Shown: positions 1 through 64,000 of the stretch, piece by piece
Position numbering within the stretch: position 1 is the stretch's first letter
Layout of the letters: the number at the start of each line of letters is the position of its first letter
NCBI GenBank assembly: GCA_001004105.1
Contig: LCQK01000003.1
Span: 46,805-110,804, forward strand
Reading direction: 5' to 3'
DNA from: Candidatus Jorgensenbacteria bacterium GW2011_GWB1_50_10
GTDB lineage: Bacteria; Patescibacteriota; Minisyncoccia; UBA6257; GWB1-50-10
Length of the DNA: 64,000 nucleotides
Notes under the pieces: model-generated
Seen by the model: only the letters and a program-made list of their open reading frames with translations
Told to the model about the DNA's origin: nothing
Database searches by the model: none
Position numbers and translations under genes: made by a program

Positions 1-246
1 AAAGAAGGGCACAAAATTTTCGCGGTCGAACAATCGCGGCAATCGGTACCTTATTACAAATACTCCATTTATAGACGACCGTTCATAAATGGAGTTGTGC
101 TGGTTTTGGGAAACGAGGTGAAAGGGCTGCCGCCGTCAATTTTGAAAAAAGCTGACAAGATTCTGGAAATTCCAATGAAAGGTAAGAAGGAGTCGCTGAA
201 TGTCAGCGTGGCGTTTGGGATCGTGGTTTACGGTTTGCAATATTAA
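1..246 (+). CDS. SpoU/TrmH-family RNA methyltransferase, C-terminal fragment (5' end outside window)
   Basis: Frame 1 is open from base 1 to TAA at 244-246. The translation ...VLVLGNEVKGLPPSILKKADKILEIPMKGKKESLNVSVAFGIVVYGLQY resembles the SpoU C-terminal knot motifs. Confidence 0.6.
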   Translation, partial: KEGHKIFAVEQSRQSVPYYKYSIYRRPFINGVVLVLGNEVKGLPPSILKKADKILEIPMKGKKESLNVSVAFGIVVYGLQY

Positions 247-259
247 AAAGGTGCAGCCC

Positions 260-697
260 CTATTGGGGCTGCGAGCTGTAGTAGGTGATGGGCAGAGTAT
301 CTGGATCGGGGATGAGTTCCTCGTGGTAGGTGCCGTCTTGGTCTGTGAAAGCGAACACCGGGACTCCGGCGATGAAAAAATCACCCATCGGCGCGAGGTT
401 GGTTTGGACAGCGCTCAAAATCTTCCGCCAGATGTGCTTCCACTGGAAAAGGTCGCCCTTTCTCACGGTTATTTCGTAACGCTTGAGCTCCACTTCGGCG
501 ACCCCATCAATCTCGAAGAGATCTTTGACGAGGTTCCCTACTTCACCATCAAGCGTTTCCAGCGTGTCCCCGTCTTCGCCAACCGAAACCCACGTGACCT
601 TTGGCCCTTCCAGGAGCGGCGTTGATGATTCAACCACCAGTTCGTCCACTTTAATTGAGAGGACGTTCTGCGGCCGATAAATCATCTTGTAGCGCAT
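260..697 (-). CDS. hypothetical protein (weak Nfu/NifU N-terminal-like resemblance)
   Basis: 145-aa ORF convergent with the methyltransferase. The segment LFEIDGVAEVELKRYEITVRKGD only loosely recalls Nfu_N, so no function is assigned. Confidence 0.45.
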   Translation of the reverse strand: MRYKMIYRPQNVLSIKVDELVVESSTPLLEGPKVTWVSVGEDGDTLETLDGEVGNLVKDLFEIDGVAEVELKRYEITVRKGDLFQWKHIWRKILSAVQTNLAPMGDFFIAGVPVFAFTDQDGTYHEELIPDPDTLPITYYSSQPQ

Positions 698-813
698 GAT
701 CCCTCCGCCCGTTGATTGTTTGTTTTACTCTAATTGCTCACTCCAGCATACACCTTTTCGTTTATATCTCAAGTCAGGTTGTTTATAATTATTAGTGGTT
801 AGACATTACTGAA

Positions 814-1308
814 ATGTCCGGGTTTTTCATAAAATTCATAGTGGTTGTCTTCGGCGTTATTTTGGCGTCTACTTTATTCGTTGCGCCCTACGTGAACCAG
901 ATATCGGCTGTGAAAAGAAAATCGGAAATCAAGATTAATGACCAGTTAATTGTCGCGGAAGTTGCGAAAACCGAGGGAGAACGAGCTCGAGGCCTTGGCG
1001 GCCGGGAGGATATCGGCGTGAATGAGGGCATGCTTTTTCTTTTTGATAATGTAGGAGTTTACCCCTTTTGGATGAAAGGGATGAAGTTTGCGATAGACAT
1101 TGTTTGGATTAACGGCGACAAAATCGTGGATATTACGGAGAACGTTGCACCGGAGCCGGGAGAGAGCGATGCGGAACTGGCGGTTTATTATCCTTCAGTG
1201 CCGGTGAATAGGGTTTTAGAATTACGGGCCGGCCGGGTGCGCCTTTTGCGGACGGTGGAAGGCGATTTGGTGAAAATCCGGCCGCTCATTCCGGGAATAA
1301 CAAAATAG
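814..1308 (+). CDS. DUF192 domain protein with N-terminal TM/signal segment
   Basis: The motif GMLFLFDNVGVYPFWMKGMKFAIDIVWINGDKIV is typical of DUF192. A hydrophobic N-terminus is present, and a GTTTATAAT box lies at 781-789. Confidence 0.75.
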   Translation: MSGFFIKFIVVVFGVILASTLFVAPYVNQISAVKRKSEIKINDQLIVAEVAKTEGERARGLGGREDIGVNEGMLFLFDNVGVYPFWMKGMKFAIDIVWINGDKIVDITENVAPEPGESDAELAVYYPSVPVNRVLELRAGRVRLLRTVEGDLVKIRPLIPGITK

Positions 1309-1329
1309 ATAGTTTATAATAATTGAGAT

Positions 1330-2358
1330 ATGGCGAAAATCGCGATAAACGGGTTTGGGAGAATTGGGAGATTGTTTTTTAGGGCTGCCTTCGGTCAGAA
1401 AGGATTGGATATTGTCGCGATTAACGATTTGGGCGACTGCGAAAATCTCGCATATCTTTTGAAATACGACACGGTCTATGGCCGCTACCCCAAAGAAGTT
1501 AAAAGTCAGAATCTAGAATCTAGAAGTTATCTTACCGTTGACGGTAAGAAAGTCTTGTTTTTGCAGGAGAAAGAGCCGACGCGCCTGCCGTGGAAAGATT
1601 TGAAAGTTGATATTGTGATTGAGTCAACCGGCGTTTTTGAGTCGTACGAAAAAGCCAAAGTTCATATAGAAGCGGGCGCAAAAAGGGTGGTCTTGACGGC
1701 GCCCTCCAAAGACCCGGACGGCACGGAGGGGAAAACGGTTTTGGTCGGCGTAAACGACGATGAGGCAAAAGGCGTGGTTTTGACGTCAAACGGGAGCTGC
1801 ACCACGAACGCCGCTTCACCGGTAATTCAGATAATGTCCGAAAATCCCGGCATCAAGAAAGCGATTTTGAACACAGTGCACGGCTACACGGCGACGCAGA
1901 ATTTGGTGGACGGGCCGACTAAGGGTAAGGATTACCGGCGGGGGCGGGCGGCGGCCCAAAACATTGTTCCTTCCACAACCGGAGCGGCGACGGCAGTCAC
2001 GCGCACCATCCGCGAACTGGAGGGAAAATTTGACGGCATCGCCATGCGGGTGCCGGTCGTAAACGGCTCCATCGCCGACATAACTTTTCTTGCTTCGCGA
2101 AAGACAAGCATTGAAGAAATAAATGATATTTTCCGGAAAGCGGCTAAAAACGCCCGCTGGAAGGGGATTTTGGCGGTTTCCGAAGACCCGATTGTTTCAT
2201 CAGACATCATCAACGAACCCTACGGCGCAGTCGTGGATTTACAGTTTACAAAAGTAATCGACGGCGACTTGGTGAAGGTTCTTTCCTGGTACGACAACGA
2301 AGCCGGCTACGTGGCTACCTTAATTAAGCACGTTTTGAATGTGGCGAGTTTGATTTAA
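1330..2358 (+). CDS. gap: glyceraldehyde-3-phosphate dehydrogenase, type I
   Basis: N-terminal INGFGRIGR Rossmann motif, catalytic SCTTN, and WYDNE near the C-terminus. A TATAAT box at 1315-1320 lies 9 nt before the ATG. Confidence 0.95.
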   Translation: MAKIAINGFGRIGRLFFRAAFGQKGLDIVAINDLGDCENLAYLLKYDTVYGRYPKEVKSQNLESRSYLTVDGKKVLFLQEKEPTRLPWKDLKVDIVIESTGVFESYEKAKVHIEAGAKRVVLTAPSKDPDGTEGKTVLVGVNDDEAKGVVLTSNGSCTTNAASPVIQIMSENPGIKKAILNTVHGYTATQNLVDGPTKGKDYRRGRAAAQNIVPSTTGAATAVTRTIRELEGKFDGIAMRVPVVNGSIADITFLASRKTSIEEINDIFRKAAKNARWKGILAVSEDPIVSSDIINEPYGAVVDLQFTKVIDGDLVKVLSWYDNEAGYVATLIKHVLNVASLI

Positions 2359-2359
2359 T

Positions 2360-2839
2360 ATGGTTATTTATATCGGTGCGGATCACAGAGGATTTGAATT
2401 AAAAGAAAATCTAAAAAGTTTTTTGAAAGCCAAAGGATATCAGGTGGTGGATTTGGGGGCGGAGAGTTATGACAAGGACGATGACTACCCGGATTTTGCC
2501 TCTGCGGTTGCGCGGAAAGTGAGTTTGGATTATGAGAATGCCCGCGGGATTTTGATTTGCGCCTCCGGCGTGGGCATGGACGTGGTTGCCAATAAATTCC
2601 GCAATGTCCGTTCGGCGCTAGTGCTCTCGCCCGACCAGGCCTTTGATTCCCGAAACGACGACAACGCGAACGTTTTAGCTCTCGCGGCGGAATATTTGAA
2701 ACCCGAGGAAGCGGAGAAGATCGTTACGGTTTGGATTGAAACGCCTTTTGCCGGTGACGAGGAGAGATTCAGAAGGCGGCTGGATAAGATTTCGCGGCTG
2801 GAACTCAAGGTTACGCATCCCGTAGACGACGAGGAGTAG
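2360..2839 (+). CDS. rpiB: ribose-5-phosphate isomerase B (RpiB/LacA/LacB family)
   Basis: IYIGADHRGFELKENLK and ILICASGVGMDVVANK motifs. The gene is tightly coupled to gap. Confidence 0.9.
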   Translation: MVIYIGADHRGFELKENLKSFLKAKGYQVVDLGAESYDKDDDYPDFASAVARKVSLDYENARGILICASGVGMDVVANKFRNVRSALVLSPDQAFDSRNDDNANVLALAAEYLKPEEAEKIVTVWIETPFAGDEERFRRRLDKISRLELKVTHPVDDEE

Positions 2840-2852
2840 TGATAAGATTAAT

Positions 2853-3494
2853 TTGATGCAAATTATTCCGTCTATCAATGAAACCGATTTTGAAGAGATA
2901 AGACGCAAAATCGGGTTAGCGGCTTCTTTTGCGGAGTGGGTACATTTTGACGTCTCGGACGGAGAATTCACGGATTTTAAAAACTGGAATGAGCCGGAGA
3001 AGCTTCTGGAGTTAAGTGATGAGCTTTCAGGCATAAGATGCGAAGTTCATTTAATGGTCGCAGAACCGCAGGCGGAGGTTGAACGGTGGCTATCTGCTGG
3101 AGCGGCGAGAATAATTGTCCATGCCGAGATGGTGGAGGACGGCTGGCCGATGGTGATAGACAAAATGGATAATTTCGGCGCGGAGCTGGGGATTGCAGTA
3201 AACCCCGAGACGCCGCTCGAGATCTTGAAACCTTATTTGAAAGCTGTACCTTTCATTCAGCTTCTGGCAGTAAAACCCGGGCCCTCCGGTCAGAAGTTTA
3301 ATGAAACAATTTTGAGTAAAATCAGAATCGTTAAAAGAGAAAATCCCGAGACGCGAGTTGAAATTGACGGTGGGATTAATCTTGAAACGGCAAAATTGGC
3401 CAAAAAGGCCGGTGCGGATATTTTAGTTTCCGGCTCCTATATTTGGCAGAGTCCTGAACCTGAAAAAGCTTATGAAGCGCTCAAAGAAATCTAA
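2853..3494 (+). CDS. rpe: ribulose-phosphate 3-epimerase
   Basis: PSI..D...HFDVSDGEF, HLMV and VDGGIN motifs in a pentose-phosphate gene context. Confidence 0.85.
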   Translation: MMQIIPSINETDFEEIRRKIGLAASFAEWVHFDVSDGEFTDFKNWNEPEKLLELSDELSGIRCEVHLMVAEPQAEVERWLSAGAARIIVHAEMVEDGWPMVIDKMDNFGAELGIAVNPETPLEILKPYLKAVPFIQLLAVKPGPSGQKFNETILSKIRIVKRENPETRVEIDGGINLETAKLAKKAGADILVSGSYIWQSPEPEKAYEALKEI

Positions 3495-5085
3495 AAAGCA
3501 GCCGAACCTCATATTCATTACCGGCGGGACGGTTTCCGGCATCGGCAAGGGGATTAGCGTTGCCTCTCTCGCCGCCCTTTTAAAAATGCGGGGCTTGGAG
3601 GTTGTGCCGATTAAGATTGACCCGTATTTGAACCGCGATGCGGGGACGATGAATCCTTACCAGCATGGAGAAGTATTTGTGACCGAGGACGGCGCGGAAA
3701 CGGATTTGGATTTAGGTCACTATGAGCGATTTATTAACATTAATCTGGATGGCCGGTCAAACTTCACGACTGGCAGCGTTTACGAACATGTTATCGGCCT
3801 AGAGCGCCACGGCGATTATTTGGGGAAGACCATTCAGATTATTCCTCACGTGACCGACGAGATTAAAAGGCGGATTGTGAGCGTTTTCCATTCAAACGGC
3901 GCCGATGTGGCGGTGGTGGAAATTGGCGGGACGGTGGGCGACATTGAAGCCGAGCCGTTTTTGGAGGCCGCCCGGCAGATGTTTAGAGAACATGGTCCGA
4001 ACCGCGTTATTTTCATTCACGTGGTCAAAGTTGATTACGTTTTTCCTTCCGACGAGGAAAAAACAAAACCGATTCAGCAGTCAGTGGCGCTTCTGCGCCA
4101 GCGCGGCATTCAGCCGGATTTCTTAATTGTCCGTTCTAAGCGGCCGATTGACTTGGAGAATATTGAGAAAATTTCGCTTTTTACCAACGTTCCGCCGAAA
4201 CACGTTATCCCGGCTGTCGACGTGAGCACTATTTACGAAGTGCCGGTAAATTTCAGGCGGAGCGGCTTTGACGAATTAATCTTGAAGAAATTTGGCCGGC
4301 GATTCGGGAAATCAAACTTCGCCGTCTGGCGCCGGGCGGTAAGCAAGATGACGAGAGCGAAGAAAGTCGTACCCATCGCACTGGTGGGCAAGTACATTGA
4401 GCATGACGACGCCTATCTTTCGGTTGAGGAAGCGGTGGCCCACGCCGCCGCCGCCTCCGGAGTGAAAGTAGATTTGCTTCGGATTGATTCCGAAAGTCCG
4501 GTTTTGCTCAAAAAATTAAGAGAGATGAAAGGTATTATCGTGCCCGGCGGGTTTGGTAAAAGAGGAATTGACGGGAAAATCAGAGCGATTAGATTTGCCC
4601 GCGAGAATAATATTCCCTTTTTGGGATTGTGTCTCGGCTTACAGGTCGCGGTCATTGAGTTTGCCCGAAATGTTTGCCATCTTGGCGGCGCAAACAGCAC
4701 GGAGTTCAACCGCCGGACGCCGCATCCAGTCATTGACATAATGCCTGAGCAGAAAAAAGTGAAAGACAAGGGTGGGACGATGCGCTTGGGCACCTATAAA
4801 GCAACGCTCGCGAAGAATTCCCTGGCGCGCCGCCTTTACGGTACCCCACTTATTTTTGAGAGACACCGCCATCGTTATGAGGTGAATCCCAAATATCACA
4901 GTATCTTAAGAAGGCGAGGTCTGGTTTTATCCGGCTTGAATCTGCCGGACAGGCGGCTCGTCGAATTCATTGAGCTTCCAGAAGCAAAATTTTTCATCGC
5001 CACCCAAGCCCACCCGGAATTCAAATCCAGATTTTTGAAGCCGCACCCGCTTTTCCTGGGTCTCGTCAGGGCGTCCTTAATGTGA
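3472..5085 (+). CDS. pyrG: CTP synthase
   Basis: IFITGGTVSGIGKGI N-terminus and a GATase domain with GLCLGLQ and HRHRYEVN. Confidence 0.95.
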   Translation: MKRSKKSKKQPNLIFITGGTVSGIGKGISVASLAALLKMRGLEVVPIKIDPYLNRDAGTMNPYQHGEVFVTEDGAETDLDLGHYERFININLDGRSNFTTGSVYEHVIGLERHGDYLGKTIQIIPHVTDEIKRRIVSVFHSNGADVAVVEIGGTVGDIEAEPFLEAARQMFREHGPNRVIFIHVVKVDYVFPSDEEKTKPIQQSVALLRQRGIQPDFLIVRSKRPIDLENIEKISLFTNVPPKHVIPAVDVSTIYEVPVNFRRSGFDELILKKFGRRFGKSNFAVWRRAVSKMTRAKKVVPIALVGKYIEHDDAYLSVEEAVAHAAAASGVKVDLLRIDSESPVLLKKLREMKGIIVPGGFGKRGIDGKIRAIRFARENNIPFLGLCLGLQVAVIEFARNVCHLGGANSTEFNRRTPHPVIDIMPEQKKVKDKGGTMRLGTYKATLAKNSLARRLYGTPLIFERHRHRYEVNPKYHSILRRRGLVLSGLNLPDRRLVEFIELPEAKFFIATQAHPEFKSRFLKPHPLFLGLVRASLM

Positions 5086-5105
5086 ATAGTTTATAATGAG
5101 AGATA

Positions 5106-5972
5106 ATGGAGCCTTTACACGAGGGCAAATTAAAGCATTTAGAGGAGAAAGCAAACACAATAAGGGAGAAGGTTATTGAAACGCTCTTGGAGGCCGGTTC
5201 GGGGCACTCGGCCGGGCCCCTGGGGATGGCGGATATCTTCACCGCTCTTTATTTTCATGTTTTGCGGCATGACCCGAAGAAGCCGGATTGGGCCGACAGG
5301 GACAGATTAATACTCTCAAACGGCCACATTTGCCCGGTGCGCTACGTCGCGATGGCCTACGCCGGCTATTTTCCGGTGGAAGAATTGAAGACCCTCCGCA
5401 AATTGAACACGCGGCTGCAGGGCCACCCGCACCGGAGCGCTCTCCCCGGAGTGGAGACAACCTCGGGGCCCTTGGGTTCGGGGATTTCGCAGGCAATTGG
5501 CGTCGCTTTGGCCGCCCGGCTGGACAATAAAAAACACCGGGTCTATTGCATCACCTCCGACGGCGAGCATCAGGAGGGGAACACTTGGGAGGCGATAATG
5601 TTTGCCGGAAAAATGAAGCATCGCTTGAGTAACCTCACCGTTATTTTGGACCGGAATAACATCCAGATTGACGGTTACACTGAGAATGTGATGCCGCTGG
5701 AGCCCCTACGCGATAAATACGAAAAGTTCAGCTGGCACGTGATAGAAATTGACGGCCACAGCATGGTGCAGTTTACGGATGCGGTCGCCGAAGCGAGCGC
5801 GATTTATGAAAAGCCGACGGTGATTATCGCCCACACTATTCCGGGGAAAGGCGTGAGTTTTATGGAGCGCGACTTTACCTGGCACGGCAAGCCGCCGAAC
5901 AAGGAAGAGGCGGAAAAAGCTTTGACCGAGCTCCGCACGTTGGGTCAGAGAATTAAATCAGAACACGAATAA
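5106..5972 (+). CDS. transketolase, N-terminal (TPP-binding) subunit
   Basis: SGHSAGPLGMADI, SNGH and GPLGSG motifs; this is the split-type tkt. A TATAAT box at 5092-5097 lies 8 nt before the ATG. Confidence 0.9.
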   Translation: MEPLHEGKLKHLEEKANTIREKVIETLLEAGSGHSAGPLGMADIFTALYFHVLRHDPKKPDWADRDRLILSNGHICPVRYVAMAYAGYFPVEELKTLRKLNTRLQGHPHRSALPGVETTSGPLGSGISQAIGVALAARLDNKKHRVYCITSDGEHQEGNTWEAIMFAGKMKHRLSNLTVILDRNNIQIDGYTENVMPLEPLRDKYEKFSWHVIEIDGHSMVQFTDAVAEASAIYEKPTVIIAHTIPGKGVSFMERDFTWHGKPPNKEEAEKALTELRTLGQRIKSEHE

Positions 5973-6964
5973 TGGTAAATCCCGAAGCAAAACTTAATCC
6001 GAAGATTTTCGACAAAGACGTGGAAATGAAACCGACGCGGGACGGGTATGGCGATGGTCTGGTTTTGGCTGCTGACCATAATCCTAACGTGGTCGCGCTC
6101 TGCGCCGATTTGACGGAATCAACGCGAGCGGAGGCCTTTGCGAAGAAATATCCAGATAGGTTTTTTGAATGCGGGGTGGCCGAGCAGAATATGGCAACCA
6201 TTGCCGCGGGCCTTGGCATCTCCGGGAAAATTCCCTTCATTTCTTCTTACGCGACTTTTTCGCCGGGCCGGAACTGGGAGCAGATTCGGACGACGATTGC
6301 CTACAACGACTCCAACGTGAAAATCGCCGGGCATCACGCCGGCGTCTCGGTGGGACCGGACGGCGCGACTCACCAGGCAACGGAAGACATCGCCATCATG
6401 CGCGCGATGCCCAACATGAAAGTTTTCGTGCCATGCGACGCGATTGAGGCAAAAAAACTGGTGGTCGCCTCCGCGAAAATATGGGGGCCGGTGTATATGC
6501 GTTTCGGCCGGGAGAAAAGCGCGGTTATCACGACCGCAAGAACCCCCTTTACGCCTGGCAAGGCGGAAATATTTTGGGAATCAAAAGGAAAAATCCAATG
6601 CGCGATTATCGCCTGCGGGATACTGGTCAAGAACGCACTTCTTGCGGCGAAAGAACTGGAGGAGGAAGGCATAAAAACTATTGTTATCAACAACCACAGC
6701 ATCAAGCCGATTGACGAGCAGAAAATCATTGAAGCGGCGGAAAAAGCCGGGGCAGTCGTCATAGTGGAAGAACATCAGGTCTCAGGCGGTTTGGGCGGGG
6801 CGGTAGCCGAAGTTTTGGCAAAACATGCCCCCACGCCCATTGAATTCGTGGGCATGCAGGACACTTTCGGTGAATCGGGCCCGCCCCATGAACTCATTGA
6901 GAAATACGGGATGGGAGTGAGAGACATAAAAGCGGCAGTTAGGCGTGTCATCAAGAGAAGATGA
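5972..6964 (+). CDS. transketolase, C-terminal (pyrimidine-binding) subunit
   Basis: FECGVAEQNM and GPDGATHQATEDIA motifs. The start overlaps the stop of the N-terminal subunit. Confidence 0.9.
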   Translation: MVNPEAKLNPKIFDKDVEMKPTRDGYGDGLVLAADHNPNVVALCADLTESTRAEAFAKKYPDRFFECGVAEQNMATIAAGLGISGKIPFISSYATFSPGRNWEQIRTTIAYNDSNVKIAGHHAGVSVGPDGATHQATEDIAIMRAMPNMKVFVPCDAIEAKKLVVASAKIWGPVYMRFGREKSAVITTARTPFTPGKAEIFWESKGKIQCAIIACGILVKNALLAAKELEEEGIKTIVINNHSIKPIDEQKIIEAAEKAGAVVIVEEHQVSGGLGGAVAEVLAKHAPTPIEFVGMQDTFGESGPPHELIEKYGMGVRDIKAAVRRVIKRR

Positions 6965-8205
6965 TGAAAAGAACCAATGGCTTCACTCTCATTGAACTTT
7001 TAATCGTCATCGCCATTCTTGCCGTCTTCGCAACGGTGACTGTTTTGGTCATCAACCCCGCCGAGCTCATCAGGGCCCGTCGCGACTCCACCCGGCTCTC
7101 CGACCTTAACACCATCAATAAGACCCTGGGCCTTCTCCAAACCGACCAACCTGGCGCCTCTTTCGGCTCTAGCAACAAGGTTTACGTTTCCATCCCCGAC
7201 ACCTCCGCGACCTGCGTGAACCTCGGCCTGCCCGCCCTCCCTTCCGGCTGGACTTACGGCTGTGTCACAACTGCCAACCTCTACAATGTTAACGGCACGG
7301 GCTGGATTCCTGTGAATCTCATGAGCTTTTCCGCCGGTTCGCCCCTCTCCCGCCTGCCCGTTGACCCCATCAACGCCACCTCAACCGGCAACTACTACAC
7401 CTACGTTACCGGGGGGAGTTGGGAGTTCACCGCTTTCCCGGAATCCTCCAAGTACAAAATGGGCGGCGGGAGCGACAAGACATCAGGTGACGGCGGTCCC
7501 TATCCCGAACTTTTTGAAATCGGTTCCAATTTAGCCCTTCACCCGGTGTCCAGAGACACTTCGCTTAAGGGCTATTGGAATTTTGAAGAGGGAAGCGGAG
7601 CGACGACTTATGACTCTTCGGGCGCCGGTAATGTCGGCACCTGGAACGGTTCAGGCAGTCACTGGGCTTCCGGGCGGGTAGGAACGTATGGGGGGCAATT
7701 CAACGGCACGAATGATTATTTGGATGTTGGAAATACAAGCTCCTTAAATATCACGGGCAATATCACTTTTATGGCTTGGGTTTATCTTACTTCTCTGCCC
7801 GGCACTGGCCAATATCGGGTTATCAATCGGGGCGTTGATGGGGGGTTCGGTATGTATGTAGGCGCTGGCGATCATCCTGATGACATAGAATGCGGTATCC
7901 GAACCTCAAATGGAGGCCGAGCGATATCTTCGGACGGTTACGCTTCAAATATTTTAAATATGTGGACACACTTAGCCTGCGTTTATGACGGGTCGGCCCT
8001 TCGTTTGTATGTGAACGGTTCTCAAATTGGTTCGGCGAGCGCCTCCGGAGAAAACAATGTCGGCGGTTATAATACCAGTGTCCGGATCGGATCGGATTGG
8101 CTACCCGGCAAATTTTTTCCGGGCAGAATTGACACGGTCCGCATTTACGACCGGGGTCTTTCAGCCGATGAAGTACGGGCAATCTATGAATCCGCTAACA
8201 ACTGA
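6961..8205 (+). CDS. type IV pilin-like protein with C-terminal LamG (concanavalin A-like lectin) domain
   Basis: Prepilin leader and methylation motif NGFTLIELLIVIAILAV, then a pilin-like core (GWIPVNL...SPLSRLPVDP). The C-terminal part has YWNFEEGSGATTYDSSG...FNGTNDY and a RIDTVRIYDRGLSADEV LamG signature. Confidence 0.8.
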   Translation: MMKRTNGFTLIELLIVIAILAVFATVTVLVINPAELIRARRDSTRLSDLNTINKTLGLLQTDQPGASFGSSNKVYVSIPDTSATCVNLGLPALPSGWTYGCVTTANLYNVNGTGWIPVNLMSFSAGSPLSRLPVDPINATSTGNYYTYVTGGSWEFTAFPESSKYKMGGGSDKTSGDGGPYPELFEIGSNLALHPVSRDTSLKGYWNFEEGSGATTYDSSGAGNVGTWNGSGSHWASGRVGTYGGQFNGTNDYLDVGNTSSLNITGNITFMAWVYLTSLPGTGQYRVINRGVDGGFGMYVGAGDHPDDIECGIRTSNGGRAISSDGYASNILNMWTHLACVYDGSALRLYVNGSQIGSASASGENNVGGYNTSVRIGSDWLPGKFFPGRIDTVRIYDRGLSADEVRAIYESANN

Positions 8206-8237
8206 CGCGAATCCCATTTTGTGGTAAAATTAGTTAA

Positions 8238-9245
8238 TTGATGTTTGATGTAATCACCATCGGCACGGCAACACGGGATGTGTTTCTCACAAGCCCGTTT
8301 TTTAAGGTTTTGAAGGACCCGAAGCACTTGAAGCATATCGGTATGCCGATGGGTGAGGCGCAGTGCTTCGCTTTAGGCGCAAAAATTGAGGTGGAGCAAC
8401 CAATTTTAACGGTTGGCGGCGGCGCGGCGAACGCGGCCGTAACTTTCGCAAGACAAGGACTTAAAACCGGAGCGGTTATAGGCGTAGGCACGGACCCTAA
8501 CGGTGAGGCAGCGGTCAGAGAGCTTAAGAACGAAAAAATCAGGGTTTTCCCCGTTTACGACCCCAAGGACATGACCGGTTATTCGGTCATTCTTATCTCG
8601 TCAGGAGGGGAGCGCACCATTCTTCACTCTCGCGGCGCCTCGCGAGGAATAAAAGGCGGAGAATCAGTTTTCAAGAGAGTTAGAACCAAGTGGGTCTACG
8701 TGAGTCCGGGCGGGATACCCATTGCGGCGATGCAAAAGATTGTAATGCATTTCAAGGAAAGAGGGGCGAAAATCGCCATGAATCCCTCAAAGGATTATCT
8801 CGAAGCCGGAGCGGCAAAATTGAAGACGATTTTAAGGATTCTTGATGTTGTGATTGTAAACCGCGAGGAAGCGTCGTATCTGACAGGCGCCGACTATTCT
8901 GACCCGCGGCGGATTTTCAAAAAGTTTTCGGAGATGGTTGACGGCACTGCGGTAATGACCGACGGACCCAAAGGTTCTTACGTTGCCGACGAGGAGTATT
9001 TTTATCGGTCGGGAATATTCAAAGAAAAGAAACTGATTGACCGGACTGGGGCGGGTGACGCCTTTGGCTCGGGATTCGTCGCCGGTCTCATCCAGAAAAA
9101 AGATGTCTGGCGGGCTCTGCGCCTGGCGAACGCCAACGCCACTTCGGTCGTGGAAGCGGTGGGGGCGGAAGAGGGAATTTTGCGCAAAAAAGATTTAAGC
9201 GCCAAGCGCTGGCAATATCTGGACATGGATTTTGAAACACTATAA
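8238..9245 (+). CDS. PfkB-family carbohydrate kinase
   Basis: DVITIGTATRDVF N-terminus and the TGAGDAFGSGFVAG anion-hole motif. Confidence 0.85.
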   Translation: MMFDVITIGTATRDVFLTSPFFKVLKDPKHLKHIGMPMGEAQCFALGAKIEVEQPILTVGGGAANAAVTFARQGLKTGAVIGVGTDPNGEAAVRELKNEKIRVFPVYDPKDMTGYSVILISSGGERTILHSRGASRGIKGGESVFKRVRTKWVYVSPGGIPIAAMQKIVMHFKERGAKIAMNPSKDYLEAGAAKLKTILRILDVVIVNREEASYLTGADYSDPRRIFKKFSEMVDGTAVMTDGPKGSYVADEEYFYRSGIFKEKKLIDRTGAGDAFGSGFVAGLIQKKDVWRALRLANANATSVVEAVGAEEGILRKKDLSAKRWQYLDMDFETL

Positions 9246-10513
9246 TGCTAAACGATTCGAAAACAGCGGCGGAAAAAATAGCGAGGATTCTCCGGACCGA
9301 TAAGGATTTCATTGCGAAAATTGAAAGCCGGTTTTCGGCCGTGACCGGCAAGAAAAACGCTTTGGAAAAAATCGTTGAAGAGAATAGAAGCCGCATTAAG
9401 GACCGGCTTTTGACGCTTGGCGCTTCTTCCGAGGCGACGGCTCGTGAAATTTACAACGCCCTGATTTCAAAGATTGAAGCCGATGACAACATCATTTCTC
9501 GGGCGCTCGGCAACCTCGTCTGCTCCAAAAAAGAGGATTGCAACAAGGTTTTGGATATAGCGAGGAAAGTGATGAATTCCCAAAAAGGATTTTTTCTGAA
9601 AATCGACAAAGCACGGGAGTTTTTAATGAACGAGCCGCCAAAAAAAATTCTTTCTTTTTTGGGTTATGACTCGGTTCAAGACATGCTCCAAAAGGAAGAT
9701 TTATTGGAAGTTTATGCGGCCTTGAGGTTCATTGAAGGCAATGAATGGCTGAACAACGTTTTTTTCAAACAGTACGAAACTTTAACGCCGGCTGATTTCG
9801 AAGAGAGAGAAATTACTTTAAAGGCCCTGTCTCCCCGATGGGACCAAGCGGCCCAAACCTTTGTCGCGAAAAAACACCATAACATCAGTCACTTGAAGGA
9901 ATTGGGTTTGGTGTTTGTTATTCCCATTGCACTCGGCATCTCTGGGGAACTTCTGCGGATGTTAAGTTTGGTGCTTCATTACCTTCACGAAATCCCGTTT
10001 TATTCGGAAATGTTCCGGCGGATTGCCGAGACGCCGACCAATTTCTCCTTAAATTTTGTTTCTCTCTTGAGGGGTGATGTTTTTGACGGGCGGGTGCCCG
10101 AAGGCGAGAAATCGCTTTGGCTCGTCGTTCAAAGATACCTTGCCAAGGACGATGAAAACGACTGGCGGCTTTTTTATCCGCACATTAACCCCGAGGCCAT
10201 TCATTGGTACAAAGCTGAAAGAGATTTGGTGGAAATCGGCAACAAATTTAACCACTTCGGAACCGAAGTCGGTTTCTGGCACCATTTGGACTGGGTAGGC
10301 GATTATTTCAAAGACGAGGCCGGCGTGCCAGTCTTGGTGAGTTTCGACTTGGTGGATACGGTAATGTCTTTAGTCAAAGAGAAAGAAATGACAAAATACT
10401 TGTATCATCACCAAGAGGCGCTTTGGAACAAAATTTTCCGGGAATACTTCAGCCACGACGAGTTAGAAAAATACGCTAAGGATCATTTGTTGCAGGGATA
10501 CTTTGAAATTTAA
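9245..10513 (+). CDS. conserved-looking hypothetical protein (422 aa), no recognisable family
   Basis: Long ORF translationally coupled between the PfkB kinase and fba. I can name no motif in it. Confidence 0.6.
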   Translation: MLNDSKTAAEKIARILRTDKDFIAKIESRFSAVTGKKNALEKIVEENRSRIKDRLLTLGASSEATAREIYNALISKIEADDNIISRALGNLVCSKKEDCNKVLDIARKVMNSQKGFFLKIDKAREFLMNEPPKKILSFLGYDSVQDMLQKEDLLEVYAALRFIEGNEWLNNVFFKQYETLTPADFEEREITLKALSPRWDQAAQTFVAKKHHNISHLKELGLVFVIPIALGISGELLRMLSLVLHYLHEIPFYSEMFRRIAETPTNFSLNFVSLLRGDVFDGRVPEGEKSLWLVVQRYLAKDDENDWRLFYPHINPEAIHWYKAERDLVEIGNKFNHFGTEVGFWHHLDWVGDYFKDEAGVPVLVSFDLVDTVMSLVKEKEMTKYLYHHQEALWNKIFREYFSHDELEKYAKDHLLQGYFEI

Positions 10514-11411
10514 CATGAGAAGTTTACTGGAGATAATCCGGGAAACGGAAAAAGATAAGGTTGCAATAGGCCATTTCAATATTTCCAACCTGGAGCAGTT
10601 AAAGGCGATATCGCATGTCGCGGCGAAACTCAACGTACCGGTCATTATCGGCACATCGGAGGGCGAACGGGACTATATTGGTGTTCATCACGCCGTTGAT
10701 CTCGTCAAAAGTTACAACAAGGAGCACGCAAAAGGAAATTATCGGCTGTTTTTGAACGCCGACCACACCCATACTTTAGAGAACGCGAGGAAAGCGGCTG
10801 AAGTCGGTTATGACGCGATATTATTTGACGGCGGCAAACTGCCCCTTGAAGAAAATATCAGGGCTACGAAAGAAGTCGTAGAAATGGTGAGAAAAATCAA
10901 CAAAAACATCTTAGTTGAAGGTGAGCTGGGCTATATCGGTTCGTCTTCGGAAGTAAGGAAGGAAATTCCGGAAGGGGCGGCGATTAATCCCGGGGATTTG
11001 ACCAGACCGGAGGAAGCAGCGAGGTTCGTTGAAGAAACCGGCGTGGATATGCTTGCGCCGGCGGTGGGGAACATTCACGGCATGTTCGCGAACGCTCCGG
11101 AGCCGCGGCTTGATATAGAACGCATCCGGGAAATCAAGAAAGCGGTTGAAAACCTGCCTGCCGGCAGGCAGGTCCCGCTTGTTTTGCACGGCGCCTCCGG
11201 CAACACCGATGAAGATTTAAGTGTGGCAATCGATGCTGGAATTTCCATAATCCACATTTCCACCGAGCTTCGCGTTGCTTGGCGCAAGGGTTTGGAAGAA
11301 GCTTTGAAGGAGAATCCTGACGAAGTCGCGCCCTACAAGCTGATGCCCGAGGATTTGGCAGAAATGGAGAAAGTGGTGGAGAGAAAATTACGCCTCTTCA
11401 ATAAACTGTAA
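10503..11411 (+). CDS. fba: fructose-bisphosphate aldolase, class II
   Basis: GHFNISN, DHTH and PLVLHGASG motifs. The gene contains an in-frame copy of the 20-bp palindrome (ENLPAGRQVPLVLHG). Confidence 0.9.
   Translation: MKFNMRSLLEIIRETEKDKVAIGHFNISNLEQLKAISHVAAKLNVPVIIGTSEGERDYIGVHHAVDLVKSYNKEHAKGNYRLFLNADHTHTLENARKAAEVGYDAILFDGGKLPLEENIRATKEVVEMVRKINKNILVEGELGYIGSSSEVRKEIPEGAAINPGDLTRPEEAARFVEETGVDMLAPAVGNIHGMFANAPEPRLDIERIREIKKAVENLPAGRQVPLVLHGASGNTDEDLSVAIDAGISIIHISTELRVAWRKGLEEALKENPDEVAPYKLMPEDLAEMEKVVERKLRLFNKL
11153..11172. repeat. 20-bp perfect palindrome CCTGCCTGCCGGCAGGCAGG, copy 1 (inside fba, read as LPAGRQ)
   Basis: Exact 20-mer that equals its own reverse complement. One flanking base on each side (A/T) extends it to 22 bp. 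Confidence 0.95.
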
Positions 11412-11437
11412 GAAGCAAAAGATTAGAAATACGCTTA

Positions 11438-11453
11438 CTATGACATGTCATAG
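11438..11453. repeat. 16-bp perfect palindrome CTATGACATGTCATAG (left copy; 19-bp identity ACTATGACATGTCATAGCG)
   Basis: The identical 19-mer recurs at 11877-11895. The two copies bracket the TrpR-like gene. Confidence 0.9.
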
Positions 11454-11457
11454 CGCG

Positions 11458-11856
11458 TCAATAATGGTGCATGTAGACTTTTCCGTATTTAGTGCGGCGG
11501 TAGTATCTATAGGGTTTCTTTTTAGAAGGGTGACTGCTGTTGTATACTTTCTTTTTCCGCCCCGTTTTGCCTCGTTCCCGGTAGCTCCGATAACCACTCC
11601 CTTCCAGCGCTTTTTTGATACTGCTTACGGTCTGCGGCGAGAGATGGAGTTCCTCGACAATCTGCACGAATTTTTTCCCTGAATTCATGCGGTCTGCTAC
11701 CGCGGCGCGCATAACAAGATTATGACGTTCGTTGGAGGTGGTAAATAGTTCCAAGAGTTCTCTGGATTCTGATATCTTCTTCCAGCACGCTCTTTCCCAT
11801 TCCTTACGCGAAGAGTACTGGTTGGTTGGCGGCAACGATAATAAATTCCTGGTCAT
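11458..11856 (-). CDS. TrpR/YerC/YecD-like HTH protein with basic C-terminal tail
   Basis: The segment LFTTSNERHNLVMRAAVADRMNSGKKFVQIVEELHLSPQTVSSIKKALE resembles the Trp-repressor-like family. The C-terminus is lysine/arginine/tyrosine-rich. Confidence 0.6.
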   Translation of the reverse strand: MTRNLLSLPPTNQYSSRKEWERACWKKISESRELLELFTTSNERHNLVMRAAVADRMNSGKKFVQIVEELHLSPQTVSSIKKALEGSGYRSYRERGKTGRKKKVYNSSHPSKKKPYRYYRRTKYGKVYMHHY

Positions 11857-11877
11857 AAGGTAAGTTTAACATATCAC

Positions 11878-11893
11878 TATGACATGTCATAGC
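11878..11893. repeat. 16-bp perfect palindrome CTATGACATGTCATAG (right copy)
   Basis: Lies 22 bp upstream of the TrpR-like start codon and 52 bp upstream of the DGR target promoter -35 box. Confidence 0.9.
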
Positions 11894-11944
11894 GTTTTTA
11901 CTGGGTAGTCAGTTGTTTTGTTGCTCTATTCTCGCATATAAAAT

Positions 11945-11973
11945 TGACAAGCTTGTATAAATAGGGTATACTT
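11945..11973 (+). promoter_or_regulatory. sigma-70-type promoter of DGR target gene 1
   Basis: TTGACA (11945-11950), a 17-bp spacer, then TATACT (11968-11973). This is about 80 nt upstream of the ATG at 12054. Confidence 0.6.
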
Positions 11974-12053
11974 TAGGGCAGTACAATAATGGTGAGTCTG
12001 CGGGTCTGGTAAATGCCGGACTGGGGGACGAACCACAAAAAGAGAGGTACAAG

Positions 12054-12749
12054 ATGGCGAAAAAGACGGATGAACTGGTGCAGTTTGCGGGCCACTTCCA
12101 GTCGCTCGCGACTGCGGTTTCCCGCAACCTCGAAGAGCGCGGCGTAAACGTTGTTGAGGCAATCGCGGAGGCCGCAAAGCCGCAAGGCGCTCGGGCGGTC
12201 GCGAAGATCGTAGACGCGCTCGCCGAACTCGTTGAAAACGGCAAGCGGGTCGTCGGCGCTCTCAATCTCATCGTGGCCGACATCGCCGTGAAGACCGAAC
12301 TCTTCACAAAAAATTCGTTCTTCGGCGAGGGGAGCCCAGTAAAACTCTACATCTGGGATAACTTCCGGAACTGGGTACTCACGGCTATCCTTGAGAATAT
12401 ACCTGCGTTCCAGGGTATGCTCGTGAAGCACCAACTCACGAAGGGGATGTATGACTCGGAGATTCTCTCCGGACTCGGGCATCCCACGCCGTTCTCACCA
12501 ACCGAGTTCGCGGCTGTCATTCGCGACCTCATCTCCAAGCAATCGAGAGGCGAGGAGGGCCTTCTCCTCACGAACGGCTACGCCAACATCTTCTATGTAC
12601 AGTTGCCTGCCGGCGCAGGCGGGGAAGATGCACGCGTGGTCGCGGTGCGCGTGACCTGGAACGCCGGGGACGACGACTGGCACCTGGACGCCTACGGCTT
12701 GGACGACGACGGGTGGGGTGACGGTGTCTGCGTGTTCTCTCGCAGCTGA
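12054..12749 (+). CDS. DGR target (variable) protein 1, 231 aa, unassigned family
   Basis: GC-rich ORF whose last 37 codons are the VR. It has no signal peptide or TM segment, and an SD-like AGAGAGG lies upstream of the ATG. A paralog lies at 48342..48932. Confidence 0.85.
   Translation: MAKKTDELVQFAGHFQSLATAVSRNLEERGVNVVEAIAEAAKPQGARAVAKIVDALAELVENGKRVVGALNLIVADIAVKTELFTKNSFFGEGSPVKLYIWDNFRNWVLTAILENIPAFQGMLVKHQLTKGMYDSEILSGLGHPTPFSPTEFAAVIRDLISKQSRGEEGLLLTNGYANIFYVQLPAGAGGEDARVVAVRVTWNAGDDDWHLDAYGLDDDGWGDGVCVFSRS
12602..12623. repeat. decayed copy of the 20-bp palindrome (17/20 with a 2-nt insertion) inside target 1, read as LPAGAGG
   Basis: GTTGCCTGCCGGCGCAGGCGGG lies 9 bp upstream of the VR. 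The paralog has a 6-codon shorter segment at this point (PEDGP versus LPAGAGGEDAR). Confidence 0.6.
12632..12743 (+). repeat. DGR variable repeat VR1
   Basis: 112 bp with 99/112 identity to the TR. All 13 differences lie at TR adenines. Confidence 0.9.
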
Positions 12750-12782
12750 TCTCGGATTTTCGGTCTCTTGGCAATAGTAGTG

Positions 12783-12823
12783 CGCCCCGTTCGAGTTCTT
12801 CGGAACTTGGACGGGGCGTTTTT
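12783..12823 (+). terminator. hairpin with UUCG loop plus T5 downstream of VR1 (intrinsic terminator and/or DGR target-recognition hairpin)
   Basis: 16-bp stem (12783-12798 pairs with 12803-12818, two G-U pairs), loop TTCG, then TTTTT. It starts 40 nt after the end of the VR. Confidence 0.7.
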
Positions 12824-12831
12824 GTTATAAT
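12823..12831 (+). promoter_or_regulatory. extended -10 box TGTTATAAT, candidate promoter of the TR-containing RNA
   Basis: A perfect TGnTATAAT sits directly after the terminator and about 170 nt upstream of the TR. I saw no convincing -35 box. Confidence 0.45.
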
Positions 12832-12998
12832 AAAAATGAAATTTTTTGACATCACTGCGGTCAAGGCTTCAGTGGGAAGATTTCAAAAAACAGAAAGGTC
12901 AGCTGGTGTAGGGCGCTAACGGGTGCGAAAGACCCGGCATTAGATGCAACGCTTAGAGGAATCAAAGCGCAGTGGCAAGGGCGGCGCTTTACACGATA

Positions 12999-13110
12999 AC
13001 GCGTGGTCGCGGTGAACGTGAACTGGAACGCCGAGAACGACGACTGGAACCTGAACGCCAACGGCTTGGACGACGACAGGTGGAATGACGGTAACTGCGT
13101 GTTCTCTCGC
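12999..13110 (+). repeat. DGR template repeat (TR)
   Basis: Non-coding and rich in AAC codons in the VR frame (encodes ...VNVNWNAENDDWNLNANGLDDDRWNDGNCVFSR). It is the adenine-bearing partner of VR1. Confidence 0.9.
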
Positions 13111-13125
13111 CGCTTACCTTTTATA

Positions 13126-13470
13126 TCAGTTCTTTGGGAGCTGTTTTAGCCAACCGCCCAGCATTTTTCCAACTTCGTCAACTTTTCCAGAAAGCGCGGC
13201 GTATTTTTTCGTGTCCAGAGATTTGATTTGCCAGGCAATTTGGAGGAAAAATTTTAGTGAGTCAAGTTTAAAAGAGGAATTCCTGATTTTTGCAAACCGT
13301 TCGGCTGGCGTGAGAGGGGCGGCTGAGAAAATTTCTTCGATAATATCCAAGAAAAGCAAATCTACTTTTACGCCGAGAGTATAGCGCGAGGTTTTGGGAA
13401 AATGAGGCGCGAATTCTTGCCAAAGCGTGTAGGCCGCGATTAGTTTCTGAATAATTGGCAGTTCATTCCG
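13126..13470 (-). CDS. avd: Avd-like accessory variability determinant (four-helix-bundle / 23S-IVS protein family); start codon unresolved
   Basis: The reading frame encodes NELPIIQKLIAAYTLWQEFAPHFPKTSRYTLGVKVDLLFLDIIEEIF...KYAALSGKVDEVGKMLGGWLKQ, a typical Avd pattern. There is no in-frame ATG, GTG or TTG upstream of 13359. An ATG at 13519 is out of frame by one base across a G9 tract. Confidence 0.7.
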   Translation of the reverse strand, partial: RNELPIIQKLIAAYTLWQEFAPHFPKTSRYTLGVKVDLLFLDIIEEIFSAAPLTPAERFAKIRNSSFKLDSLKFFLQIAWQIKSLDTKKYAALSGKVDEVGKMLGGWLKQLPKN

Positions 13471-13472
13471 TC

Positions 13473-13481
13473 GGGGGGGGG
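13473..13481. repeat. homopolymeric G9 (C9 on the avd strand) tract
   Basis: Nine consecutive G, 18-26 nt upstream of the RT ATG and inside the 5' region of avd. Loss of one base would fuse the ATG at 13519 to the avd frame. Confidence 0.9.
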
Positions 13482-13498
13482 TTAGAGGACGGGAATTT

Positions 13499-14482
13499 AT
13501 GAAAATTCAATTGAGCCATAAATTCGAAGATATTATTTCACTGGAAAATCTTTTGGAAGCATGGCGAGAATTTTTGCGCGGCAAGAGAAATAAAAGAGAC
13601 GTTCAGGAATTCTCATCGCGTTTAATGGATAACATTCTATTACTTCACAGCGAACTTCGCAATAAAACCTACAAGCACGGGAAGTACGAAGCCTTTAACA
13701 TCTCCGACCCCAAACCGAGAAACATCCACAAAGCCGCCGTCCGCGACCGCCTACTTCATTACGCTATTTACAGGGTTTTATATCCGTTTTTTGATAAGGT
13801 ATTCATCGCCGATTCTTTTTCCTGCCGTTTGGGAAAAGGGACGCACAGAGCCATCAACCGCTTTAGAACTTTTGCTTATAAAGTGAGTAAAAATAATACC
13901 AAAACCTGCTGGGTTTTAAAGTTGGATATTAGGAAATTCTTCGCGAGTATTGACCATGAAATTTTGATAAAAATTCTTGAGGAATACATACCCGACCAAG
14001 ACATTATCTGGTTGCTGAAGAAAGTGATAGAAAGTTTTTATTCGACCGAACCCGGCAAGGGCCTGCCTTTAGGCAATTTAACCTCCCAGCTTTTAGTAAA
14101 TGTTTACATGAACAAGTTTGACCAATTTGTGAAACACAAGTTCAAGGCCAAGTATTACGTGAGATACGCCGATGATTTTGTGATTGTGTCGAAAAACGGA
14201 ATATGGCTTGAAAGTTTAATTCCGAGAATCAGCGAATTTCTAAACAGAGAATTGAAGTTAAAACTTCACGACGATAAGATATTCATTAAAACTTTAGCTT
14301 CGGGAGTAGATTTCCTTGGCTGGGTTCACTTTCCGGATTACCGAGTTCTGCGAACCACGACCAAAAGAAGAATGTTTAAAAGAATCAAAGAACATCCCGC
14401 GCCGGAAACAATAAATTCTTATTTGGGATTATTAAGGCACGGGAACGCTTATAAATTAAAAAGAAAAATTATTGCTGAATAA
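13499..14482 (+). CDS. DGR-type reverse transcriptase
   Basis: 327 aa. The N-terminus reads [20 protein letters not shown]. Motif 4 [20 protein letters not shown] carries the SQ typical of DGR RTs, and the catalytic motif is [11 protein letters not shown]. There is no maturase or endonuclease extension, and the gene is visibly AT-rich. Confidence 0.9.
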
Positions 14483-14498
14483 TTTTTTTTGTGTTTTA

Positions 14499-15242
14499 AT
14501 GGCGTTTATGGAAGCTAGTATTAGCAAGATAATTTTAGAGATTCGGGCGGGCACGGGCGGGGACGAGGCCTCGCTTTTTGCCGGCGATTTGGCGCGGATG
14601 TATCAGAGGTTTGCCGCCCGGCGGGGCTGGAAATTCTCGACGCTCGATGCGAGCGAGTCCGGCGCGCGCGGCTATAAGACGTTCATCGCGGAGATCGGCG
14701 GCCCGGGCGTCTACGAGGCATTGAAGAACGAATCCGGCGTGCACCGGGTGCAGAGAGTGCCGGATACCGAACGGGGCGGCCGGGTGCATACCTCAACCGT
14801 ATCGGTCGCGGTTTTACCCGTAGTGGAAACCAAGGATTTTCAAATTAAAGAAAGCGATTTGGAAGTGACTTTCTCCCGCGCCGGCGGTCCCGGCGGCCAG
14901 AACGTGAACAAAGTGGAAACTGCGGTTCGAATCACCCATAAACCCACCGGCGTTGTCGTAGGTTCCAGGGAAGAACGGAGCCAGCACGCCAATCGCGAGA
15001 AAGCGATGGAGGTCTTGCGGGCCAAGCTTTACGAGGCGCAGAAAGAACAGCAAGTGGGGTCGGTTGCGGAGTTGCGGAGAGGGCAGATCGGCTCGGCCGG
15101 ACGGGCGGAGAAGGTAAGGACATATAATTTTCCGCAGGATAGAATTACAGATCACAGAGTAAGTAAAAAATGGAGTAATATTGAAAAGATATTAGAAGGT
15201 AATCTTGACCCAATCATACAGGCATTTTTGAAAGTCAATTAA
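14499..15242 (+). CDS. prfA: class I peptide chain release factor (RF1-like, PxT-type) lacking the N-terminal domain
   Basis: [27 protein letters not shown] (P-x-T), GGPGGQNVN (GGQ) and [14 protein letters not shown] motifs. RF1 homologs have about 100 more N-terminal residues. The start at ATG 14499 is inferred; the ORF track uses TTG 14472. Confidence 0.8.
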
Positions 15243-15248
15243 AAAATC

Positions 15249-15268
15249 CCTGCCTGCCGGCAGGCAGG
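15249..15268. repeat. 20-bp palindrome, copy 2 (junction between prfA stop and the displaced prfA 3' remnant)
   Basis: Exact CCTGCCTGCCGGCAGGCAGG, 6 nt after the prfA stop codon. Confidence 0.95.
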
Positions 15269-15379
15269 CGCACCTATAATTTTCCGCAGGACAGGATAAC
15301 CGACCACCGTCAGGGCAAAAAGGTTTCAAATATTCTGAAAGTTCTCGACGGCGATTTGGACAAACTAACCGGCCGTTAA
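15269..15379 (+). pseudogene. displaced original 3' end of prfA (36 codons plus stop, out of frame with prfA)
   Basis: Encodes [36 protein letters not shown]. It shares the 17-mer TATAATTTTCCGCAGGA with 15123-15139 and is GC-rich like the prfA core. Confidence 0.75.
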
Positions 15380-16870
15380 AATTTCTATATCCTTTTGGAA
15401 TTGCTGGGCTTTCACGACCACCGGTTCGCCGTAAGCCCAGCGGTAGTAATACCACCGGCCACCGGCGTAGTATCTTGCCGCGGCGCAGCGTTCGGCAAGG
15501 ACTTGGGCATCGGCGATGTTTCTGTTTTCGCTCACGTAATTCCGGCAAGCGCTGGAATTCAGGGCGTCTTTGAGATACAAGGAAGTCGCAACGAAAGCGT
15601 CGGCGTTTGACCAGGGATTGGAAGGAGTTTGGCCGGTGATTTTCCCAATATAATCCTTGCTTTGGTTATACTCCCAGGAACTGCCGTTTTTCTCCCAACC
15701 GCCGTAGATGGCCCAGGTTGAGGGAATGAATTGGGCCGGGCCCATGGCGCCGCCGTAGGCGCCGTCTCTGTTGGCACAGGAAACCTTCGCCACGGTTGAA
15801 TTCGGGTCAATGCCGAGCTTGGAAAGAATGGCGAGGAAAATCGGAACGTCGCGGGTGGGGTGCATGGCGCCCTGGTAGCTGCAGCGGCCGACGTTTTTCC
15901 CCAGAAGAGATTCTTGCTGAAGAATGGCGAGAAGAAAAGCGGCCCGGACCCCGGTTGCGCCTTCGGCAAGGCGGGCGTATTTATAGGCCTCTTCAAAAGT
16001 GAGTTCGCCGCCTCCCAAAAGACGGAAAATTCTGCTTCTTATTTGAGCGGCAGTGGCTTGGGTTTCTTTCAGGATTTTTTGGTATTCGGATTCTTTGCCT
16101 TTGGTTACGGTCAGAAGCTGATTTTTTTCCGCTTGGGTCGTCGCGACGCTCTTTTTTTGCGATTCCTGATAATTCTTGAGATTTTCCACGTCGGATTTTT
16201 CCGCGGCGAGCTCCTGTTTTTGCTCAAGCAATTCCACCCGAAGGGCGACAACTTCGTTTAAGGCCGTCCGGATGTTGGACTGAACCAGGGTTATGTTGTT
16301 GACGTCACCGAAGAAATCCGAAAGATTGGCATTGGCCAGCAACACCTCGATCAAGCTTTGGGCGTCGGCTTCATAGAGGTCGCGGACGCCTCTCGCAAGG
16401 GCCGTTTTATGGCCGTCAATTCTGTTTTCGGTAACGTTTATGTTCTTTTGAGTGCTCGTTATTTCGTCGTCCAATTTCTGGAGATTCAGGTTGACCGCTT
16501 TAATTTGGAGGTTCAACTGGCTGATTTTGGCGTTCAGGGATTTTATTTCGTTAGTGAGGGTTTTGCCCTGTTTTTGATATTCGGCAACCGTACTTTGATG
16601 TTCAAGGATTTGGCGCTCCAATTCGGCAAGTTCGTTTTCAAGTTTCTCCCGTTCTTCCTGGCTGGTCGCGCCGTTTTCCGTGCCCGTCATCTCGGCTGCC
16701 TGGGTCGGAGTGTTCAGTTTGGTTCCGAGAAGAAGCCCCGAAAAAGCGAGGAGAACCAAAACTCCTCCTACGAATTTGATTGATTTGGTAAGAGGGATCC
16801 GGATAGCGGTCGAATAGGAGAGATTGAGACGTCTTTTACGGCTGGCCTTAATATCGTAGATTTTGCGCAT
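15365..16870 (-). CDS. membrane-anchored coiled-coil protein with C-terminal lytic-transglycosylase-like domain
   Basis: N-terminal TM segment and a long heptad-like region ([16 protein letters not shown]...). The C-terminal part has [12 protein letters not shown] and [13 protein letters not shown], which are SLT/MltB-like motifs. Confidence 0.7.
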
Positions 16871-16979
16871 CTACTTAATATAATAACACTGATATATATT
16901 CTGTTTCATCCCGTTAGAGATTGCGCTCGCGCGCAAGCTCGCCCGAAAGGCCTTTGGGGCGGGCTATCTCTAAAAAGGA

Positions 16980-17669
16980 TTATTTTTTCTTCTCTTCTTC
17001 CTTGGGCGGTGTTTCTTTTTTCTCCGGCTCCGCTGCCTGCCTGCCGGTAGGCATGGCTTTCGCTTCGGTTTCGGCCGGAGCGGCCGGTGTTTCGGCTATC
17101 GGAGGCGGCGCAACAACTTCCTCCTTCACTTTTTCGGTTACGGTCGCAATCACGGTTTCCTCCGGCGCGAGAATTTTTACTTCGGAAGGCGCGCGCAGGT
17201 CGCTAACGTGGATGCTGTCGCCCATTTTCTCCAGCTTGCCCAAATCAACCTGAAAGGAGTGGGGGATTTTGTCGGGTAGGGATTTGACTTCAATTTCGTG
17301 CAGCACCCGGACGATCACCAAACCGGCTTTTTCCGCCGGAGCGGTGCCTGTGAATTCCACCGGCACTTTTGTTTCAATCGCCTCATCCATTTTAATTTGA
17401 TGGAAATTCACCGAAAGCGTTTTTCTGGTCAGGGGATGTTCCTGAACCTCGGAAATTAAGATTGGAATTTTTCCGCCCTTCTCGTTTATCAAATAAACGA
17501 CGGTGTGGCTGCCGGCTTTGCGGTAGACTTTAACGAAATCGTTTTCCGAAACGGCAAGGTGCTGGTTTAGAACGCCGCTCCCGAAAAGTTCGGCCGGAAC
17601 CAAACCCGCCCTCCGGAGGGATTTCACTTTTTTCCCCAAAATTTCCCTTGTTTTGACTGCGAGTTCCAT
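16980..17669 (-). CDS. rplY: 50S ribosomal protein L25/Ctc with low-complexity C-terminal tail
   Basis: GKKVKSLRRAGLVPAELFG N-terminus and the two-domain Ctc form. The Glu/Lys/Pro-rich tail contains a decayed palindrome copy. Confidence 0.85.
   Translation of the reverse strand: MELAVKTREILGKKVKSLRRAGLVPAELFGSGVLNQHLAVSENDFVKVYRKAGSHTVVYLINEKGGKIPILISEVQEHPLTRKTLSVNFHQIKMDEAIETKVPVEFTGTAPAEKAGLVIVRVLHEIEVKSLPDKIPHSFQVDLGKLEKMGDSIHVSDLRAPSEVKILAPEETVIATVTEKVKEEVVAPPPIAETPAAPAETEAKAMPTGRQAAEPEKKETPPKEEEKKK
17036..17055. repeat. decayed copy (18/20) of the 20-bp palindrome inside the rplY tail (MPTGRQA)
   Basis: CCTGCCTGCCGGTAGGCATG, with two substitutions relative to the consensus. Confidence 0.7.
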
Positions 17670-17675
17670 TTCTTT

Positions 17676-17900
17676 TTATTTTTTTGTTTTCTTCGTCCCA
17701 GCCTTAGCGCGTCTCGCCCGGAAGCGTTCCACCCGACCGGTTGTGTCAATCAACGTCTTCGCACCGGTGTAGAACGGGTGGCACTTGGAACAAATTTCCA
17801 CCTCGATTTTTTCCATGGTGGCGCCGACCGTAAATTTGTTGCCGCAGGCGCAAGTAACGTGGGCTTTGGGGTAGTATTGCGGGTGGATATCTTTTTTCAT
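17676..17900 (-). CDS. rpmE: 50S ribosomal protein L31
   Basis: [23 protein letters not shown]...[10 protein letters not shown]. The ORF-track start at 17984 was trimmed back to the conserved MKKDIHP start. Confidence 0.9.
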
Positions 17901-17912
17901 AGGTTTTAGCTC

Positions 17913-17932
17913 CCTGCCTGCCGGCAGGCAGG
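17913..17932. repeat. 20-bp palindrome, copy 3 (12 nt upstream of rpmE start codon)
   Basis: Exact 20-mer. On the rpmE strand its 3' end together with the next base reads AGGGAG, 9 nt before the ATG. Confidence 0.95.
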
Positions 17933-17969
17933 TATTATTTATACATATAGTAATAGGACTGGCAAGTGC

Positions 17970-17997
17970 TTGACACCGATACAAAGTTTCCTATAAT
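17970..17997 (+). promoter_or_regulatory. consensus sigma-70 promoter for the 16S rRNA gene
   Basis: TTGACA (17970-17975), a 16-bp spacer, then TATAAT (17992-17997). This is about 170 nt upstream of the mature 16S 5' end. Confidence 0.7.
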
Positions 17998-18115
17998 GAA
18001 AGCATTATGTAGCACGGGTTTTTAAAACTTCTGTAATATGAGTTTTAAGACACCCGCGATGGGTGTTTTGTTATCCCCGATACATAACGCAAATTGAAAA
18101 CTCCACCAGTAATTG

Positions 18116-18137
18116 AAAACTTTTTTAGTTGTCCCAA
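18116..18137 (+). other. 5' arm of the pre-16S processing stem
   Basis: AAAACTTTTTTAGTTGTCCCAA is the perfect reverse complement of 19780-19801. Confidence 0.8.
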
Positions 18138-18165
18138 TTTATTTTGAATTTGGAAAGCCAAATTC

Positions 18166-19651
<1,486 letters not shown>

Positions 19652-19779
19652 TATTCTCTTCAGAGAGAGTAATAGTCGATTGCAAGATTGCTGACTGCAG
19701 GGTTCGTAATTCAGAATTCTGCAATGAGCAATTAGCAATAAAATTAGAGGTGTTAGTCGTGGAGCCTGAAGTCACGACC

Positions 19780-19801
19780 TTGGGACAACTAAAAAAGTTT
19801 T
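19780..19801 (+). other. 3' arm of the pre-16S processing stem
   Basis: TTGGGACAACTAAAAAAGTTTT pairs perfectly (22 bp) with 18116-18137. The stem encloses the 16S gene only. Confidence 0.8.
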
Positions 19802-19806
19802 TAATG

Positions 19807-19948
19807 AAAAGAAAGCGAGAATACCCTCGCTACCGTTCGCTCGCCCAGCGAGCTCGCTCACTTGCACTCTCGCCTCGCTCGTCCCGCCAAGCGGGACACC
19901 GTGCCCGCTCGGCTCAAGAGCGGCGCTCGAATATTCTCGCTTTCTTTT
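19807..19948 (+). other. 142-nt GC-rich multi-hairpin element closed by a 17-bp stem (terminator or unknown structured RNA)
   Basis: AAAAGAAAGCGAGAATA (19807-19823) pairs with TATTCTCGCTTTCTTTT (19932-19948). The interior holds three small hairpins: GCTCGC/GCGAGC, TCCCGC/GCGGGA and CCGCTC/GAGCGG. Confidence 0.5.
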
Positions 19949-19981
19949 GCGTGGGGCAGGAAGGAATAGTATAATAATGTT

Positions 19982-20359
19982 ATGCCCGACCAGAAAACCA
20001 TCCTTTTAGTTGAAGACGAACCGCTTCTTGCGAATCTTCTGAAGCAGCGCCTGGAGAAAGAGGGTTACACAATGCTTTCCGCCGGCGACGGAGAGGAAGC
20101 GCTTTCCGTTCTAAAGGCAAATCATCCGGACCTGATACTTCTTGATATCATTTTGCCAAAAATGTCCGGCTTTGAACTGATGGAAAAATTGAAGGACAAC
20201 CCGGCTTACGGCTCATCGCCCATCGTTATCATTTCCAATTTGGGGCAGGACTCAGATATAGAGAAAGGAAAGATACTCGGCGCTATCGGTTACTTTGTCA
20301 AGGCCAAGCTTTCCATTGAGGATTTAATTAAAAGAATCAAGAGTTTTCTTAACGCCTGA
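19982..20359 (+). CDS. single-domain response regulator (CheY-like receiver)
   Basis: ILLVEDEPLL...DLILLDIILPKMSGFEL...KAK receiver motifs. A TATAAT box at 19970-19975 lies 6 nt before the ATG. Confidence 0.9.
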   Translation: MPDQKTILLVEDEPLLANLLKQRLEKEGYTMLSAGDGEEALSVLKANHPDLILLDIILPKMSGFELMEKLKDNPAYGSSPIVIISNLGQDSDIEKGKILGAIGYFVKAKLSIEDLIKRIKSFLNA

Positions 20360-20440
20360 TTTATTCAAGTAAACCTAGGTTGCATACCCCCTGTGGATAA
20401 GTGCACTATCCGGGAGGGGTTAATTTGATATACTAAAAGA

Positions 20441-21038
20441 ATGAAAAAAGGTTTTACTCTTATCGAGCTTCTGGTCGTTATCGCCATTTTGGCGGTTCTT
20501 GCGACCGCAGTGGTCTTGGCTATCAACCCGGCCGAGCTCGGCCGAGCTCATTCGGCAGGCGCGGGATTCCACGAGAATCTCGGATTTGGCGGCAATAAAC
20601 AGCGCCATCGCTCTCTATTTGTCGGACATTACTTCTCCCGGCTTGGGTGGTCCGAATGGTGCTTCCTGCACTAACGCTGCCCGTTGCACTTCTGGGACAA
20701 CCGAATTTTTCTCGGCGAGCATTGGGAGCTGCGGGACAAACGCCACGACCACTGTTGACGGCAACGGCTGGGTGTCGGTTGATTTAGCGGACATCTCGAG
20801 CGGTTCGCCGCTCTCCCGTCTGCCCCTTGACCCCAATAATGGCCAAGGAAGCGGCGATTGCGCCGCCGATGGCACGACTATTTGCTTCTACGCCTTCGGC
20901 TGTAATGGCACGAACTACGAAATTAACGCGGTAATGGAGAGCACGAAATTCGCCGATGACGGCGGTGCCGCCGTTGAAGATACGGACGGCGGGGACCAAC
21001 TGGATATCTACGAAGTAGGGAACAATCTAGCCCTATAG
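20441..21038 (+). pseudogene. type IV pilin gene A, frameshifted by a 10-bp tandem duplication
   Basis: MKKGFTLIELLVVIAILAVLATAVVLAINPAEL runs in frame 1. GGCCGAGCTC is then duplicated (20530-20539 and 20540-20549), and the pilin continues in another frame (IRQARDSTRISDLAAINS...EVGNNLAL*). Removing one unit restores a pilin of about 195 aa. Confidence 0.8.
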
Positions 21039-21043
21039 CTTCA

Positions 21044-21596
21044 ATGAAAAAAGGTTTTACTCTTATCGAGCTTCTGGTCGTTATCGCCATTTTGGCGGTT
21101 CTTGCGACCGCAGTGGTCTTGGCTATCAACCCGGCGCGTTTCTGACATTGCCGCGGTTAATAGTGCGGTTATTCTTTATCTTGCTGATGTTAGAACTCCT
21201 GGCTTAGGCGGTCCTAATGATGCGGCCTGTTCTTCGGCAACGGAACGTTGCACTGCCTCAAGCACAACAGCCAGGAAAACCGGCGGCGGTTCTTGCACCA
21301 CGCATAATACATCAACTATCGTTGACGGCAACGGTTGGGTGTCGGTTGATTTTTTGAATATTTCTTCGGATTCACCGCTATCTCGACTGCCATTCGACCC
21401 GAATAATGGGTCAACTATCTGCGGAACAGGCGTTAATGCTTGCTACTACTCATTTATTTGCAACGGCACAAGTTTTGAGATAAATGGCGCGATGGAGAGT
21501 ACTAAATTTTCTAATACTGGCGGCTCTGACGTGGAGTCCGATGATGGCGGCAATCAGGCAGACCTCTACGAGGTAGGCAACAAGCTGGATATTTAA
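21044..21596 (+). pseudogene. type IV pilin gene B, frameshifted by a deletion of about 32 nt
   Basis: The first 92 nt are identical to gene A. After INPA, the region coding ELIRQARDST is missing (1 nt in place of 33), which gives a stop at 21140-21142. The rest of the pilin (RVSDIAAVNS...EVGNKLDI*) continues in another frame. Confidence 0.75.
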
Positions 21597-21605
21597 TTTA
21601 AGTTA

Positions 21606-22196
21606 ATGAACTTTGCCGGCGCTTCTTCTTTGGCGGTTTTAGTTGCCGCTTTTATTTTTCAGCTCGTTGTCTATTGGTTTAAGTCCTATAAATCTAATTG
21701 GACTCTTATTGCTTATAGGGTTAACAAGTCGCTCTTTTGGCTTGCCGCCGTTTTTGTTTTTCTTCTCTACCTCTACCTCGTCTATGCTCAATTTATTGCC
21801 TGGCGTGATGGCGGGGAACTGCTAAAACGTTTAGTGCCCCCTTACCAGAGCGTCACCTATGTTTTCGGTTATCATTTCACCCGTTTCGCGCTCTATTATT
21901 TGATTTCATTTGCCGCCTCCGTGTTGTTTTTATCGGCGGTAACTTTTTTAAATAAAAAGTTCAACGAGAAGTTCTTCGAAAAAGAAGAGCCTTATCTCGG
22001 CGCTATCGCCATTTTTCTGCTCGGCAATCCTTTATGGCGATTTGCCTGGATTTATTATTTGATAGCGTTACTTGCCGTTGCTTTTGTCGGGTCATTAGTC
22101 GTGAGTCACGTGTTAAAGAAAAGCGAGCGTTTCTCTTTATATTATTTATGGCTGCCGGTTGCTATTCTTACCTTGTTGCTGGTGAAATTTTTGTGA
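21606..22196 (+). CDS. polytopic membrane protein, unknown function
   Basis: About 6 predicted hydrophobic helices by eye. No prepilin-peptidase Asp motifs are recognisable. Confidence 0.6.
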   Translation: MNFAGASSLAVLVAAFIFQLVVYWFKSYKSNWTLIAYRVNKSLFWLAAVFVFLLYLYLVYAQFIAWRDGGELLKRLVPPYQSVTYVFGYHFTRFALYYLISFAASVLFLSAVTFLNKKFNEKFFEKEEPYLGAIAIFLLGNPLWRFAWIYYLIALLAVAFVGSLVVSHVLKKSERFSLYYLWLPVAILTLLLVKFL

Positions 22197-22367
22197 TTGG
22201 CTACCCACGCCCTAATTTTGTAAGTGTTTCCGCGGCAACCCGCTTCGCCCACCGAGGGGTGTGCCTATTCGGCACACGCAGGTTGGTGGAGATTGACTAA
22301 AATTGTGTTAGTTCAAAATTTGGAAAGGTTCTCACGGCAAAATTAGAGCGGGGTACTCAATTTTATG

Positions 22368-22395
22368 TTAAAATTTAACCAAGGTTAAATTTTAA
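22368..22395. promoter_or_regulatory. 28-bp AT-rich palindrome upstream of pilB
   Basis: TTAAAATTTAACC AA GGTTAAATTTTAA has 13-bp perfect arms and ends 10 nt before the pilB ATG. Confidence 0.5.
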
Positions 22396-22405
22396 TAAAA
22401 TTGGT

Positions 22406-24124
22406 ATGATAAACCTCCCTCCCGAAAAATTGAAAGATATTTTGGTAAAGCAGGGGCTTATTGACCCCGCTCTTTTTGATAATCTTCAAATTGAATCCCA
22501 GAGAAAAAGGCAAGACCTCGCGGATATTCTCATCTCGCAGGGCTTGGTCAATAAAGATTACCTTTATCTTCTAATCGCCCGGGCGCTTGGCGTGGAACGG
22601 GTTAATCTGGGAGTGATGAAAATAGACGAAAACATCCTTCGTTTGATTCCTGAAGACGCCGCCCGGCGCCGAAATGTGATTGTCTTCGGCCGGGAAGCCG
22701 ACGGCAGATTTCAAGTGGCGATGGATAACCCAACCGATTTAGAAACCATTGATTTTCTCCAGCTTCGTTTGGGCGGGCCCGTGAAACCGTATCTTGCGAC
22801 TGACGAAGATTTAAACCGCGGTTTTTCGCTTTACGAAAAACGCCTCACCCAGGATTTCAAGAAAATAATTGAGGAGAGTGTCAAAGAGTCGCTGCGCTCC
22901 AAAGCCAAGGGCGATTTAAAAGAAGCGGCCTCCGATTTGCCGATCGTCGCCATCGTTGACAATCTGATGGCTTACGCGCTCTCTTCCCGCGCTTCGGACA
23001 TTCACTTTGAGGTTTTAGACGATGGAGTTTTGGTTCGCTATCGGATTGACGGTGTGCTCCACGAGGTTATCAGGATGCCGAAGGAAATCCACGCTGCCAT
23101 TGTCGCCCGCATAAAGATTTTGGCAAGCCTGCGCGTTGACGAGCACTACCGCCCCCAAGACGGCCGCTTCCGCCATAAAATCGGCGACGAATTAGTGGTG
23201 GATGTCCGCGTCTCCATCATCCCAACTTTTTACGGCGAAAAGGTTGAGCTGCGGCTTCTAGCTGCCGCCCAGAAACCCCTATCGCTTTCCGAAATCGGCG
23301 CCTCCGAAGACACGGTAAAGGTTATTCGGGAAGCCATTAAAAAAAGCTACGGAATGGTTTTAATTTGCGGTCCGACTGGTTCCGGTAAAACGACCACGCT
23401 GTACTCCATTATGAACATTTTAAATAAGCCAGACGTGAACATCATTACCGTTGAAGACCCGATTGAGTACGACATGCGCTACGTAAATCAAGTGCAGGTG
23501 AATGTCCAGGCTGGCATTACTTTTGCCTCCGGCCTGCGTTCTCTTTTAAGACAGGACCCGAACATCATTATGGTCGGCGAAATCCGCGACTCGGAAACCG
23601 CCAACATCGGCGTACAGGCGGCCCTGACCGGCCACCTGATGCTTTCTAGTTTGCACACCAATGATGCCCCGACCGCCGTGCCGCGGCTTATGGATATGGG
23701 TATCCCACCGTTTCTCGTGGCCGCAGTTTTGAATGCCGTGAGCTCCCAACGCTTGGCCCGCCGGATTCATTTGGAGTGCATTGAATCATACGCGCCCGAG
23801 GCAAGCGTTCGTGCATCCATCAGCAAAACTCTAGAGGAAATCGGCGCCGACCAGAGCCAAGTCAGAATCCCCAAGATATTTTATCGGGGCCGGGGCTGCG
23901 CCGCCTGTAATCATTCCGGTTATTACGGCCGCATAGGTCTCTTTGAAACTTTAGACGTCACCGAAAACGTGAGGAAAATCATTATTGACAGGAATTTTAG
24001 TTTGGACAATTTGCGGAAGGTCGGTCGCGAAGAGGGGATGACGACGATTTTTGAAGACGGTTTGCGGAAGGTGGAGCGCGGCTTAACAACCATCGAAGAA
24101 TTATTTAGAGTTATAAGAGAGTAA
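22406..24124 (+). CDS. pilB: type IV pilus assembly ATPase (GspE/PilB family)
   Basis: Walker A GPTGSGKTTT, an Asp box, Walker B IIMVGEIRD, a His box, and a tetracysteine CxxC...CxxC region. Confidence 0.92.
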   Translation: MINLPPEKLKDILVKQGLIDPALFDNLQIESQRKRQDLADILISQGLVNKDYLYLLIARALGVERVNLGVMKIDENILRLIPEDAARRRNVIVFGREADGRFQVAMDNPTDLETIDFLQLRLGGPVKPYLATDEDLNRGFSLYEKRLTQDFKKIIEESVKESLRSKAKGDLKEAASDLPIVAIVDNLMAYALSSRASDIHFEVLDDGVLVRYRIDGVLHEVIRMPKEIHAAIVARIKILASLRVDEHYRPQDGRFRHKIGDELVVDVRVSIIPTFYGEKVELRLLAAAQKPLSLSEIGASEDTVKVIREAIKKSYGMVLICGPTGSGKTTTLYSIMNILNKPDVNIITVEDPIEYDMRYVNQVQVNVQAGITFASGLRSLLRQDPNIIMVGEIRDSETANIGVQAALTGHLMLSSLHTNDAPTAVPRLMDMGIPPFLVAAVLNAVSSQRLARRIHLECIESYAPEASVRASISKTLEEIGADQSQVRIPKIFYRGRGCAACNHSGYYGRIGLFETLDVTENVRKIIIDRNFSLDNLRKVGREEGMTTIFEDGLRKVERGLTTIEELFRVIRE

Positions 24125-24130
24125 AATTTT

Positions 24131-25342
24131 ATGCAATATCATTACATCGCATCGCAGCCGGACGGCAAGGTGTCTGAAGGTGACGTTGACGCCAAGGACG
24201 TTGCCGAAGTCCTGACGTATCTTACCTCGCATGGGCTTCGGCCGGTTTCCGTAAAGCCGATTGCGCAAATTTCCAAAAAGAAAAGGTTGGGTCTTTTTGG
24301 CGGGACCATTAATCTAACCGACCAGATATTCCTCTCAAAATATCTGGCGCTGATGCTCAAAATCGGCACAAGCTTATTGCAAGCTATTAATATCTTGGTT
24401 GAAGATTTTCAGAAATCGTCCGTGCGGGCTTTTTTAGTGGAAATCCGCTCCAACCTTGAAAAGGGCCGACCCTTTCATACAACCTTCGCCAAATATCCGA
24501 AAATCTTCAGCCAGGTCTACATTAATCTGGTGAAAGCCGGCGAGGCCTCCGGCAACCTGGAAAATGTTTTTGAAAACCTGACGGCATCTCTCTCTAAAGA
24601 AAAAATGCTCAAAGACCAGATGCGGAGCGCGCTCGTTTACCCGATTTTGCTTCTTGTTACTTCCGCACTGATTTTGGTGTTTCTCGTCACCTTTGCCCTG
24701 CCGAAAATAGCCGGCGTTTTTTTGGAATCGGGTTTTGAGCCGCCTCTTTTTTCAAGAGTTGTTTTTAGTATCGGCCTTTTCTTCGGCAAGTTCGGGATTC
24801 TTGTGATAGCTGCCGTCTTCGGCGGTGCGATTGCGCTTGTTGCGGCCTACCGTTCCTTGCTTTTGTTCAAAAAATTCGTCACCTCCGTCATAAGTGAAAT
24901 CCCCGTCATTAAAGACATTATCAGAAAAATTGCCCTCCAGCGTTTTGCCGCTACCCTTGCATCGCTCATTAAAGCCGGCGTGCCATTAACCAATGCTCTT
25001 GAAATTACTGCTGATGCCGCTGGCAACATTGAGTTGAAACAGGCGCTTTTGCGGATTTCTCGGGAAGGATTAATGAAAGGGCTTACCGTGGGCGATGCCT
25101 TTAAAAGGGAACCATTTTTCCCGCGAACCGTCGTTAATTTAGTCGCTATTTCCGAAAAAGCCGGTCATATTGAAGAGGTTTTGGAAACGCTTGCTGATTT
25201 CTACACTTCGGAAATTGATAGTTCCTTAAAGACGCTTGTTTCATTCCTCGAGCCCGCTCTTCTTCTTGTTATCGGTTTTATAATTGGCTTGATTGCCCTT
25301 GCTATAATAGTGCCTATTTACCAGCTTACCACCCAATTCTAA
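24131..25342 (+). CDS. pilC: type IV pilus platform protein (GspF/PilC family)
   Basis: Two T2SSF repeats with a three-TM-block topology, located directly after pilB. Confidence 0.9.
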   Translation: MQYHYIASQPDGKVSEGDVDAKDVAEVLTYLTSHGLRPVSVKPIAQISKKKRLGLFGGTINLTDQIFLSKYLALMLKIGTSLLQAINILVEDFQKSSVRAFLVEIRSNLEKGRPFHTTFAKYPKIFSQVYINLVKAGEASGNLENVFENLTASLSKEKMLKDQMRSALVYPILLLVTSALILVFLVTFALPKIAGVFLESGFEPPLFSRVVFSIGLFFGKFGILVIAAVFGGAIALVAAYRSLLLFKKFVTSVISEIPVIKDIIRKIALQRFAATLASLIKAGVPLTNALEITADAAGNIELKQALLRISREGLMKGLTVGDAFKREPFFPRTVVNLVAISEKAGHIEEVLETLADFYTSEIDSSLKTLVSFLEPALLLVIGFIIGLIALAIIVPIYQLTTQF

Positions 25343-26430
25343 TGAGGGGCTTTACTCTTATAGAAGTTTTAATAACGGTCGCAATTATTACAGCCGTTTC
25401 CGCGGCCGGTTATGTCGCGTTTTCCAAGTTCAAAGGTTCGCAAGCCGTTGAGCTCACAATGAACGAAATTACGGCCGTCATAAAGGACGTCCAAAAAAGA
25501 GCAGTGACACAGCAGGACGGCAAGCAATGGGGGCTCCGTTTCACTAATTCAACGTCAACCACGCACAGCTATCAGGTTTGGAGCGGTCCGAGCTATGCTT
25601 CGGGAACGATTAGCAGGACCTATTACCTCGGTCGCGGCACGCTCTTCGGCAACCCCGCCGACGATCTGAATGTAGACGAAATTTTCTCGGCGATAAGCGG
25701 GAAGCTCTTGGAGACAAGAGTCATTTCTTTAATAAATCGAAGAAAAGATGGTGTTGTCGGCGACATAATTCTTACTTCCCGGGGCGCGATTACAACGAGA
25801 AAAGAGAGCGGTCTTGTCGGCTATTGGCATTTTGACGAGAGTACAGCAACAACGACTTATGACGCTTCGGGGTTTGCCAATGCCGGCACGCTCACCAACG
25901 GTCCGGCATGGCAATCGGCGTCTAATTGCAAGGCGGGGACATGTTTGAGTTTTGACGGGACGAATGATTATGTGAATGTGATTGATTCAGCCTCACTCGA
26001 TATCACTGGCGCAATCACTGTTAGCGCTTGGGTATACGCGGATAGTTACCCCTCTACTTATCCAACGGTAGTGGCAAAAGGAAACTCCGCAAGCGCTTGG
26101 GAGCTTGACGTGAAGAATGATGGAACGATCGAATGGGAAGGGTTTATCGGTGGTACTCAAAGGATTTGCAATGGTGGCTCATTTAACCTTAACCAGTGGG
26201 TTTATATTGTAGGCCTATTTGATGGTAGCGACATGAAAATATTCGTTAATGGTTCAGAGGTGAAGTCATGTTCTTTCCCAGGGGTGTTAGGTACAAATAA
26301 TTCTGCCTTGGAAATCGGTTCCAGAACCAATGGAGGCGCCGTTTGGGACGGTTTTATTGATGGAGTCCGTATCTACAACAGCGCCTTGAGCGCCCAGGAA
26401 ATTTTGAATTTATATAATGATTTAAAATAA
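25342..26430 (+). CDS. prepilin-type pseudopilin with LamG domain
   Basis: MRGFTLIEVLITVAII leader and methylation motif, then GLVGYWHFDESTATTTYDASG...FDGTNDY and GVRIYNSALSAQEI. Confidence 0.8.
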   Translation: MRGFTLIEVLITVAIITAVSAAGYVAFSKFKGSQAVELTMNEITAVIKDVQKRAVTQQDGKQWGLRFTNSTSTTHSYQVWSGPSYASGTISRTYYLGRGTLFGNPADDLNVDEIFSAISGKLLETRVISLINRRKDGVVGDIILTSRGAITTRKESGLVGYWHFDESTATTTYDASGFANAGTLTNGPAWQSASNCKAGTCLSFDGTNDYVNVIDSASLDITGAITVSAWVYADSYPSTYPTVVAKGNSASAWELDVKNDGTIEWEGFIGGTQRICNGGSFNLNQWVYIVGLFDGSDMKIFVNGSEVKSCSFPGVLGTNNSALEIGSRTNGGAVWDGFIDGVRIYNSALSAQEILNLYNDLK

Positions 26431-26434
26431 ATTT

Positions 26435-27700
26435 ATGAGAAGGTTCTGGCGCGATATAAAAGGACAAAGTTTGATTGAAGTTTTAATCGGTTTGGCGATT
26501 GGTGCCGTTTTAATCGGCGCTGCGAGTTTGGGCGTTACTTTCATGCTTCGCTCTAGCGCCGCCAGTCAGAATGTTCAGATTGGAACGGGTCTTGCCCAAG
26601 ATTTGGTGGACAAGGCTCGTTCCGTATCGGCCGCCAAGTGGCAGGATATTTACCACCTCACCAAAGGAACGAGCACATCTTATTTTGTAAATGCTTTTGG
26701 CACGCAGCTTGTTGTTGTAGAAGGTCAGGAAGGCGTTATCAGCAATGAAAATACGAATGGTTTGGTCGGTTACTGGAAGTTTGATGAGGCGACGAGTACG
26801 GCGACTACTACGACCTTCGACGCTTCCGGAAAGTCCAACCACGGCACTCTCACGAGCGGCGTTTCAAGAGCTACCTCAACTTGTAAAGTTAGTTATTGTT
26901 TGGATTTTGATGGAGTGGATGATTATGTTGATTCCGGAAGCGGTTCAAGTTTGGATATTACTCAAAATGTAACACTCGTGTCGTGGGTTAAGTTGGATAC
27001 TTATACCTCGGGCGGCACTAACACTGACAGGGCAAGCATTGTGCAGAAGACGGGGCAATATTATATGACAGTGAATTCAGCAAACGGAACACTCGACGCC
27101 TTCTTTGGTGGGGTCACTGGTAGTCATACGCCTTCAAATTCTACAGTTTCATTGAATCAGTGGATGCACACCGCAATCACTTATGATGGTGCAAATATAA
27201 AATGGTATATAGACGGTGTTTTAGACAAAACATCGGCCGCGACCGGTACCATTACTAGTGATCCCCGAAGCGTTCGTATCGGCGGGGAACCGGCTTTTGG
27301 TCGTTTTCTGAACGGTTCCATTGACGAAGTCCGCGTCTACAACCGCGCTCTTTCCGCCGACGAAATCCAGCGGCTTTGGAATTCCGTGCCTTTCACGCAT
27401 TACTTTAACGTTGGAAACGTAAACCGCGATACGAACGGCAATATTGTTTCCTCCGGCGGAAATGAAGATCCTTCAACCCAAAAAATCACGGTGACTGTGC
27501 AGTGGCCGGGGAGCGGCAGTAATGTCGGTCAGATTCAAATTGTTGATTATTTAACCCGCTGGCAGAACCAAGTGTTTCAGCAAAGCGATTGGCTGGGTGG
27601 TTCTGGCCAAATAGGCCCGATTACCTTACCGAATTCTAAATACGACAGCGCGACGAGCGTTTCCAACCCCGCCGGTTCAATCAGAATTCAAGGACTATAA
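26435..27700 (+). CDS. prepilin-type pseudopilin with LamG domain
   Basis: GQSLIEVLIGLAIGAVLIG N-terminus, then GLVGYWKFDEATS...FDGVDDY and EVRVYNRALSADEI. Confidence 0.75.
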   Translation: MRRFWRDIKGQSLIEVLIGLAIGAVLIGAASLGVTFMLRSSAASQNVQIGTGLAQDLVDKARSVSAAKWQDIYHLTKGTSTSYFVNAFGTQLVVVEGQEGVISNENTNGLVGYWKFDEATSTATTTTFDASGKSNHGTLTSGVSRATSTCKVSYCLDFDGVDDYVDSGSGSSLDITQNVTLVSWVKLDTYTSGGTNTDRASIVQKTGQYYMTVNSANGTLDAFFGGVTGSHTPSNSTVSLNQWMHTAITYDGANIKWYIDGVLDKTSAATGTITSDPRSVRIGGEPAFGRFLNGSIDEVRVYNRALSADEIQRLWNSVPFTHYFNVGNVNRDTNGNIVSSGGNEDPSTQKITVTVQWPGSGSNVGQIQIVDYLTRWQNQVFQQSDWLGGSGQIGPITLPNSKYDSATSVSNPAGSIRIQGL

Positions 27701-27765
27701 TATTAGAAGGACTATAACATTAGAAGCAGATTCAAGTTTATCCGCTTCTATTAAAAAATTTCAAT

Positions 27766-27799
27766 GCTTCAATTTATCCCATATGGGATAAATTGAAGC
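27766..27799. terminator. 34-bp perfect palindrome, bidirectional terminator between convergent genes
   Basis: GCTTCAATTTATCCCA TA TGGGATAAATTGAAGC has a 16-bp stem and lies between the 27700 (+) and 27846 (-) gene ends. Confidence 0.65.
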
Positions 27800-27845
27800 G
27801 GGTCTAAATTTTACTAAACAACCTTAACTTTTCTCCTACCAACCT

Positions 27846-29288
27846 CTACAATGTAACTACAAAACTCCCACTCGGGATATTGGTGATTTCCTGCGGTAAG
27901 ATAAAGCGCAGGTTTTTCTCCTTTTGTTTTTCAGGGAGGTAGGTGTCGGTCAAGAACATTACGGTTTGGGCCGGCGAGCCGATTTTGCGGATGTCGTGGC
28001 CACCGGTGTCTACGACCAGATATTTTGCCGTTGCCGGGGGCAAAGCATTTATCTCTTCGGCAATTTGAACATATTTCGCGTTGAATGCTTCCGCCACGTC
28101 CGCCCGTTTCGCCCAATCAAGGAAGTAAGTTTGGTAGGCGTTTAGAATAAGTAAAATAAGAAAGAGAAAACTGATTGCTTTAAGTAAACGGCTGTTAGTT
28201 TCCGTTTTCAAAAATTCGTAGAGCGAGGCGCCGCCCAAAGCCGCAATTATGAAAACCGGGGGAGCCATAAGAAACGAGCGGAGCGCGTGCGGCAGGCCTT
28301 CGTTTGAAACAACAACGGGAAGAGTGGCAACGATGAGCCAACTGAACAAAATCCAAAAAGCGAAGCGGCCCGGCATTTTTTTGTTGAGGAGACCATAAAG
28401 CAATCCCAGAGCGAAAAGAATTCCAACTGGCCAATAAAGAAGCGGCTCACCCGGAAGGTTGTGCCGCGGGTTCCAGTCGCCCGCAAAATTGAACATGCCG
28501 GCGGTCTTTAGGATATTCAACCCCAAATCTTTTAGCGGAGTAAGGGAATTAAAAATTGAGATTTCACTCGTGCGGCCGAAGAAGTCCTGTGGATGGCTCC
28601 AAAAATAAATTCCGAGCGGCAGAGAAATAAGAACGGCCGCAACAACAAAGATTGAACCGATGCGCAAACTTTTCCGCCAGCCGAATATTTTTCCGCAGAA
28701 AACAAGAATCAAGATGACGAGAAGCGGGGTAGCCCGGTAAGCGATGTAGGAATACATTCCCAAGCTGTAAATAATTCCGGCCAAGGCCGGCAGCCACTTT
28801 GTTTGCCGCCTGAACGACAAGAGGAGAAAATACAATCCCCATGTCAGGAAAAATGGCGCCATGATTGCCCGAAAGCCAACGCGAGAGAAATTTATATGCC
28901 AGAAACTCGTAGCGATTAGAAAAGTAGCGAGTAGCGCGATTCGTTTATCCTCAAATAGCTCTCTCGTTAAAAAATAGATTCCCAAGACGGTTAAGATGCC
29001 GAAAATCGCGCTCGGCAACCTTAATACCCACGGTTCATTCGCACCAAAAATTTTTAAGAACAGCGCTTGAATATTGATGAAAAGCCCTTCCCGGCCGTTG
29101 TTTTCTTCATAGAAAACCTTGAATCCGCCGGCTGGCGGAGCCGCTTGCAGCGCTTGTACCGCGTTATTGCCGTTCATTGCTTCATCGGAGTAAAGGCCAG
29201 GCGGAAGGTTTTTAAAGTCATAAAACCTAAAGAAAGAAGCAATAAGGACAATCAAAAGAATCAGGAAAATTTTTGAACGAGAGTGCAT
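27846..29288 (-). CDS. GT39/ArnT-like (PMT_2) polyprenol-phosphate-dependent glycosyltransferase
   Basis: Polytopic membrane protein with an N-terminal FFRFYDFKNLPPGLYSDEAMNG loop typical of the family. Confidence 0.75.
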   Translation of the reverse strand: MHSRSKIFLILLIVLIASFFRFYDFKNLPPGLYSDEAMNGNNAVQALQAAPPAGGFKVFYEENNGREGLFINIQALFLKIFGANEPWVLRLPSAIFGILTVLGIYFLTRELFEDKRIALLATFLIATSFWHINFSRVGFRAIMAPFFLTWGLYFLLLSFRRQTKWLPALAGIIYSLGMYSYIAYRATPLLVILILVFCGKIFGWRKSLRIGSIFVVAAVLISLPLGIYFWSHPQDFFGRTSEISIFNSLTPLKDLGLNILKTAGMFNFAGDWNPRHNLPGEPLLYWPVGILFALGLLYGLLNKKMPGRFAFWILFSWLIVATLPVVVSNEGLPHALRSFLMAPPVFIIAALGGASLYEFLKTETNSRLLKAISFLFLILLILNAYQTYFLDWAKRADVAEAFNAKYVQIAEEINALPPATAKYLVVDTGGHDIRKIGSPAQTVMFLTDTYLPEKQKEKNLRFILPQEITNIPSGSFVVTL

Positions 29289-29309
29289 TTGTTTTATAAT
29301 TATATCATT

Positions 29310-29726
29310 ATGGAAACAAAGAACTTTGACGAAAATCTCGAAAAGAGTTTATCACGGCTGGGGAAACAAATAGAGACCGAGAGCCGAGTGCCGGAGGCAA
29401 AAGAGCTCCACGAAAAAGAATTGGTTAAACTTTCCTTGAAATCCATTGCCGAAGAATCAAAAAGCGAACGGTCGACCGAAGAAGAATCCGCTCCGCCGGT
29501 CCGGGAACCCAAAGCCACTCTTCTTCCTTCTTATCTTCAAAATGACGGCGTTCCGGAGAACGTCAAAACCGAAATTGAGGGACTGATAAACCTTGTTTTT
29601 GCGGAAGGCCTGGAAAAAGCGCTCGTTGAGGCGGAGCGGCACGGCCCGTTTGTGGAAGACGCTTTTCACGACGCACTGGTGGACAAACTTCTGCCCGAAC
29701 TGAAAAAGAGGGGAATCTTAAGCTGA
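29310..29726 (+). CDS. small acidic hypothetical protein
   Basis: The start was moved to ATG 29310, 9 nt after the TATAAT box at 29295-29300. The gene is coupled to the downstream ATPase. Confidence 0.55.
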   Translation: METKNFDENLEKSLSRLGKQIETESRVPEAKELHEKELVKLSLKSIAEESKSERSTEEESAPPVREPKATLLPSYLQNDGVPENVKTEIEGLINLVFAEGLEKALVEAERHGPFVEDAFHDALVDKLLPELKKRGILS

Positions 29727-29727
29727 A

Positions 29728-32076
29728 ATGTTTTATTTCATTTTAATAGCCGTTTGCGCCGCTCTTTTAATTTGGGGCGGCTGGTTTCTAAGAAAGCGTT
29801 TAAAATTACGCCATCACCTTGATGTTTTGGGGATGAAGCTGTATCTTGTGCGTCTCCCGAAGAGCGGAAAAGAAGGCAAGGACTTGAAACAGGAAATAAA
29901 TTTGTCCGAGCAGCTTTTTACGGCCCTCGCGAGTTTCGGTAAGCCATTTGTTTTTGAAATCGCCGTGCCGTACGTGGGCGAAGAGATTCATTTTTTTGTC
30001 GGCGTTCACCGCTCTTTCAGCGAGGCGTTAGTGCGCCAAATTCAAGCTATTTGGCCCGACGCCGATGTCCGCCCCACCGACGATTACAATATTTTCAATT
30101 ACTCGGGCCGGACCTTGGGCGCGAGCGTGGTTTTGAGCGAGAGATTTGTTTTGCCGGTCCGGACTTATGTCGAAGTCGGCGCTGACACGTTCCTGCCCTT
30201 TTTGGGCGCTTTCTCCAAAATCAGCGAGCTCGGCGAGGGCGGCGCCATTCAGTTCGTGATTCGGCGGGCCGAAAGAAGCCGTTATAAAAAAGAAATAAAT
30301 TCCGCTCTGAAGTTTTTGAAGAAAGGCGGCAGTTTGAGTGAAATTCTCAGTCACCCCCTTTCGCTTTCTTTGGAAGATGTTGGTAAAGTGCTCCACGGCG
30401 AAGAAAAATTAAAAAAAGGAAATTATATTCTCGATGAAGCGAGCATTAAAACGCTTGAAATCAAGCTCGCCAAACAGCTTTTTGAAGTGAATGTCAGGAT
30501 TTTTGCTTCGGGACCGAGCAATTTCAAGGCAGAGGAGATTTTCGGGGGACTCGCCGCCGGCTTTTCTCAATTTGGAGCGCTCCAACGTAATTCTTTTAAA
30601 GTCGTTCAGCCGAAAAACATCAAAGGTCTGGTTCACGAGTTTTCTTTCCGCGAATTTAATTCTAACGAAGCAATGGTTCTTACAAGCGAAGAATTGGCAA
30701 GTATTTTTCATTTCCCGACGGCTTTTACTGAAACGCCGAAAATCAAGGAATTGAAAGCTCGGGAGGCGACGCCGCCGGCGAACCTTCCCAAAAACGGCGT
30801 GATGTTGGGCCTTGCTTCTTTTCGGGGCGGGAGCGAGGAGGTAAAAATCACCGACGACGATCGGCGGCGCCATCTTTACCTTATCGGCCAGACCGGCACC
30901 GGCAAATCCAATTTGCTTCTTAATATGGTCTCCGACGACCTGCGGAACGGGAAGGGACTCGCTGTTTTGGACCCCCACGGCGATTTGGTGGAGGAAATTT
31001 TAGGGCTTATGCCGAGCGGAAGAATGAAGGATGTCGTCGTTTTTGACCCGGGCGACATTGAGCGGCCTCTGGGTTTAAACATGATTGAATACAATTTCAG
31101 CCGGCCGGAGGAGAAGACGTTTATCGTGAATGAAATGCAGAATATTTTCAACAAGCTTTTTACGGCTGAAACAATGGGACCGATGTTCGAGCAGTATATG
31201 CGCAACGCCCTGTTGCTTTTGATGGAGGATATGCAGAGCGACCCGGCGACCTTAATGGAAATTTCACGGGTTTTCACCGACTCCCTTTTTCGGAAAACAA
31301 AACTCACTCGGACCAAAAATCCGGCGGTCTATGATTTTTGGGAAAAGGAAGCAGTTAAAGCCGGCGGCGAGGCGGCACTCGCCAATATGACTCCCTACAT
31401 CACTTCCAAGTTCAATAATTTTACGGCGAACGATTTTATGCGCCCCATCATCGGCCAGGTTAAATCGGCTTTTAACTTCAGAGAATTGATGGACGACGGC
31501 AAGATCTTGCTCGTCAATTTGTCCAAAGGCAGAATCGGCGACATCAACGCCAATCTCTTGGGTATGATTATTACCGGCAAGATTTTGATGGCCGCGCTCT
31601 CAAGGGTGGACGTCCCCGAAGACAAAAGAAAAGATTTTTATCTCTACATCGACGAGTTCCAGAATTTCACGACCGATTCCATTGCCGTGATTTTGTCGGA
31701 AGCGCGGAAATACCGGCTGAACCTCGTGATTGCCCACCAGTTTATCGGCCAGCTTACCGAGAAAATAAGGGATGCGGTTTTTGGCAACGTCGGGTCGCTC
31801 GTTGCTTTCCGGGTCGGGGCGCAGGATGCCGAATTTCTAACGAAGCAGTTTGCGCCCGTCTTCAGCGAGCAGGACCTTTTGAACATTGATAATTTCAACG
31901 CCTACGTTAAACTTCTTATAAATGGGGAGACCTCAAAACCCTTTAATATCAAAACCGTGCCGGCGCCGAAGGGGGAAAGAAACCTAGCAGAGCGCATTAA
32001 AGAAAATTCCAGAAATTTTTACGGTCGGGGGCGCGCCGAGGTGGAAGAAGAAATATACAAGCGATTGAGAACTTAA
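29728..32076 (+). CDS. TraD/VirD4-like (T4SS coupling protein-like) P-loop ATPase fused to an N-terminal TM plus uncharacterised domain
   Basis: Walker A GQTGTGKSNLL and Walker B LYIDEFQNF, plus an AHQFIGQL motif. N-terminal residues 1 to about 330 are homologous to the separate ORF 60165..61556. Confidence 0.75.
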   Translation: MFYFILIAVCAALLIWGGWFLRKRLKLRHHLDVLGMKLYLVRLPKSGKEGKDLKQEINLSEQLFTALASFGKPFVFEIAVPYVGEEIHFFVGVHRSFSEALVRQIQAIWPDADVRPTDDYNIFNYSGRTLGASVVLSERFVLPVRTYVEVGADTFLPFLGAFSKISELGEGGAIQFVIRRAERSRYKKEINSALKFLKKGGSLSEILSHPLSLSLEDVGKVLHGEEKLKKGNYILDEASIKTLEIKLAKQLFEVNVRIFASGPSNFKAEEIFGGLAAGFSQFGALQRNSFKVVQPKNIKGLVHEFSFREFNSNEAMVLTSEELASIFHFPTAFTETPKIKELKAREATPPANLPKNGVMLGLASFRGGSEEVKITDDDRRRHLYLIGQTGTGKSNLLLNMVSDDLRNGKGLAVLDPHGDLVEEILGLMPSGRMKDVVVFDPGDIERPLGLNMIEYNFSRPEEKTFIVNEMQNIFNKLFTAETMGPMFEQYMRNALLLLMEDMQSDPATLMEISRVFTDSLFRKTKLTRTKNPAVYDFWEKEAVKAGGEAALANMTPYITSKFNNFTANDFMRPIIGQVKSAFNFRELMDDGKILLVNLSKGRIGDINANLLGMIITGKILMAALSRVDVPEDKRKDFYLYIDEFQNFTTDSIAVILSEARKYRLNLVIAHQFIGQLTEKIRDAVFGNVGSLVAFRVGAQDAEFLTKQFAPVFSEQDLLNIDNFNAYVKLLINGETSKPFNIKTVPAPKGERNLAERIKENSRNFYGRGRAEVEEEIYKRLRT

Positions 32077-32078
32077 AA

Positions 32079-32681
32079 ATGAAGAGAAAGGACCTATATT
32101 TAGCGGCTGGCATCGGTTTTATCTTCGGTGTTTTGCTGCTTTTGCCCCTGAAAAACATCGGGTTTGCCGTCACGCCGAAGCTGATTTTTCTTTCGGTTTT
32201 CGGATTTGCGGTTTTTGCTCCCTTCGCACTCTTCGTTCTTTACGTTGCAAGCCGTTTTATTCCGGCTCTTTACCAATTCGGCAAATTTGCGGCCGTAGGC
32301 GCCTTAAACACCGTGATTGATTTGGGGGCTCTGAATTTTTTGATAATCTTGACCGGCATTTCAACGGGCATTTATTATAGTTCTTTCAAGGCCATCTCGT
32401 TTCTTGCGGCAGTCGGAAACAGTTATTTCTGGAACAAGTTCTGGACTTTTGGAAGCGCGAGACCAGCTTCGGCCAAGGAATTCAGCCGCTTTATTTTTTT
32501 CACCTTCATTGGGCTGATCATCAACGTCGGAGTAGCAACCCTTATTGTTGACATTGCCAGTCCGGTTTTCGGCGCACCCGCCAAACTAATGGCCAATGTC
32601 GGCGCAGTGGTCGCGACCGTTGTTTCGCTTCTCTGGAATTACTTCGCCTATAAGAGGTTTGTTTTTAAATCAACGCCATGA
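32079..32681 (+). CDS. GtrA-family membrane protein
   Basis: FGKFAAVGALNTVIDLGALNFL and YFWNKFWTF motifs. Confidence 0.8.
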   Translation: MKRKDLYLAAGIGFIFGVLLLLPLKNIGFAVTPKLIFLSVFGFAVFAPFALFVLYVASRFIPALYQFGKFAAVGALNTVIDLGALNFLIILTGISTGIYYSSFKAISFLAAVGNSYFWNKFWTFGSARPASAKEFSRFIFFTFIGLIINVGVATLIVDIASPVFGAPAKLMANVGAVVATVVSLLWNYFAYKRFVFKSTP

Positions 32682-33406
32682 AGCCATTTCTTTCGGTTAT
32701 AATTCCGGCTTACAATGAGGAAAAAAGGCTTCCCGCCACGTTGATTGACGTTGATAGATATTTAAGAAGCGCAGACTTCTCCTGCGAAATTATTGTGGTT
32801 GACGACGGTTCTAAAGACGGCACAGCGGAAATTGTTAAAAAATTTGAAGATTCTATTGGAAACCTGCGCCTGATTAAAAACGAAGAAAATCACGGCAAGG
32901 GACACGCGGTGAAACAGGGAATGCTCGCGGCCGAAGGCGAATATCGGCTTTTTATGGATGCCGATAATTCCACTTCGGTAGACCAATTCCAAAAAATTCT
33001 ACCTTTCCTAAAAGAAGGGTACGAGGTTATTATCGGTTCCCGTGATATTAAAGGAGCAGAGCTTGTGCCGCCGCAGCCTCTTTACAAAAGAGCATTGGGT
33101 AATATCGGTAATTTAGTTATTCAAATTCTTCTTCTTTGGGGGATTTGGGATACGCAGTGCGGTTTTAAATGTTTTAGCGGTAAAGCCACCCAAAGGATTT
33201 TTAGTTTAGTCACGATTGAGCGGTGGGGGTTTGACGTTGAGGCTTTGGCGCTGGGGAAGAAAATGGGTTATAAAATAAAAGAAGTGCCAGTGAGGTGGGT
33301 TAACAATCCTTATTCACAAGTAAAATTAAGCGGATATCTCACGTCTCTTTGGGATGTTTTCAAAATAAGGTTTCGGCTTTGGAAAGGGGATTATAAATAT
33401 GAGTAA
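32678..33406 (+). CDS. family 2 glycosyltransferase (polyprenol-phosphate sugar transferase-like)
   Basis: LSVIIPAYNEE, VDDGSKDGT and FMDADNS (DxD) motifs. Confidence 0.85.
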   Translation: MKPFLSVIIPAYNEEKRLPATLIDVDRYLRSADFSCEIIVVDDGSKDGTAEIVKKFEDSIGNLRLIKNEENHGKGHAVKQGMLAAEGEYRLFMDADNSTSVDQFQKILPFLKEGYEVIIGSRDIKGAELVPPQPLYKRALGNIGNLVIQILLLWGIWDTQCGFKCFSGKATQRIFSLVTIERWGFDVEALALGKKMGYKIKEVPVRWVNNPYSQVKLSGYLTSLWDVFKIRFRLWKGDYKYE

Positions 33407-34397
33407 TAACTATTCAGAACTTAGGCAAGATTTGGTCTCCGGCGACTGGATTTTGGTTGCGCCAAAGCGGGGCGCGAAACCCCACACTTTTTTAAGAAAG
33501 AAAGCGCGCTCGCCGGCCCCGCTCAAGAATTGCCCCTTCGAAAACATTCTAAAGACACACAAACCAATTTTTGTTTATAACGGCGGCGGGAAAAATGATA
33601 GTTGGGAAGTTGTGATCGTTGAAAATAAATATCCGGCGGTGGTTCATAAGAACGTTTGCGCCAAAAGTTTTCGTCACGGCATTTATTCCCTGGTCGGCGG
33701 CGTTGGCCACCATAACCTTATTGTTACGCGGGACCATAACCGTAACTTTGCGGCCCTAACGTCTTTGGAAGCCAATCAAGTGTTCCAAGTTTTCCGCGAC
33801 CGCTATTTAATGCTTCTTAACGATTCTTGTCTTGCTTATATCTTAATTTTTCATAATTGGGGGCCGGATGCCGGCGCCACCATTTATCATCCCCATTACC
33901 AGCTTATTGCCGTCCCTGTAGTGCCGCCCGACGTTCGGCATTCTCTTACCGGTTCTTCAAATTACTTTAAAAAATACAAGCACTGCGTTCATTGCGATAT
34001 GATTAAAGCCGAAAAAAAAGAAGGGAAGAGGATTGTTTATGAAAACCGAGGAGCCGTTATTATTGCTCCTTTTGTTTCTCGCGAGCCTTTTGAGCTCCGG
34101 ATTTTCCCCAAAAAACATTCACCCTATTTCGAAAATATTCTTGATACCGAATTGGAAGACGTTGTCTCCGCTCTTCAGCTCGCTTTGAAAAGAATTGAGA
34201 AAAAATTAGGCAATTCCGATTACAACTTTTTCATCCATACGGCGCCCGTCAAGGAAAAGGAGAAATACCGCCATTACCATTGGCATATCGAAGTTATCCC
34301 CAAAACGAACATTTCCGCAGGTTTCGAGCTCGGCACCGGCATCGAGATAAACGTCGTTGATCCGGACGCGGCCGCAAGAATCTTGAGGACAAGATAA
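33399..34397 (+). CDS. GalT-like HIT-superfamily nucleotidyltransferase/phosphorylase
   Basis: WILVAPKRGAKP, ENKYPAV and the IYHPHYQLIA (HxHxQ) motif. Confidence 0.7.
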   Translation: MSNNYSELRQDLVSGDWILVAPKRGAKPHTFLRKKARSPAPLKNCPFENILKTHKPIFVYNGGGKNDSWEVVIVENKYPAVVHKNVCAKSFRHGIYSLVGGVGHHNLIVTRDHNRNFAALTSLEANQVFQVFRDRYLMLLNDSCLAYILIFHNWGPDAGATIYHPHYQLIAVPVVPPDVRHSLTGSSNYFKKYKHCVHCDMIKAEKKEGKRIVYENRGAVIIAPFVSREPFELRIFPKKHSPYFENILDTELEDVVSALQLALKRIEKKLGNSDYNFFIHTAPVKEKEKYRHYHWHIEVIPKTNISAGFELGTGIEINVVDPDAAARILRTR

Positions 34398-34404
34398 ATC
34401 CAGA

Positions 34405-34860
34405 ATGAACGAGATTCTTACCACGATTCTTGTCGCCGCCTCGCCTATTTTTGAAATCCGGGGAGCAATACCTCTTGCGATTTTTGGGTTTAATATGCCG
34501 CCGTTTGAGGCCTACGTCTTGGGAATAATAGGGAATTTTTTGCCGGTTTTGCCGCTCCTTTTCTTTTGGAATTTCCTTTACGAAAAACTTGTGCACCGGC
34601 TCTACCAGCTTAACCGTTTTTTCAACTGGCTTTTTGAGAGAACGAGAGCCAAGCACGCCGACCATTTTGCCCTTTGGCAGGACGTCGCTCTTTTGGTTTT
34701 TGTGGCCATTCCTCTGCCCATGACCGGGGCCTGGAGCGGGACGGTTGCGGCTTTTGTTTTCGGGGTGCCGATAAAGCAGGCGGCGCTCATGATTTGCCTT
34801 GGCAATATGATATCGGGCTTGATTGTTTTATTATTATCCAAGGGCGTTTCGCTCATATGA
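34405..34860 (+). CDS. small membrane protein (COG2426 / small multidrug export-like)
   Basis: ASPIFEIRGAIPLAI N-terminus and four hydrophobic segments. Confidence 0.6.
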   Translation: MNEILTTILVAASPIFEIRGAIPLAIFGFNMPPFEAYVLGIIGNFLPVLPLLFFWNFLYEKLVHRLYQLNRFFNWLFERTRAKHADHFALWQDVALLVFVAIPLPMTGAWSGTVAAFVFGVPIKQAALMICLGNMISGLIVLLLSKGVSLI

Positions 34861-35585
34861 GTAAACTCATCATTGCCAACTGGAAAATGAATCCGTCCAC
34901 TGTGTCGCAAGCAGTGAAGCTCGCACGCGCGGAGGATAAGAAAGGCGTGGTTATCGCGCCGCCGTTTCCTTTCCTTCCGTTGGTTTCAAAAGTTTTAAGG
35001 AAAGCAAAATTGGGGGCACAGGACGCTTTTTGGGTGCCGAAAGGCGCCTATACCGGCGAGGTTTCCATCCATCAACTTAAAACTTTGCGCGTTAAATACG
35101 TGATAATCGGCCACTCCGAGCGCAGGGGGCTTGGCGAAACGGATTGGTTGATCAATAAGAAAATCAGAGCCGCTCTTGCCGAAGACCTCACGGTTATTTT
35201 GTGCGTCGGCGAACCGTGGAGGGTTCGACGCAAAGGACTTGCCGCCGCAAAAAGATTTGTAAAACAGCAACTTCAAAAAGATTTAAAGGGAACTGATAAG
35301 CTAACGAAGTTGAAAGCTGAAAGCTTAATTACTGCTTACGAGCCCGTCTGGGCCATCGGCACCGGCCATGCCGACAGGCCCGAAGGTGCAGTTGAAATGA
35401 TTAAATTCATTAAAAAAAATCTACAATCTAAAACCTATAACCTAAAATCTAGAGTACTGTACGGCGGGTCGGTTACCGGGAGGAACGCAGCCGGGTTTTT
35501 GAAACAAAAAGAAATTGGTGGCGCTCTGGTCGGCGGGGCGAGTTTGAAACCATCCGAATTTAAGAGAATCATCCGGAGTTTATAG
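34857..35585 (+). CDS. tpiA: triosephosphate isomerase
   Basis: MSKLIIANWKMNPS start, overlapping the previous stop as ATGA. IIGHSERR and AYEPVWAIGTG motifs. The longer ORF-track start at 34674 was rejected. Confidence 0.9.
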   Translation: MSKLIIANWKMNPSTVSQAVKLARAEDKKGVVIAPPFPFLPLVSKVLRKAKLGAQDAFWVPKGAYTGEVSIHQLKTLRVKYVIIGHSERRGLGETDWLINKKIRAALAEDLTVILCVGEPWRVRRKGLAAAKRFVKQQLQKDLKGTDKLTKLKAESLITAYEPVWAIGTGHADRPEGAVEMIKFIKKNLQSKTYNLKSRVLYGGSVTGRNAAGFLKQKEIGGALVGGASLKPSEFKRIIRSL

Positions 35586-35590
35586 TTTTT

Positions 35591-36664
35591 ATGGTTAGTT
35601 CCTGGCGAAAATTTGACTGGCTTCTTTTTTCCGCGCTTCTTGCGATTGCTCTTGCGAGCTTGGTTTCGCTTTTGAGTTCCAATGCAATCCTTTTTTACAA
35701 ACAGCTTGTTTGGTACATAATCGCGTTCTGTCTCATTCTTTTCTCCATCCGTATCGACTGGCGCGGCCTTATCAAAGAGTCTTATTTCCGCTACGGGATT
35801 TACTGGTTCGCCGTCGCTCTTCTTCTTATAGTTGACTTATCGGGGAAAACCATAAGAGGCGTAACAAGCTGGCTCCAATTCGGTGATTTTCAATTTGAAC
35901 CGGCCGAACTCGCCAAACTTGGGCTGATTCTGCTCCTTGCCGGATTTTTTTCCAGGCGCCACATCGCCGCTTGGGTCGGCAAAAACATCGCCCTCTCTTT
36001 TTTCTACGCCTTAATCCCGACGGTCCTCGTCGCCGTTCAACCCGACCTCGGTTCGGCGCTCGTCGTTTTCGGAATTTGGATCGGTTTTTTGCTTCTTTCC
36101 GGAATAAATAAAAAAAGATTAGCCGTGGGTTTCTTGGTAGCTATCCTCTTTGCCGGCCTGCTTTGGGGTTTCTTTCTTAAGCCCTATCAAAAAGACCGGC
36201 TTCTCGGGTTCGTCAATCCCGAACGCGACCCGCTGGGCGTAAACTACAACGTTATCCAGTCGAAAATCGCCATCGGTTCAGCAGGATTCTGGGGCAAAGG
36301 TTTTGGCGCGGGCACGCAAGTCCAGTTCGGTTTTCTTCCCGAGGCGGAGACCGATTTTATTTTCGCCGCCTTCGTTGAGGAATGGGGGATCGTGAGCGGG
36401 CTCATTATTATTCTCGCTTTTCTCCTCGTAGTTTCCCGGATTGTAAAAATCGGCATTGAGGCGAAGAACAACGACTACAAATTCATTACTTTGGGGACGG
36501 CGCTTGTTCTCGCTATTCATTTTCTCCTTAATATCGGCTCAAACTTGGGTTTTTTGCCCGTGACGGGCATTAATTTCCCGTTTTTAAGCTACGGCGGTTC
36601 CAATATCTTGACAGTCGCGATTCTCGTAAGTATAGTAGAAAGAATCAAGCTTGAATCCTCATGA
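35591..36664 (+). CDS. FtsW/RodA/SpoVE-family peptidoglycan polymerase
   Basis: Ten-TM pattern by eye, with QPDLGSALV, ETDFIFAAF and PFLSYGGSN motifs. Confidence 0.88.
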   Translation: MVSSWRKFDWLLFSALLAIALASLVSLLSSNAILFYKQLVWYIIAFCLILFSIRIDWRGLIKESYFRYGIYWFAVALLLIVDLSGKTIRGVTSWLQFGDFQFEPAELAKLGLILLLAGFFSRRHIAAWVGKNIALSFFYALIPTVLVAVQPDLGSALVVFGIWIGFLLLSGINKKRLAVGFLVAILFAGLLWGFFLKPYQKDRLLGFVNPERDPLGVNYNVIQSKIAIGSAGFWGKGFGAGTQVQFGFLPEAETDFIFAAFVEEWGIVSGLIIILAFLLVVSRIVKIGIEAKNNDYKFITLGTALVLAIHFLLNIGSNLGFLPVTGINFPFLSYGGSNILTVAILVSIVERIKLESS

Positions 36665-37698
36665 TTAACGAAAGAGGCCTTTTAAATTTGCGTTTCCTTA
36701 TTGCTTTAGGAGGCGTTTTATTTTTAATACTTGCGACCGCTTATTTTTTCTACGGTTTGGAACCGAATCTCGCCTCCGGCGAGTCGAGAAATGACAGTCC
36801 CTCCGCCGCCGCCTCGGTTTTCAAAATTTCCAAAGGCGAAGGTCTGAAAGAAATCGGCGCCCATCTCTCGCAAGGCGACTTCATTAAATCCATCACGATT
36901 TTCAAACTTTATTCGTTATTCTCCGGCAACGCCCAGAAATTTAAGCCGGGCATCTACGAAATAAATTCCGGGATGAGCGTTCCGGAAATAGTGAAGGTAT
37001 TGACCGCCGGCGGAGAGAATGAAGTGACAATTGTTATTCCCGAGGGCACCGCTTTGAAAGACATCGATTCCGTCCTCGCCGCCTCCGGCATCATAGAGAA
37101 AGGTTCTTTGGTGAAATATTCATTTGCCGCGCTCCGGCCGGATTATCCGTTCTTAAACGACGTGAGTTCGCTCGAGGGTTTTCTCTTTCCTGATACTTAT
37201 CGTTTTGAAGTCTCTTCGCAAACCGAAACGGTTGTGAAAACAATGCTTGATAATTTCAAAGTCAAAGTTTGGGAGGGCTTGAGTTCCAAAAACAATTGGT
37301 ATGATACGCTTATTCTCGCTTCCTTTCTGGAGCGGGAAGTGATTGATTTCGCTGACCGGCAGATTGTGGCCGGAATCCTATTGAAAAGACTCAAACTCGG
37401 CATGCCCTTGCAAGTTGATGCCACTATAAGCTATCTTAAATGTAATGGTGAACTCAAGGGGTGCCGAGGGGCCCTCATCACTAAAAAGGATCTGAGTTTG
37501 CCTTCGCCATACAACACTTATCAGAGGTTAGGTTGGACGCCAACCCCCATTTCTAATCCGGGGGAGGTCTCCATTTCTGCGGCTTTGAATCCCGTTTCCA
37601 GTTCTTATTTGTATTATCTTTCCGCCAAAGGAACTCAGGAAACGATTTTTGCGAAGACGCTCGAGGAACACAACCGCAACCGGGCTAAATATCTATAG
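36661..37698 (+). CDS. mltG: endolytic transglycosylase MltG (YceG-like)
   Basis: N-terminal TM segment, LASFLEREV with a catalytic-Glu context, and LPSPYNTYQRLGWTPTPISNPG. Confidence 0.85.
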   Translation: MINERGLLNLRFLIALGGVLFLILATAYFFYGLEPNLASGESRNDSPSAAASVFKISKGEGLKEIGAHLSQGDFIKSITIFKLYSLFSGNAQKFKPGIYEINSGMSVPEIVKVLTAGGENEVTIVIPEGTALKDIDSVLAASGIIEKGSLVKYSFAALRPDYPFLNDVSSLEGFLFPDTYRFEVSSQTETVVKTMLDNFKVKVWEGLSSKNNWYDTLILASFLEREVIDFADRQIVAGILLKRLKLGMPLQVDATISYLKCNGELKGCRGALITKKDLSLPSPYNTYQRLGWTPTPISNPGEVSISAALNPVSSSYLYYLSAKGTQETIFAKTLEEHNRNRAKYL

Positions 37699-37772
37699 AC
37701 CTCAAAGTGCTACATCCCGTTTAACCGAGAGAAGCCTTTCGCGTTTCAATCGTCTTAAAATAAAAGGGCATT

Positions 37773-40700
37773 ATGTCAAAAGTAAAAGTTTTTTCATATT
37801 ACAAGGGACCCAAGTTCACAGGACCGAATCTCATAGAATTTCAGCTCAATTCCTTCAATTGGTTTCTGAAGACGGGCCTGAAGGAGCTTTTTGATGAGAT
37901 TTCGCCGATTAAGGACCACACTGGGAACGAGTTGGAACTTCATTTTTTGGATTACAAGTTCGACCCGCCCAAATACACCGAAGAGCAATCCAAATACAAA
38001 GACCTGACCTATGAGGCCGCTCTTCGGGTCAATTTAAAGCTCGTTGACAAGACCGTGAAGCAGAGCCGGACCCAGGAAGTTTATCTCGGCGACTTTCCGA
38101 TAATGACCGAGCGCGGCACCTTCATTATCAACGGCGTGGAGCGGGTGGTCATCGCCCAGCTCATCCGTTCGGCCGGTGTCTATTTTACCGCGTCCGTTTT
38201 CCGGGGGCGGAAGCTTTTCGGCGCCAAAGTGATTCCCAACCGCGGCAGTTGGATAGAATTAGAAACTGATGCAAGCGGCCTTATCGGCGTGAAAATTGAC
38301 CGCAAGAGGCGGGTGCCCGTAACCTCGCTCCTCCGGATTTTCGGTCTGCAGTCGAATGATGCAATTTTGAAGAAATTTGCCAACGTTGATACCGGCAAAA
38401 TCAAATTCATTGAAGCAACTTTAAAACAGGATGATGCCAAAACCGTTGATGAGGCCTATATTGAAATTTACAAGCGCCTTCGGCCGGGGGATTTGGCGAC
38501 CGCCGACAACGCCCGGTCCTTGATTGAACCAATGTTCCAGCGTTTCGACCGCTACGATCTGGGCGCCGTCGGCCGCTTCAAATTCAATCAGCGATTGGAA
38601 ATAACCAAAAAGAAAAACGGCCTTTTGGATTTGGAAGATGTCGCTCAGCTAGTCAAAGAAGCAATCAGATTGAACAATGATTTACTTGCCGAGCCGGACG
38701 AAATCGACCATCTGGGGAACCGCCGGGTAAGAGCGGTCGGGGAACTGATGCAGTCGCGCCTCCGCGTCGGCTTCGCGAGAATGCGCCGCGGCGTCCAGGA
38801 CCGGATGTCCACTCTGGAACGGAAAGGACTCCAGCCCGCCCAGCTCGTAAACTACAAAGTACTGACCGCCGTTATCCGCGATTTTTTCACTTCTTCCCAG
38901 CTTTCGCAATTCATGGACCAAGTGAACCCTTTAGCTGAATTGGAACACAAGCGGCGGCTATCCGCCATGGGTCCCGGGGGTCTCACGCGTGAGCGAGCCG
39001 GCTTTGAGGTCCGCGACGTGAACCCATCCTATTATGGGCGGATTTGTCCCATTCAGACGCCGGAAGGCGCGAACATCGGTCTCGTCAACTACTTGGCCAA
39101 TTACGCCCGTTTGAATGACTTTGGGTTTTTGGAAGCACCTTATTTTGCTGTCTTGAGGGGCAAGGTTACTTCTAAAGTCGTTTGGTTGGATGCGATCGAG
39201 GAGCAGAAGCACATTATCGGCCAGGCTGACACCAAAACCGACGAGGACGGCCGCATTGCGAAGGAAAGGGTGGCCGCGAGAATCAAAGGCAAGCCGGGGC
39301 AGTGCAAGCGGGAAGAGTTGGAATTCATGGACGTTTCGCCCAACCAGTTCGTGAGCATCGCCACATCTCTCATTCCTTTTCTGGAACATGATGACGCGAA
39401 CCGGGCGCTCATGGGCTCCAACATGCAGCGCCAGGCCGTTCCTTCTATTAAACCGCAGGCGCCCTTGGTCGGCACCGGCGTTGAAGAAAAAGCAGCTTAC
39501 GATTCCCGGCAGGTTTTAATTTCCGACCACGACGGCGTGGTCGCGGCCGTCGACGGCAAGGAAATCGTGATTAAAACCGATGGCGGCGAAAAGGTTTACA
39601 ACATCATCAAATTCCGCCGGTCCAATCAGTCCACTTGTCTTTCCCAACAGCCGGTGGTTCGGGTGGGCGACAAAGTGAAGAGTGGAACGCTTCTCGCCGA
39701 CGGTCCCGCGACCGAAGGGGGAGTGCTTGCCCTGGGCCAGAATCTTTTGGTCGCTTTTATGCCCTGGCACGGCGGCAATTACGAGGATGCCATCATTTTA
39801 TCGGAGCGCGTCCAACAGGAGGATTTATTCACCTCCATTCACATTGAAACGTTCGTTTGTTCCGTCCGCGACACCAAACTGGGTCCCGAGATGACGACGC
39901 CGGACATTCCAAACGTAGCCGAAGACAAATTAAGGAACCTGGACGAAGAGGGCATTGTCCGCATCGGTGCCGAAGTGCGGGCGAACGACATTTTGGTCGG
40001 AAAGATTTCTCCCAAAGGCGAATCGGAACTCACCTCCGAAGAGCGGCTCCTGCGGGCCATCTTCGGCGAGAAGGCGCGGGACGTTAAAGATTCATCTCTC
40101 ACTATTCCCCACGGCAAGCAAGGTCGTGTGATTGGCGTGAAAATCTTCTCGCGCGACAAAGGTGACAAACTCGAACCGGGTATCATTAAAAAAATCCAGA
40201 TTGAGATCGCCCAACTACGCAAAATCCGGGCCGGCGACAAGCTGACTGGCCGGCACGGCAACAAAGGCGTTATTTCCCAAATCAGGGCCGTTGAAGACAT
40301 GCCCCATCTTGAGGACGGCACGCCGGTGGACGTCATTTTGAATCCCCTGGGTGTTGTCTCCCGAATGAACCTCGGCCAGGTTCTGGAAACGCATCTCGGC
40401 TTTGCCGCCAAAAAACTTGGCTACCGCGCCGTGGTGCCGCCCTTTGTTGGCGCCTCCGAAGAAGAAATTAAATCGGAAATGGAAAGCGCGGGTATTCCTA
40501 AGACGGGGAAGATTAAGGTTTACGACGGTTTGACCGGCGAGCCCTTCCGAGAACCGGTGATGGTGGGTTATGTCTACATAATGAAACTCAACCACTTAGT
40601 TGAGGACAAAATCCACATGCGCTCCACCGGTCCTTATTCTTTGATTACCCAGCAACCTTTGGGTGGCAAGGCCCAGCTCGGCGGCCAGCGCTTCGGCGAA

Positions 40701-40952
40701 ATGGAGGTTTGGGCCCTTGAGGGCTACGGGGCCGCTCATACCCTTCAGGAGATGCTTACTATAAAATCCGACGATGTTCTCGGCCGATCAGCGGCCTTTG
40801 AATCTATTATTCGCGGCCAGGATATTAGAAAGCCGAATATTCCCGCTTCTTTCAACGTGCTCGTTTCGGAATTGAAGGCTCTGGGTTTGGGCGTTGATAC
40901 CGTGGGCGGCGAAGACGGCGAGAAAGACAATAAAGAAGAACATGACGAATAG
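37773..40952 (+). CDS. rpoB: DNA-directed RNA polymerase beta subunit
   Basis: GTFIINGVERVVIAQL, RLSAMGPGGL, NMQRQAVP and GRHGNKGVIS motifs. Confidence 0.97.
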   Translation: MSKVKVFSYYKGPKFTGPNLIEFQLNSFNWFLKTGLKELFDEISPIKDHTGNELELHFLDYKFDPPKYTEEQSKYKDLTYEAALRVNLKLVDKTVKQSRTQEVYLGDFPIMTERGTFIINGVERVVIAQLIRSAGVYFTASVFRGRKLFGAKVIPNRGSWIELETDASGLIGVKIDRKRRVPVTSLLRIFGLQSNDAILKKFANVDTGKIKFIEATLKQDDAKTVDEAYIEIYKRLRPGDLATADNARSLIEPMFQRFDRYDLGAVGRFKFNQRLEITKKKNGLLDLEDVAQLVKEAIRLNNDLLAEPDEIDHLGNRRVRAVGELMQSRLRVGFARMRRGVQDRMSTLERKGLQPAQLVNYKVLTAVIRDFFTSSQLSQFMDQVNPLAELEHKRRLSAMGPGGLTRERAGFEVRDVNPSYYGRICPIQTPEGANIGLVNYLANYARLNDFGFLEAPYFAVLRGKVTSKVVWLDAIEEQKHIIGQADTKTDEDGRIAKERVAARIKGKPGQCKREELEFMDVSPNQFVSIATSLIPFLEHDDANRALMGSNMQRQAVPSIKPQAPLVGTGVEEKAAYDSRQVLISDHDGVVAAVDGKEIVIKTDGGEKVYNIIKFRRSNQSTCLSQQPVVRVGDKVKSGTLLADGPATEGGVLALGQNLLVAFMPWHGGNYEDAIILSERVQQEDLFTSIHIETFVCSVRDTKLGPEMTTPDIPNVAEDKLRNLDEEGIVRIGAEVRANDILVGKISPKGESELTSEERLLRAIFGEKARDVKDSSLTIPHGKQGRVIGVKIFSRDKGDKLEPGIIKKIQIEIAQLRKIRAGDKLTGRHGNKGVISQIRAVEDMPHLEDGTPVDVILNPLGVVSRMNLGQVLETHLGFAAKKLGYRAVVPPFVGASEEEIKSEMESAGIPKTGKIKVYDGLTGEPFREPVMVGYVYIMKLNHLVEDKIHMRSTGPYSLITQQPLGGKAQLGGQRFGEMEVWALEGYGAAHTLQEMLTIKSDDVLGRSAAFESIIRGQDIRKPNIPASFNVLVSELKALGLGVDTVGGEDGEKDNKEEHDE

Positions 40953-43900
40953 AAATTCCGACGTTAAATCAATATCCATCAGAATGGCTTCGCCTGGGGA
41001 AATTCTACAGTGGTCTCACGGTGAAGTTATTAAGCCCGAAACGTTGAATTACCGCACCCAGCGGCCGGAGAAGGACGGGCTTTTTTCCGAACGGATTTTC
41101 GGTCCGACCCGAGATTACGAGTGCTACTGCGGCAAATACAAGAAAATCCGGTACAAGGGCGTGGTCTGCGAGAAATGCGGCGTAGAAGTGACGCGGGCCC
41201 AGGTCCGACGCGAAAGGATGGGACACATCAATCTCGCCACCCCCATCGTTCATATCTGGTTTTTGAAAACCGTGCCGAGTCGCTTGAGCTTGCTTTTGGA
41301 CATCTCCGTGCCGAAGCTGGAGAAAGTCATCTATTACGCCGCTTTTGTCGTGACTTCAGTGAATGAAGAAGCGAAATCTCAAACTCTCCTTAAGCTGAAG
41401 CAAGAATTCAAATCCCTGAAGAAAGAAAAGAAAAGCGCCGAAGACAACCTAGAAGAAGCGAAGGAACGGCAGGAGGAAATCCTCTCCGTTTTGAAGCCGG
41501 GTTTGATTCTTACGGAAGCCGAGTACTACGCCCTTTCGCGGGTTTTCGGCGACGTTTTTGAAGCCGACCGCGGCGCGGGAGCCGTGAGGAAAATTCTTGA
41601 AGGCATAGATTTGAACATTCTCGTGAAGGATTTAAATAAAGAACTTGAAACTTTAAAAGATGTCACGCGCCGCCGCCGCGTCTTGCAGCGTTTGCGGCTT
41701 ATCAGGTCGCTGCAAAAATCAGGGCTACGGCCCGAGTGGATGGTTTTGACCGTGCTCCCGGTTCTCCCGCCGGAATTGCGGCCGATGGTCGCCTTGGACG
41801 GCGGGCGTTACGCCACCGCCGACTTGAACGATCTCTATCGCCGCGTCATCAACCGCAACAACCGGCTCAAAAAACTCGTTGATTTGAAAGCGCCGGAGGT
41901 CATTGTCGTGAACGAAAAGAGAATGCTTCAGGAAGCAGTTGACGCTTTAATTGATAATTCTTCGAGTTTGGGCACTCAGATTCTTTCCACCCGTCGCCGC
42001 CCGCTCCGGTCGCTCGCCGACCTTTTGAAAGGCAAGCAAGGCCGGTTCCGCCAGAACCTGCTCGGCAAACGGGTTGATTACTCGGGCCGCTCGGTCATCG
42101 TCGTCGGCCCCGAATTGAAATTGAACGAATGCGGCCTGCCGAAAAATCTCGCTCTTGAGCTTTTCCGGCCGTTTGTCATCAACAAAATCATTGAACGGGG
42201 CCACGCTTACAACATCAAGCAGGCCAACCGCTTAATTGAACAGGGAACTTCCGACGTCTGGGCTATTTTGGAAGAAGTGATGGCGAACAAGAGGATTCTT
42301 TTAAACCGCGCACCCACTCTCCACCGTCTCGGCATTCAGGCCTTCAAACCGCTCCTTATTGAAGACCTCGCCATTCGGATTCCGCCGCTCGTCTGTTCGG
42401 CCTTCAACGCCGACTTCGACGGCGACCAAATGGCCGTTCACTTGCCGCTCACCGTTGAGGCGCAGTACGAAGCCAAATATTTAATGGACGCCGCCAAGAA
42501 CTTATTGAAACCGGCCAACGGCGAGCCGATTGTGACGCCTACCCAAGATGTGGTTTTGGGAATTTATTACCTGACGAGAGGGAAGAAGGACGCGAAAGGT
42601 GAAGGCAAAATATTTTCTGATTTCACGGAAGCGATGCTTGCTTATGAGGCCGGTCTTTTGGATCTGAACGCCGAGATTAGAGTAAGGCATGATGGCAAAA
42701 TAATCGCGACGACTTACGGCCGGCTGATTTTTAACAGTATCCTGCCGGAGGGATTTGGCTTTGTGAACGACCATCTCACCAAATCCAAGCTGGCAAAGTT
42801 GGTGAGCCGCATTATTGATAAATATGGAATTGAATCCTCCCACGAGTATCTGGACAGAATCAAAAACCTCGGTTTTCTTTACGCCACTATTTCCTCAATC
42901 AGTTTCAGCATTGACGACACGATAATTCCGAAAGAAAAAGAGGAAATTCTTGCGAAGGGCAACGATGAGGTGGCCGCGATTGAAGCGCAGTACCACGAAG
43001 GGCTTTTAACCGAAAAAGAGCGCCAGCGCAACATTATTGGTGTCTGGACTCGCGTTTCGGGACAGGTGAGCGACTTAGTTGCCAAAGAACTGTCGCCGTC
43101 AAATCCGCTCTATTCCATCATCAACTCCGGTGCCCGCGGCACCTGGGCTCAACTGCACCAGGTGATGGGCATGAAGGGACTTCTCACGAACCCGAAGAAC
43201 GAAACCATCGAATTGCCCGTCAAATCCTCCTTTAAGGAAGGCCATAAGGTCCTGGAGTATTTTATTTCCACCCACGGCGCCCGCAAGGGTTCGACCGACA
43301 CCGCCCTAAAGACCGCCTCCGCCGGCTACTTGACGCGCCGGCTCGTTGACGTGGCCCAAGACGTAATCGTGAAAGAAAAAGACTGCAAAACGGAGAAGGG
43401 TATAGAGCTTATAAGAAAGGAAGGCGACGCCTATGGCTATGACTTCGGCGACCGGGTTTATTCCCGAACCACCCTGGAAGACGTGAAAATCGGCCGGAGG
43501 GCCGTGGTAAAAGCCGGCGAAGTTATAAGCCGCGCCGCCTCCGAAGAAATTCAGACCTCCGACATCGCTTCTGTCAAAGTGCGTTCGCCCATCACCTGCA
43601 ATTCGCTCTACGGGATTTGTTCCGCCTGTTACGGTTGGGATTTGGCTACGGAAAAACCCGTTCTAATCGGCGAAGCGGTTGGCATTGTGGCGGCGCAGTC
43701 CATCGGTGAGCCGGGCACCCAGCTTACCATGCGAACTTTCCACATCGGAGGAGTCGCGGGCGTGGACATCACCGCCGGCCTCCCTCGGGTGGAGGAGGTT
43801 TTTGAGGCAAGGCCGCCGAAAGGCAAAGCCGTGCTTGCCAAGGACGGCGGCACGGTTGTGGGCATTGAAGAACAAGGTCTCACTAAAGTCATCAAAATTA

Positions 43901-44592
43901 AGGAAACCGTTCCCAAGAGCAAAACTAAGAAAAACGCCTTTGTTGAGTATCTAGTGCCGGCGGGTGTAACCCTTAACGTCAAAGAAAGCGACGTTGTCAA
44001 AAAAGGCGATTTGCTTTCCGAAGGCCATCTTGATTTGAAAGAACTTCTGGAGTACCGCGATATTGAAGCGGTGAAGCATTATATCATCAACGAAGTTCAA
44101 AAAATTTACGTCCCCGAAGGCACCTCCATCAACGACAAGCACGTGGAAATTATCGTCCGGCAGATGCTCTCCAGGGTGCTCGTCAAAGACTCGGGTGACA
44201 CGAACTTTATGGCGGGGGACATTCTTGAAAAATCAAAATTCCGGGAAGTCAATCTGGGAATGAAACGTGAGGGCAAGAATCCGGCCAAAGCATTGCAGCT
44301 TATTTTGGGCATCACCCGTGTGGCACTCACCACCGAAAGCTTCCTTTCCTCAGCTTCGTTTCAGGAGACAAGCCGGGTGCTGGTGGGCGCTTCCGTGGAA
44401 GGCAAGGTTGACACCTTGCGCGGCCTTAAGGAGAACGTCATTATCGGCAAGCTCATTCCGGTCGGCAGCGGTTACCGCGGCATTCCTGAGGGCGAAATTG
44501 CACGCCTTAAGGAAATCTTTTACCCAGCCGTTGCCCCGCCGGAAGAAGAAATGCCGCCCACGCCCTCAATTGACGTTCCGGAAAACGCCTGA
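40942..44592 (+). CDS. rpoC: DNA-directed RNA polymerase beta' subunit
   Basis: The start was set at ATG 40942 (MTNRNSDVKSISIRMASPGEILQWSHGEV), overlapping rpoB by 11 nt. Zn-finger CYCGKYK...CEKCGVEV, the NADFDGDQMAVH catalytic loop and a trigger-loop region are present. Confidence 0.97.
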   Translation: MTNRNSDVKSISIRMASPGEILQWSHGEVIKPETLNYRTQRPEKDGLFSERIFGPTRDYECYCGKYKKIRYKGVVCEKCGVEVTRAQVRRERMGHINLATPIVHIWFLKTVPSRLSLLLDISVPKLEKVIYYAAFVVTSVNEEAKSQTLLKLKQEFKSLKKEKKSAEDNLEEAKERQEEILSVLKPGLILTEAEYYALSRVFGDVFEADRGAGAVRKILEGIDLNILVKDLNKELETLKDVTRRRRVLQRLRLIRSLQKSGLRPEWMVLTVLPVLPPELRPMVALDGGRYATADLNDLYRRVINRNNRLKKLVDLKAPEVIVVNEKRMLQEAVDALIDNSSSLGTQILSTRRRPLRSLADLLKGKQGRFRQNLLGKRVDYSGRSVIVVGPELKLNECGLPKNLALELFRPFVINKIIERGHAYNIKQANRLIEQGTSDVWAILEEVMANKRILLNRAPTLHRLGIQAFKPLLIEDLAIRIPPLVCSAFNADFDGDQMAVHLPLTVEAQYEAKYLMDAAKNLLKPANGEPIVTPTQDVVLGIYYLTRGKKDAKGEGKIFSDFTEAMLAYEAGLLDLNAEIRVRHDGKIIATTYGRLIFNSILPEGFGFVNDHLTKSKLAKLVSRIIDKYGIESSHEYLDRIKNLGFLYATISSISFSIDDTIIPKEKEEILAKGNDEVAAIEAQYHEGLLTEKERQRNIIGVWTRVSGQVSDLVAKELSPSNPLYSIINSGARGTWAQLHQVMGMKGLLTNPKNETIELPVKSSFKEGHKVLEYFISTHGARKGSTDTALKTASAGYLTRRLVDVAQDVIVKEKDCKTEKGIELIRKEGDAYGYDFGDRVYSRTTLEDVKIGRRAVVKAGEVISRAASEEIQTSDIASVKVRSPITCNSLYGICSACYGWDLATEKPVLIGEAVGIVAAQSIGEPGTQLTMRTFHIGGVAGVDITAGLPRVEEVFEARPPKGKAVLAKDGGTVVGIEEQGLTKVIKIKETVPKSKTKKNAFVEYLVPAGVTLNVKESDVVKKGDLLSEGHLDLKELLEYRDIEAVKHYIINEVQKIYVPEGTSINDKHVEIIVRQMLSRVLVKDSGDTNFMAGDILEKSKFREVNLGMKREGKNPAKALQLILGITRVALTTESFLSSASFQETSRVLVGASVEGKVDTLRGLKENVIIGKLIPVGSGYRGIPEGEIARLKEIFYPAVAPPEEEMPPTPSIDVPENA

Positions 44593-44604
44593 TAAAGTGG
44601 CAAT

Positions 44605-45000
44605 ATGTATGAATTAACCGCCGTTACCAAAGAAGAAAATTTTGCGCCCCTGAAGGAGGTTCTCGCAAGAAGCGGTGTAAAGATATTAAGCGAAGAAGCG
44701 CCGAAAAAAATTCACATGTTTTACCCTGTGAAAAAAGAAAGGTACGGCTTTTTAGGTGTCTTTAAATTTGAAAGCGCTCCCGAGGCGCTAGGGCGACTCT
44801 CGGCCGATTTGAATCTAAAAGGGGAAGTTCTCCGTTTTGTTATTGTCAAACCAAAAAAGGTGAAAATTAGGGAAAACGAGAGCCCGACTAGATCTACCGC
44901 CCCCCGCGATTTTTTAAAGGCTCCGATTGTGAAAAAGCCGGCTGAGGCCGCCTTGACCAACGAAGAGCTTGAGAAAAAGATAGAGGAAATTCTAAAATAA
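44605..45000 (+). CDS. rpsF: 30S ribosomal protein S6
   Basis: MYELTAV... with FLGVFKFE and LRFVIVK, in the S6-SSB-S18 operon order. Confidence 0.85.
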   Translation: MYELTAVTKEENFAPLKEVLARSGVKILSEEAPKKIHMFYPVKKERYGFLGVFKFESAPEALGRLSADLNLKGEVLRFVIVKPKKVKIRENESPTRSTAPRDFLKAPIVKKPAEAALTNEELEKKIEEILK

Positions 45001-45005
45001 AAACA

Positions 45006-45470
45006 ATGAACTTAAACAGAGTCATTTTAATCGGACGGCTCACGGGAGATCCGCAGCTCCGAACCACGCCAGCCGGCCAGCCGGTTACAACTATTTCGCT
45101 TGCAACGAACAGGGTTTGGACCAATAAAGCGGGCGAGAAGCAGCAGGATGTCCAGTTTCACAATGTCGTTATCTGGGGCAGGCAAGCGGAAGTCGTCAAT
45201 CAATTCCTGAAGAAAGGAAGTTTGGCAATGGTGGAAGGGCGGCTCCAAACCCGCACTTGGCAGGACAACCAAGGGCAGAACCGGCGGACGACGGAAATCG
45301 TCTGCGAGCGGATTCAATTCGGCCCGCGGGCGGGCGGTTCGCCTGCGCCGGCGGGAGAGGGCACCGATGCCGCTCCCGCGTTTGGAGGAACCGACAGCGA
45401 AGTTAAAGAAACGCTCCCGGAAATAAACATTGATGGCGACGAGATAAAACCGGAAGACATCCCTTTTTAA
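45006..45470 (+). CDS. ssb: single-stranded DNA-binding protein
   Basis: MNLNRVILIGRLTGDPQLR OB-fold start, a Gly/Pro-rich linker and an acidic C-terminus DIPF. Confidence 0.92.
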   Translation: MNLNRVILIGRLTGDPQLRTTPAGQPVTTISLATNRVWTNKAGEKQQDVQFHNVVIWGRQAEVVNQFLKKGSLAMVEGRLQTRTWQDNQGQNRRTTEIVCERIQFGPRAGGSPAPAGEGTDAAPAFGGTDSEVKETLPEINIDGDEIKPEDIPF

Positions 45471-45473
45471 AAT

Positions 45474-45674
45474 ATGCGCCAGTGCAATTTTTGCTCTCAA
45501 AATGTAAAAGCGATAGATTTTAAGGATGTCGCCGTTCTGCGCCGCTATATTTCGGGTCAGGCGAAAATCATTGACCCTCGCCACACCGGCGTCTGCGCCA
45601 AACACCAGCGCCAGCTCGCGAGGGCCGTGAAACGCGCCCGTGTCATGGCTCTTCTGCCTTTTGTCCGCCGTTGA
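45474..45674 (+). CDS. rpsR: 30S ribosomal protein S18
   Basis: IDFKDVAVLRRYISGQAKIIDPRHTGVCAKHQRQLARAVKRAR. Confidence 0.92.
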   Translation: MRQCNFCSQNVKAIDFKDVAVLRRYISGQAKIIDPRHTGVCAKHQRQLARAVKRARVMALLPFVRR

Positions 45675-45676
45675 AG

Positions 45677-46192
45677 ATGGACAGGGCTCTTTTTGAATTT
45701 TTCCATTCGCTTGCTAACCGGGCCGCGTTCTTGGACGGCCTCATTGGCTTTCTGGCGGTTTATTTTGTCTATTTTTTAGTTGCCGGGCTTTTGTTTTTTT
45801 TGTACAAAATGAAAGCTGCACCGAGGCACAAGGTTTTTGCGTTTCTTACGCTTTCTTTAGGTGCCGTTCTTTCCCGGGGAATTTTCACCGAAATCATCAG
45901 GTTCTTCTACGACCGGCCAAGGCCCTTTGAGGTTTTGAACATCACCCCGCTTTTTCTTGACGAAAACCCCGCTTTCCCTTCGGGACACACCGCCCTTTTA
46001 TTCGCTCTTTCGTTCGCTCTTCTTCATTTCAATAAAAAACTGGGTTATTGGTTTTTGGGATTTTCCTTACTTGTTGGCATCTCAAGAATCATTGCCGGCG
46101 TCCATTGGCCGAGCGATATTTTGAGCGGCATAGTCGTCGCTTTTATCTCGGTTTGGATCGTCCGCCTCCTTTTGAAGAAATACGAGATTTAG
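45677..46192 (+). CDS. PAP2-family phosphatase (BcrC/undecaprenyl-diphosphatase-like)
   Basis: RPRP, PSGHTA and SRIIAGVHWPSD motifs. The ATG at 45677 is preferred over the TTG at 45671. Confidence 0.8.
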   Translation: MDRALFEFFHSLANRAAFLDGLIGFLAVYFVYFLVAGLLFFLYKMKAAPRHKVFAFLTLSLGAVLSRGIFTEIIRFFYDRPRPFEVLNITPLFLDENPAFPSGHTALLFALSFALLHFNKKLGYWFLGFSLLVGISRIIAGVHWPSDILSGIVVAFISVWIVRLLLKKYEI

Positions 46193-46251
46193 TTTAAAGT
46201 TACCTTTGTTATACCCCTATGCACCTTAAGCACGGGGGTCTTATCGCGTTT

Positions 46252-48228
46252 ATGGGTCAATTTCAAATCACAAAAACATTTCAGCCGGACGGTGACCAAC
46301 CAAAAGCGATAAAGGCGCTTGTTGAAGGGCTAAATTATGGTTACGGAAACCAGACGCTTTTGGGCGTGACCGGTTCGGGCAAAACCTTTACGGTTGCAAA
46401 TGTCATCGAAAAAATCGGCAAGCCCACACTCTACATTGCTCACAACAAGACCCTGGCGGCCCAGCTCTGCAATGAGCTCCGGGAGTTTTTTCCGGGAAAT
46501 TCTGTCCATTATTTCGTCTCCTACTACGACTACTATCAGCCGGAGGCCTACATGCCCATAACTGACACTTATATCGGCAAGGAAGCGATGATTAACGACG
46601 AGATAGACAAGTTGCGCCACGCGGCGACAACTGCGCTTTTGACGCGCAATGACGTGATTGTGGTCGCGTCCGTCTCCTGCATTTACGGCCTTGGCGCGCC
46701 CGAGGTTTACGCCGAGAATATCTTCCATTTCAAAGCCGGCGACAAAGTGGACCGTTCCAAATTCGTGCGCAAGCTCGTGGAATTGCAGTTTAAGCGGACG
46801 AGCGCCGACCTGAAACGCGGCACTTTCCGGTTGCGGGGCGACAATTGGGAAATCATGCCGCCGGATCGGGAAGTGATTTACAATCTGGAATTGGAGAAAG
46901 GAAAAATAAAAACCATTTACGAAATTGACCCGGTAAAAGGTTTTCAAAAGGAAAAAACACCCACCCTTTCTGAAATTTACATTGCCCCCGCTAGACATTT
47001 CATCACACCTTTACCGGAGCGCGAGCGGGCGATTAAAGCGATTGAAGCGGAACTTGCAGAGCGGCTGAAATATTTTGAAAGGGAGGGAAAACTGCTTGAG
47101 GCCGAGCGGCTGGAACGCCGGACAAGAGGGGACTTAGCCATGATTCGGGAAATCGGCTACTGCAACGGCATTGAGAATTATTCGCGCCATCTCTCCGGCC
47201 GCCGAGCTGGTGAGCCGCCGGAGACGCTGCTTGATTATTTTCCAAAGGACTTCTTGACCGTGATTGACGAATCGCATGTTACTGTGCCTCAACTTCACGG
47301 TATGTACGAGGGTGATGCCTCGCGGAAGAAAACGCTCATTGAATTCGGTTTCCGGCTGCCTTCCGCCGCCGACAATCGGCCGCTTATGTTTCCGGAATTC
47401 GAAAGCAAAGTGGGGCAGGTAATTTACACTTCGGCGACCCCGGGCCCGTACGAGAGGAGAAAAAGCAATCAGATCGTAGAGCAAATCATCCGGCCGACCG
47501 GTTTGGTTGACCCGGAAATAGTTATTCGACCGGCTCGAGGCCAGGTTGACGATTTGATTCCGAGAATTAAAGAAAGAGTAGACGTGAAAGAGCGCGTTTT
47601 AGTGACCACGCTTACCAAGCGAATGGCCGAAGATTTAAGTTCTTATTTGGAAGAGCAGGGCATTAAAGTGACGTATCTCCACAGCGACGTTAAAACTTTG
47701 GATAGAATCAGGATTTTGACGAATTTGAGAAGAGGTAATTTCGACGTTCTGGTCGGCGTGAATCTGCTCCGCGAAGGACTGGACCTGCCGGAAGTTTCGC
47801 TTGTCGCGATTTTGGACGCGGATAAGGAGGGGTTTCTGCGTTCGGAAACCTCGCTTATCCAGACCATTGGCCGGGCCTCCCGCAATGTCAGTGGCCAAGT
47901 TTTGATTTATGCCGATAACATTACCGGTTCGGTAAAGCGCGCCGTGGATGAAACTGAACGCCGCCGCAAAATCCAGATTGAATATAACTTGCGTCACGGC
48001 ATCACGCCGAAAACAATCGTGAAGAAAATCACCGACATCGTGCCGGTCGAGGAAATCCTGAATTTGGAAATGAAACCCTTGCCGCGCTCTAAAGCGGAAA
48101 TTAAGAAAATAATCGCCGGAAAAGAAAAAGAAATGAGAGAAGCAGCAAGTAGACTTGATTTTGAACTCGCGGCAGTTTTAAGAGATGAAATTAAAGCTTT
48201 ATCTAAGAAGGCGGGGAAGCAGTTTTGA
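46252..48228 (+). CDS. uvrB: excinuclease ABC subunit B
   Basis: [20 protein letters not shown] start, [10 protein letters not shown] Walker A, and a C-terminal UVR domain [15 protein letters not shown]. Confidence 0.95.
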
Positions 48229-48341
48229 GAAGTTGACAAGATTAGATTTTTGTGCTAAAGCTTAAACTAGCACGAACTGGCAACCTAAAGCCCCAACGAA
48301 TGTTGAGGGTGAGAGGAAACCATAACAAGGAGAGGCAAAGA

Positions 48342-48932
48342 ATGATGAAGGGAACGAACGGACTCGAGTGGCTTGCGGACCGCTGGCAGTCGGTTGCGAC
48401 TGCAGTTCCCCGCCGCTTTGAGAATCGTGGAGTTAGCGGCGGGGAGGTAATTGCCGCCGTAACCAAGCCCCAGACCAGGAGTATTGTGGTCCAGACCGAG
48501 CCCTTTGCTAAGGACTCGTTCTTTGGGGAGAGCGGTCCCGCGGAGCTCTGCATTTGGGACAACTTCCGAACCCAGGTGCTATCAGCAGTTTCCGAGACCG
48601 TGCCCGCGTTTCGAGGCACGCTCACGAGAACTGAGCTTGAGGAGCACATGGGGGACTCCGAGATTTTCGCCAACGGGACATCCCGGCCGCTCCTCTCGCC
48701 GGACGATTTTGTTGCGGTCGTCCGTGACCTCATCTCCCGCCAGCCGAGAGGTGAGAGGGGAATCCTTCTCACAAACGGGGATGCCAACATCTTCCATGTG
48801 CAGCCGGAGGATGGACCTGTGGTTGCGGTGCGTGGGCGCTGGCGCGTTGGTCTCGGCGGTTGGAGCCTGCGCGCGTATGGCCGGGACGACGTCAGATGGC
48901 TCAAAGGCCACTGCGTGTTCTCCCGCGGCTGA
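48342..48932 (+). CDS. DGR target-family paralog 2 (196 aa) with diverged VR-like C-terminus
   Basis: The start at ATG 48342 follows AAGGAGAGG, and [22 protein letters not shown] aligns with the MAKKTDELVQFAGHFQSLATAV start of target 1. Shared blocks include IWDNFR, PAF.G, VIRDLIS.Q.RGE.G.LLTNG.ANIF.VQ and the C-terminal CVFSR. Confidence 0.8.
48819..48926 (+). repeat. VR-like repeat (VR2), diverged from the TR at both adenine and non-adenine positions
   Basis: Aligns codon-for-codon with TR 13003-13110. By hand count there are about 19 mismatches at TR adenines and about 17 elsewhere. The conserved ends are GTGGT.GCGGTG and CTGCGTGTTCTC.CGC. Confidence 0.6.
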
Positions 48933-48965
48933 CCCATCTACCGCAGTTCTCGCAAAGTAGCACAG

Positions 48966-48998
48966 ACAGGCCGCAAGAGGTTTCCTCTTGCGGCCTGT
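48966..48998 (+). terminator. perfect 15-bp hairpin downstream of VR2 (terminator and/or DGR-type hairpin)
   Basis: ACAGGCCGCAAGAGG TTT CCTCTTGCGGCCTGT, then TCCTGTTTTT. It starts 40 nt after the end of VR2, the same spacing as at VR1. Confidence 0.7.
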
Positions 48999-49062
48999 TC
49001 CTGTTTTTACTAAACTTGAGATACTACCCCTATATGAACCAAAAAGAGGGGCAGTTTCTGTT

Positions 49063-51588
49063 ATGCAGGACAAAATTGTTATAAAAGGAGCAAGAGAGCA
49101 TAATCTCAAGAACGTCAATCTGGAAATTCCTCGCGACAAAATGGTGGTTTTTACCGGGCTTTCCGGGTCGGGGAAATCCTCGCTGGCTTTTGACACGATT
49201 TTTGCCGAGGGCCAGCGCCGCTACATTGAATCGCTCTCGGCCTATGCCCGGCAGTTTTTAGGTCGTTTGGACAAGCCTGATGTTGACGAAATTGACGGAT
49301 TATCGCCCGCGATTTCCATTGACCAGAAAAGCCATTCTCACAACCCGCGCTCCACGGTCGCGACCGTCACGGAAATTTACGATTATCTCCGCGTTCTTTT
49401 CGCCCGCGTGGGCATTCCCCATTGTCCGAAGTGCGGCCGGGAAATCAAAAAAATGACGAACGAGGAAATTGTGGATACCGTGCTCCGGATTTATCAAAAC
49501 AAAAAATCCGACAAAAACCTCGTGGTTTTGGCGCCGGCTGTCCGCGGCCGGAAAGGGGAATATTATCAGCTCCTTTACGATTTCTTAAACGCCGGTTTTC
49601 GAGAAGCACGCATTGACGGTAAGATTCATAACTTGCGGGAAAGAATTGAGCTTAGCCGTTACAAACAGCACACAATAGAGCTCGTGGTGGATAGATTGCC
49701 TGACGGTTTGGATATGCGCGAGAAGGACAATCGCTTGCGTTTGGCCGAAGCGGTGGAGTCGGCCTTGAAATACGGCAACGATGTTGTAACCGTGATTGCC
49801 GATGAAGAAGAAACTTCGCTCTCCGCCAAATTCACTTGTCCCAACGACAGTTACTCTTTTCCGGAAATAGAGCCGCGACTTTTTTCCTTCAACAGCCCCT
49901 ACGGCGCCTGCGAGGTCTGCCACGGTTTAGGGACGGAGAGCATTTGGTCGGAAAAACCCTGTCCCAAATGTTTAGGCAAGCGTCTGCGAGACGAAGCGTT
50001 AAGTGTTCTCATTGCTGATAAAAGCATTGCCTCGGTTGTGGCAAATTCTATAAGCAACGCCCGTAAATTCTGCGATGAAGTGGAAGGAAAAATTGACGAG
50101 AATTTCAAGGAGGTGGTTTCAGCGCCACTGCGCGAAATCAAAAACCGGCTGAAATTCATGATTGATGTCGGTTTGGAATATCTCACGCTTGAACGGCGAG
50201 CCGGGACGCTCTCGGGCGGCGAAGCTCAGCGTATCCGCCTCGCCTCCCAAATCGGTTCGCGTCTCACCGGCACGCTCTACATATTGGACGAACCGACTAT
50301 CGGTCTTCACCAGCGCGACAACGCGAAACTCATCGCTACTCTCCAAGATTTGCGGGATTTAGGGAACACCGTCCTCGTTGTGGAGCACGACGAGGAAACC
50401 ATCCGCCAGTCGGATTATCTCGTGGACATCGGGCCGGGCGCCGGCGTCCACGGCGGTAAAATCGTGGCCCAAGGGTCGATTCCCGAAATTCTCTCCGACA
50501 AAAAATCCAAGTCGCTCACCATCGATTACCTGAACGGCAGGGAATTCATTCCCGTGCCGGAGAAAAGACGGCCGGTGACGCGGAAGGGCGACTTTTTGGT
50601 GATAAAGGGCGCAAGCGCGAATAATCTGAAAGACATTGACGTGCAAATTCCCTTGCACCGGTTTGTGGCCGTAACCGGTGTTTCCGGCTCAGGAAAAAGT
50701 TCCTTGGTTTATGATGTCATCTACAAAGCGCTCGCCAATGCCTGGAACGGCGCAAATTATAAAGTCGGCGCGCATAAAGGCATGACCGGTTTGGAAAATT
50801 TGAACCGTGTGATTAATATTGACCAGTCGCCGATAGGTCGTACCCCGCGTTCCAATCCAGCCACTTATGTCGGCGCTTGGACTTTTATCCGCGAGCTTTT
50901 TGCCGCAACCGAAGACGCCCGCGTCCGCGGCTACAAGCCGGGACGCTTCAGTTTCAATGTCCGCGGCGGGCGGTGCGAAAACTGTGAAGGCCACGGCACG
51001 ATTGCGATTGAAATGCACTTTTTGCCGACCGTTTACGTCACTTGCGACGTCTGCAAAGGCAAGCGTTTTGATCGCGAGACTCTGGAAGTTGAATATAAAC
51101 ATAAGAACATTTATGACATCTTAAAGATGACCGTGGAGGAAACAGTGGAGTTTTTCCGCGATATTCCCTGGCTTTACGACCGGCTGAAAATTCTGGAAGA
51201 AGTGGGTTTGGGCTATTTAACGCTGGGGCAGTCGGCGACGACTTTGTCTGGCGGCGAGGCCCAGCGGATAAAACTCACGGCCGAACTCGGCAAGCGCGAC
51301 ACTAGGAAAACGATTTATCTTCTTGATGAACCGACGACCGGTCTTCATTTTGCCGACGTTCAGAATCTTTTGAAAGTTTTGGACCGGTTGGTCGCGCGCG
51401 GCAATACTGTTGTTGTGATTGAACATAACTTGGATGTCATCAAGACCGCTGACTGGGTGATTGACTTGGGGCCCGAAGGCGGCGAAAAGGGCGGGGAGAT
51501 GATTGTCGCCGCGCCACCCGAAGGCGTCATGAAAAAAGCCGGTAGTTTTACGGGCGCTTACCTCAAGAAAGCCCTCGCTAAAAAATGA
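49063..51588 (+). CDS. uvrA: excinuclease ABC subunit A
   Basis: The start was set at [18 protein letters not shown]. Two ABC modules ([12 protein letters not shown] and [11 protein letters not shown]), Zn fingers and LSGGE signatures are present. The ORF-track start at 48988 was rejected. Confidence 0.95.
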
Positions 51589-52814
51589 AAAAACTTCACG
51601 CCAAAATGCCAGATTCGCCGGGCGTCTACTTAATGAAAAACGCTCGCGGCCGGATTCTTTATATCGGCAAGGCGGCAAATTTAAAAAGGCGGGTTTCCAG
51701 TTATTTTTTGCGTCCCGCACGCCTGCCTGCCGGCAGGCAGGATTCGCGAATTGAAAAAATGGTGAGCGAGGTGCGCAAGATTGATTACAAAAAAACCGAC
51801 ACTGCTTTGGAAGCACTAATTTTGGAGGCGACTCTTATTAAAAAACACGAACCGCCCTATAACGTCAGAGAAAAAGACGACAAGAGCTTCCTTTACGTGG
51901 AAATAACGAAAGATAAATTCCCGCGAGTGCTTTTGGTGCGCGGCCGTGCCTACCGGCAGGCAGGCAAAAGCCGGGCGGGAGGGGATAGATTTGGACCGTT
52001 TACTTCTGCTTCAAGTGCGCGGGAGGCGCTCCGCATCATCCGCAAAATTTTTCCGTTCAGCGTCCATCCGGCGGATAAAATCGGCAAATTCAAGAAACCC
52101 TGTTTTGACTACGAAATTGGTCTTTGTCCGGGTACTTGCGCCGGTCTTATAGATAAGACCGATTATCTGAAGAACGTCAGAAACATCAAACTGCTTTTCC
52201 AAGGCAAGAAAGCGGCCATATTGAGGACGCTAAAACGGGAAATGGAAGCGGCGAGCAAGCGGCTGGACTTCGAAAAAGCCGCCAAATTACGGGGCCGGAT
52301 TTTCGCGCTGGAGCACGTGCAGGACGTGGCGCTCATCAAGAGCGAGGAAGACAGCGGTACGGAAAACAAGGCAAGAATTGAAGGATACGACATTTCCGAT
52401 ATTTCCGGGACATCGGCCGTGGGAGCGATGGTTGTTTTTCGCGGCGGCAGACCGGCACCGAATGAATACCGGAAGTTCAAAATCGGCACGGTTTTTAAAC
52501 CGAACGATACTGCAATGTTGAAAGAAGTGATTGGCCGGCGTTTGAACCATCGGGAATGGCCGCTGCCCGATTTATTCCTGATTGACGGCGGCAAGCCGCA
52601 GGTGAACGCCGCAAAAAAGATTCTCAGAGATTCCGGTTTCGTGATTCCGGTCGTGGGCATCGCCAAGGGCGCGAAACGAAAGAAAAACGAATTCATTGGT
52701 TCTATACCCTACAACCTATCACCTATAACCTTGATTAAGGTTCGCAACGAAGCCCACCGTTTCGCCCAAAGTTACCACAAAAGGTTAAGGAAAATAATCT
52801 CACTAGGTTTGTAA
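51585..52814 (+). CDS. uvrC: excinuclease ABC subunit C (short form, 409 aa)
   Basis: GIY-YIG N-terminus (GVYLMKNARGRILYIGKAANLKRRVSSYF), a UVR domain (DFEKAAKLRGRIFALE) and an RNase H-like endonuclease region. It carries one perfect and one decayed palindrome copy in-frame. I did not see a C-terminal (HhH)2 region. Confidence 0.88.
   Translation: MKKLHAKMPDSPGVYLMKNARGRILYIGKAANLKRRVSSYFLRPARLPAGRQDSRIEKMVSEVRKIDYKKTDTALEALILEATLIKKHEPPYNVREKDDKSFLYVEITKDKFPRVLLVRGRAYRQAGKSRAGGDRFGPFTSASSAREALRIIRKIFPFSVHPADKIGKFKKPCFDYEIGLCPGTCAGLIDKTDYLKNVRNIKLLFQGKKAAILRTLKREMEAASKRLDFEKAAKLRGRIFALEHVQDVALIKSEEDSGTENKARIEGYDISDISGTSAVGAMVVFRGGRPAPNEYRKFKIGTVFKPNDTAMLKEVIGRRLNHREWPLPDLFLIDGGKPQVNAAKKILRDSGFVIPVVGIAKGAKRKKNEFIGSIPYNLSPITLIKVRNEAHRFAQSYHKRLRKIISLGL
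51722..51741. repeat. 20-bp palindrome, copy 4 (inside uvrC, RLPAGRQD)
   Basis: Exact 20-mer within a loop of the GIY-YIG domain. Confidence 0.95.
51945..51964. repeat. decayed palindrome copy (18/20) inside uvrC (RAYRQAGK)
   Basis: CGTGCCTACCGGCAGGCAGG. Confidence 0.7.
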
Positions 52815-52842
52815 AGGATTGAATTTATTGCTTGAATTTAAC

Positions 52843-52878
52843 GCCTCAAAATATCAGTATATGCTGAGATTTTGAGGC
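52843..52878. terminator. hairpin GCCTCAAAAT..ATTTTGAGGC after uvrC (member of a 2-copy hairpin family)
   Basis: GCCTCAAAATATCAGTATATGCTGAGATTTTGAGGC shares the core TCAGTATATGCTGAG with 53417-53458. Confidence 0.6.
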
Positions 52879-52899
52879 AAGCTCTGTTATAATAAACTT

Positions 52900-53412
52900 G
52901 TGGCCAAGACATCAAGAGATGCAAGAAGACATATAAGGGCAATAAGTGAGTTTTTTGCTGCCGGGAAAGCTGTAACCGAAGCCGCAGTTAATGATTTTAT
53001 CGGCACCTACAAAAAGAGGAAATTCTTAAAGCAAAGTTTGCGCCGGCTAATTGAAAAGGGTTTGGTTGAAAAGAAAAATAACAAGTTTGTTCCGACTCTC
53101 GCTGGTATCAGGTTTTTTCGTTCAAACATTGAGAGATCGTTGAAACCAAAAAATTGGGATGGTAAGTGGTACCTTTTAAGTTTTGACGTTCCGGTTAAAC
53201 TGAACGTAAAGAGAGACTATTTAAGAAGGGTGCTTAAAAGTTATGATTTTTATCCGCTCCAAAAGAGCGTTTGGGTGGGCCCGAATAAATTCGGCGACGA
53301 CCTTTGGGAATTTGTCGTTCAAAAGGAACTTAATAAATATTGCCGGGTTATGGTGGTGAGCGTTTTAGAAGGGGATGAGGATTTAAAAAAGTATTTCAAA
53401 ATCGGGTTTTAA
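52900..53412 (+). CDS. PaaX-like / Cas2-fold-containing putative regulator (GTG start)
   Basis: A winged-helix-like N-terminus (LRRLIEKGLVEKKNNKFVPTLAG) is followed by WDGKWYLLSFDVPVKLNVKRDYLRRVLKSYDFYPLQKSVWVGP. A TGTTATAAT box at 52885-52893 lies 6 nt before the GTG. Confidence 0.55.
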   Translation: MAKTSRDARRHIRAISEFFAAGKAVTEAAVNDFIGTYKKRKFLKQSLRRLIEKGLVEKKNNKFVPTLAGIRFFRSNIERSLKPKNWDGKWYLLSFDVPVKLNVKRDYLRRVLKSYDFYPLQKSVWVGPNKFGDDLWEFVVQKELNKYCRVMVVSVLEGDEDLKKYFKIGF

Positions 53413-53416
53413 TTTG

Positions 53417-53458
53417 TGTGCCTCAAAAACTCAGTATATGCTGAGTTTTTGAGGCACA
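53417..53458. terminator. 18-bp-stem hairpin after the PaaX-like gene (second family member)
   Basis: TGTGCCTCAAAAACTCAG TATATG CTGAGTTTTTGAGGCACA. Confidence 0.65.
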
Positions 53459-53503
53459 AACATGGTTAATTTGTTTAAATATTCAGTGGTATAATATTTA
53501 GTA

Positions 53504-55267
53504 ATGTCAGAAACGAGAATTTGCCAGAATTGCAAGCAACAATTCACGATTGAGCCGGACGATTTCGCGTTTTATAAAAAGATAAGCGTCCCGCCACCGA
53601 CGTGGTGCCCGGAGTGCAGGTTAGTGAGAAGGTTAATTGTTCGTAATGAACGGAGTTTGTATAGAAGAATCTGTGATCTTTGTGGAAAAGAGAAAATAAT
53701 GATGTTTTATCCTCAAAGTCCTTTCAAGGTATATTGCTACGAATGTTGGTTTGGCGATAACTGGAATCCAATGGGGTATGGGAAAGAATATGACTTTTCA
53801 CAGCCCTTTTTCGAACAGTTTAGTGATTTGCTCCATGTGGTACCGAGGCCGGGGATTCTAAAACAAGGATTCGCTATTGAGAGTGAATACACCAACCGAG
53901 TCAGCGAAATTAGAAATTGTTATCTTATTTTTGGCTCAACAGCTAGCGAAAACTGTTTTTACGGTTCGTGGGTAAATGATTCTAAAGAATGCGTTGACTG
54001 TTACAACCTCGGCAAATGCGAAAGATGTTATGACTGCACCGATTGTGTCGGTTGCTATAACCTTCAGTACTCTCGTGACTGCCATAGTTGCAGTAATTCT
54101 TATTTTCTTTTGAATTGCCGCAACTGCGAGAGTTGCTTTGGTTGCACGAATCTCCGCAATAAAAGCTACTGTGTTTTTAATAAACAATACGGCAAGGAGG
54201 AATATCAAAAACTACTCGAGGAACACAATTTGAAAAGCTCAGCCGCTATCAAAAGACTCCAGTCCCGGTTCATTTCGGAGCGTTCCAAGCATATTGTGCC
54301 GTCAATAATCCAACATCACAGTACGGATGTAAGCGGTAACTGGATTGAAGAATCCAAGAATGTTCATTACAGCTTCAACTGCCGAAATGTCGAGGATGGT
54401 AAGTACGTACTGGCGGCAGTAATTGCAAAAGATGTAATGGATTATGCTCATTTCGGACGCGGCGTTGAACGTATTTATGATTCAATCAACATTGGCCGCC
54501 AAGCCTCATCCGTCTTTTTTAGCAATGAAAGCTGGGACCAATCTTCAAATTTGCAGTATTGCATGAATTGCCGAGGTTCACAGAACCTTTTCGGGTGCAT
54601 CGGAGTTCGTAACAAAAGTTACTGTATCTTGAACAGGGAATATACCAAAGAAGAATACGAGAAGCTGGTTCCCCGCATTATTGAGCACATGAATACTATG
54701 CCCTACGCCGACAAGAAAGATAGGGTATACAAGTACGGCGAATTTTTCCCGCCGGAAATAACGCCATTCGCTTATAACGAGTCCCTCTCCCAAGAATTTT
54801 TTCCTCTAACAAAAGAAAGAGCGTCAGAACTCGGGTACCGCTGGAAAGATGAAGAGAATCGGAGCTACAAGATAACTGTAAAAAATAACGAAATTCCTGA
54901 TACTATTCGACTTGTTTCCGACGCGATACTCGATGATGTCATTGGCTGCGAACATGGTGGAAAATGCAACGAACAGTGCACGACGGCTTTTAAAATTGTT
55001 CCTCAAGAGCTTAATTTTTATAGACAATTTAATATTCCCCTTCCAAATCTTTGTCCCAACTGCCGTCATTATCAGAGATTAAAACAAAGAAATCCCCTAA
55101 AGCTTTGGCACAGAAAATGTATGTGTGATTACCAGGTTTATAAAAATACGGTGAAGCACGTTCATCATCCGGAAGGAAAGTGCCCGAACGAATTTAAAAC
55201 GTCCTACGCCCCCGAGAGGCCGGAAATCGTCTACTGCGAGCAGTGTTATAATTTCGAGGTAGTATGA
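53504..55267 (+). CDS. cysteine-rich protein with N- and C-terminal zinc-ribbon-like modules and internal Cys-repeat region
   Basis: CQNCKQQFTIEPDDFAFYKKISVPPPTWCPECR, repeated C..C..C.NL..S..C units (residues about 150-215), and a C-terminal CPNCRHYQRLK...CEQCY. A TATAAT box at 53490-53495 lies 8 nt before the ATG. Confidence 0.6.
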   Translation: MSETRICQNCKQQFTIEPDDFAFYKKISVPPPTWCPECRLVRRLIVRNERSLYRRICDLCGKEKIMMFYPQSPFKVYCYECWFGDNWNPMGYGKEYDFSQPFFEQFSDLLHVVPRPGILKQGFAIESEYTNRVSEIRNCYLIFGSTASENCFYGSWVNDSKECVDCYNLGKCERCYDCTDCVGCYNLQYSRDCHSCSNSYFLLNCRNCESCFGCTNLRNKSYCVFNKQYGKEEYQKLLEEHNLKSSAAIKRLQSRFISERSKHIVPSIIQHHSTDVSGNWIEESKNVHYSFNCRNVEDGKYVLAAVIAKDVMDYAHFGRGVERIYDSINIGRQASSVFFSNESWDQSSNLQYCMNCRGSQNLFGCIGVRNKSYCILNREYTKEEYEKLVPRIIEHMNTMPYADKKDRVYKYGEFFPPEITPFAYNESLSQEFFPLTKERASELGYRWKDEENRSYKITVKNNEIPDTIRLVSDAILDDVIGCEHGGKCNEQCTTAFKIVPQELNFYRQFNIPLPNLCPNCRHYQRLKQRNPLKLWHRKCMCDYQVYKNTVKHVHHPEGKCPNEFKTSYAPERPEIVYCEQCYNFEVV

Positions 55268-56895
55268 TTGCAGAAGAACTTAAAAAAATCGCGGGAGAAA
55301 TAGCGAACGACGCCGAAACACTTGAAAAATACAGCCGGGATGCGAGTTTATTTGAGATTAAGCCGGAGGTAGTTGTTTTTCCGAAGGACGCGGAAGACGT
55401 TAAAAAACTTGTTGCTTTCGTAGGTAAAAACAAGAAAAAGAACAAAAATTTATCGCTCACGCCGAGGGCGGGCGGGAGCGATATGACGGGCGGACCCCTC
55501 ACCGAATCAATTGTCGTTGATTTCAAGCATTTCGACCGTATCAAGGCGATAGGAGACGATTACGCCGTTGCCGAACCCGGCGTTTTTTACCGTGATTTCG
55601 AAAGGGAAACACTAAAGAAAAATTTGATTTTGCCGACCTATCCGGCCTCGCGTGAGATGTGCGCTCTGGGCGGAATGGTCGCGAACAACGCCGCTGGCGA
55701 GAAAACCTTAAAATACGGCAAAACCATTGACTATGTGGAAGAAATCAAAACCGTCCTTGCCGACGGCAAAGAATATCTGATTAAGCCGCTCAATCAGAAA
55801 GAATTGGCTAAGAAGATTAAAGGAAAGGGTTTTGAGAATAAAGTCTACCGTGAGATTTTCCGGTTAATCAAAAGAAATTACGAAATAATCCGGAAAGCAA
55901 AGCCAAGCGTTTCCAAAAATTCAGCAGGGTTAAATCTTTGGGATGTCTGGGACGGCAAAACTTTTGACCTCGTCAAACTTTTCGTCGGTTCCCAGGGGAC
56001 GCTCGGGCTTATTACGGAAGCGAAGCTGCGGCTCGTGCCGGCCGGGAAGTACTCGGGTTTGCTCGTAATTTTCATGAAAGACATGGCGGCTTTACCGGAA
56101 GTCATAAACAAAACTTTGAAATTGAAGCCGGCAAGTTTTGAATCCTTTGACGACCACACCTTCGGACTTGCCCTAAAATTCTTCACCGGCTTTTTGAAAG
56201 TGATGGGCGTGAACATCGTCTCGCTCGGTTTGCAATTTCTGCCCGAATTTTTCCACGTTCTCATAAACGGCATGCCAAAAATGGTTCTTCTTGCCGAATT
56301 TGAAGAAGAAAGCCAGGAAGAAGTGAACCGTAAAATAAGAGAATTAAAGCGTGCCTTGAAACCGTTCGAACTTTCCACCAAAAGCGCACCCACCGCTGAA
56401 TCGTCGAAGAAATACTGGGTGATGCGGCGGGAAAGCTTCAATCTTCTCCGGCACAAGGTGAAAGGGCTGAAAACCGCTCCTTTCATAGACGACGTCATTG
56501 TTCGGCCGGAGCATCTGCCGGAATTCCTGCCCAAACTTTACGAAATTCTGGACCGCTACAAGTTTTTATATACCGTGGCCGGCCACGTCGGCGACGGAAA
56601 TTTCCACATTATTCCGCTTATGGATTTTAACGACCAAAAACAGGTTGACTTGATTCCCAAAGCGGCCGATGAGGTTTATGATTTGGTTTTGCGATACGGC
56701 GGCTCCATCACCGCCGAGCACAATGATGGTTTGATTCGGGGCGCTTATCTTAAAAAGATGTATGGCTCGAAAATCTTCGCTCTTTTCCGGAAAGTCAAAA
56801 AAATATTCGACCCGCAGGATATTTTCAATCCCGGCAAAAAATCCGAGGCGGCAAACCTCAAAACACTTCTTTACAAAAACTTGAGAAAACAATAG
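55264..56895 (+). CDS. FAD-binding oxidoreductase (GlcD / D-lactate dehydrogenase-like)
   Basis: FAD_binding_4-type motifs LSLTPRAGGSDMTGG and GGMVANNAAG, plus a C-terminal GGSITAEHNDG. Confidence 0.8.
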   Translation: MIAEELKKIAGEIANDAETLEKYSRDASLFEIKPEVVVFPKDAEDVKKLVAFVGKNKKKNKNLSLTPRAGGSDMTGGPLTESIVVDFKHFDRIKAIGDDYAVAEPGVFYRDFERETLKKNLILPTYPASREMCALGGMVANNAAGEKTLKYGKTIDYVEEIKTVLADGKEYLIKPLNQKELAKKIKGKGFENKVYREIFRLIKRNYEIIRKAKPSVSKNSAGLNLWDVWDGKTFDLVKLFVGSQGTLGLITEAKLRLVPAGKYSGLLVIFMKDMAALPEVINKTLKLKPASFESFDDHTFGLALKFFTGFLKVMGVNIVSLGLQFLPEFFHVLINGMPKMVLLAEFEEESQEEVNRKIRELKRALKPFELSTKSAPTAESSKKYWVMRRESFNLLRHKVKGLKTAPFIDDVIVRPEHLPEFLPKLYEILDRYKFLYTVAGHVGDGNFHIIPLMDFNDQKQVDLIPKAADEVYDLVLRYGGSITAEHNDGLIRGAYLKKMYGSKIFALFRKVKKIFDPQDIFNPGKKSEAANLKTLLYKNLRKQ

Positions 56896-56909
56896 ACTGG
56901 TTTTCAATC

Positions 56910-58193
56910 ATGCATAACCGAAAGCGGCTCGTTATTTTCTTGATTGTCTTGGTTCTGATTTCGGCGCTTGCCGCCTTTTTTGCTTACGAGCCGCTCTTCC
57001 AAAGGTGGAGCGGTTTTCGGCCGTGGCGGCTGGGATTGGACTTGGCCGGCGGCACTTATCTCGTTTACGAGGTTGACTTGAGCGGCGTGGCGCAGAGTGA
57101 CCGCGATTCAGTGGTGAAAGGTTTGCGCGACGTGATTGAGCGGCGAGTCAATCTTTTCGGCGTCTCCGAACCAAAGGTTTATTTGGAAACCAGCGGCGGC
57201 ATCAATCGCCTTGTTGTGGAGCTGGCCGGCATTAAGGATGTGAGCGCCGCCATCGCCCAAATTGGGGAAACGCCTTTCCTAGATTTCCGTGAGGTAATTG
57301 AAGGCCAAGAAGTGGTAGACGGCGAGGCGACGACAACCGCGAATATTGTCCCGACTGAACTTACTGGCCGCTACGTCAAGGGCGCCCAGCTCGGTTTTGA
57401 TTCGGTGAGCGGTCAGCCCCAGATTTATCTTCAGTTCACCGACGAGGGCGCCAAAATCTTTGAAGAAGTGACCGGCCGCAACGTCGGCAAGCCGCTCTGC
57501 ATATTCTTGGACAATCAAATCCGGAGCTTTGAAGAGGACTGCCCGATCGTGCAGGCGAAGATTTCCGGCGGCAACGCCCAAATTACCGGCCGGTTTACGA
57601 CCGCCGAGGCGCGGCAGATCGTTGAAAGATTCAACGCCGGAGCCTTGCCCGCGCCCATCAAGCTCATCAATCAGCAAACAATAAGCGCCGACTTCGGCAA
57701 GGATTCCCTCACTAAGGCGGTTTTTGCCGGCGCCATCGGCACCGCCGTCGTCATTCTTTTCATGCTTATTTATTACCGCCGCCTTGGGATTTTCGCCGCC
57801 GCCGCGCTTCTCATGTATGTTGCTCTCACGCTCGGCGTTTTTAAAATCATTCCCGTTACCATGACTTTGGCGGGCATTGCCGGTTTCATTCTTTCCATCG
57901 GCATGGCCGTTGACGCGAACATTCTTGTTTTCGAGCGGACCAAGGAAGAAATCAAAAAGGGTCTTTCCAAAACCGCGGCGATTGAAGAAGGTTTCCGCCG
58001 AGCCTGGACTTCCATCCGCGATTCCAATGTGAGCACGATGATCACTTCGGCCGTGCTCTATTATTTCACTTCCAGTTTCGTGAAAGGATTCGCCCTCGCC
58101 CTATTCCTCGGCGTCGTCGTTTCCATGTTTTCCGCGATCACGATAACGAGGGTGCTGCTCCGGGTTTTCACCAAGGACATTCCAAAAACATGA
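56910..58193 (+). CDS. secD: protein translocase subunit SecD
   Basis: LGLDLAGGTYLVYEVD, a periplasmic domain, then six TM segments with GMAVDANILVFER. Confidence 0.9.
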   Translation: MHNRKRLVIFLIVLVLISALAAFFAYEPLFQRWSGFRPWRLGLDLAGGTYLVYEVDLSGVAQSDRDSVVKGLRDVIERRVNLFGVSEPKVYLETSGGINRLVVELAGIKDVSAAIAQIGETPFLDFREVIEGQEVVDGEATTTANIVPTELTGRYVKGAQLGFDSVSGQPQIYLQFTDEGAKIFEEVTGRNVGKPLCIFLDNQIRSFEEDCPIVQAKISGGNAQITGRFTTAEARQIVERFNAGALPAPIKLINQQTISADFGKDSLTKAVFAGAIGTAVVILFMLIYYRRLGIFAAAALLMYVALTLGVFKIIPVTMTLAGIAGFILSIGMAVDANILVFERTKEEIKKGLSKTAAIEEGFRRAWTSIRDSNVSTMITSAVLYYFTSSFVKGFALALFLGVVVSMFSAITITRVLLRVFTKDIPKT

Positions 58194-59074
58194 TTGACGT
58201 CATCAAACATAAAAATATATACCTCGGTGTTTCTTTGGCGCTCGTCGTTTTGAGCTGGGCTTTGGTCGGTTTCCTAGGTTTGAAGCCGGGCATTGATTTG
58301 GTTGGCGGCACGGTCTGGCAGATTGACGCGCCGGAGGCGGATTTGGATGAAGTGCGGTCGGTTTTGAACGAAAATGGAGCGGCGGATTTTCAGATCAAGA
58401 TTGCGGGCGACGGCAGCTTCATTATCCGGTTGAAGGATTTGAGCGAAGAAAATCACCAAGGTTACTTGAGAGCGCTCCAGGATGAATTTCCCGCCGTAAC
58501 CGAGATGAATTTCTCGAGCATCGGCCCGACCATCGGCTCGGAACTCCGCCGAAGCTCCATTTGGGCGATTATTCTGGTTTTAATCGGCATCTCGCTCTAC
58601 GTCGCTTTCGCTTTCCGGAAAGTTTCCGAACCGGTCAAATCCTGGAAATACGGTTTGATTACTCTCCTTACGCTCCTTCATGACGTGAGCATTCCGGCCG
58701 GCCTTTTGGCCGTTTTGGGTGAGTGGAAAGGAATTGAGATAGACACCAATTTCATTGTCGCCCTTCTCGTGGTAATGGGCTTTTCCGTCCACGACACGAT
58801 AGTCGTTTTCGACCGGGTTCGGGAAAATCTTCAGCTTTTCCGCGGGCGCAACACGCCATTGGGTGAAATTGTGAACCGAAGCGTCAATGAAACCATAGCC
58901 CGCTCAATCAACACGTCGCTCACGCTGGTCCTTGTTCTTTTGGCGCTCATGGTTTTCGGTCCCGCCCCGCTTTTCTATTTTGTTCTTACGATTCTCTTCG
59001 GCACCGTCGTCGGCACCTATTCCTCCATTTTCGTCGCTAGCCCTATGCTGTACCTTTGGCAGAAAAAGAGGTGA
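58190..59074 (+). CDS. secF: protein translocase subunit SecF
   Basis: GIDLVGGT, LHDV and GFSVHDTIVVFDRVREN motifs. The gene overlaps the secD stop. Confidence 0.9.
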   Translation: MIDVIKHKNIYLGVSLALVVLSWALVGFLGLKPGIDLVGGTVWQIDAPEADLDEVRSVLNENGAADFQIKIAGDGSFIIRLKDLSEENHQGYLRALQDEFPAVTEMNFSSIGPTIGSELRRSSIWAIILVLIGISLYVAFAFRKVSEPVKSWKYGLITLLTLLHDVSIPAGLLAVLGEWKGIEIDTNFIVALLVVMGFSVHDTIVVFDRVRENLQLFRGRNTPLGEIVNRSVNETIARSINTSLTLVLVLLALMVFGPAPLFYFVLTILFGTVVGTYSSIFVASPMLYLWQKKR

Positions 59075-59138
59075 GTGGGTGGGGATTGACGCCCTTTCCC
59101 AAAAGTGCTAAAGTTTAGATTAATAATTTGTTACCAAT

Positions 59139-60158
59139 ATGGTTGATTTAGACAAATTCATTGCCAAAGTTACAGCCGATTTCAGCCCCAAACACCGCCG
59201 GGTAATTGAGGGCCGTTTTGGCCTGAAGTCCGGCAACCGGGCCACCCTGCAGAAAATAGGCGACGAGCTTCACATCACCCGCGAGCGGGTGAGGCAAATA
59301 GAAAGCCAGGCGGTGGGTAAACTTAAAACCAGGGTTGCGGCGGAGGCCGACAGCATCATTGCCGCATCACGGACATATTTAGCCGGAGCGGGTGGCATAA
59401 TGCGGGACGACAAATTCATCCGCGACCTGACCCACGTTTTGGAAACCGCCGATAAAAACACGAAATATCCGGAAGCCAAAATCAGGTTCGTTCTTTTGGT
59501 TGCCGGCGTTCCCAATTTCCAGGCCGCCGACGATTTCATGCACGGCTTTTGGTATACCGACGAAAAAGCCCGGGACGGTTTTTTGGGTTTCGTTAAAAGA
59601 GTCAAGAAGACCCTTGAAACGAGCCGCCGGGACGAAGTTTTGGAGAAAAAAGTTTATCTTGCCGAGTGTAAGGATTGCGCCACGGCTCATTTTTTGAACG
59701 TGCCGCGCATTTTTGGCGTGAATGTCTTCGGCGATTTTGGTTTGCGGGAATGGCCCGAGATTGAACCAAAAACCGTCCGCGACAAGGCCTATTTGGTTTT
59801 GAAAAAGGAGGGAAAGCCGCTGCATTTTTCCGATATCGCCAAATTCATTACCCGCGCTGGTCTTTCCAAAAGAACGGCTCACGTTCAGACCGTTCACAAC
59901 GAACTCATTAAAGACAACCGGTTCGTTTTGGTCGGCCGTGGCATTTACGCTCTCACCGAGCACGGCTTTGAGCCGGGCACTGTTCGGGAAGTAATCGGCA
60001 AGCTTTTGAAAAAGAAAGGACCGCTCTCTTCCACCGAAGTGGTGCGGCTTGTGAACCAACAGAGAATTTTGAAAGAAAACACCATCCTTTTGGGTTTGCA
60101 GAATAAGCGCCACTTCAAGCGTTTGACCGACGGACGTTATCATATAAGAGAAGCGTAA
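59139..60158 (+). CDS. sigma-70 region-4-like HTH protein with C-terminal HARE-HTH-like domain
   Basis: RFGLKSGNRATLQKIGDELHITRERVRQIESQAVGKLK, followed later by AYLVLKKEGKPLHFSDIAKFI. A candidate promoter TTGACG-17-TAAAGT lies at 59086-59114. Confidence 0.6.
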   Translation: MVDLDKFIAKVTADFSPKHRRVIEGRFGLKSGNRATLQKIGDELHITRERVRQIESQAVGKLKTRVAAEADSIIAASRTYLAGAGGIMRDDKFIRDLTHVLETADKNTKYPEAKIRFVLLVAGVPNFQAADDFMHGFWYTDEKARDGFLGFVKRVKKTLETSRRDEVLEKKVYLAECKDCATAHFLNVPRIFGVNVFGDFGLREWPEIEPKTVRDKAYLVLKKEGKPLHFSDIAKFITRAGLSKRTAHVQTVHNELIKDNRFVLVGRGIYALTEHGFEPGTVREVIGKLLKKKGPLSSTEVVRLVNQQRILKENTILLGLQNKRHFKRLTDGRYHIREA

Positions 60159-60164
60159 AAGCGC

Positions 60165-61556
60165 ATGCTTAAAAATCTCTTCGGCCACATCCTCGACGTT
60201 ATTGAAGAACTTTTCAAGCAGGAGGAGGTTTGGGTTTTTTTGTTTCTGATACTGCTCGGCGGGGCTTTAATTCTGTTTTTGCCCATAAAATACATCATCT
60301 GGGCGCTTTTGCCTTTTATAATTTTTGTGATTATTTTCTCACTCACCCGCTCGCTCTGGCTTTTCTGGCGGCAAGAAATGTACAAGCAAAAACATTTTAA
60401 GTGCGTGCTTTTAGAGCTCCGAATCCCGCGGCAGATTAAGAAAACGCCGGAGGCGATGGAACAGGTTTTGGCGGCGATGCATTCGCTACGGAACACGGCC
60501 AATAATCTTGGAGAAAAATATTGGGACGGTGAAATAACGCGTTGGTTCTCTCTAGAAGTTGTAAGTTTTGGCGGCGAAGTTCACTTCTATATCCGGGTTT
60601 ATGAAAAACAAAGAAACCTGCTTGAAGCCGCCCTTTTCTCTTATTATTCGGATATTGAAGTGGTGGAAGTGGAAGATTATGTTAATACATTTCCGCGGGA
60701 TTTACCCGAGGTGTACCGGCGGGATATGGACCTGTGGGGCAGCGAGATGGTCTTGAGGAAAGAAGACCTTTTCCCCATCAAAACTTACCCTTCTTTTGAA
60801 GCGGAGCTGGAAGAAAGACAGAACGACCCGATGTCCACCTTTTTGGAGGTTTTAGGCAAAGTTAAGCCCAGTGAAGTTGTCGGCATCCAAATTTTAATTG
60901 CCCCGGGTCTGGATGACTGGGATAAAAAATGGGAACCCCTTGTAAATAAATTAAAAGAACCAAAAACCAAAAAAGAGGAGAAGAAAGGCGCCGAGGGGCA
61001 AATGGAAAGTTTTGCGCGGTTTATTGCCCGGTCGCCGGTGGAAACCGACGTCTTGAAAGCCGTTGAAGAGAACCTTTCTAAGCCCGCTTTTAATACTTTA
61101 GTTCGTTTTATCTATCTCTCGCCCAAAAATATTTTTTATGACAGTTTTGCCCGCCGCGGCTTATCTGGCGCTTTCAATCAATACTCAACCCTCCATCTGA
61201 ACGGTTTTGTGCAAAATTACAAAATGAGTACGAGAACGCTTATTTGGCACTGGCCTCACCTTTTTCCCAGGTGGCGCAATGAATATAGAAAACAGCGACT
61301 CCTCTTCACATATCTCCGAAGAGAAGTGCCGCCCGAGACCTGGATGGGCCGGTTCATGACATCATATCCGTTAAACTTTAATTTTACCTCCCATCGTTTT
61401 CATCTGAACATAGAGGGAGCGGCTACTGTTTTTCATCCGCCGAGCTTAATCGTTCTTACCGAGCCGCATATCAGGCACTTGGAGAGCCGCCGCATGGGTC
61501 CGCCGTCCGGTTTGCCGATTTTCGGCGAAGACGAGGAGGTGGAAAAATACAAGTAG
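60165..61556 (+). CDS. TM protein homologous to the N-terminal half of ORF 29728..32076
   Basis: The blocks LLELRIPR, FSLEVVSFGGEVHFYIRV, PIKTY and VGIQILIAP align with LYLVRLPK, FVFEIAVPYVGEEIHFFVGV, PVRTY and GAIQFVIRRA. Confidence 0.65.
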   Translation: MLKNLFGHILDVIEELFKQEEVWVFLFLILLGGALILFLPIKYIIWALLPFIIFVIIFSLTRSLWLFWRQEMYKQKHFKCVLLELRIPRQIKKTPEAMEQVLAAMHSLRNTANNLGEKYWDGEITRWFSLEVVSFGGEVHFYIRVYEKQRNLLEAALFSYYSDIEVVEVEDYVNTFPRDLPEVYRRDMDLWGSEMVLRKEDLFPIKTYPSFEAELEERQNDPMSTFLEVLGKVKPSEVVGIQILIAPGLDDWDKKWEPLVNKLKEPKTKKEEKKGAEGQMESFARFIARSPVETDVLKAVEENLSKPAFNTLVRFIYLSPKNIFYDSFARRGLSGAFNQYSTLHLNGFVQNYKMSTRTLIWHWPHLFPRWRNEYRKQRLLFTYLRREVPPETWMGRFMTSYPLNFNFTSHRFHLNIEGAATVFHPPSLIVLTEPHIRHLESRRMGPPSGLPIFGEDEEVEKYK

Positions 61557-62081
61557 ATGAATTTACTGCAGTCAATCATCAATGCCGTTTCCGATTTTCC
61601 CTGGGTGCGCACTTTTTGGAGCGTCCGTTTCATTTTCATTGTTTTGAACATAATTCTCGCCGTTCTTTTCGTTTACGTTTTCATCCGGGCCCTGAAATAC
61701 CGGCCGAAGTTTTACTTCGATTCGGAAGCACTCGCCAAAAGAAAGAAAATCATAAGAGAAGGCGCGAAGTGGGGAGATAAGTGGAAATATCTTTTGGAAA
61801 AAGCCCGAGCGCATCCGCCGCAGTCGCTCTTTATGGGCGTGGTTGAAGCCGACGGTTTGGTGGATAGCGTTTTGAAAAAAATAGGCGTGCCTGGGGAACA
61901 CATGGCCGACCGCCTGGAGCGGCTTGCCGGCCGGAACTTGAAGACCATTGAGCGCCTCTGGAGAGCGCATAAAGTCCGCAATGACCTGGCTCACACGCCG
62001 GGCTTCACGCTTGATTCACACGACGCTGAGGAGATTTTGGGGGATTACGAAGCATTCCTAAAAGAAATAGGAGCGATATAG
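61557..62081 (+). CDS. single-TM hypothetical protein with an R-x4-H (HEPN-like) motif
   Basis: The start abuts the previous stop. One hydrophobic helix is followed by ...LWRAHKVRNDLAHTPGFTL.... Confidence 0.5.
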   Translation: MNLLQSIINAVSDFPWVRTFWSVRFIFIVLNIILAVLFVYVFIRALKYRPKFYFDSEALAKRKKIIREGAKWGDKWKYLLEKARAHPPQSLFMGVVEADGLVDSVLKKIGVPGEHMADRLERLAGRNLKTIERLWRAHKVRNDLAHTPGFTLDSHDAEEILGDYEAFLKEIGAI

Positions 62082-62105
62082 TTTGAAAATTGAAAATTTT
62101 TTGAC

Positions 62106-63587
62106 ATGCCTAAGCCTGGAAAAATACAAATAATCCGTTATGCGCCGCCGCCGCCGGACCTGCCGGTCTACGGCCGCATTGACCCGAAAGACGTTTCTTT
62201 CATCGGCCGGACCAATTACGTGGCGGCCCTGGAAGAGAAAAAATTCATCTTCGGTATCAAGCGCCACGACCGGAGGCGGCACCTTTACGTCATCGGCAAA
62301 AGCGGTGTCGGCAAGTCCAAGGCGCTGGAGCTTTTAATCCGGCAGGATATTGCTTTCGGGCACGGCCTTTGCCTCATTGACCCGCACGGCGACGTGATTG
62401 AGGCGACTTTGGATTTTGTGCCGCAAAGCCGCGTGGAGGACGTGGTGATTATTGACCCGTCGGATTCGGAGCATCCAGTTTCTTTTAATCCTCTTCAGAA
62501 TGTTGACCCGTTTTTCAAACATCAGCTGACTCAAGGGCTGATTGAGGTGATGGAGAAGCAGTTCGGCGCAAACTGGACGCCGCGCCTGGAGCATGTTTTC
62601 CGTTTCACTTGCCTTGCTCTTTTGGATTATCCTCACGGCACGATGCGGGGGATGATTTCCATGCTCACCGACCGCAATTACCGGCAAAAAGTCATTGAAT
62701 ACATCGGCGACGATATGGTCAAGCGTTTCTGGGCCATTGAATTCGCCGACTGGTCGGAGAAATTCGACACCGACGCTATCATCCCGCTCGTGAACAAGCT
62801 CGGCCAGTTCCTTTCCGACCCGATGCTCCGGAATATCTTCGGCCAGAAAGAAAATAAGATTGATTTGGAAGAACTGATGAACAAAAAGAAAATTATTTTG
62901 ATTAACCTTTCTAAGGGCCGGCTCGGCGAGGAAAATTCCAGTTTTTTCGGCTCCATGTTCATCACCAAAATCAAACAGGCGGGCATGGCCCGGGCTAAGA
63001 TACCCGAGTCGGCGCGGCACGATTTTTATCTTTATGTTGACGAGTTTCAGAACGTTGTGACTGAAACTTTCGAAAATTTGCTGACCGAAGCGAGAAAATA
63101 CGGTCTTTGCATGACTATTGCCCATCAGTACCTAGGTCAGCTTCTGCCGAAAGTGAAAGCCGCAGTTTTGGGCAATGTCGGCAGCCTGATTGTTTTCCGG
63201 GTTGGCGGTGAGGACGCGGAGACGCTGGAGCCAGAAATGGCGCCACTTTTCAAAAACAAAGACATGATTAACCTCGGCATGCAGGAGTTTTACATCAAAA
63301 TGATAATCGACGGCGAGTCCTACGACCCGTTCTCGGCGGAAACCTTGAAAATATTGCCCTCACCCCACGGTTCGCTCAAAAAGGAAATCATCGAGGCCTC
63401 GCGCCGGAAATATTCCATTCCCGCCGATGCCGCCAAAAAACTCATTGAAGAAGAAGAGTCAACGATTATCAGGAGCGCCCAGGAAAAAGCCATTATTACC
63501 GGCGGCAAGGATAAAAAAGACCTGCCTGCCGGCAGGCAGGAAAGTGAAGAAAGCGACGCCGCCAAAATGGAAGAGCCACTCATATAG
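62106..63587 (+). CDS. TraD/VirD4-like P-loop ATPase (stand-alone version of the C-terminal half of ORF 29728..32076)
   Basis: RRHLYVIGKSGVGKSKALE (Walker A), LYVDEFQNV (Walker B), AHQYLGQL and GNVGSLIVFRVGGEDAE. The C-terminal tail carries palindrome copy 5. Confidence 0.78.
   Translation: MPKPGKIQIIRYAPPPPDLPVYGRIDPKDVSFIGRTNYVAALEEKKFIFGIKRHDRRRHLYVIGKSGVGKSKALELLIRQDIAFGHGLCLIDPHGDVIEATLDFVPQSRVEDVVIIDPSDSEHPVSFNPLQNVDPFFKHQLTQGLIEVMEKQFGANWTPRLEHVFRFTCLALLDYPHGTMRGMISMLTDRNYRQKVIEYIGDDMVKRFWAIEFADWSEKFDTDAIIPLVNKLGQFLSDPMLRNIFGQKENKIDLEELMNKKKIILINLSKGRLGEENSSFFGSMFITKIKQAGMARAKIPESARHDFYLYVDEFQNVVTETFENLLTEARKYGLCMTIAHQYLGQLLPKVKAAVLGNVGSLIVFRVGGEDAETLEPEMAPLFKNKDMINLGMQEFYIKMIIDGESYDPFSAETLKILPSPHGSLKKEIIEASRRKYSIPADAAKKLIEEEESTIIRSAQEKAIITGGKDKKDLPAGRQESEESDAAKMEEPLI
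63521..63540. repeat. 20-bp palindrome, copy 5 (inside ATPase tail, DLPAGRQE)
   Basis: Exact 20-mer. Confidence 0.95.
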
Positions 63588-63630
63588 GGCTATAATAATT
63601 GAATAAAGGTCGCACAATTTAAGCCGTAAA

Positions 63631-63936
63631 ATGGTTTTAATTTACACTACCTGCAAAGACGTGGAACAGGCGAAAAAGCTGGGGCAAACGCTCGTGGAAA
63701 AGAAACTCGCCGCCTGCGTCAATGTTTGGCCCTTGAATACCATGTACTTCTGGGAGGGGAAGCTTACTGATGACACCGAGGCGGCACTTCTCATAAAGAC
63801 GAACGAGCCGAAGATTGCCGAGGTTGAGAGTTTCATTTTGAAGAATCACTCTTATTCCACCCCTTTTGTCGGGTCGGTTCTTGTTCACCGTTTGAATCGC
63901 GAATACAAAGAATGGATGGGAACGGTGCTGGCTTAA
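63631..63936 (+). CDS. cutA: divalent-cation tolerance protein CutA
   Basis: LIYTTC...LAACVNV...YFWEGK...EAALLIKT...HSYSTP pattern. Confidence 0.85.
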   Translation: MVLIYTTCKDVEQAKKLGQTLVEKKLAACVNVWPLNTMYFWEGKLTDDTEAALLIKTNEPKIAEVESFILKNHSYSTPFVGSVLVHRLNREYKEWMGTVLA

Positions 63937-64000
63937 GAAGCTGTCAAAACTGTAAGCAAGAATTCCGAATTGAGCCGGAAGATTTCGATTTTTATGAAAA
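63912..64000 (+). CDS. N-terminal fragment of a second Cys-rich zinc-ribbon protein (paralog of 53504..55267; 3' end outside window)
   Basis: MDGNGAGLRSCQNCKQEFRIEPEDFDFYE matches CQNCKQQFTIEPDDFAFYK. It overlaps the end of cutA by 25 nt. Confidence 0.55.
   Translation, partial: MDGNGAGLRSCQNCKQEFRIEPEDFDFYE

Follow-up and report, generated by a model that had tools for sequence, protein, structure and literature searches.

In polymorphic toxin loci (CdiA-CT, Rhs), a new C-terminal module recombines at a conserved motif and the old one becomes an untranslated orphan downstream. Homology-facilitated illegitimate recombination (HFIR) is known from laboratory selections, usually with a deletion in the recipient and with 3-10 bp of microhomology at the joint. 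Among dispersed repeats with dyad symmetry, Rickettsia palindromic elements (RPEs) measure 100-150 nt, and REP sequences are 20-40 nt long, imperfect and extragenic. HFIR is documented in several transformable bacteria (PMC6382021). At the icd gene of E. coli K-12, which is completed by the element e14, a C-terminal pseudogene, icdC, is left downstream of the element-completed gene (PMC13626634).

Here we describe a prfA locus that shares features with each of these and differs from each. It lies in a 64-kb stretch of DNA from a groundwater Candidatus Jorgensenbacteria genome, referred to as the window. The gene is very probably a mosaic, with an insertion of 152 bp that lies exactly before the Arg of the motif RTYNFPQ and derives from another, AT-rich member of the same Patescibacteria group with a short RF1. 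With the same high confidence, the segment is taken to consist of the donor's last 41 prfA codons, the stop codon, 6 nt and a 20-bp hairpin palindrome, so composed that the foreign tail now ends the protein and the native tail lies directly 3' of the palindrome, untranslated and decaying. The locus is a recombination scar, not a system. The event is of a known kind; what is unusual is how small it is, that it affects an essential gene and that a hairpin appears to define its end.

Structure of the prfA locus

The prfA gene (14499..15242, plus strand) encodes a functional RF1 of 247 aa with the Pfam PCRF and RF-1 domains, which corresponds to positions 105-339 of the 347 in the NCBIfam prfA model. 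Its native core (14499..15116) is, over most of its length, nearer to the relative L121 than to the AT-rich relative L123. The core is followed by an AT-rich surrogate coding end of 41 codons and a TAA stop (15117..15242, with the stop at 15240-15242), which GC3, sequence identities and a peptide of family-consensus type mark as foreign. After the stop comes the spacer AAAATC (15243..15248), which, as judged from the sequence and a terminator scan, joins the TAA in giving the T-run of a minus-strand terminator. The order within the block is prfA tail, then TAAAAAATC, then palindrome. The palindrome itself, CCTGCCTGCCGGCAGGCAGG, is a perfect and discrete 20-mer (15249..15268), the last base of which is the right junction of the insertion. 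Surrogate end, spacer and palindrome together make up the 152-bp insertion (15117..15268), and its excision restores an arrangement like that of L121.

Directly beyond the insertion lies the displaced native 3' end of prfA (15269..15379, plus strand), a pseudogene remnant of 36 codons and a TAA that was recognized by its matches to L121 and to the L121 protein P0051, by its GC3 and by its SNPs. This remnant begins 26 bp from the prfA stop codon and is offset from the first tail by 152 nt, so that it is out of frame. The two tails share an exact 17-mer, TATAATTTTCCGCAGGA, which in its first copy (15123..15139) codes for YNFPQD and in its second (15275..15291) lies inside the remnant, both on the plus strand; it is enclosed in a 36-nt repeat that is 83% identical between the tails. 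When the protein similarity of the two flanks of the palindrome was scored, the value was 128, compared with a maximum of 60 at 150 random positions. Converging on prfA from the other side is a coiled-coil / lytic-transglycosylase-like gene (15365..16870, minus strand), the final 15 bp of which overlap the remnant. A site at 15239..15268 on the minus strand matches the consensus of an intrinsic-type terminator for this convergent gene, with the palindrome as stem followed by GATTTTTTAA. Rfam gave no family match at the locus. An earlier note, made from the sequence of the window alone, had described the AT-rich prfA end, the 6-nt gap, the palindrome and the second, out-of-frame tail, as well as the 17-mer at a period of 152 and the 15-bp overlap with the convergent gene; all of these are present in the sequence, with matching coordinates.

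The 120 closest RF1 homologues are almost all 240-267 aa long (one has 277 aa and one 291 aa) and have the same N-terminus. Since the closest homologues have this length and N-terminus in common, an RF1 lacking domain 1 is a family trait, natural in the close Patescibacteria homologues, and is not damage by the upstream retroelement. A 5' truncation of prfA by the adjacent DGR was likewise ruled out, given that the 120 closest homologues also lack domain 1. The first 16 codons of prfA are AT-rich, which is typical of the family.

Occurrence in separate assemblies

The same structure was found across 15060-15420 in four contigs of different assemblies: NCBI LCPI01000003 (295 kb, from the sibling genome L001), NCBI LCPO01000005, an ENA re-assembly made with MEGAHIT at k=127, and a JGI contig (L004). 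Three of these are base-for-base identical to the window in this region, and the L001 contig departs from it at two SNPs only, both in the remnant. The RF1 protein is found on 13 contigs, has three NCBI accessions, and is 100% identical to the RF1 of Candidatus Jorgensenbacteria GW2011_GWA1_48_13.

These contigs bear on whether the locus is an assembly chimera in which prfA alleles from two co-occurring populations were fused, an objection that the earlier note had raised against its own reading. Such a fusion would account for the different composition of the two tails, and the junctions adjoin a conserved 17-mer and a palindrome, both of which are able to mislead assemblers. Against this, the same structure was recovered in several separate assemblies, one of which re-assembled a single read set with MEGAHIT at k=127. 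In addition, the ORF is intact, and copies of the palindrome elsewhere are in frame. A join of this kind cannot be created by 17 nt of identity at k=127, which, together with the agreement of the four assembled contigs, makes a chimera very unlikely.

Composition and ancestry of the two prfA ends

The three parts of prfA differ markedly in composition. The core (14547-15116) has a GC3 of 0.73, the first tail one of 0.26 and the remnant one of 0.54; for the ORFs of the window the mean is 0.565 (sd 0.063). Among 42-codon windows taken from 51 genes, just 0.2% have a GC3 of 0.262 or less. Core minus tail gives a GC3 difference of 0.46 here, compared with an average of -0.01 (sd 0.09, maximum 0.18) in 63 relatives, so that the locus lies about 5 sd beyond them. 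One detail of the earlier description has to be corrected, namely that the remnant is GC-rich like the prfA core: its GC3 of 0.54 lies at the genome average, and that of the core is 0.73.

In nucleotide identity to L121, the closest uninterrupted relative, the remnant stands at 83.3%, the core at 75.8% and the AT-rich tail at 57.4%. The remnant and the L121 tail have identical codons at 23 of 36 positions, and 24 of 29 aa match the tail of the protein P0051 encoded on that contig. The AT-rich tail, on the other hand, is 73% identical at the nucleotide level to the tail of L123, and when codon-window identities are followed along the gene, the ranking of L121 and L123 by similarity flips at about codon 205. 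An unusual Val preceding RTYNFPQ is common to the block and to L123 (protein P0024), and the peptide of the AT-rich tail fits the family consensus.

The relatives also preserve what is presumably the undisturbed form of the locus. In L121 the junction is uninterrupted and reads GAG AAA ATC|CGC ACC TAT AAT TTT CCG, which is the predicted empty site; the window with 15117-15268 removed reads GAG AAG GTA|CGC ACC TAT AAT TTT CCG. Both L121 and L122 have an uninterrupted junction and carry fba immediately upstream of prfA. The convergent adjacency of prfA and the transglycosylase-like gene was seen in L006, L007, L008, L010, L013, L014 and L123, and the longer gene order pfkB, hypothetical gene, fba, prfA, convergent transglycosylase-like gene, L25 and L31 is kept in L006, L008 and L123 and in part in others. 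The synteny of prfA with the convergent gene is ancestral, and because it is conserved, the remnant occupies the proper place of the native gene end. Over 11.8 kb compared between the window and the sibling genome L001, only two isolated SNPs occur, at 15346 and 15364, and both fall in the 111-nt remnant; they fit decay and indicate relaxed constraint, as expected of a newly disabled sequence.

From these comparisons the downstream copy is the native prfA end, as its 83.3% identity to L121 supports, and the AT-rich tail, at 57.4%, is not. The proposal of the earlier note, that a 152-bp block with a foreign 3' end had been inserted with the ORF kept intact and the native end left as a remnant, is in this way borne out by the identities and the junction in L121, by the synteny and by the separate assemblies.

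Two tails could also have arisen if the native 3' end had been duplicated in tandem on the spot and the copies had then diverged, and the copies do adjoin, both pointing the same way and 152 nt apart in period. However, the copies are only 61-66% identical in nucleotide sequence, and the sibling genomes differ by less than 0.1%. Furthermore, it is the translated copy that has the GC3 of 0.26 and the untranslated copy that has genome-average GC3 and 83% identity to L121, which is the opposite of what drift after a duplication would give. Tandem duplication is thus effectively refuted, and we give it hardly any weight. Adenine mutagenesis by the DGR was also considered for the differences between block and remnant and was ruled out, as all four bases are involved; in the true TR/VR pair there are 13 consecutive mismatches, all at TR adenines. 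A scan of the window for further gene-end duplicates found none. The same scan turned up a second DGR target paralogue in the window.

Junctions of the insertion

The true junctions, GGTA|AGGA on the left and CAGG|CGCA on the right, have nothing in common. At the right joint (palindrome|CGCACC), only 2 of the 10 nt that precede it agree with the native upstream sequence. The only identity shared by the two sides is the 17-mer, and here the flanking codons are informative: copy 1 is preceded by the donor-type AGG ACA, and copy 2 by the native-type CGC ACC, as in L121. This is the reverse of what site-specific recombination would be expected to leave, so the 17-mer cannot be a crossover core. 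The codons of the 17-mer are also present in L121 and L007, and TAT AAT TTT CCG is common in this RF1 family; since they recur in relatives, the identity of the two copies reflects a conserved motif and not a crossover core.

These observations weigh on the possibility that the locus is what is left of a site-specific integrative element of the e14/icd-icdC type, which would have carried a surrogate prfA end in its attachment site and later lost its body by deletion, leaving just the surrogate end, 6 nt and the palindrome. The architecture is that of e14 at icd, with an intact gene using an element-borne end and a native C-terminal pseudogene downstream; such an element would account for the availability of a foreign prfA end, and the endpoint of the deletion could have been promoted by the palindrome. 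Nevertheless, the sole shared identity is the 17-mer, with flanking codons wrongly configured for a crossover, and the two junctions are without common sequence. The copies are separated by 26 bp, and inspection of the long ORFs (at least 100 aa) listed across the 64-kb window, for the most part by eye rather than with profiles, brought no integrase or recombinase to notice. A second RTYNFP copy within 6 kb was seen in none of 80 prfA loci of other species, a count that depends on how far the flanks reach and which species were sampled; in the close relatives synteny is intact. Searches of viral contigs, phages and plasmids with the block gave no relevant match. Finally, two events would be needed, the second with a very particular outcome. 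An integrative element is on this evidence an unlikely origin for the block. The suggestion in the earlier note that the locus resembles integration events accordingly stands as an analogy in architecture, and does not extend to the 17-mer as a core or to an element body with an integrase.

The 20-bp palindrome

The palindrome is not confined to prfA. There are five exact and two near copies in the window, compared with none in 100 shuffled sequences, and the copies have no common flanking sequence. Copies lie in frame within coding sequence in fba, in uvrC, in the tail of the L25 gene and in an ORF at 62106-63587, and four of five coding copies read LPAGRQ (MPTGRQ in a near copy). Compared with eight homologues and with the closest relative, L122, fba has gained 21 nt, or seven codons, in frame through its copy. 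In IMG/VR the exact palindrome was found in 35 stretches with GC contents from 0.38 to 0.68, and two composition-matched control palindromes gave no matches there. One of these copies forms the long variable arm of a tRNA-Met, and three sit between exact direct repeats (7, 8 and 14 nt). A copy-bearing contig from an isolate-genome record (L095) looks cyanobacterial. We thus encountered the exact palindrome in Jorgensenbacteria housekeeping genes, in a cyanobacterial-looking contig and in phage-like contigs, including positions inside tRNA genes. The palindrome was present in none of the 80 prfA loci of relatives. No paper containing the palindrome sequence was found in the literature. A sequencing or adaptor artefact was ruled out as its source, since the copies are in frame, keep their positions both in sibling MAGs and when the reads were independently re-assembled, and occur in L095.

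The coincidence of the palindrome with the right junction raises the question of whether it is the agent of the event. It might be a tiny mobile or recombinogenic element that came into this gene out of a homeologous prfA locus, taking along the 132 nt beside it. Variants of this would be a process like 3' transduction, or break repair templated on a palindrome-bearing foreign locus; in an essential gene the insertion would be survived only if a complete gene end came along. The junction does coincide with the final base of the palindrome, which in fba has the behavior of an inserted unit; it recurs in 35 IMG/VR stretches of very different GC where the controls do not occur at all, and three of the IMG/VR copies have exact direct repeats. 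Yet no duplication of a flanking gene fragment was found at any of about 50 other copies in the window and IMG/VR, the 64-kb window has no apparent gene for a transposase or of HUH or RAYT-like type, and the argument turns on a single instance. We know of no mechanism for a mobile element of 20 nt. An origin of the block through the palindrome in any of these forms seems improbable, somewhat more so than one through an integrative element. More doubtful by a small step is the wider view of the palindrome as an ultra-small mobile or recombinogenic element that crosses phylum boundaries and carries adjacent sequence, with the prfA block as the first example of a 'gene-end transduction'. The earlier note had tied the palindrome to a recombination junction: the coincidence with the right junction is exact, and the general link is a single case, with no duplication at the roughly 50 other copies.

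A proposed single recombination event as the origin of the mosaic

The explanation that we prefer for the locus is a mosaic gene formed by illegitimate recombination, to which we assign a probability of roughly 0.6. Under this explanation, DNA of a relative would have been taken up, the competence of this organism being assumed, and would have paired with the conserved end of the recipient's core. Pairing would yield a seamless, in-frame left joint, within which the crossover point is not locatable. The other end of the donor DNA would have been joined illegitimately at the codon before RTYNFPQ, by homology-facilitated illegitimate recombination or, equivalently, by one-ended homeologous break repair and end joining. 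This donor end is the last base of the palindrome, where a stable 10-bp foldback may have stopped exonuclease trimming and so defined the end. Because the imported piece would bring a complete gene end, the essential gene would never have been broken. The insertion would have parted two genes that formerly overlapped by 15 bp and set a terminator-like hairpin behind the convergent gene. A single event of this kind would account for all the observations; for its particular course, homeologous pairing at the left and an illegitimate joint at the right, we consider the chances about even.

Several findings are relevant to the steps of this scheme. In the donor, an A-run and the palindrome, perhaps with a T-run, probably formed a bidirectional terminator between convergent prfA and transglycosylase-like genes. 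In the relatives L008 and L012, hairpins with flanking A/T runs lie right after the prfA stop codon. In the window, the palindrome followed by GATTTTTT scores as a minus-strand terminator with an 8-bp stem of which 6 pairs are GC, a 4-nt loop and a T-run, and palindrome and T-run together fit a putative intrinsic terminator of the convergent gene. Type IV pilus genes are present in the window. Competence machinery is widespread in the Patescibacteria, and natural transformation has been shown in one group, the Saccharibacteria (PMC11665869).

Other findings sit less easily with recombination as the origin of the mosaic. The identity between the cores of donor and recipient, at about 70%, is low for RecA pairing. 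The best match found for the tail is L123, at 73% of nucleotides and 26 of 34 aa, and a protein search with the 41-aa tail gave short fragments only, some from error-prone assemblies (L005), and no donor. The palindrome may have arrived together with the block. The same exact palindrome occurs four more times in the 64 kb of this genome, and it is just as likely to be a resident element that came to lie at the junction or gave rise to it. The predicted empty-site allele of this lineage would read ...GAGAAGGTA|CGCACCTATAATTTTCC. The hypothetical uninterrupted protein was absent from the protein collection in an exact-sequence look-up, and the empty-site and degenerate patterns had no matches among metagenome contigs, a weak result, as that collection missed even the window's own JGI contig L004.

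The prfA locus is a clean natural case of an essential, conserved gene absorbing foreign DNA without inactivation, with an import that has its own stop codon and an old end that was shifted out of frame. It illustrates that Patescibacteria lineages exchange homeologous DNA at a scale below that of the gene, about 150 bp. The remnant serves as a dated fossil, which is already gathering the sole SNPs of its neighborhood. For annotation, the locus cautions that these reduced genomes contain mosaic ends and orphan gene tails. If the palindrome at the junction were causal, it would point to an unrecognized route for moving short DNA segments.

Comparison with known systems

The closest known case is e14 (and phage 21) at icd, with which the prfA locus has in common that a horizontally acquired, homeologous copy supplies the last ~50 codons of a housekeeping gene, that the displaced native C-terminal fragment persists downstream, and that the ORF was never broken. 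At icd, however, a 15-kb prophage with its integrase lies between the copies, the recombination core is identical on both sides, and excision is possible; at prfA, 26 bp separate the copies, no recombinase was seen and the junctions share nothing. Membership in the e14-type class therefore fails on three defining features, the prophage, the core and the recombinase.

The polymorphic toxin loci CdiA-CT and Rhs resemble prfA in the displacement of a C-terminus that leaves an orphan tail. These loci are diversifying toxin/immunity cassettes, often in arrays, whereas prfA encodes a translation factor, was changed once, and shows neither an associated gene nor signs of diversifying selection.

The palindrome is like Rickettsia palindromic elements and REP sequences in that it is repeated at dispersed sites, has dyad symmetry and is tolerated in frame in housekeeping ORFs, and many dispersed, near-identical copies were found, including in-frame ones. 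It differs from them in being 20 nt long, perfect, and identical across contigs of 38-68% GC, with no RAYT-like gene seen. There is no conserved flanking tetranucleotide of the REP/RAYT kind, and no HUH/RAYT gene is apparent in the window.

A further parallel is with HFIR as described in Acinetobacter baylyi, Streptococcus pneumoniae and Pseudomonas stutzeri, where one end is a homologous or homeologous anchor and the other end is joined without homology. At prfA, the ORF is intact where the similarity switches between L121 and L123 and GC3 collapses, near codon 205, and the second junction is without homology; judged by its sequence, the locus fits the defining junction features of HFIR. Unlike the described cases, the prfA event is natural and affects an essential gene, and the recipient shows no detectable deletion. 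The joint is free of microhomology and coincides with the base of a perfect hairpin.

The 20-bp palindrome in the window

Exact copies of the palindrome CCTGCCTGCCGGCAGGCAGG were located at 11153-11172, 15249-15268, 17913-17932, 51722-51741 and 63521-63540, with copies carrying two mismatches at 17036-17055 and 51945-51964 and a decayed copy at 12603-12622. When fba was compared with its relatives, the palindrome was present as an extra 21 nt, adding 7 codons in frame. Four of the five coding copies translate as LPAGRQ (MPTGRQ in the near copy). The palindrome is a dispersed, inserted unit. One copy lies, together with a strong TTGACA/TATAAT pair, upstream of a complete 16S rRNA gene (18166-19651). 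The gene following this 16S is a response regulator rather than 23S rRNA, and the rRNA genes are therefore unlinked within the window.

The fba-prfA region

A diversity-generating retroelement (DGR; 11412-14498) sits between fba and prfA, a site at which no such element is found in the relatives L006, L008 and L121/L122. The element has an HTH gene and, on the minus strand, an Avd-like ORF; its target gene lies at 12054-12749 (VR at 12632-12771), its TR at 12999-13138 and its RT at 13499-14482. The first 13 TR/VR mismatches all fall on TR adenines. A second target, a paralogue with 46% amino acid identity, was found between uvrB and uvrA (48342-48950) and has a VR-like end at 48819-48950. The small Trp-repressor-like HTH gene (11458-11856, minus strand) is flanked on both sides by perfect 19-nt copies of ACTATGACATGTCATAGCG (11437-11455 and 11876-11894), each with an internal 16-nt palindrome; in appearance, these paired copies are operator sites or the ends of an element.

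Across 11.8 kb, the window differs from the sibling genome L001 only by a cluster at the 3' end of fba, two SNPs in the displaced remnant of the prfA terminus, and a 2-nt indel at 8498, which is the start of the aligned stretch. The fba cluster packs 5 substitutions and a 2-nt indel into 18 nt (11348-11365), and could reflect either a local frameshift in L001 or recombination over a short patch.

Besides the AT-rich 3' end of prfA, three further 42-codon patches have a GC3 of about 0.24 (26846-26990, 48079-48228 and 54980-55110). Two of the three are at or near gene 3' ends, those of uvrB and of ORF 53504-55267, and no displaced remnant was found downstream of either.

RF1, the product of prfA (14499-15242), lacks the whole of N-terminal domain 1 (model positions 1-104) here, as do the 120 homologues closest to it, all from Patescibacteria (P0001-P0120), and its length among these proteins is almost always 240-267 aa. 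Its stop-codon-recognition tripeptide (PxT motif) is PDT. A brief look at the literature found no paper on this.

Palindromic repeats outside the window

The exact 20-bp palindrome was found in 35 IMG/VR stretches (L086-L120) ranging from 38 to 68% GC; two control palindromes of matched composition gave 0 matches, and no paper containing the sequence was found in the literature. One copy forms the variable arm of a tRNA-Met (L110), and another lies within a tRNA-like D-loop (L117). A degenerate pattern to which L004, the JGI contig of the window itself (sample 3300025012), must conform had 0 matches in metagenome_contigs. That collection therefore lacks the window's population, and negative scans of it are thus without weight for this population.

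A second, distinct hairpin repeat, GTCATTCTGAGCGAAG..GAAGGATCTC and its complement, recurs across phyla. It flanks an exact copy of the 20-bp palindrome in L095 (6160-6460), a contig of cyanobacterial appearance drawn from an isolate-genome record, and lies directly 3' to the prfA stop codon in L010 (about 4740-4830) and L029. Convergent gene ends seem to be gathering places of small palindromic repeats.

Follow-up and report, generated by a model that had tools for sequence, protein, structure and literature searches.

Frameshifts in a tandem type IV pilin pair of GW2011_GWB1_50_10 most likely arose from contig stitching at an exact repeat

The genome behind bin GW2011_GWB1_50_10 carries, with a probability that we put at about nine in ten, two intact tandem type IV pilin genes, and the two lesions that break them in the public record are stitching errors at a 93-nt repeat. 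That the lesions are not a property of the organism is almost certain. They are private to one assembly, the sequences flanking them are identical in other assemblies, and the repeat at which they lie fragments or corrupts other assemblies as well. Throughout the text, the window is the whole stretch of 64,000 nucleotides that was analysed, and positions are those of the window.

The type IV pilus operon

The pilin pair belongs to a type IV pilus operon that is conserved in Parcubacteria/Paceibacteria relatives, where the response regulator is followed by two (sometimes three) short pilins, a small membrane protein, PilB, PilC and, last, large Laminin_G_3 pilins. The corresponding genes of the window, together with a more distant homolog, are listed here.

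19982 to 20359, plus strand: single-domain response regulator (Pfam Response_reg) at the operon head, a position conserved in relatives
20441 to 21038, plus strand: pilin gene A, type IV pilin, 195 aa once the probably spurious second 10-mer is left out
21044 to 21596, plus strand: pilin gene B, type IV pilin, 194 aa with 32 nt put back, the exact protein being recorded on 7 contigs
21606 to 22196, plus strand: 196-aa membrane protein between the pilins and pilB, conserved, without a Pfam family
22406 to 24124, plus strand: PilB-type assembly ATPase (MshEN and T2SSE, the latter with E=1.9e-117)
24131 to 25342, plus strand: PilC-type platform protein (T2SSF)
25342 to 27700, plus strand: two large pilin-like proteins of 362 and 421 aa, each with N_methyl and a Laminin_G_3 lectin-like domain
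6961 to 8205, plus strand: distant third homolog, a 414-aa pilin with Laminin_G_3, its 5' block only 67% identical (nucleotide)

Both intact short proteins are recognisable as type IV pilins. They show the prepilin motif (Gly-1, Phe+1, Glu+5 and a hydrophobic helix of some 20 residues) as MKKG/FTLIELLVVIAILAVLATAVVL, i.e. G/FTLIE, and hit the Pfam domain N_methyl above its cut-off (E=1.4e-8), and their genes adjoin those for the assembly ATPase (PilB/GspE) and the platform protein (PilC/GspF). The AF2 model of intact A (pLDDT 87.5) has a helix at residues 7-59 and a beta-rich head, so that the predicted structure shows the pilin lollipop fold of a long N-terminal alpha-helix on a beta-sheet head. 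The family comprises at least 1486 proteins at E<=1e-10. Among the 68 members that were aligned for conservation G4, F5 and E9 are invariant, and the segment ELIRQxRDST, which is garbled or lost in the window, is nearly invariant. All four syntenic relatives have intact tandem pilins. A prepilin peptidase (PilD, Peptidase_A24) was found neither among the window proteins scanned, which cover a subset of the ORFs, nor in the precomputed Pfam lists, and a promoter and terminator scan of 19900-22500 gave nothing beyond the shuffled background. A complete 16S rRNA gene (18166-19651, plus strand) stands alone directly upstream of the operon, with no 23S, 5S or tRNA gene alongside and no tRNA gene in the whole 64 kb.

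Two lesions at one repeat

A preliminary description of the window had reported that the two short pilin genes share an identical 5' block of 92 bp, followed in gene A by a 10-bp tandem duplication and in gene B by the absence of about 32 nt. These observations are exact. The 92-nt string that starts at the ATG occurs exactly twice in the window, at 20441-20532 and 21044-21135, with 0 mismatches, where shuffled sequences lead one to expect no second copy. Counting the A ahead of the ATG the identity extends to 93 nt and ends there on both sides; its 3' end reads GTGGTCTTGGCTATCAACCCGGC, a string that is contained in JGI contigs. In the true (intact) sequence the 93 identical nt are followed by one C/T mismatch and 8 further identical nt, giving about 102 nt of near-identity. 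Beyond the repeat block nucleotide identity between the intact genes falls to 59% and amino-acid identity to 60%, in keeping with the moderate similarity noted before. The elements at the two genes are as follows.

20440 to 20532, plus strand: repeat copy 1 (93-nt exact direct repeat), 5' end of gene A, coding for MKKGFTLIELLVVIAILAVLATAVVLAINPA; kept in all other assemblies
20540 to 20549, plus strand: second copy of GGCCGAGCTC, probably an error of the left join, where a 10-nt overlap of contigs went unrecognised; missing from the 15 other assemblies that cover the junction
21043 to 21135, plus strand: repeat copy 2 (93-nt), 5' end of pilin gene B
21134 to 21136, plus strand: loss of 32 nt, probably the right stitching error, with the codons AELIRQGRDST; the 32 nt are present in 12 other assemblies

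In gene A the 10-mer GGCCGAGCTC stands twice at 20530-20549, and deleting one copy in silico restores an uninterrupted ORF of 195 aa (MKKGFTLIE...YEVGNNLAL). Gene B halts after 33 codons (21044-21145), and the rest of the pilin stays open in the +1 frame over 21102-21596. Alignment with other assemblies shows it to be short by 32 nt precisely (GCTGAGCTCATAAGACAAGGAAGGGATTCAAC, with 2 nt of ambiguity in the placement), and the left breakpoint of this loss can be set right at the final base of the exact repeat. Each lesion leaves exactly one extra base, and the +1 frame runs on across both, so that the frames do remain open as had been described. The lesion junctions read GAGCTCGGCCGAGCTC and AACCCGGCGCGTTTC (as strings for junction 31-mers, ...CCGGCCGAGCTCGGCCGAGCTCATTCGG... 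and ...TATCAACCCGGCGCGTTTCTGACATT...), their intact counterparts AACCCGGCCGAGCTCATTCGGCAGG and AACCCGGCTGAGCTCATAAGACAAGG. The resulting frameshift ORFs of 77 and 33 aa are the entries KKW14852.1 and KKW14853.1 of GW2011_GWB1_50_10, contig UY55_C0003 (112,868 bp), and each of them is recorded from one contig only.

Other assemblies of the same population

The bin stems from the acetate experiment in the Rifle aquifer of 2011, which was sampled at six time points on filters of 0.1 and 0.2 um and sequenced as 150-bp paired reads, with assembly by IDBA_UD (PMC4742961). Library GWB1 is that of time point B and the 0.1 um filter (BioProject PRJNA268031). The GC content of the window (about 49-50%) agrees with the '50' in the bin name. 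By the same naming convention we take the trailing '10' to mean roughly 10x coverage. The proteins of the two flanking genes, i.e. the response regulator and the 196-aa membrane protein, were looked up by exact match, and each turns up on 17 contigs of ENA, JGI, NCBI and Logan assemblies. Between these flanking genes those assemblies call a 195-aa and a 194-aa protein, both with the N_methyl motif, and a multiple alignment shows a single 10-mer in gene A and the extra 32 nt in gene B.

Junctions were counted in assemblies, not reads, by a string search over all fetched loci together with a look-up of the intact A protein. The A junction is intact in 15 other Rifle groundwater assemblies (ERZ27254732, ERZ27254728, ERZ27254749, GCA_001002095.1, GCA_001003525.1, ERZ909588/89/90, ERZ909576, ERZ28564339, ERZ28564304, ERZ28563784 and JGI 3300025030, 3300025012 and 3300025117) and the B junction in 12; the lesion strings occur solely in the window, and no assembly covering the junctions has a hybrid A/B junction. 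The intact proteins are recorded on 9-11 contigs for A and on 7 for B (NCBI, JGI, ENA). Compared with a 226-kb MEGAHIT contig of ERZ27254732 the window is 100% identical over 15982-26196 save for the two indels, and in the stretches 1-11373 and 27773-50975 it differs from other assemblies by 0-2 mismatches per 23 kb. The source population is thus near-clonal, with the window matching other assemblies over about 50 kb. Past each lesion the coding sequence equals the intact allele base for base, and in gene A one JGI contig has a single-base difference. Essentially one in-frame allele is therefore seen at both sites across the other assemblies, a result that the preliminary description had itself named, at the level of reads, as a sign of assembly error. 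No tie between the runs SRR1658343, SRR1658462 or SRR1658465 and sample GWB1 was found in the literature.

Recombination or slippage at a hotspot, with on/off switching of the pilins, had been proposed for the two sites, and this proposal is not supported by the census, in which the lesion alleles number 0/15 at the A junction and 0/12 at the B junction. A reversible phase-variation switch or a programmed +1 ribosomal frameshift, by which a full-length pilin would still be made or toggled, could draw on the one extra base left by each lesion and on the +1 frame that is open across both. However, the 10-mer is single in every other assembly without copy-number variation, slippage cannot revert a 32-nt deletion, no frameshift is conserved in the four syntenic relatives or among the 68 aligned homologues, and a read-through of B would still be without ten nearly invariant residues; we regard this reading as very improbable. 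As a slipped-strand contingency locus the site was rejected since the 10-mer is double in the window only and the B lesion is a 32-nt deletion of unique sequence, and as a gene with programmed ribosomal frameshifting since each pilin is one continuous ORF in the orthologs and elsewhere in the same population.

Cassette exchange in the style of pilE/pilS had also been suggested. The frameshift ORFs come from one contig only, and in the relatives the tandem pilins are intact throughout. Neither copy is a silent partial one, each being a complete gene that has a start codon and the entire constant region, and in place of coexisting hybrid or variant alleles the junctions and flanking genes are identical in all covering assemblies; the cassette model was rejected on these grounds. 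Least probable of all is that the genes are fixed pseudogenes of a decaying pilin pair, as had been offered for the case of degenerating frames. Both frames are indeed broken in the window record, but the reading is refuted by the intact alleles of the same population, whose flanks are 100% identical; the frames downstream are free of further mutations, and the pair is intact in relatives.

Some smaller differences between assemblies were seen elsewhere. The sole other private indel found in about 50 kb affects a GGCA unit at 15259 in an intergenic hairpin: the palindrome CCTGCCTGCC/GGCAGGCAGG (15245-15275), which follows the release-factor gene, has one GGCA unit fewer than in ERZ909590, and this may be either true microsatellite variation or an error. 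Near the 16S rRNA gene (window 18900-19980 against L013 1-1583, L002 613-1000 and L006 1-2400) some assemblies diverge, with 89.7% identity or 11 SNPs, and locus L006 has a different neighbourhood upstream of the response regulator, with a Mur ligase and a glucosaminidase. These differences suggest that related strains or species are present, or else that contigs were joined chimerically at the conserved rRNA gene.

The pilin repeat as an assembly breaker

Nine contigs, taken from different assemblies, have their start or their end within the pilin repeat. In three assemblies free contigs of 648-720 nt (L025-L027) consist exactly of repeat, body of A and repeat, and one scaffold (L013) has 100 Ns within repeat copy 1. 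A second assembly of the same study, also made with IDBA-UD (L011; GCA_001003525.1, LCPI01000003.1), is mis-stitched around the piece that corresponds to window 20440-20990: it has lost 141 nt to the left and 46 nt to the right of the piece (window equivalents 20299-20439 and 20991-21036), and each loss reaches up to the left edge of a repeat copy. From these losses results KKU94110.1 (L011 2542-3501), annotated as a 319-aa 'two-component response regulator', which is a fictitious fusion of response regulator and pilin. The originating laboratory has described local assembly errors, with unrecognised overlaps at scaffold joins, as prominent in IDBA-UD (PMC7111523, Chen et al. 2020, Genome Res). 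The anomaly of the window is missing from independent assemblies of the organism, and it coincides with the boundaries of a repeat that breaks other assemblies.

The two lesions would follow from a single fragmentation event. An IDBA-UD assembly of 150-bp reads at about 10x would have broken at the pilin repeat and left the body of gene A with repeat copy 2 as a separate piece of about 596 nt.

20540 to 21135, plus strand: putative 596-nt repeat-bounded contig (gene A body and repeat copy 2), whose ends are the two lesions

Three pieces would then have been joined into one scaffold with both joins wrong. The left join would have abutted ends that overlap by 10 nt, leaving GGCCGAGCTC twice, and the right join ends that really lie 32 nt apart, with the loss of these 32 nt. 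The contig has no Ns at the joins, so that the scaffolding step is an inference, and the exact mechanism of stitching and the coverage figure have the same standing. The lesions strike the same codon of the two paralogs because both would be ends of one repeat-bounded contig, and the two independent indels of the preliminary description become two ends of one piece. Its fallback explanation, strain heterogeneity collapsed by the assembler, holds in so far as the assembler is at fault; the cause appears to be a badly stitched repeat-bounded contig and not collapsed heterogeneity.

The most serious competitor is that both lesions are real and belong to a strain or subpopulation that dominates GWB1, the edge of the gene-conversion tract being a mutational hotspot and both short pilins being knocked out. 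Both lesions do lie at the boundary of a tract that recombines, real replication errors can take the form of a tandem duplication or of a deletion flanked by 2-nt microhomology (GC...GC), and the census of intact alleles was drawn from other assemblies, none of them tied to the GWB1 library itself. Against this, neither lesion occurs in the 15 (A) and 12 (B) other assemblies of the same aquifer time series, and the lesion ORFs are missing from the ENA, JGI and Logan reassemblies. Two indels would have arisen yet zero SNPs in the surrounding 10 kb, and the frames downstream are base for base those of the intact alleles. Moreover, the lesions fall just where a piece ends that is isolated by other assemblers too, and an assembly from the same pipeline is damaged differently at the same repeat, which a biological hotspot at the 3' edge leaves unexplained. 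We therefore consider real lesions improbable. The narrower claim, genuine alleles of a GWB1 subpopulation in which the 3' edge of the conversion tract is a hotspot that silences both short pilins at once, we hold to be slightly more doubtful still; were it true, it would give a CPR bacterium a crude 'off' state for its only short-pilin pair.

In a third genome of the study, GCA_001002095.1 (L003/L014, LCLN01000039.1, 3055-4697), we observed a private loss of 76 nt within pilB (window 22608-22683), in the 10-kb stretch that also holds the pilin pair, which splits the gene into ORFs of 86 and 467 aa; the 572-aa gene is intact in all other assemblies. This loss is probably another local assembly error.

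Gene conversion of the 5' ends

The gene-conversion-like tract of the preliminary description is real. It is present in long contigs assembled at k=141 that span both copies together with their unique flanks, and synonymous sites within it are identical. Over codons 1-31 A and B use the same codon at 30/30 informative positions, compared with 37% same codons in the rest of the gene where the amino acids are identical; under independence the identity of the tract would have a probability of about 8e-14. Judged by this codon usage, the 93-nt 5' identity of the two pilins reflects gene conversion. Relative L030 has its own identical tract of 113 nt with a different sequence, while relatives L028 and L029 have none, and therefore homogenisation is sporadic and lineage-specific. 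This amounts to ordinary concerted evolution, acting on the segment of the tandem paralogs that is conserved best, and no evidence for a switch, a hotspot or pseudogenes was found at the pilin pair.

Other elements of the window

A diversity-generating retroelement lies at 12054-14482, with VR at about 12632-12745, TR at about 12999-13112 and a reverse transcriptase (RVT_1 ORF) at 13499-14482. Its repeat pair is 140 nt long, the TR/VR mismatches within the target ORF all fall at TR adenines (15 A-to-N), and the target is a 231-aa protein ending in ...GVCVFSRS. A second possible target, a paralogous protein at 48252-48932, has a copy that has diverged further (60%). The full release-factor gene (14472-15242) is closely followed at 15262-15372 by a stray duplicate of its C-terminus (36 aa). 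This duplicate lies in another frame and looks like the relic of a gene fragment. At 52843-52879 and 53420-53456 two nearly identical 37-nt palindromes (GCCTCAAAA.ATCAGTATATGCTGA..TTTTGAGGCA) flank a gene for a 170-aa PaaX_M protein (Cas2-like domain) at 52900-53412. Finally, two ATPases at 29728-32076 and 62106-63587 have DUF87/TrwB/T4SS-DNA_transf signatures (VirB4- or VirD4-like) and may be part of a type IV secretion or conjugation-like system of Patescibacteria.

Implications

The value of these results lies chiefly in quality control. On the reading as stitching errors, three GenBank/UniRef entries describe nonexistent proteins, namely KKW14852.1 (77 aa), KKW14853.1 (33 aa) and KKU94110.1 (319 aa), and analyses counting pseudogenes, frameshifts or pilin repertoires in these widely used CPR genomes would be led astray. 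The lack of an intact short pilin for the PilB/PilC machinery, which the preliminary description had drawn for the case of real lesions, is likewise an artefact of one assembly. The locus may serve as a worked example of how one small repeat-bounded contig gives two lesions that mimic mutations arising independently at homologous codons of paralogs. What the organism really has is a conserved pair of tandem pilins with a constant 5' end homogenised by gene conversion, which fits known multigene pilin loci and is unsurprising.

Comparison with known systems

In the pilE/pilS system of Neisseria the silent copies have neither a promoter nor the 5' constant region, and it is the variable 3' part that conversion shuffles. 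The pilin pair resembles this system in having several pilin copies with non-reciprocal sequence transfer among them. It differs in that both copies are complete genes in one operon, that the homogenised part is the constant 5' end, and that variant or hybrid alleles are not seen in 15 assemblies. Contingency loci have long tracts of 1-7-nt units whose copy number varies in a population. Slipped-strand phase variation likewise shifts the frame by a change in repeat copy number, whereas here the 10-mer is single-copy everywhere but in one assembly.

The closest parallel to the lesions is given by the described IDBA-UD errors (PMC7111523). The window differs from them in that its joins are without Ns and that the case is known from assemblies alone. 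It agrees with them in that the lesions lie at repeat boundaries, with one duplicated overlap and one loss at the joins, and in that laboratory, assembler and data type are the same and the broken ORFs have spread into public protein databases. The intact locus in turn resembles the type IV pilus operons of Patescibacteria/CPR, e.g. of Saccharibacteria (PMC11623550), with which it shares the G/FTLIE motif, a long N-terminal helix with a beta-rich head, PilB and PilC encoded alongside, and the presence of several pilin genes in one locus.

Follow-up and report, generated by a model that had tools for sequence, protein, structure and literature searches.

Variable proteins of DGRs with a C-type-lectin/FGE fold include Mtd of phage BPP-1 and TvpA of Treponema denticola (PDB 2y3c). 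DGRs of the CPR/Patescibacteria were reportedly treated by Paul et al. in Nat Microbiol in 2017. In cyanobacteria, DGR targets comprise dispersed paralogs and 'remote' variable proteins, with graded homology between the variable region (VR) and the template repeat (TR) (Vallota-Eastman et al. 2020, PMC7517822). [quoted passage not shown] The CPR/Patescibacteria DGRs form clade 2 of Roux et al. 2021, a survey that by its own statement misses targets far from the reverse transcriptase (RT) (PMC8144416). Stand-alone targets such as the one described here, and two others that we found (L019 and L021), therefore lie outside the catalogues of such surveys.

Here we describe a stand-alone member of a DGR target family, encoded between uvrB and uvrA and referred to below as the VR2 gene after its VR-homologous segment, VR2. 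We assign a probability of roughly 0.68 to the reading that it is an orphaned, frozen copy of a DGR variable-protein gene that is no longer diversified. Like the cyanobacterial paralogs (PMC7517822), it would be a ligand-binding module duplicated to a non-DGR locus of the same genome, with the VR-like stretch in the 3'-terminal part of the gene. Unlike them, it resides in a CPR host, its product is a very small target protein of ~200 aa without a kinase or protease partner domain, and the whole promoter-to-terminator cassette appears to have been copied. As in Thiohalocapsa PB-PSB1 (PMC10907252), the target gene lies away from the complete DGR and service in trans is at issue; but whereas several remote VRs of that organism match the TR at every non-adenine site, VR2 differs from the resident TR at 17 of them, and we found no cognate TR for it within the ~82 kb searched. 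Target paralogs at dispersed sites and degenerate DGR loci are on record already, and the VR2 gene is a further example. It is useful chiefly as a clean and calibrated case that comes with a filled/empty pair of insertion sites.

The window, that is the whole stretch of DNA analysed (64,000 nucleotides), includes the gene for 16S rRNA as well as small genes typical of the CPR. It comes from Candidatus Jorgensenbacteria, a CPR/Patescibacteria lineage represented among the MAGs of Rifle groundwater. Both target paralogs and the RT occur, as exactly these proteins, under the locus tags UY26, UY32 and UY55 of Jorgensenbacteria MAGs. One RT and one Avd are present in the window, and they belong to a canonical DGR whose target gene carries VR1 (Table 1). 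VR1 and TR form a textbook cognate pair: they differ at 13 positions, and all 13 are TR adenines. The order target(+)-TR(+)-Avd(-)-RT(+) is shared with three relatives, L002, L011 and L023, and the RTs of these four loci are 70-76% identical across CPR lineages. The TR of the window itself lacks a terminator hairpin of the type seen after VR1 and VR2.

Table 1. Positions in the window of the canonical DGR, the stand-alone paralog with its cassette, and the neighbouring genes.
Feature	Position	Strand	Remark
VR1-gene promoter, TTGACA-17-TATACT	11944-11972	+	strong; 11/12 in promoter scan
Canonical DGR target gene (VR1 gene)	12054..12749	+	VR1 near 3' end
VR1	12636-12743	+	within target gene 12054..12749
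VR1-gene terminator hairpin	12782-12819	+	~40 nt past VR1
TR (template repeat)	13003-13110	+	
Avd accessory gene (bAvd)	13126-~13500	-	frame open; no canonical start where relatives start
DGR reverse transcriptase (RVT_1)	13499..14482	+	
uvrB	46219..48228	+	left neighbour of the cassette
Inserted cassette, ~834 bp	48229..49062	+	uvrB stop to uvrA start; empty site in L023
Promoter candidate, TTGACA-17-TAAAGC	48233..48261	+	TGn before -10; aligned with 11944-11972
Paralog CDS (VR2 gene), 196 aa	48342..48932	+	RBS GGAGAGG at 48329-48335
VR2, VR-homologous segment, 36 codons	48819..48926	+	17 non-A and 19 A mismatches to TR
Intrinsic terminator, 15-16-bp hairpin + T run	48965..49008	+	~40 nt past VR2, as at VR1
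uvrA	49063..51588	+	right neighbour of the cassette
uvrC	51585..52814		after uvrA

The paralogy of the two target proteins, first proposed in a sequence-only reading of the window, is borne out: they are 46% identical (BLASTP, E = 3e-61; E = 4e-47 in the family test), and the blocks IWDNFR, PAF.G, RDLIS.Q.RGE.G.LLTNG.ANIF.VQ and CVFSR are all present in the stand-alone copy. The flanks that were named as conserved, GTGGT.GCGGTG and CTGCGTGTTCTC.CGC, occur in the window at VR1, TR and VR2 only. The same reading described a self-contained cassette at the uvrB/uvrA junction, with uvrC following, and its neighbours are as stated. Its hairpin terminator is detected by the terminator scan (48965-48999, with a T run), and the segment 48927-49012, comprising the hairpin and its flanks, folds as DNA at -22 kcal/mol (z = -5.3). 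In both paralog genes a hairpin of 15-17 bp with a T run follows about 40 nt after the VR. The proposed promoter fared less well: the TTGACA-17-TAAAGC site is present and positionally homologous to the promoter of the VR1 gene, but its -10 box is weaker and fails the -10 rule of the promoter scan. The two cassettes are homologous from TTGACAAG across the 5' UTR as far as the RBS, and both end in a terminator hairpin of their own. The homologous unit that the two loci have in common extends from the -35 box to the terminator; TR, Avd and RT lie outside it. The GC content of the insert is 62%, against 49% for the window and 60% for the VR1 gene.

The filled junction has an empty counterpart. In L023, a related Patescibacteria genome, the gene order S18-PAP2-uvrB-uvrA-...-uvrC is the same as in the window, with UvrB 76% and UvrA 82% identical, and the uvrB stop codon and the uvrA ATG are 1 nt apart. 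Because this junction consists of a single nucleotide, the ~834 bp between the two genes in the window are an insert. Synteny continues downstream through genes for an FAD-oxidase, SecD, SecF, a sigma factor, a DUF8128 protein and a 175-aa protein. The relative in turn has two complete DGRs, separated by ~9 kb, on one 50.8-kb contig (L023 10001-12464 and L026 3555-6008), both inserted in a block that is syntenic with positions 52900-62081 of the window, where the window has none. Such alignments indicate that whole DGRs are probably presence/absence polymorphic on a conserved CPR backbone. Taken with the uvrB/uvrA insert, the DGR insertions of the relative suggest that both DGRs and target cassettes move on this backbone. 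In these small CPR genomes, where target cassettes and whole DGRs would be mobile on a syntenic backbone, the filled/empty pair allows the study of how they move.

The insertion showed no remnants of transposons or MITEs. The sequence GGGG(AAG)CAGTTT, found on either side of the insert, at the end of uvrB (48212-48225) and shortly ahead of the uvrA start (49046-49056), may be a short target-site duplication, but its shortness and its gap forbid claiming it as one; the repeat search was silent on it. Three independent short metagenome contigs (L008, L009 and L010) all end at window positions 48969-48995, inside the terminator hairpin. The first 64 nt of L009 are a divergent uvrB, with 19 mismatches at 47784-47847. 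These contig ends and the divergence in L009 could stem from a drop in coverage at the hairpin or from variation among co-occurring strains.

The target family is large and without a name in the databases that we consulted. An exhaustive HMMER search yielded 639 cluster representatives at E <= 1e-3, mostly of 160-235 aa, which share the core and a C-terminal scaffold, VVAV.V.W......W.L.A..L....W..G.CVFSR[SG], to which the paralog conforms; Pfam, NCBIfam and the PDB sequence profile gave no match for the family. The top HMMER match, P0008 (7571 aa), was discarded as a low-complexity tandem-repeat artefact. The AF2 model of the VR2 protein has a pLDDT of 86.5, with block means that exceed 90 from residue 51 onward and very confident placement of residues 45-196, and a Foldseek search with this model against PDB and BFVD found nothing. 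We infer that the product is most likely a soluble protein of ~21 kDa whose scaffold is distantly C-type-lectin/FGE-like and presents a fixed surface for ligand binding.

Within this family, the gene directly upstream of a TR-Avd(-)-RT(+) unit is the VR1 gene in the window and the corresponding target in L002, L011 and L023. This is not the case for the VR2 gene, which is followed by uvrA, nor for L019 and L021. The latter two (L019 5001-5684 and L021 5001-5657) are stand-alone members in other CPR genomes. The 5 kb around each contain neither an RT nor a TR; one of them is flanked by housekeeping genes, the other by recJ and an RNase H gene. Orphan or remote copies thus seem common in this target family.

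The closest relative of the VR2 protein is the VR1 protein, with a core identity of 54% as opposed to 43-51% to other members. The two also have in common an N-terminal region that the family as a whole does not conserve. DGR-linked proteins from other genomes (57-64%) are nevertheless nearer to the VR1 protein than the VR2 protein is, and the core pN against other members is 0.34-0.35 for VR2 and 0.22-0.25 for VR1. A closest relative in the same genome combined with the higher core pN points to VR2 as an in-lineage duplicate on a long branch.

We then turned to the relation between VR2 and the resident TR. The last 36 codons align codon-for-codon and ungapped with the TR over 108 nt, as the sequence-only reading had it, and its hand count of mismatches proved exact: tabulated by TR base, 19 of the 26 adenines and 17 of the 82 other bases differ (36 in total), which leaves 67% identity. 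The bias toward adenines is highly significant (Fisher p = 2e-6; p = 1e-7 when only codon positions 1-2 are taken). At 11 of the 17 non-adenine differences the change is synonymous and lies in the third codon position. Of the 18 adenines in AAY codons of the TR, 15 are changed in VR2, and the codons at the nine AAY positions are all of the form NNY (CGT, CGC, CGC, CTC, AGC, CGC, TAT, CTC and CAC; p about 0.004 given a background of 54% NNY). This fits the descent of VR2 from an AAY-templated VR.

Such a table acquires its meaning only from comparison. We therefore calibrated it on cognate VR/TR pairs, from the window and from four loci of three other genomes, and on foreign VRs of L011, L023, L019 and L021 set against the window TR. 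The cognate pairs show 0-1 non-adenine mismatches: none in the window (with 13 at adenines), one in L002 (19), none in L011 (20), none in L023 (21) and one in L026, which serves another target family (22). The foreign VRs show 15-21 non-adenine and 16-23 adenine mismatches, namely 17 and 19 for L011, 18 and 23 for L023, 15 and 16 for L019, and 21 and 16 for L021. VR2, with 17 and 19, falls inside the foreign range, and its table is identical to that of L011. VR2 is no closer to the resident TR than are the VRs of other genomes. The reason lies in the templates: the four family TRs share the pattern VV[AVT]VNVN[WR]N...WN.NAN.L...[RQ]WNDGNCVFS, and since this design is conserved across genomes, any VR of the family differs from the window TR at its adenines. 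The weight that the adenine bias had seemed to carry is thereby lost, for the placement of TR adenines is family-wide and foreign VRs give the same bias. What the bias indicates is that VR2 probably descends from a DGR-written VR; it says nothing about this TR as the writer.

Active or recent remote service of VR2 by the TR at 13003-13110 is accordingly very improbable. The 67% identity, the strong adenine bias, the conserved flanks and the downstream hairpin would speak for such service, and VR2 passes the loose >50% threshold of TR identity used in some surveys (PMC7517822). The strict non-adenine criterion, however, rules it out as a target of the resident TR: its 17 mismatches at bases other than adenine are distributed between positions 6 and 105, and a single homing event would erase them all. 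That this TR could not fully explain VR2 had been suspected from the start, and the contrast with the 0-1 such mismatches of cognate pairs makes the point quantitative. Between VR2 and VR1 or the TR, silent divergence (pS) falls from a saturated 0.73 in the core to 0.43 in the VR; this was entertained as a trace of rewriting after the duplication and rejected, because every cross-genome pair drops likewise, for example from 0.70 to 0.40 between VR1 and L023. The drop therefore reflects a general constraint on VR/TR scaffold codons and not a shared recent history. For the annotation of DGRs this carries a caution, as 67% identity to a TR and a highly significant adenine bias are possible in a gene that is not a target of that TR. 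Where the TR design is conserved, the discriminating statistic is the count of non-adenine mismatches, calibrated on cognate and foreign pairs.

A different template could still serve VR2. In this alternative, VR2 is the live remote target of a second template that lies at another site of the genome or on a co-resident element and has co-diverged with it, and a second RT, or the resident RT and Avd in trans, does the writing. [quoted passage not shown] The 3' context is preserved as well: VR2 ends 6 nt before the stop codon, and it is followed by a GCTGAC context of the VR type and, ~40 nt downstream, by the 15-16-bp hairpin, which may let a DGR still recognise it. When the template was looked for, however, none appeared. 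On both strands of the 64-kb window no position other than VR2 itself has fewer than 17 non-adenine mismatches, and none was found in the 8.7 kb of upstream and 9.6 kb of downstream flank taken from other assemblies. The search for a second TR that the sequence-only reading had proposed thus came out negative over ~82 kb of a larger genome, for which the longest contig carrying the region measures 295 kb.

Degenerate patterns (VR2 with any base allowed to be A) and flank patterns were also run on public collections of genomes, metagenomes and viral contigs. These DNA collections returned no VR1, TR or VR2, so that the organism is absent from them and their negatives are silent on the rest of its genome. 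Apart from L002, the matches of the pattern scan were due to chance. In protein searches with VR1, VR2 and the RT, no third family member named for Jorgensenbacteria MAGs occurred among all reported matches, and no second RT named for them among the best 120 matches listed; this speaks weakly against a second canonical DGR of the target family in the assembled parts. The genomic arrangement of the family argues in the same direction, as all four canonical loci have the TR 363-432 nt downstream of a family target (VR start to TR start). The two complete DGRs of the close relative make a second system in this lineage conceivable, but the one in L026 serves a different target family. The longer branch of the VR2 protein and the degraded -10 box of its gene likewise sit poorly with a live target, and altogether we consider a second template unlikely.

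With the resident TR set aside as an active or recent writer on account of the 17 non-adenine differences, a blend of two of the three options originally offered for VR2, a former VR that has drifted and a paralog that is no longer diversified, fits best and is the frozen copy that we favour.

The VR2 protein occurs in five sequence versions that differ solely in the called start or in W15L (48385 G/T), and the VR2 segment is identical in all five, on about nine contigs from NCBI, ENA and JGI assemblies and several samples. The SNP at 48385 implies that at least two haplotypes were sampled. The VR1 protein is a single sequence on 10 contigs, including the MAGs in which the two alleles of the VR2 gene occur. 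Consensus invariance was therefore dropped as a proxy for activity, VR1 (10 contigs) being as invariant as VR2 (about nine), so that it does not separate the two sites. The 20 mismatches of contig L009 were likewise dismissed as VR2 variation, since all lie at the uvrB end of the contig or at the known SNP.

The Avd frame of the window aligns to those of its relatives, and at the position where they start it has no ATG, GTG or TTG, just ATT, ATA or CTG. A run of 9-10 C (plus-strand G, about 13474-13483) lies in its 5' end. The window DGR may currently be off or phase-variable, and the lack of variants in VR1 on 10 contigs would fit a DGR that is switched off or phase-variable.

A frozen copy may be kept or may decay. 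The weakened -10 box, the long branch and the 29-aa and 6-aa deletions relative to the VR1 protein could be taken to mark the cassette as a functionless relic, a pseudogene in the making; yet the ORF is intact in every assembly, as are the RBS and the terminator, and the non-VR dN/dS between the VR2 and VR1 genes is 0.16. Our protein and HMMER searches found no orthologue of the VR2 gene outside this species, and His replaces a nearly invariant Tyr at residue 152, but 13 of the 14 family-invariant or near-invariant residues are kept and the fold is predicted with very high confidence over residues 45-196. The VR2 gene is probably still under overall purifying selection, and we regard decay into a relic as doubtful.

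Under the favoured reading, that of an orphaned and frozen copy, the following sequence of events would account for the locus. A VR1-like ancestor would have had its entire expression cassette duplicated, -35 box and terminator hairpin included but short of TR, Avd and RT, and the copy would have entered the formerly 1-nt uvrB|uvrA junction. The copy would have retained the variable region as it stood in its DGR-served ancestor when the duplication took place, and this inherited state would explain why the codons at AAY template positions look randomised and yet are all NNY. Because any homing event would erase the 17 non-adenine differences, VR2 cannot have been rewritten by this TR or its recent ancestors since those differences arose. 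A cognate template would then be lacking elsewhere in the genome as well. The VR2 gene would be transcribed from its own weakened promoter, and the DGR-linked copy would be the sole remaining substrate of the retroelement. If the copy is maintained by selection, a product of hypermutation would have become fixed as an ordinary gene. A bolder proposal, which we hold to be improbable, is that CPR DGR target cassettes, from promoter to terminator, are themselves mobile and archive useful DGR-made binding specificities out of reach of the template, here in a 1-nt uvr junction, or else that the copy is served in trans by a second template that was not assembled.

Several minor observations concern the ends of the cassettes and their composition. 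After the shared ...TCTCG[CA], the TR continues with GCTTAY in all four canonical loci, and the VR continues with GCTGAY (GTTGAC in L011), which holds the stop codon. This difference is a candidate IMH/IMH* discriminator, and VR2 is of the VR type. The TRs of L002, L011 and L023 are followed at ~14 nt by a hairpin of 9-11 bp, and the window TR by a weak one of 6 bp (13111-13145). At the other end, P0291, a protein on short ENA contigs, matches the 5' leader and the first ~75 residues of the VR1 protein at 86-88% identity (window 11967-12278). Beyond this it has a different C-terminal domain, one of the target family served by the second DGR, in L026 (3555-4190; VR at 4077, TR at 4478). One promoter and N-terminal module thus appears to be common to two distinct DGR target families. 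Finally, the GC content of both target paralogs is 60-62%, compared with 49% for the genome and 38.5% for the RT gene, and L023 repeats this contrast, with 60% in the target against 42%.
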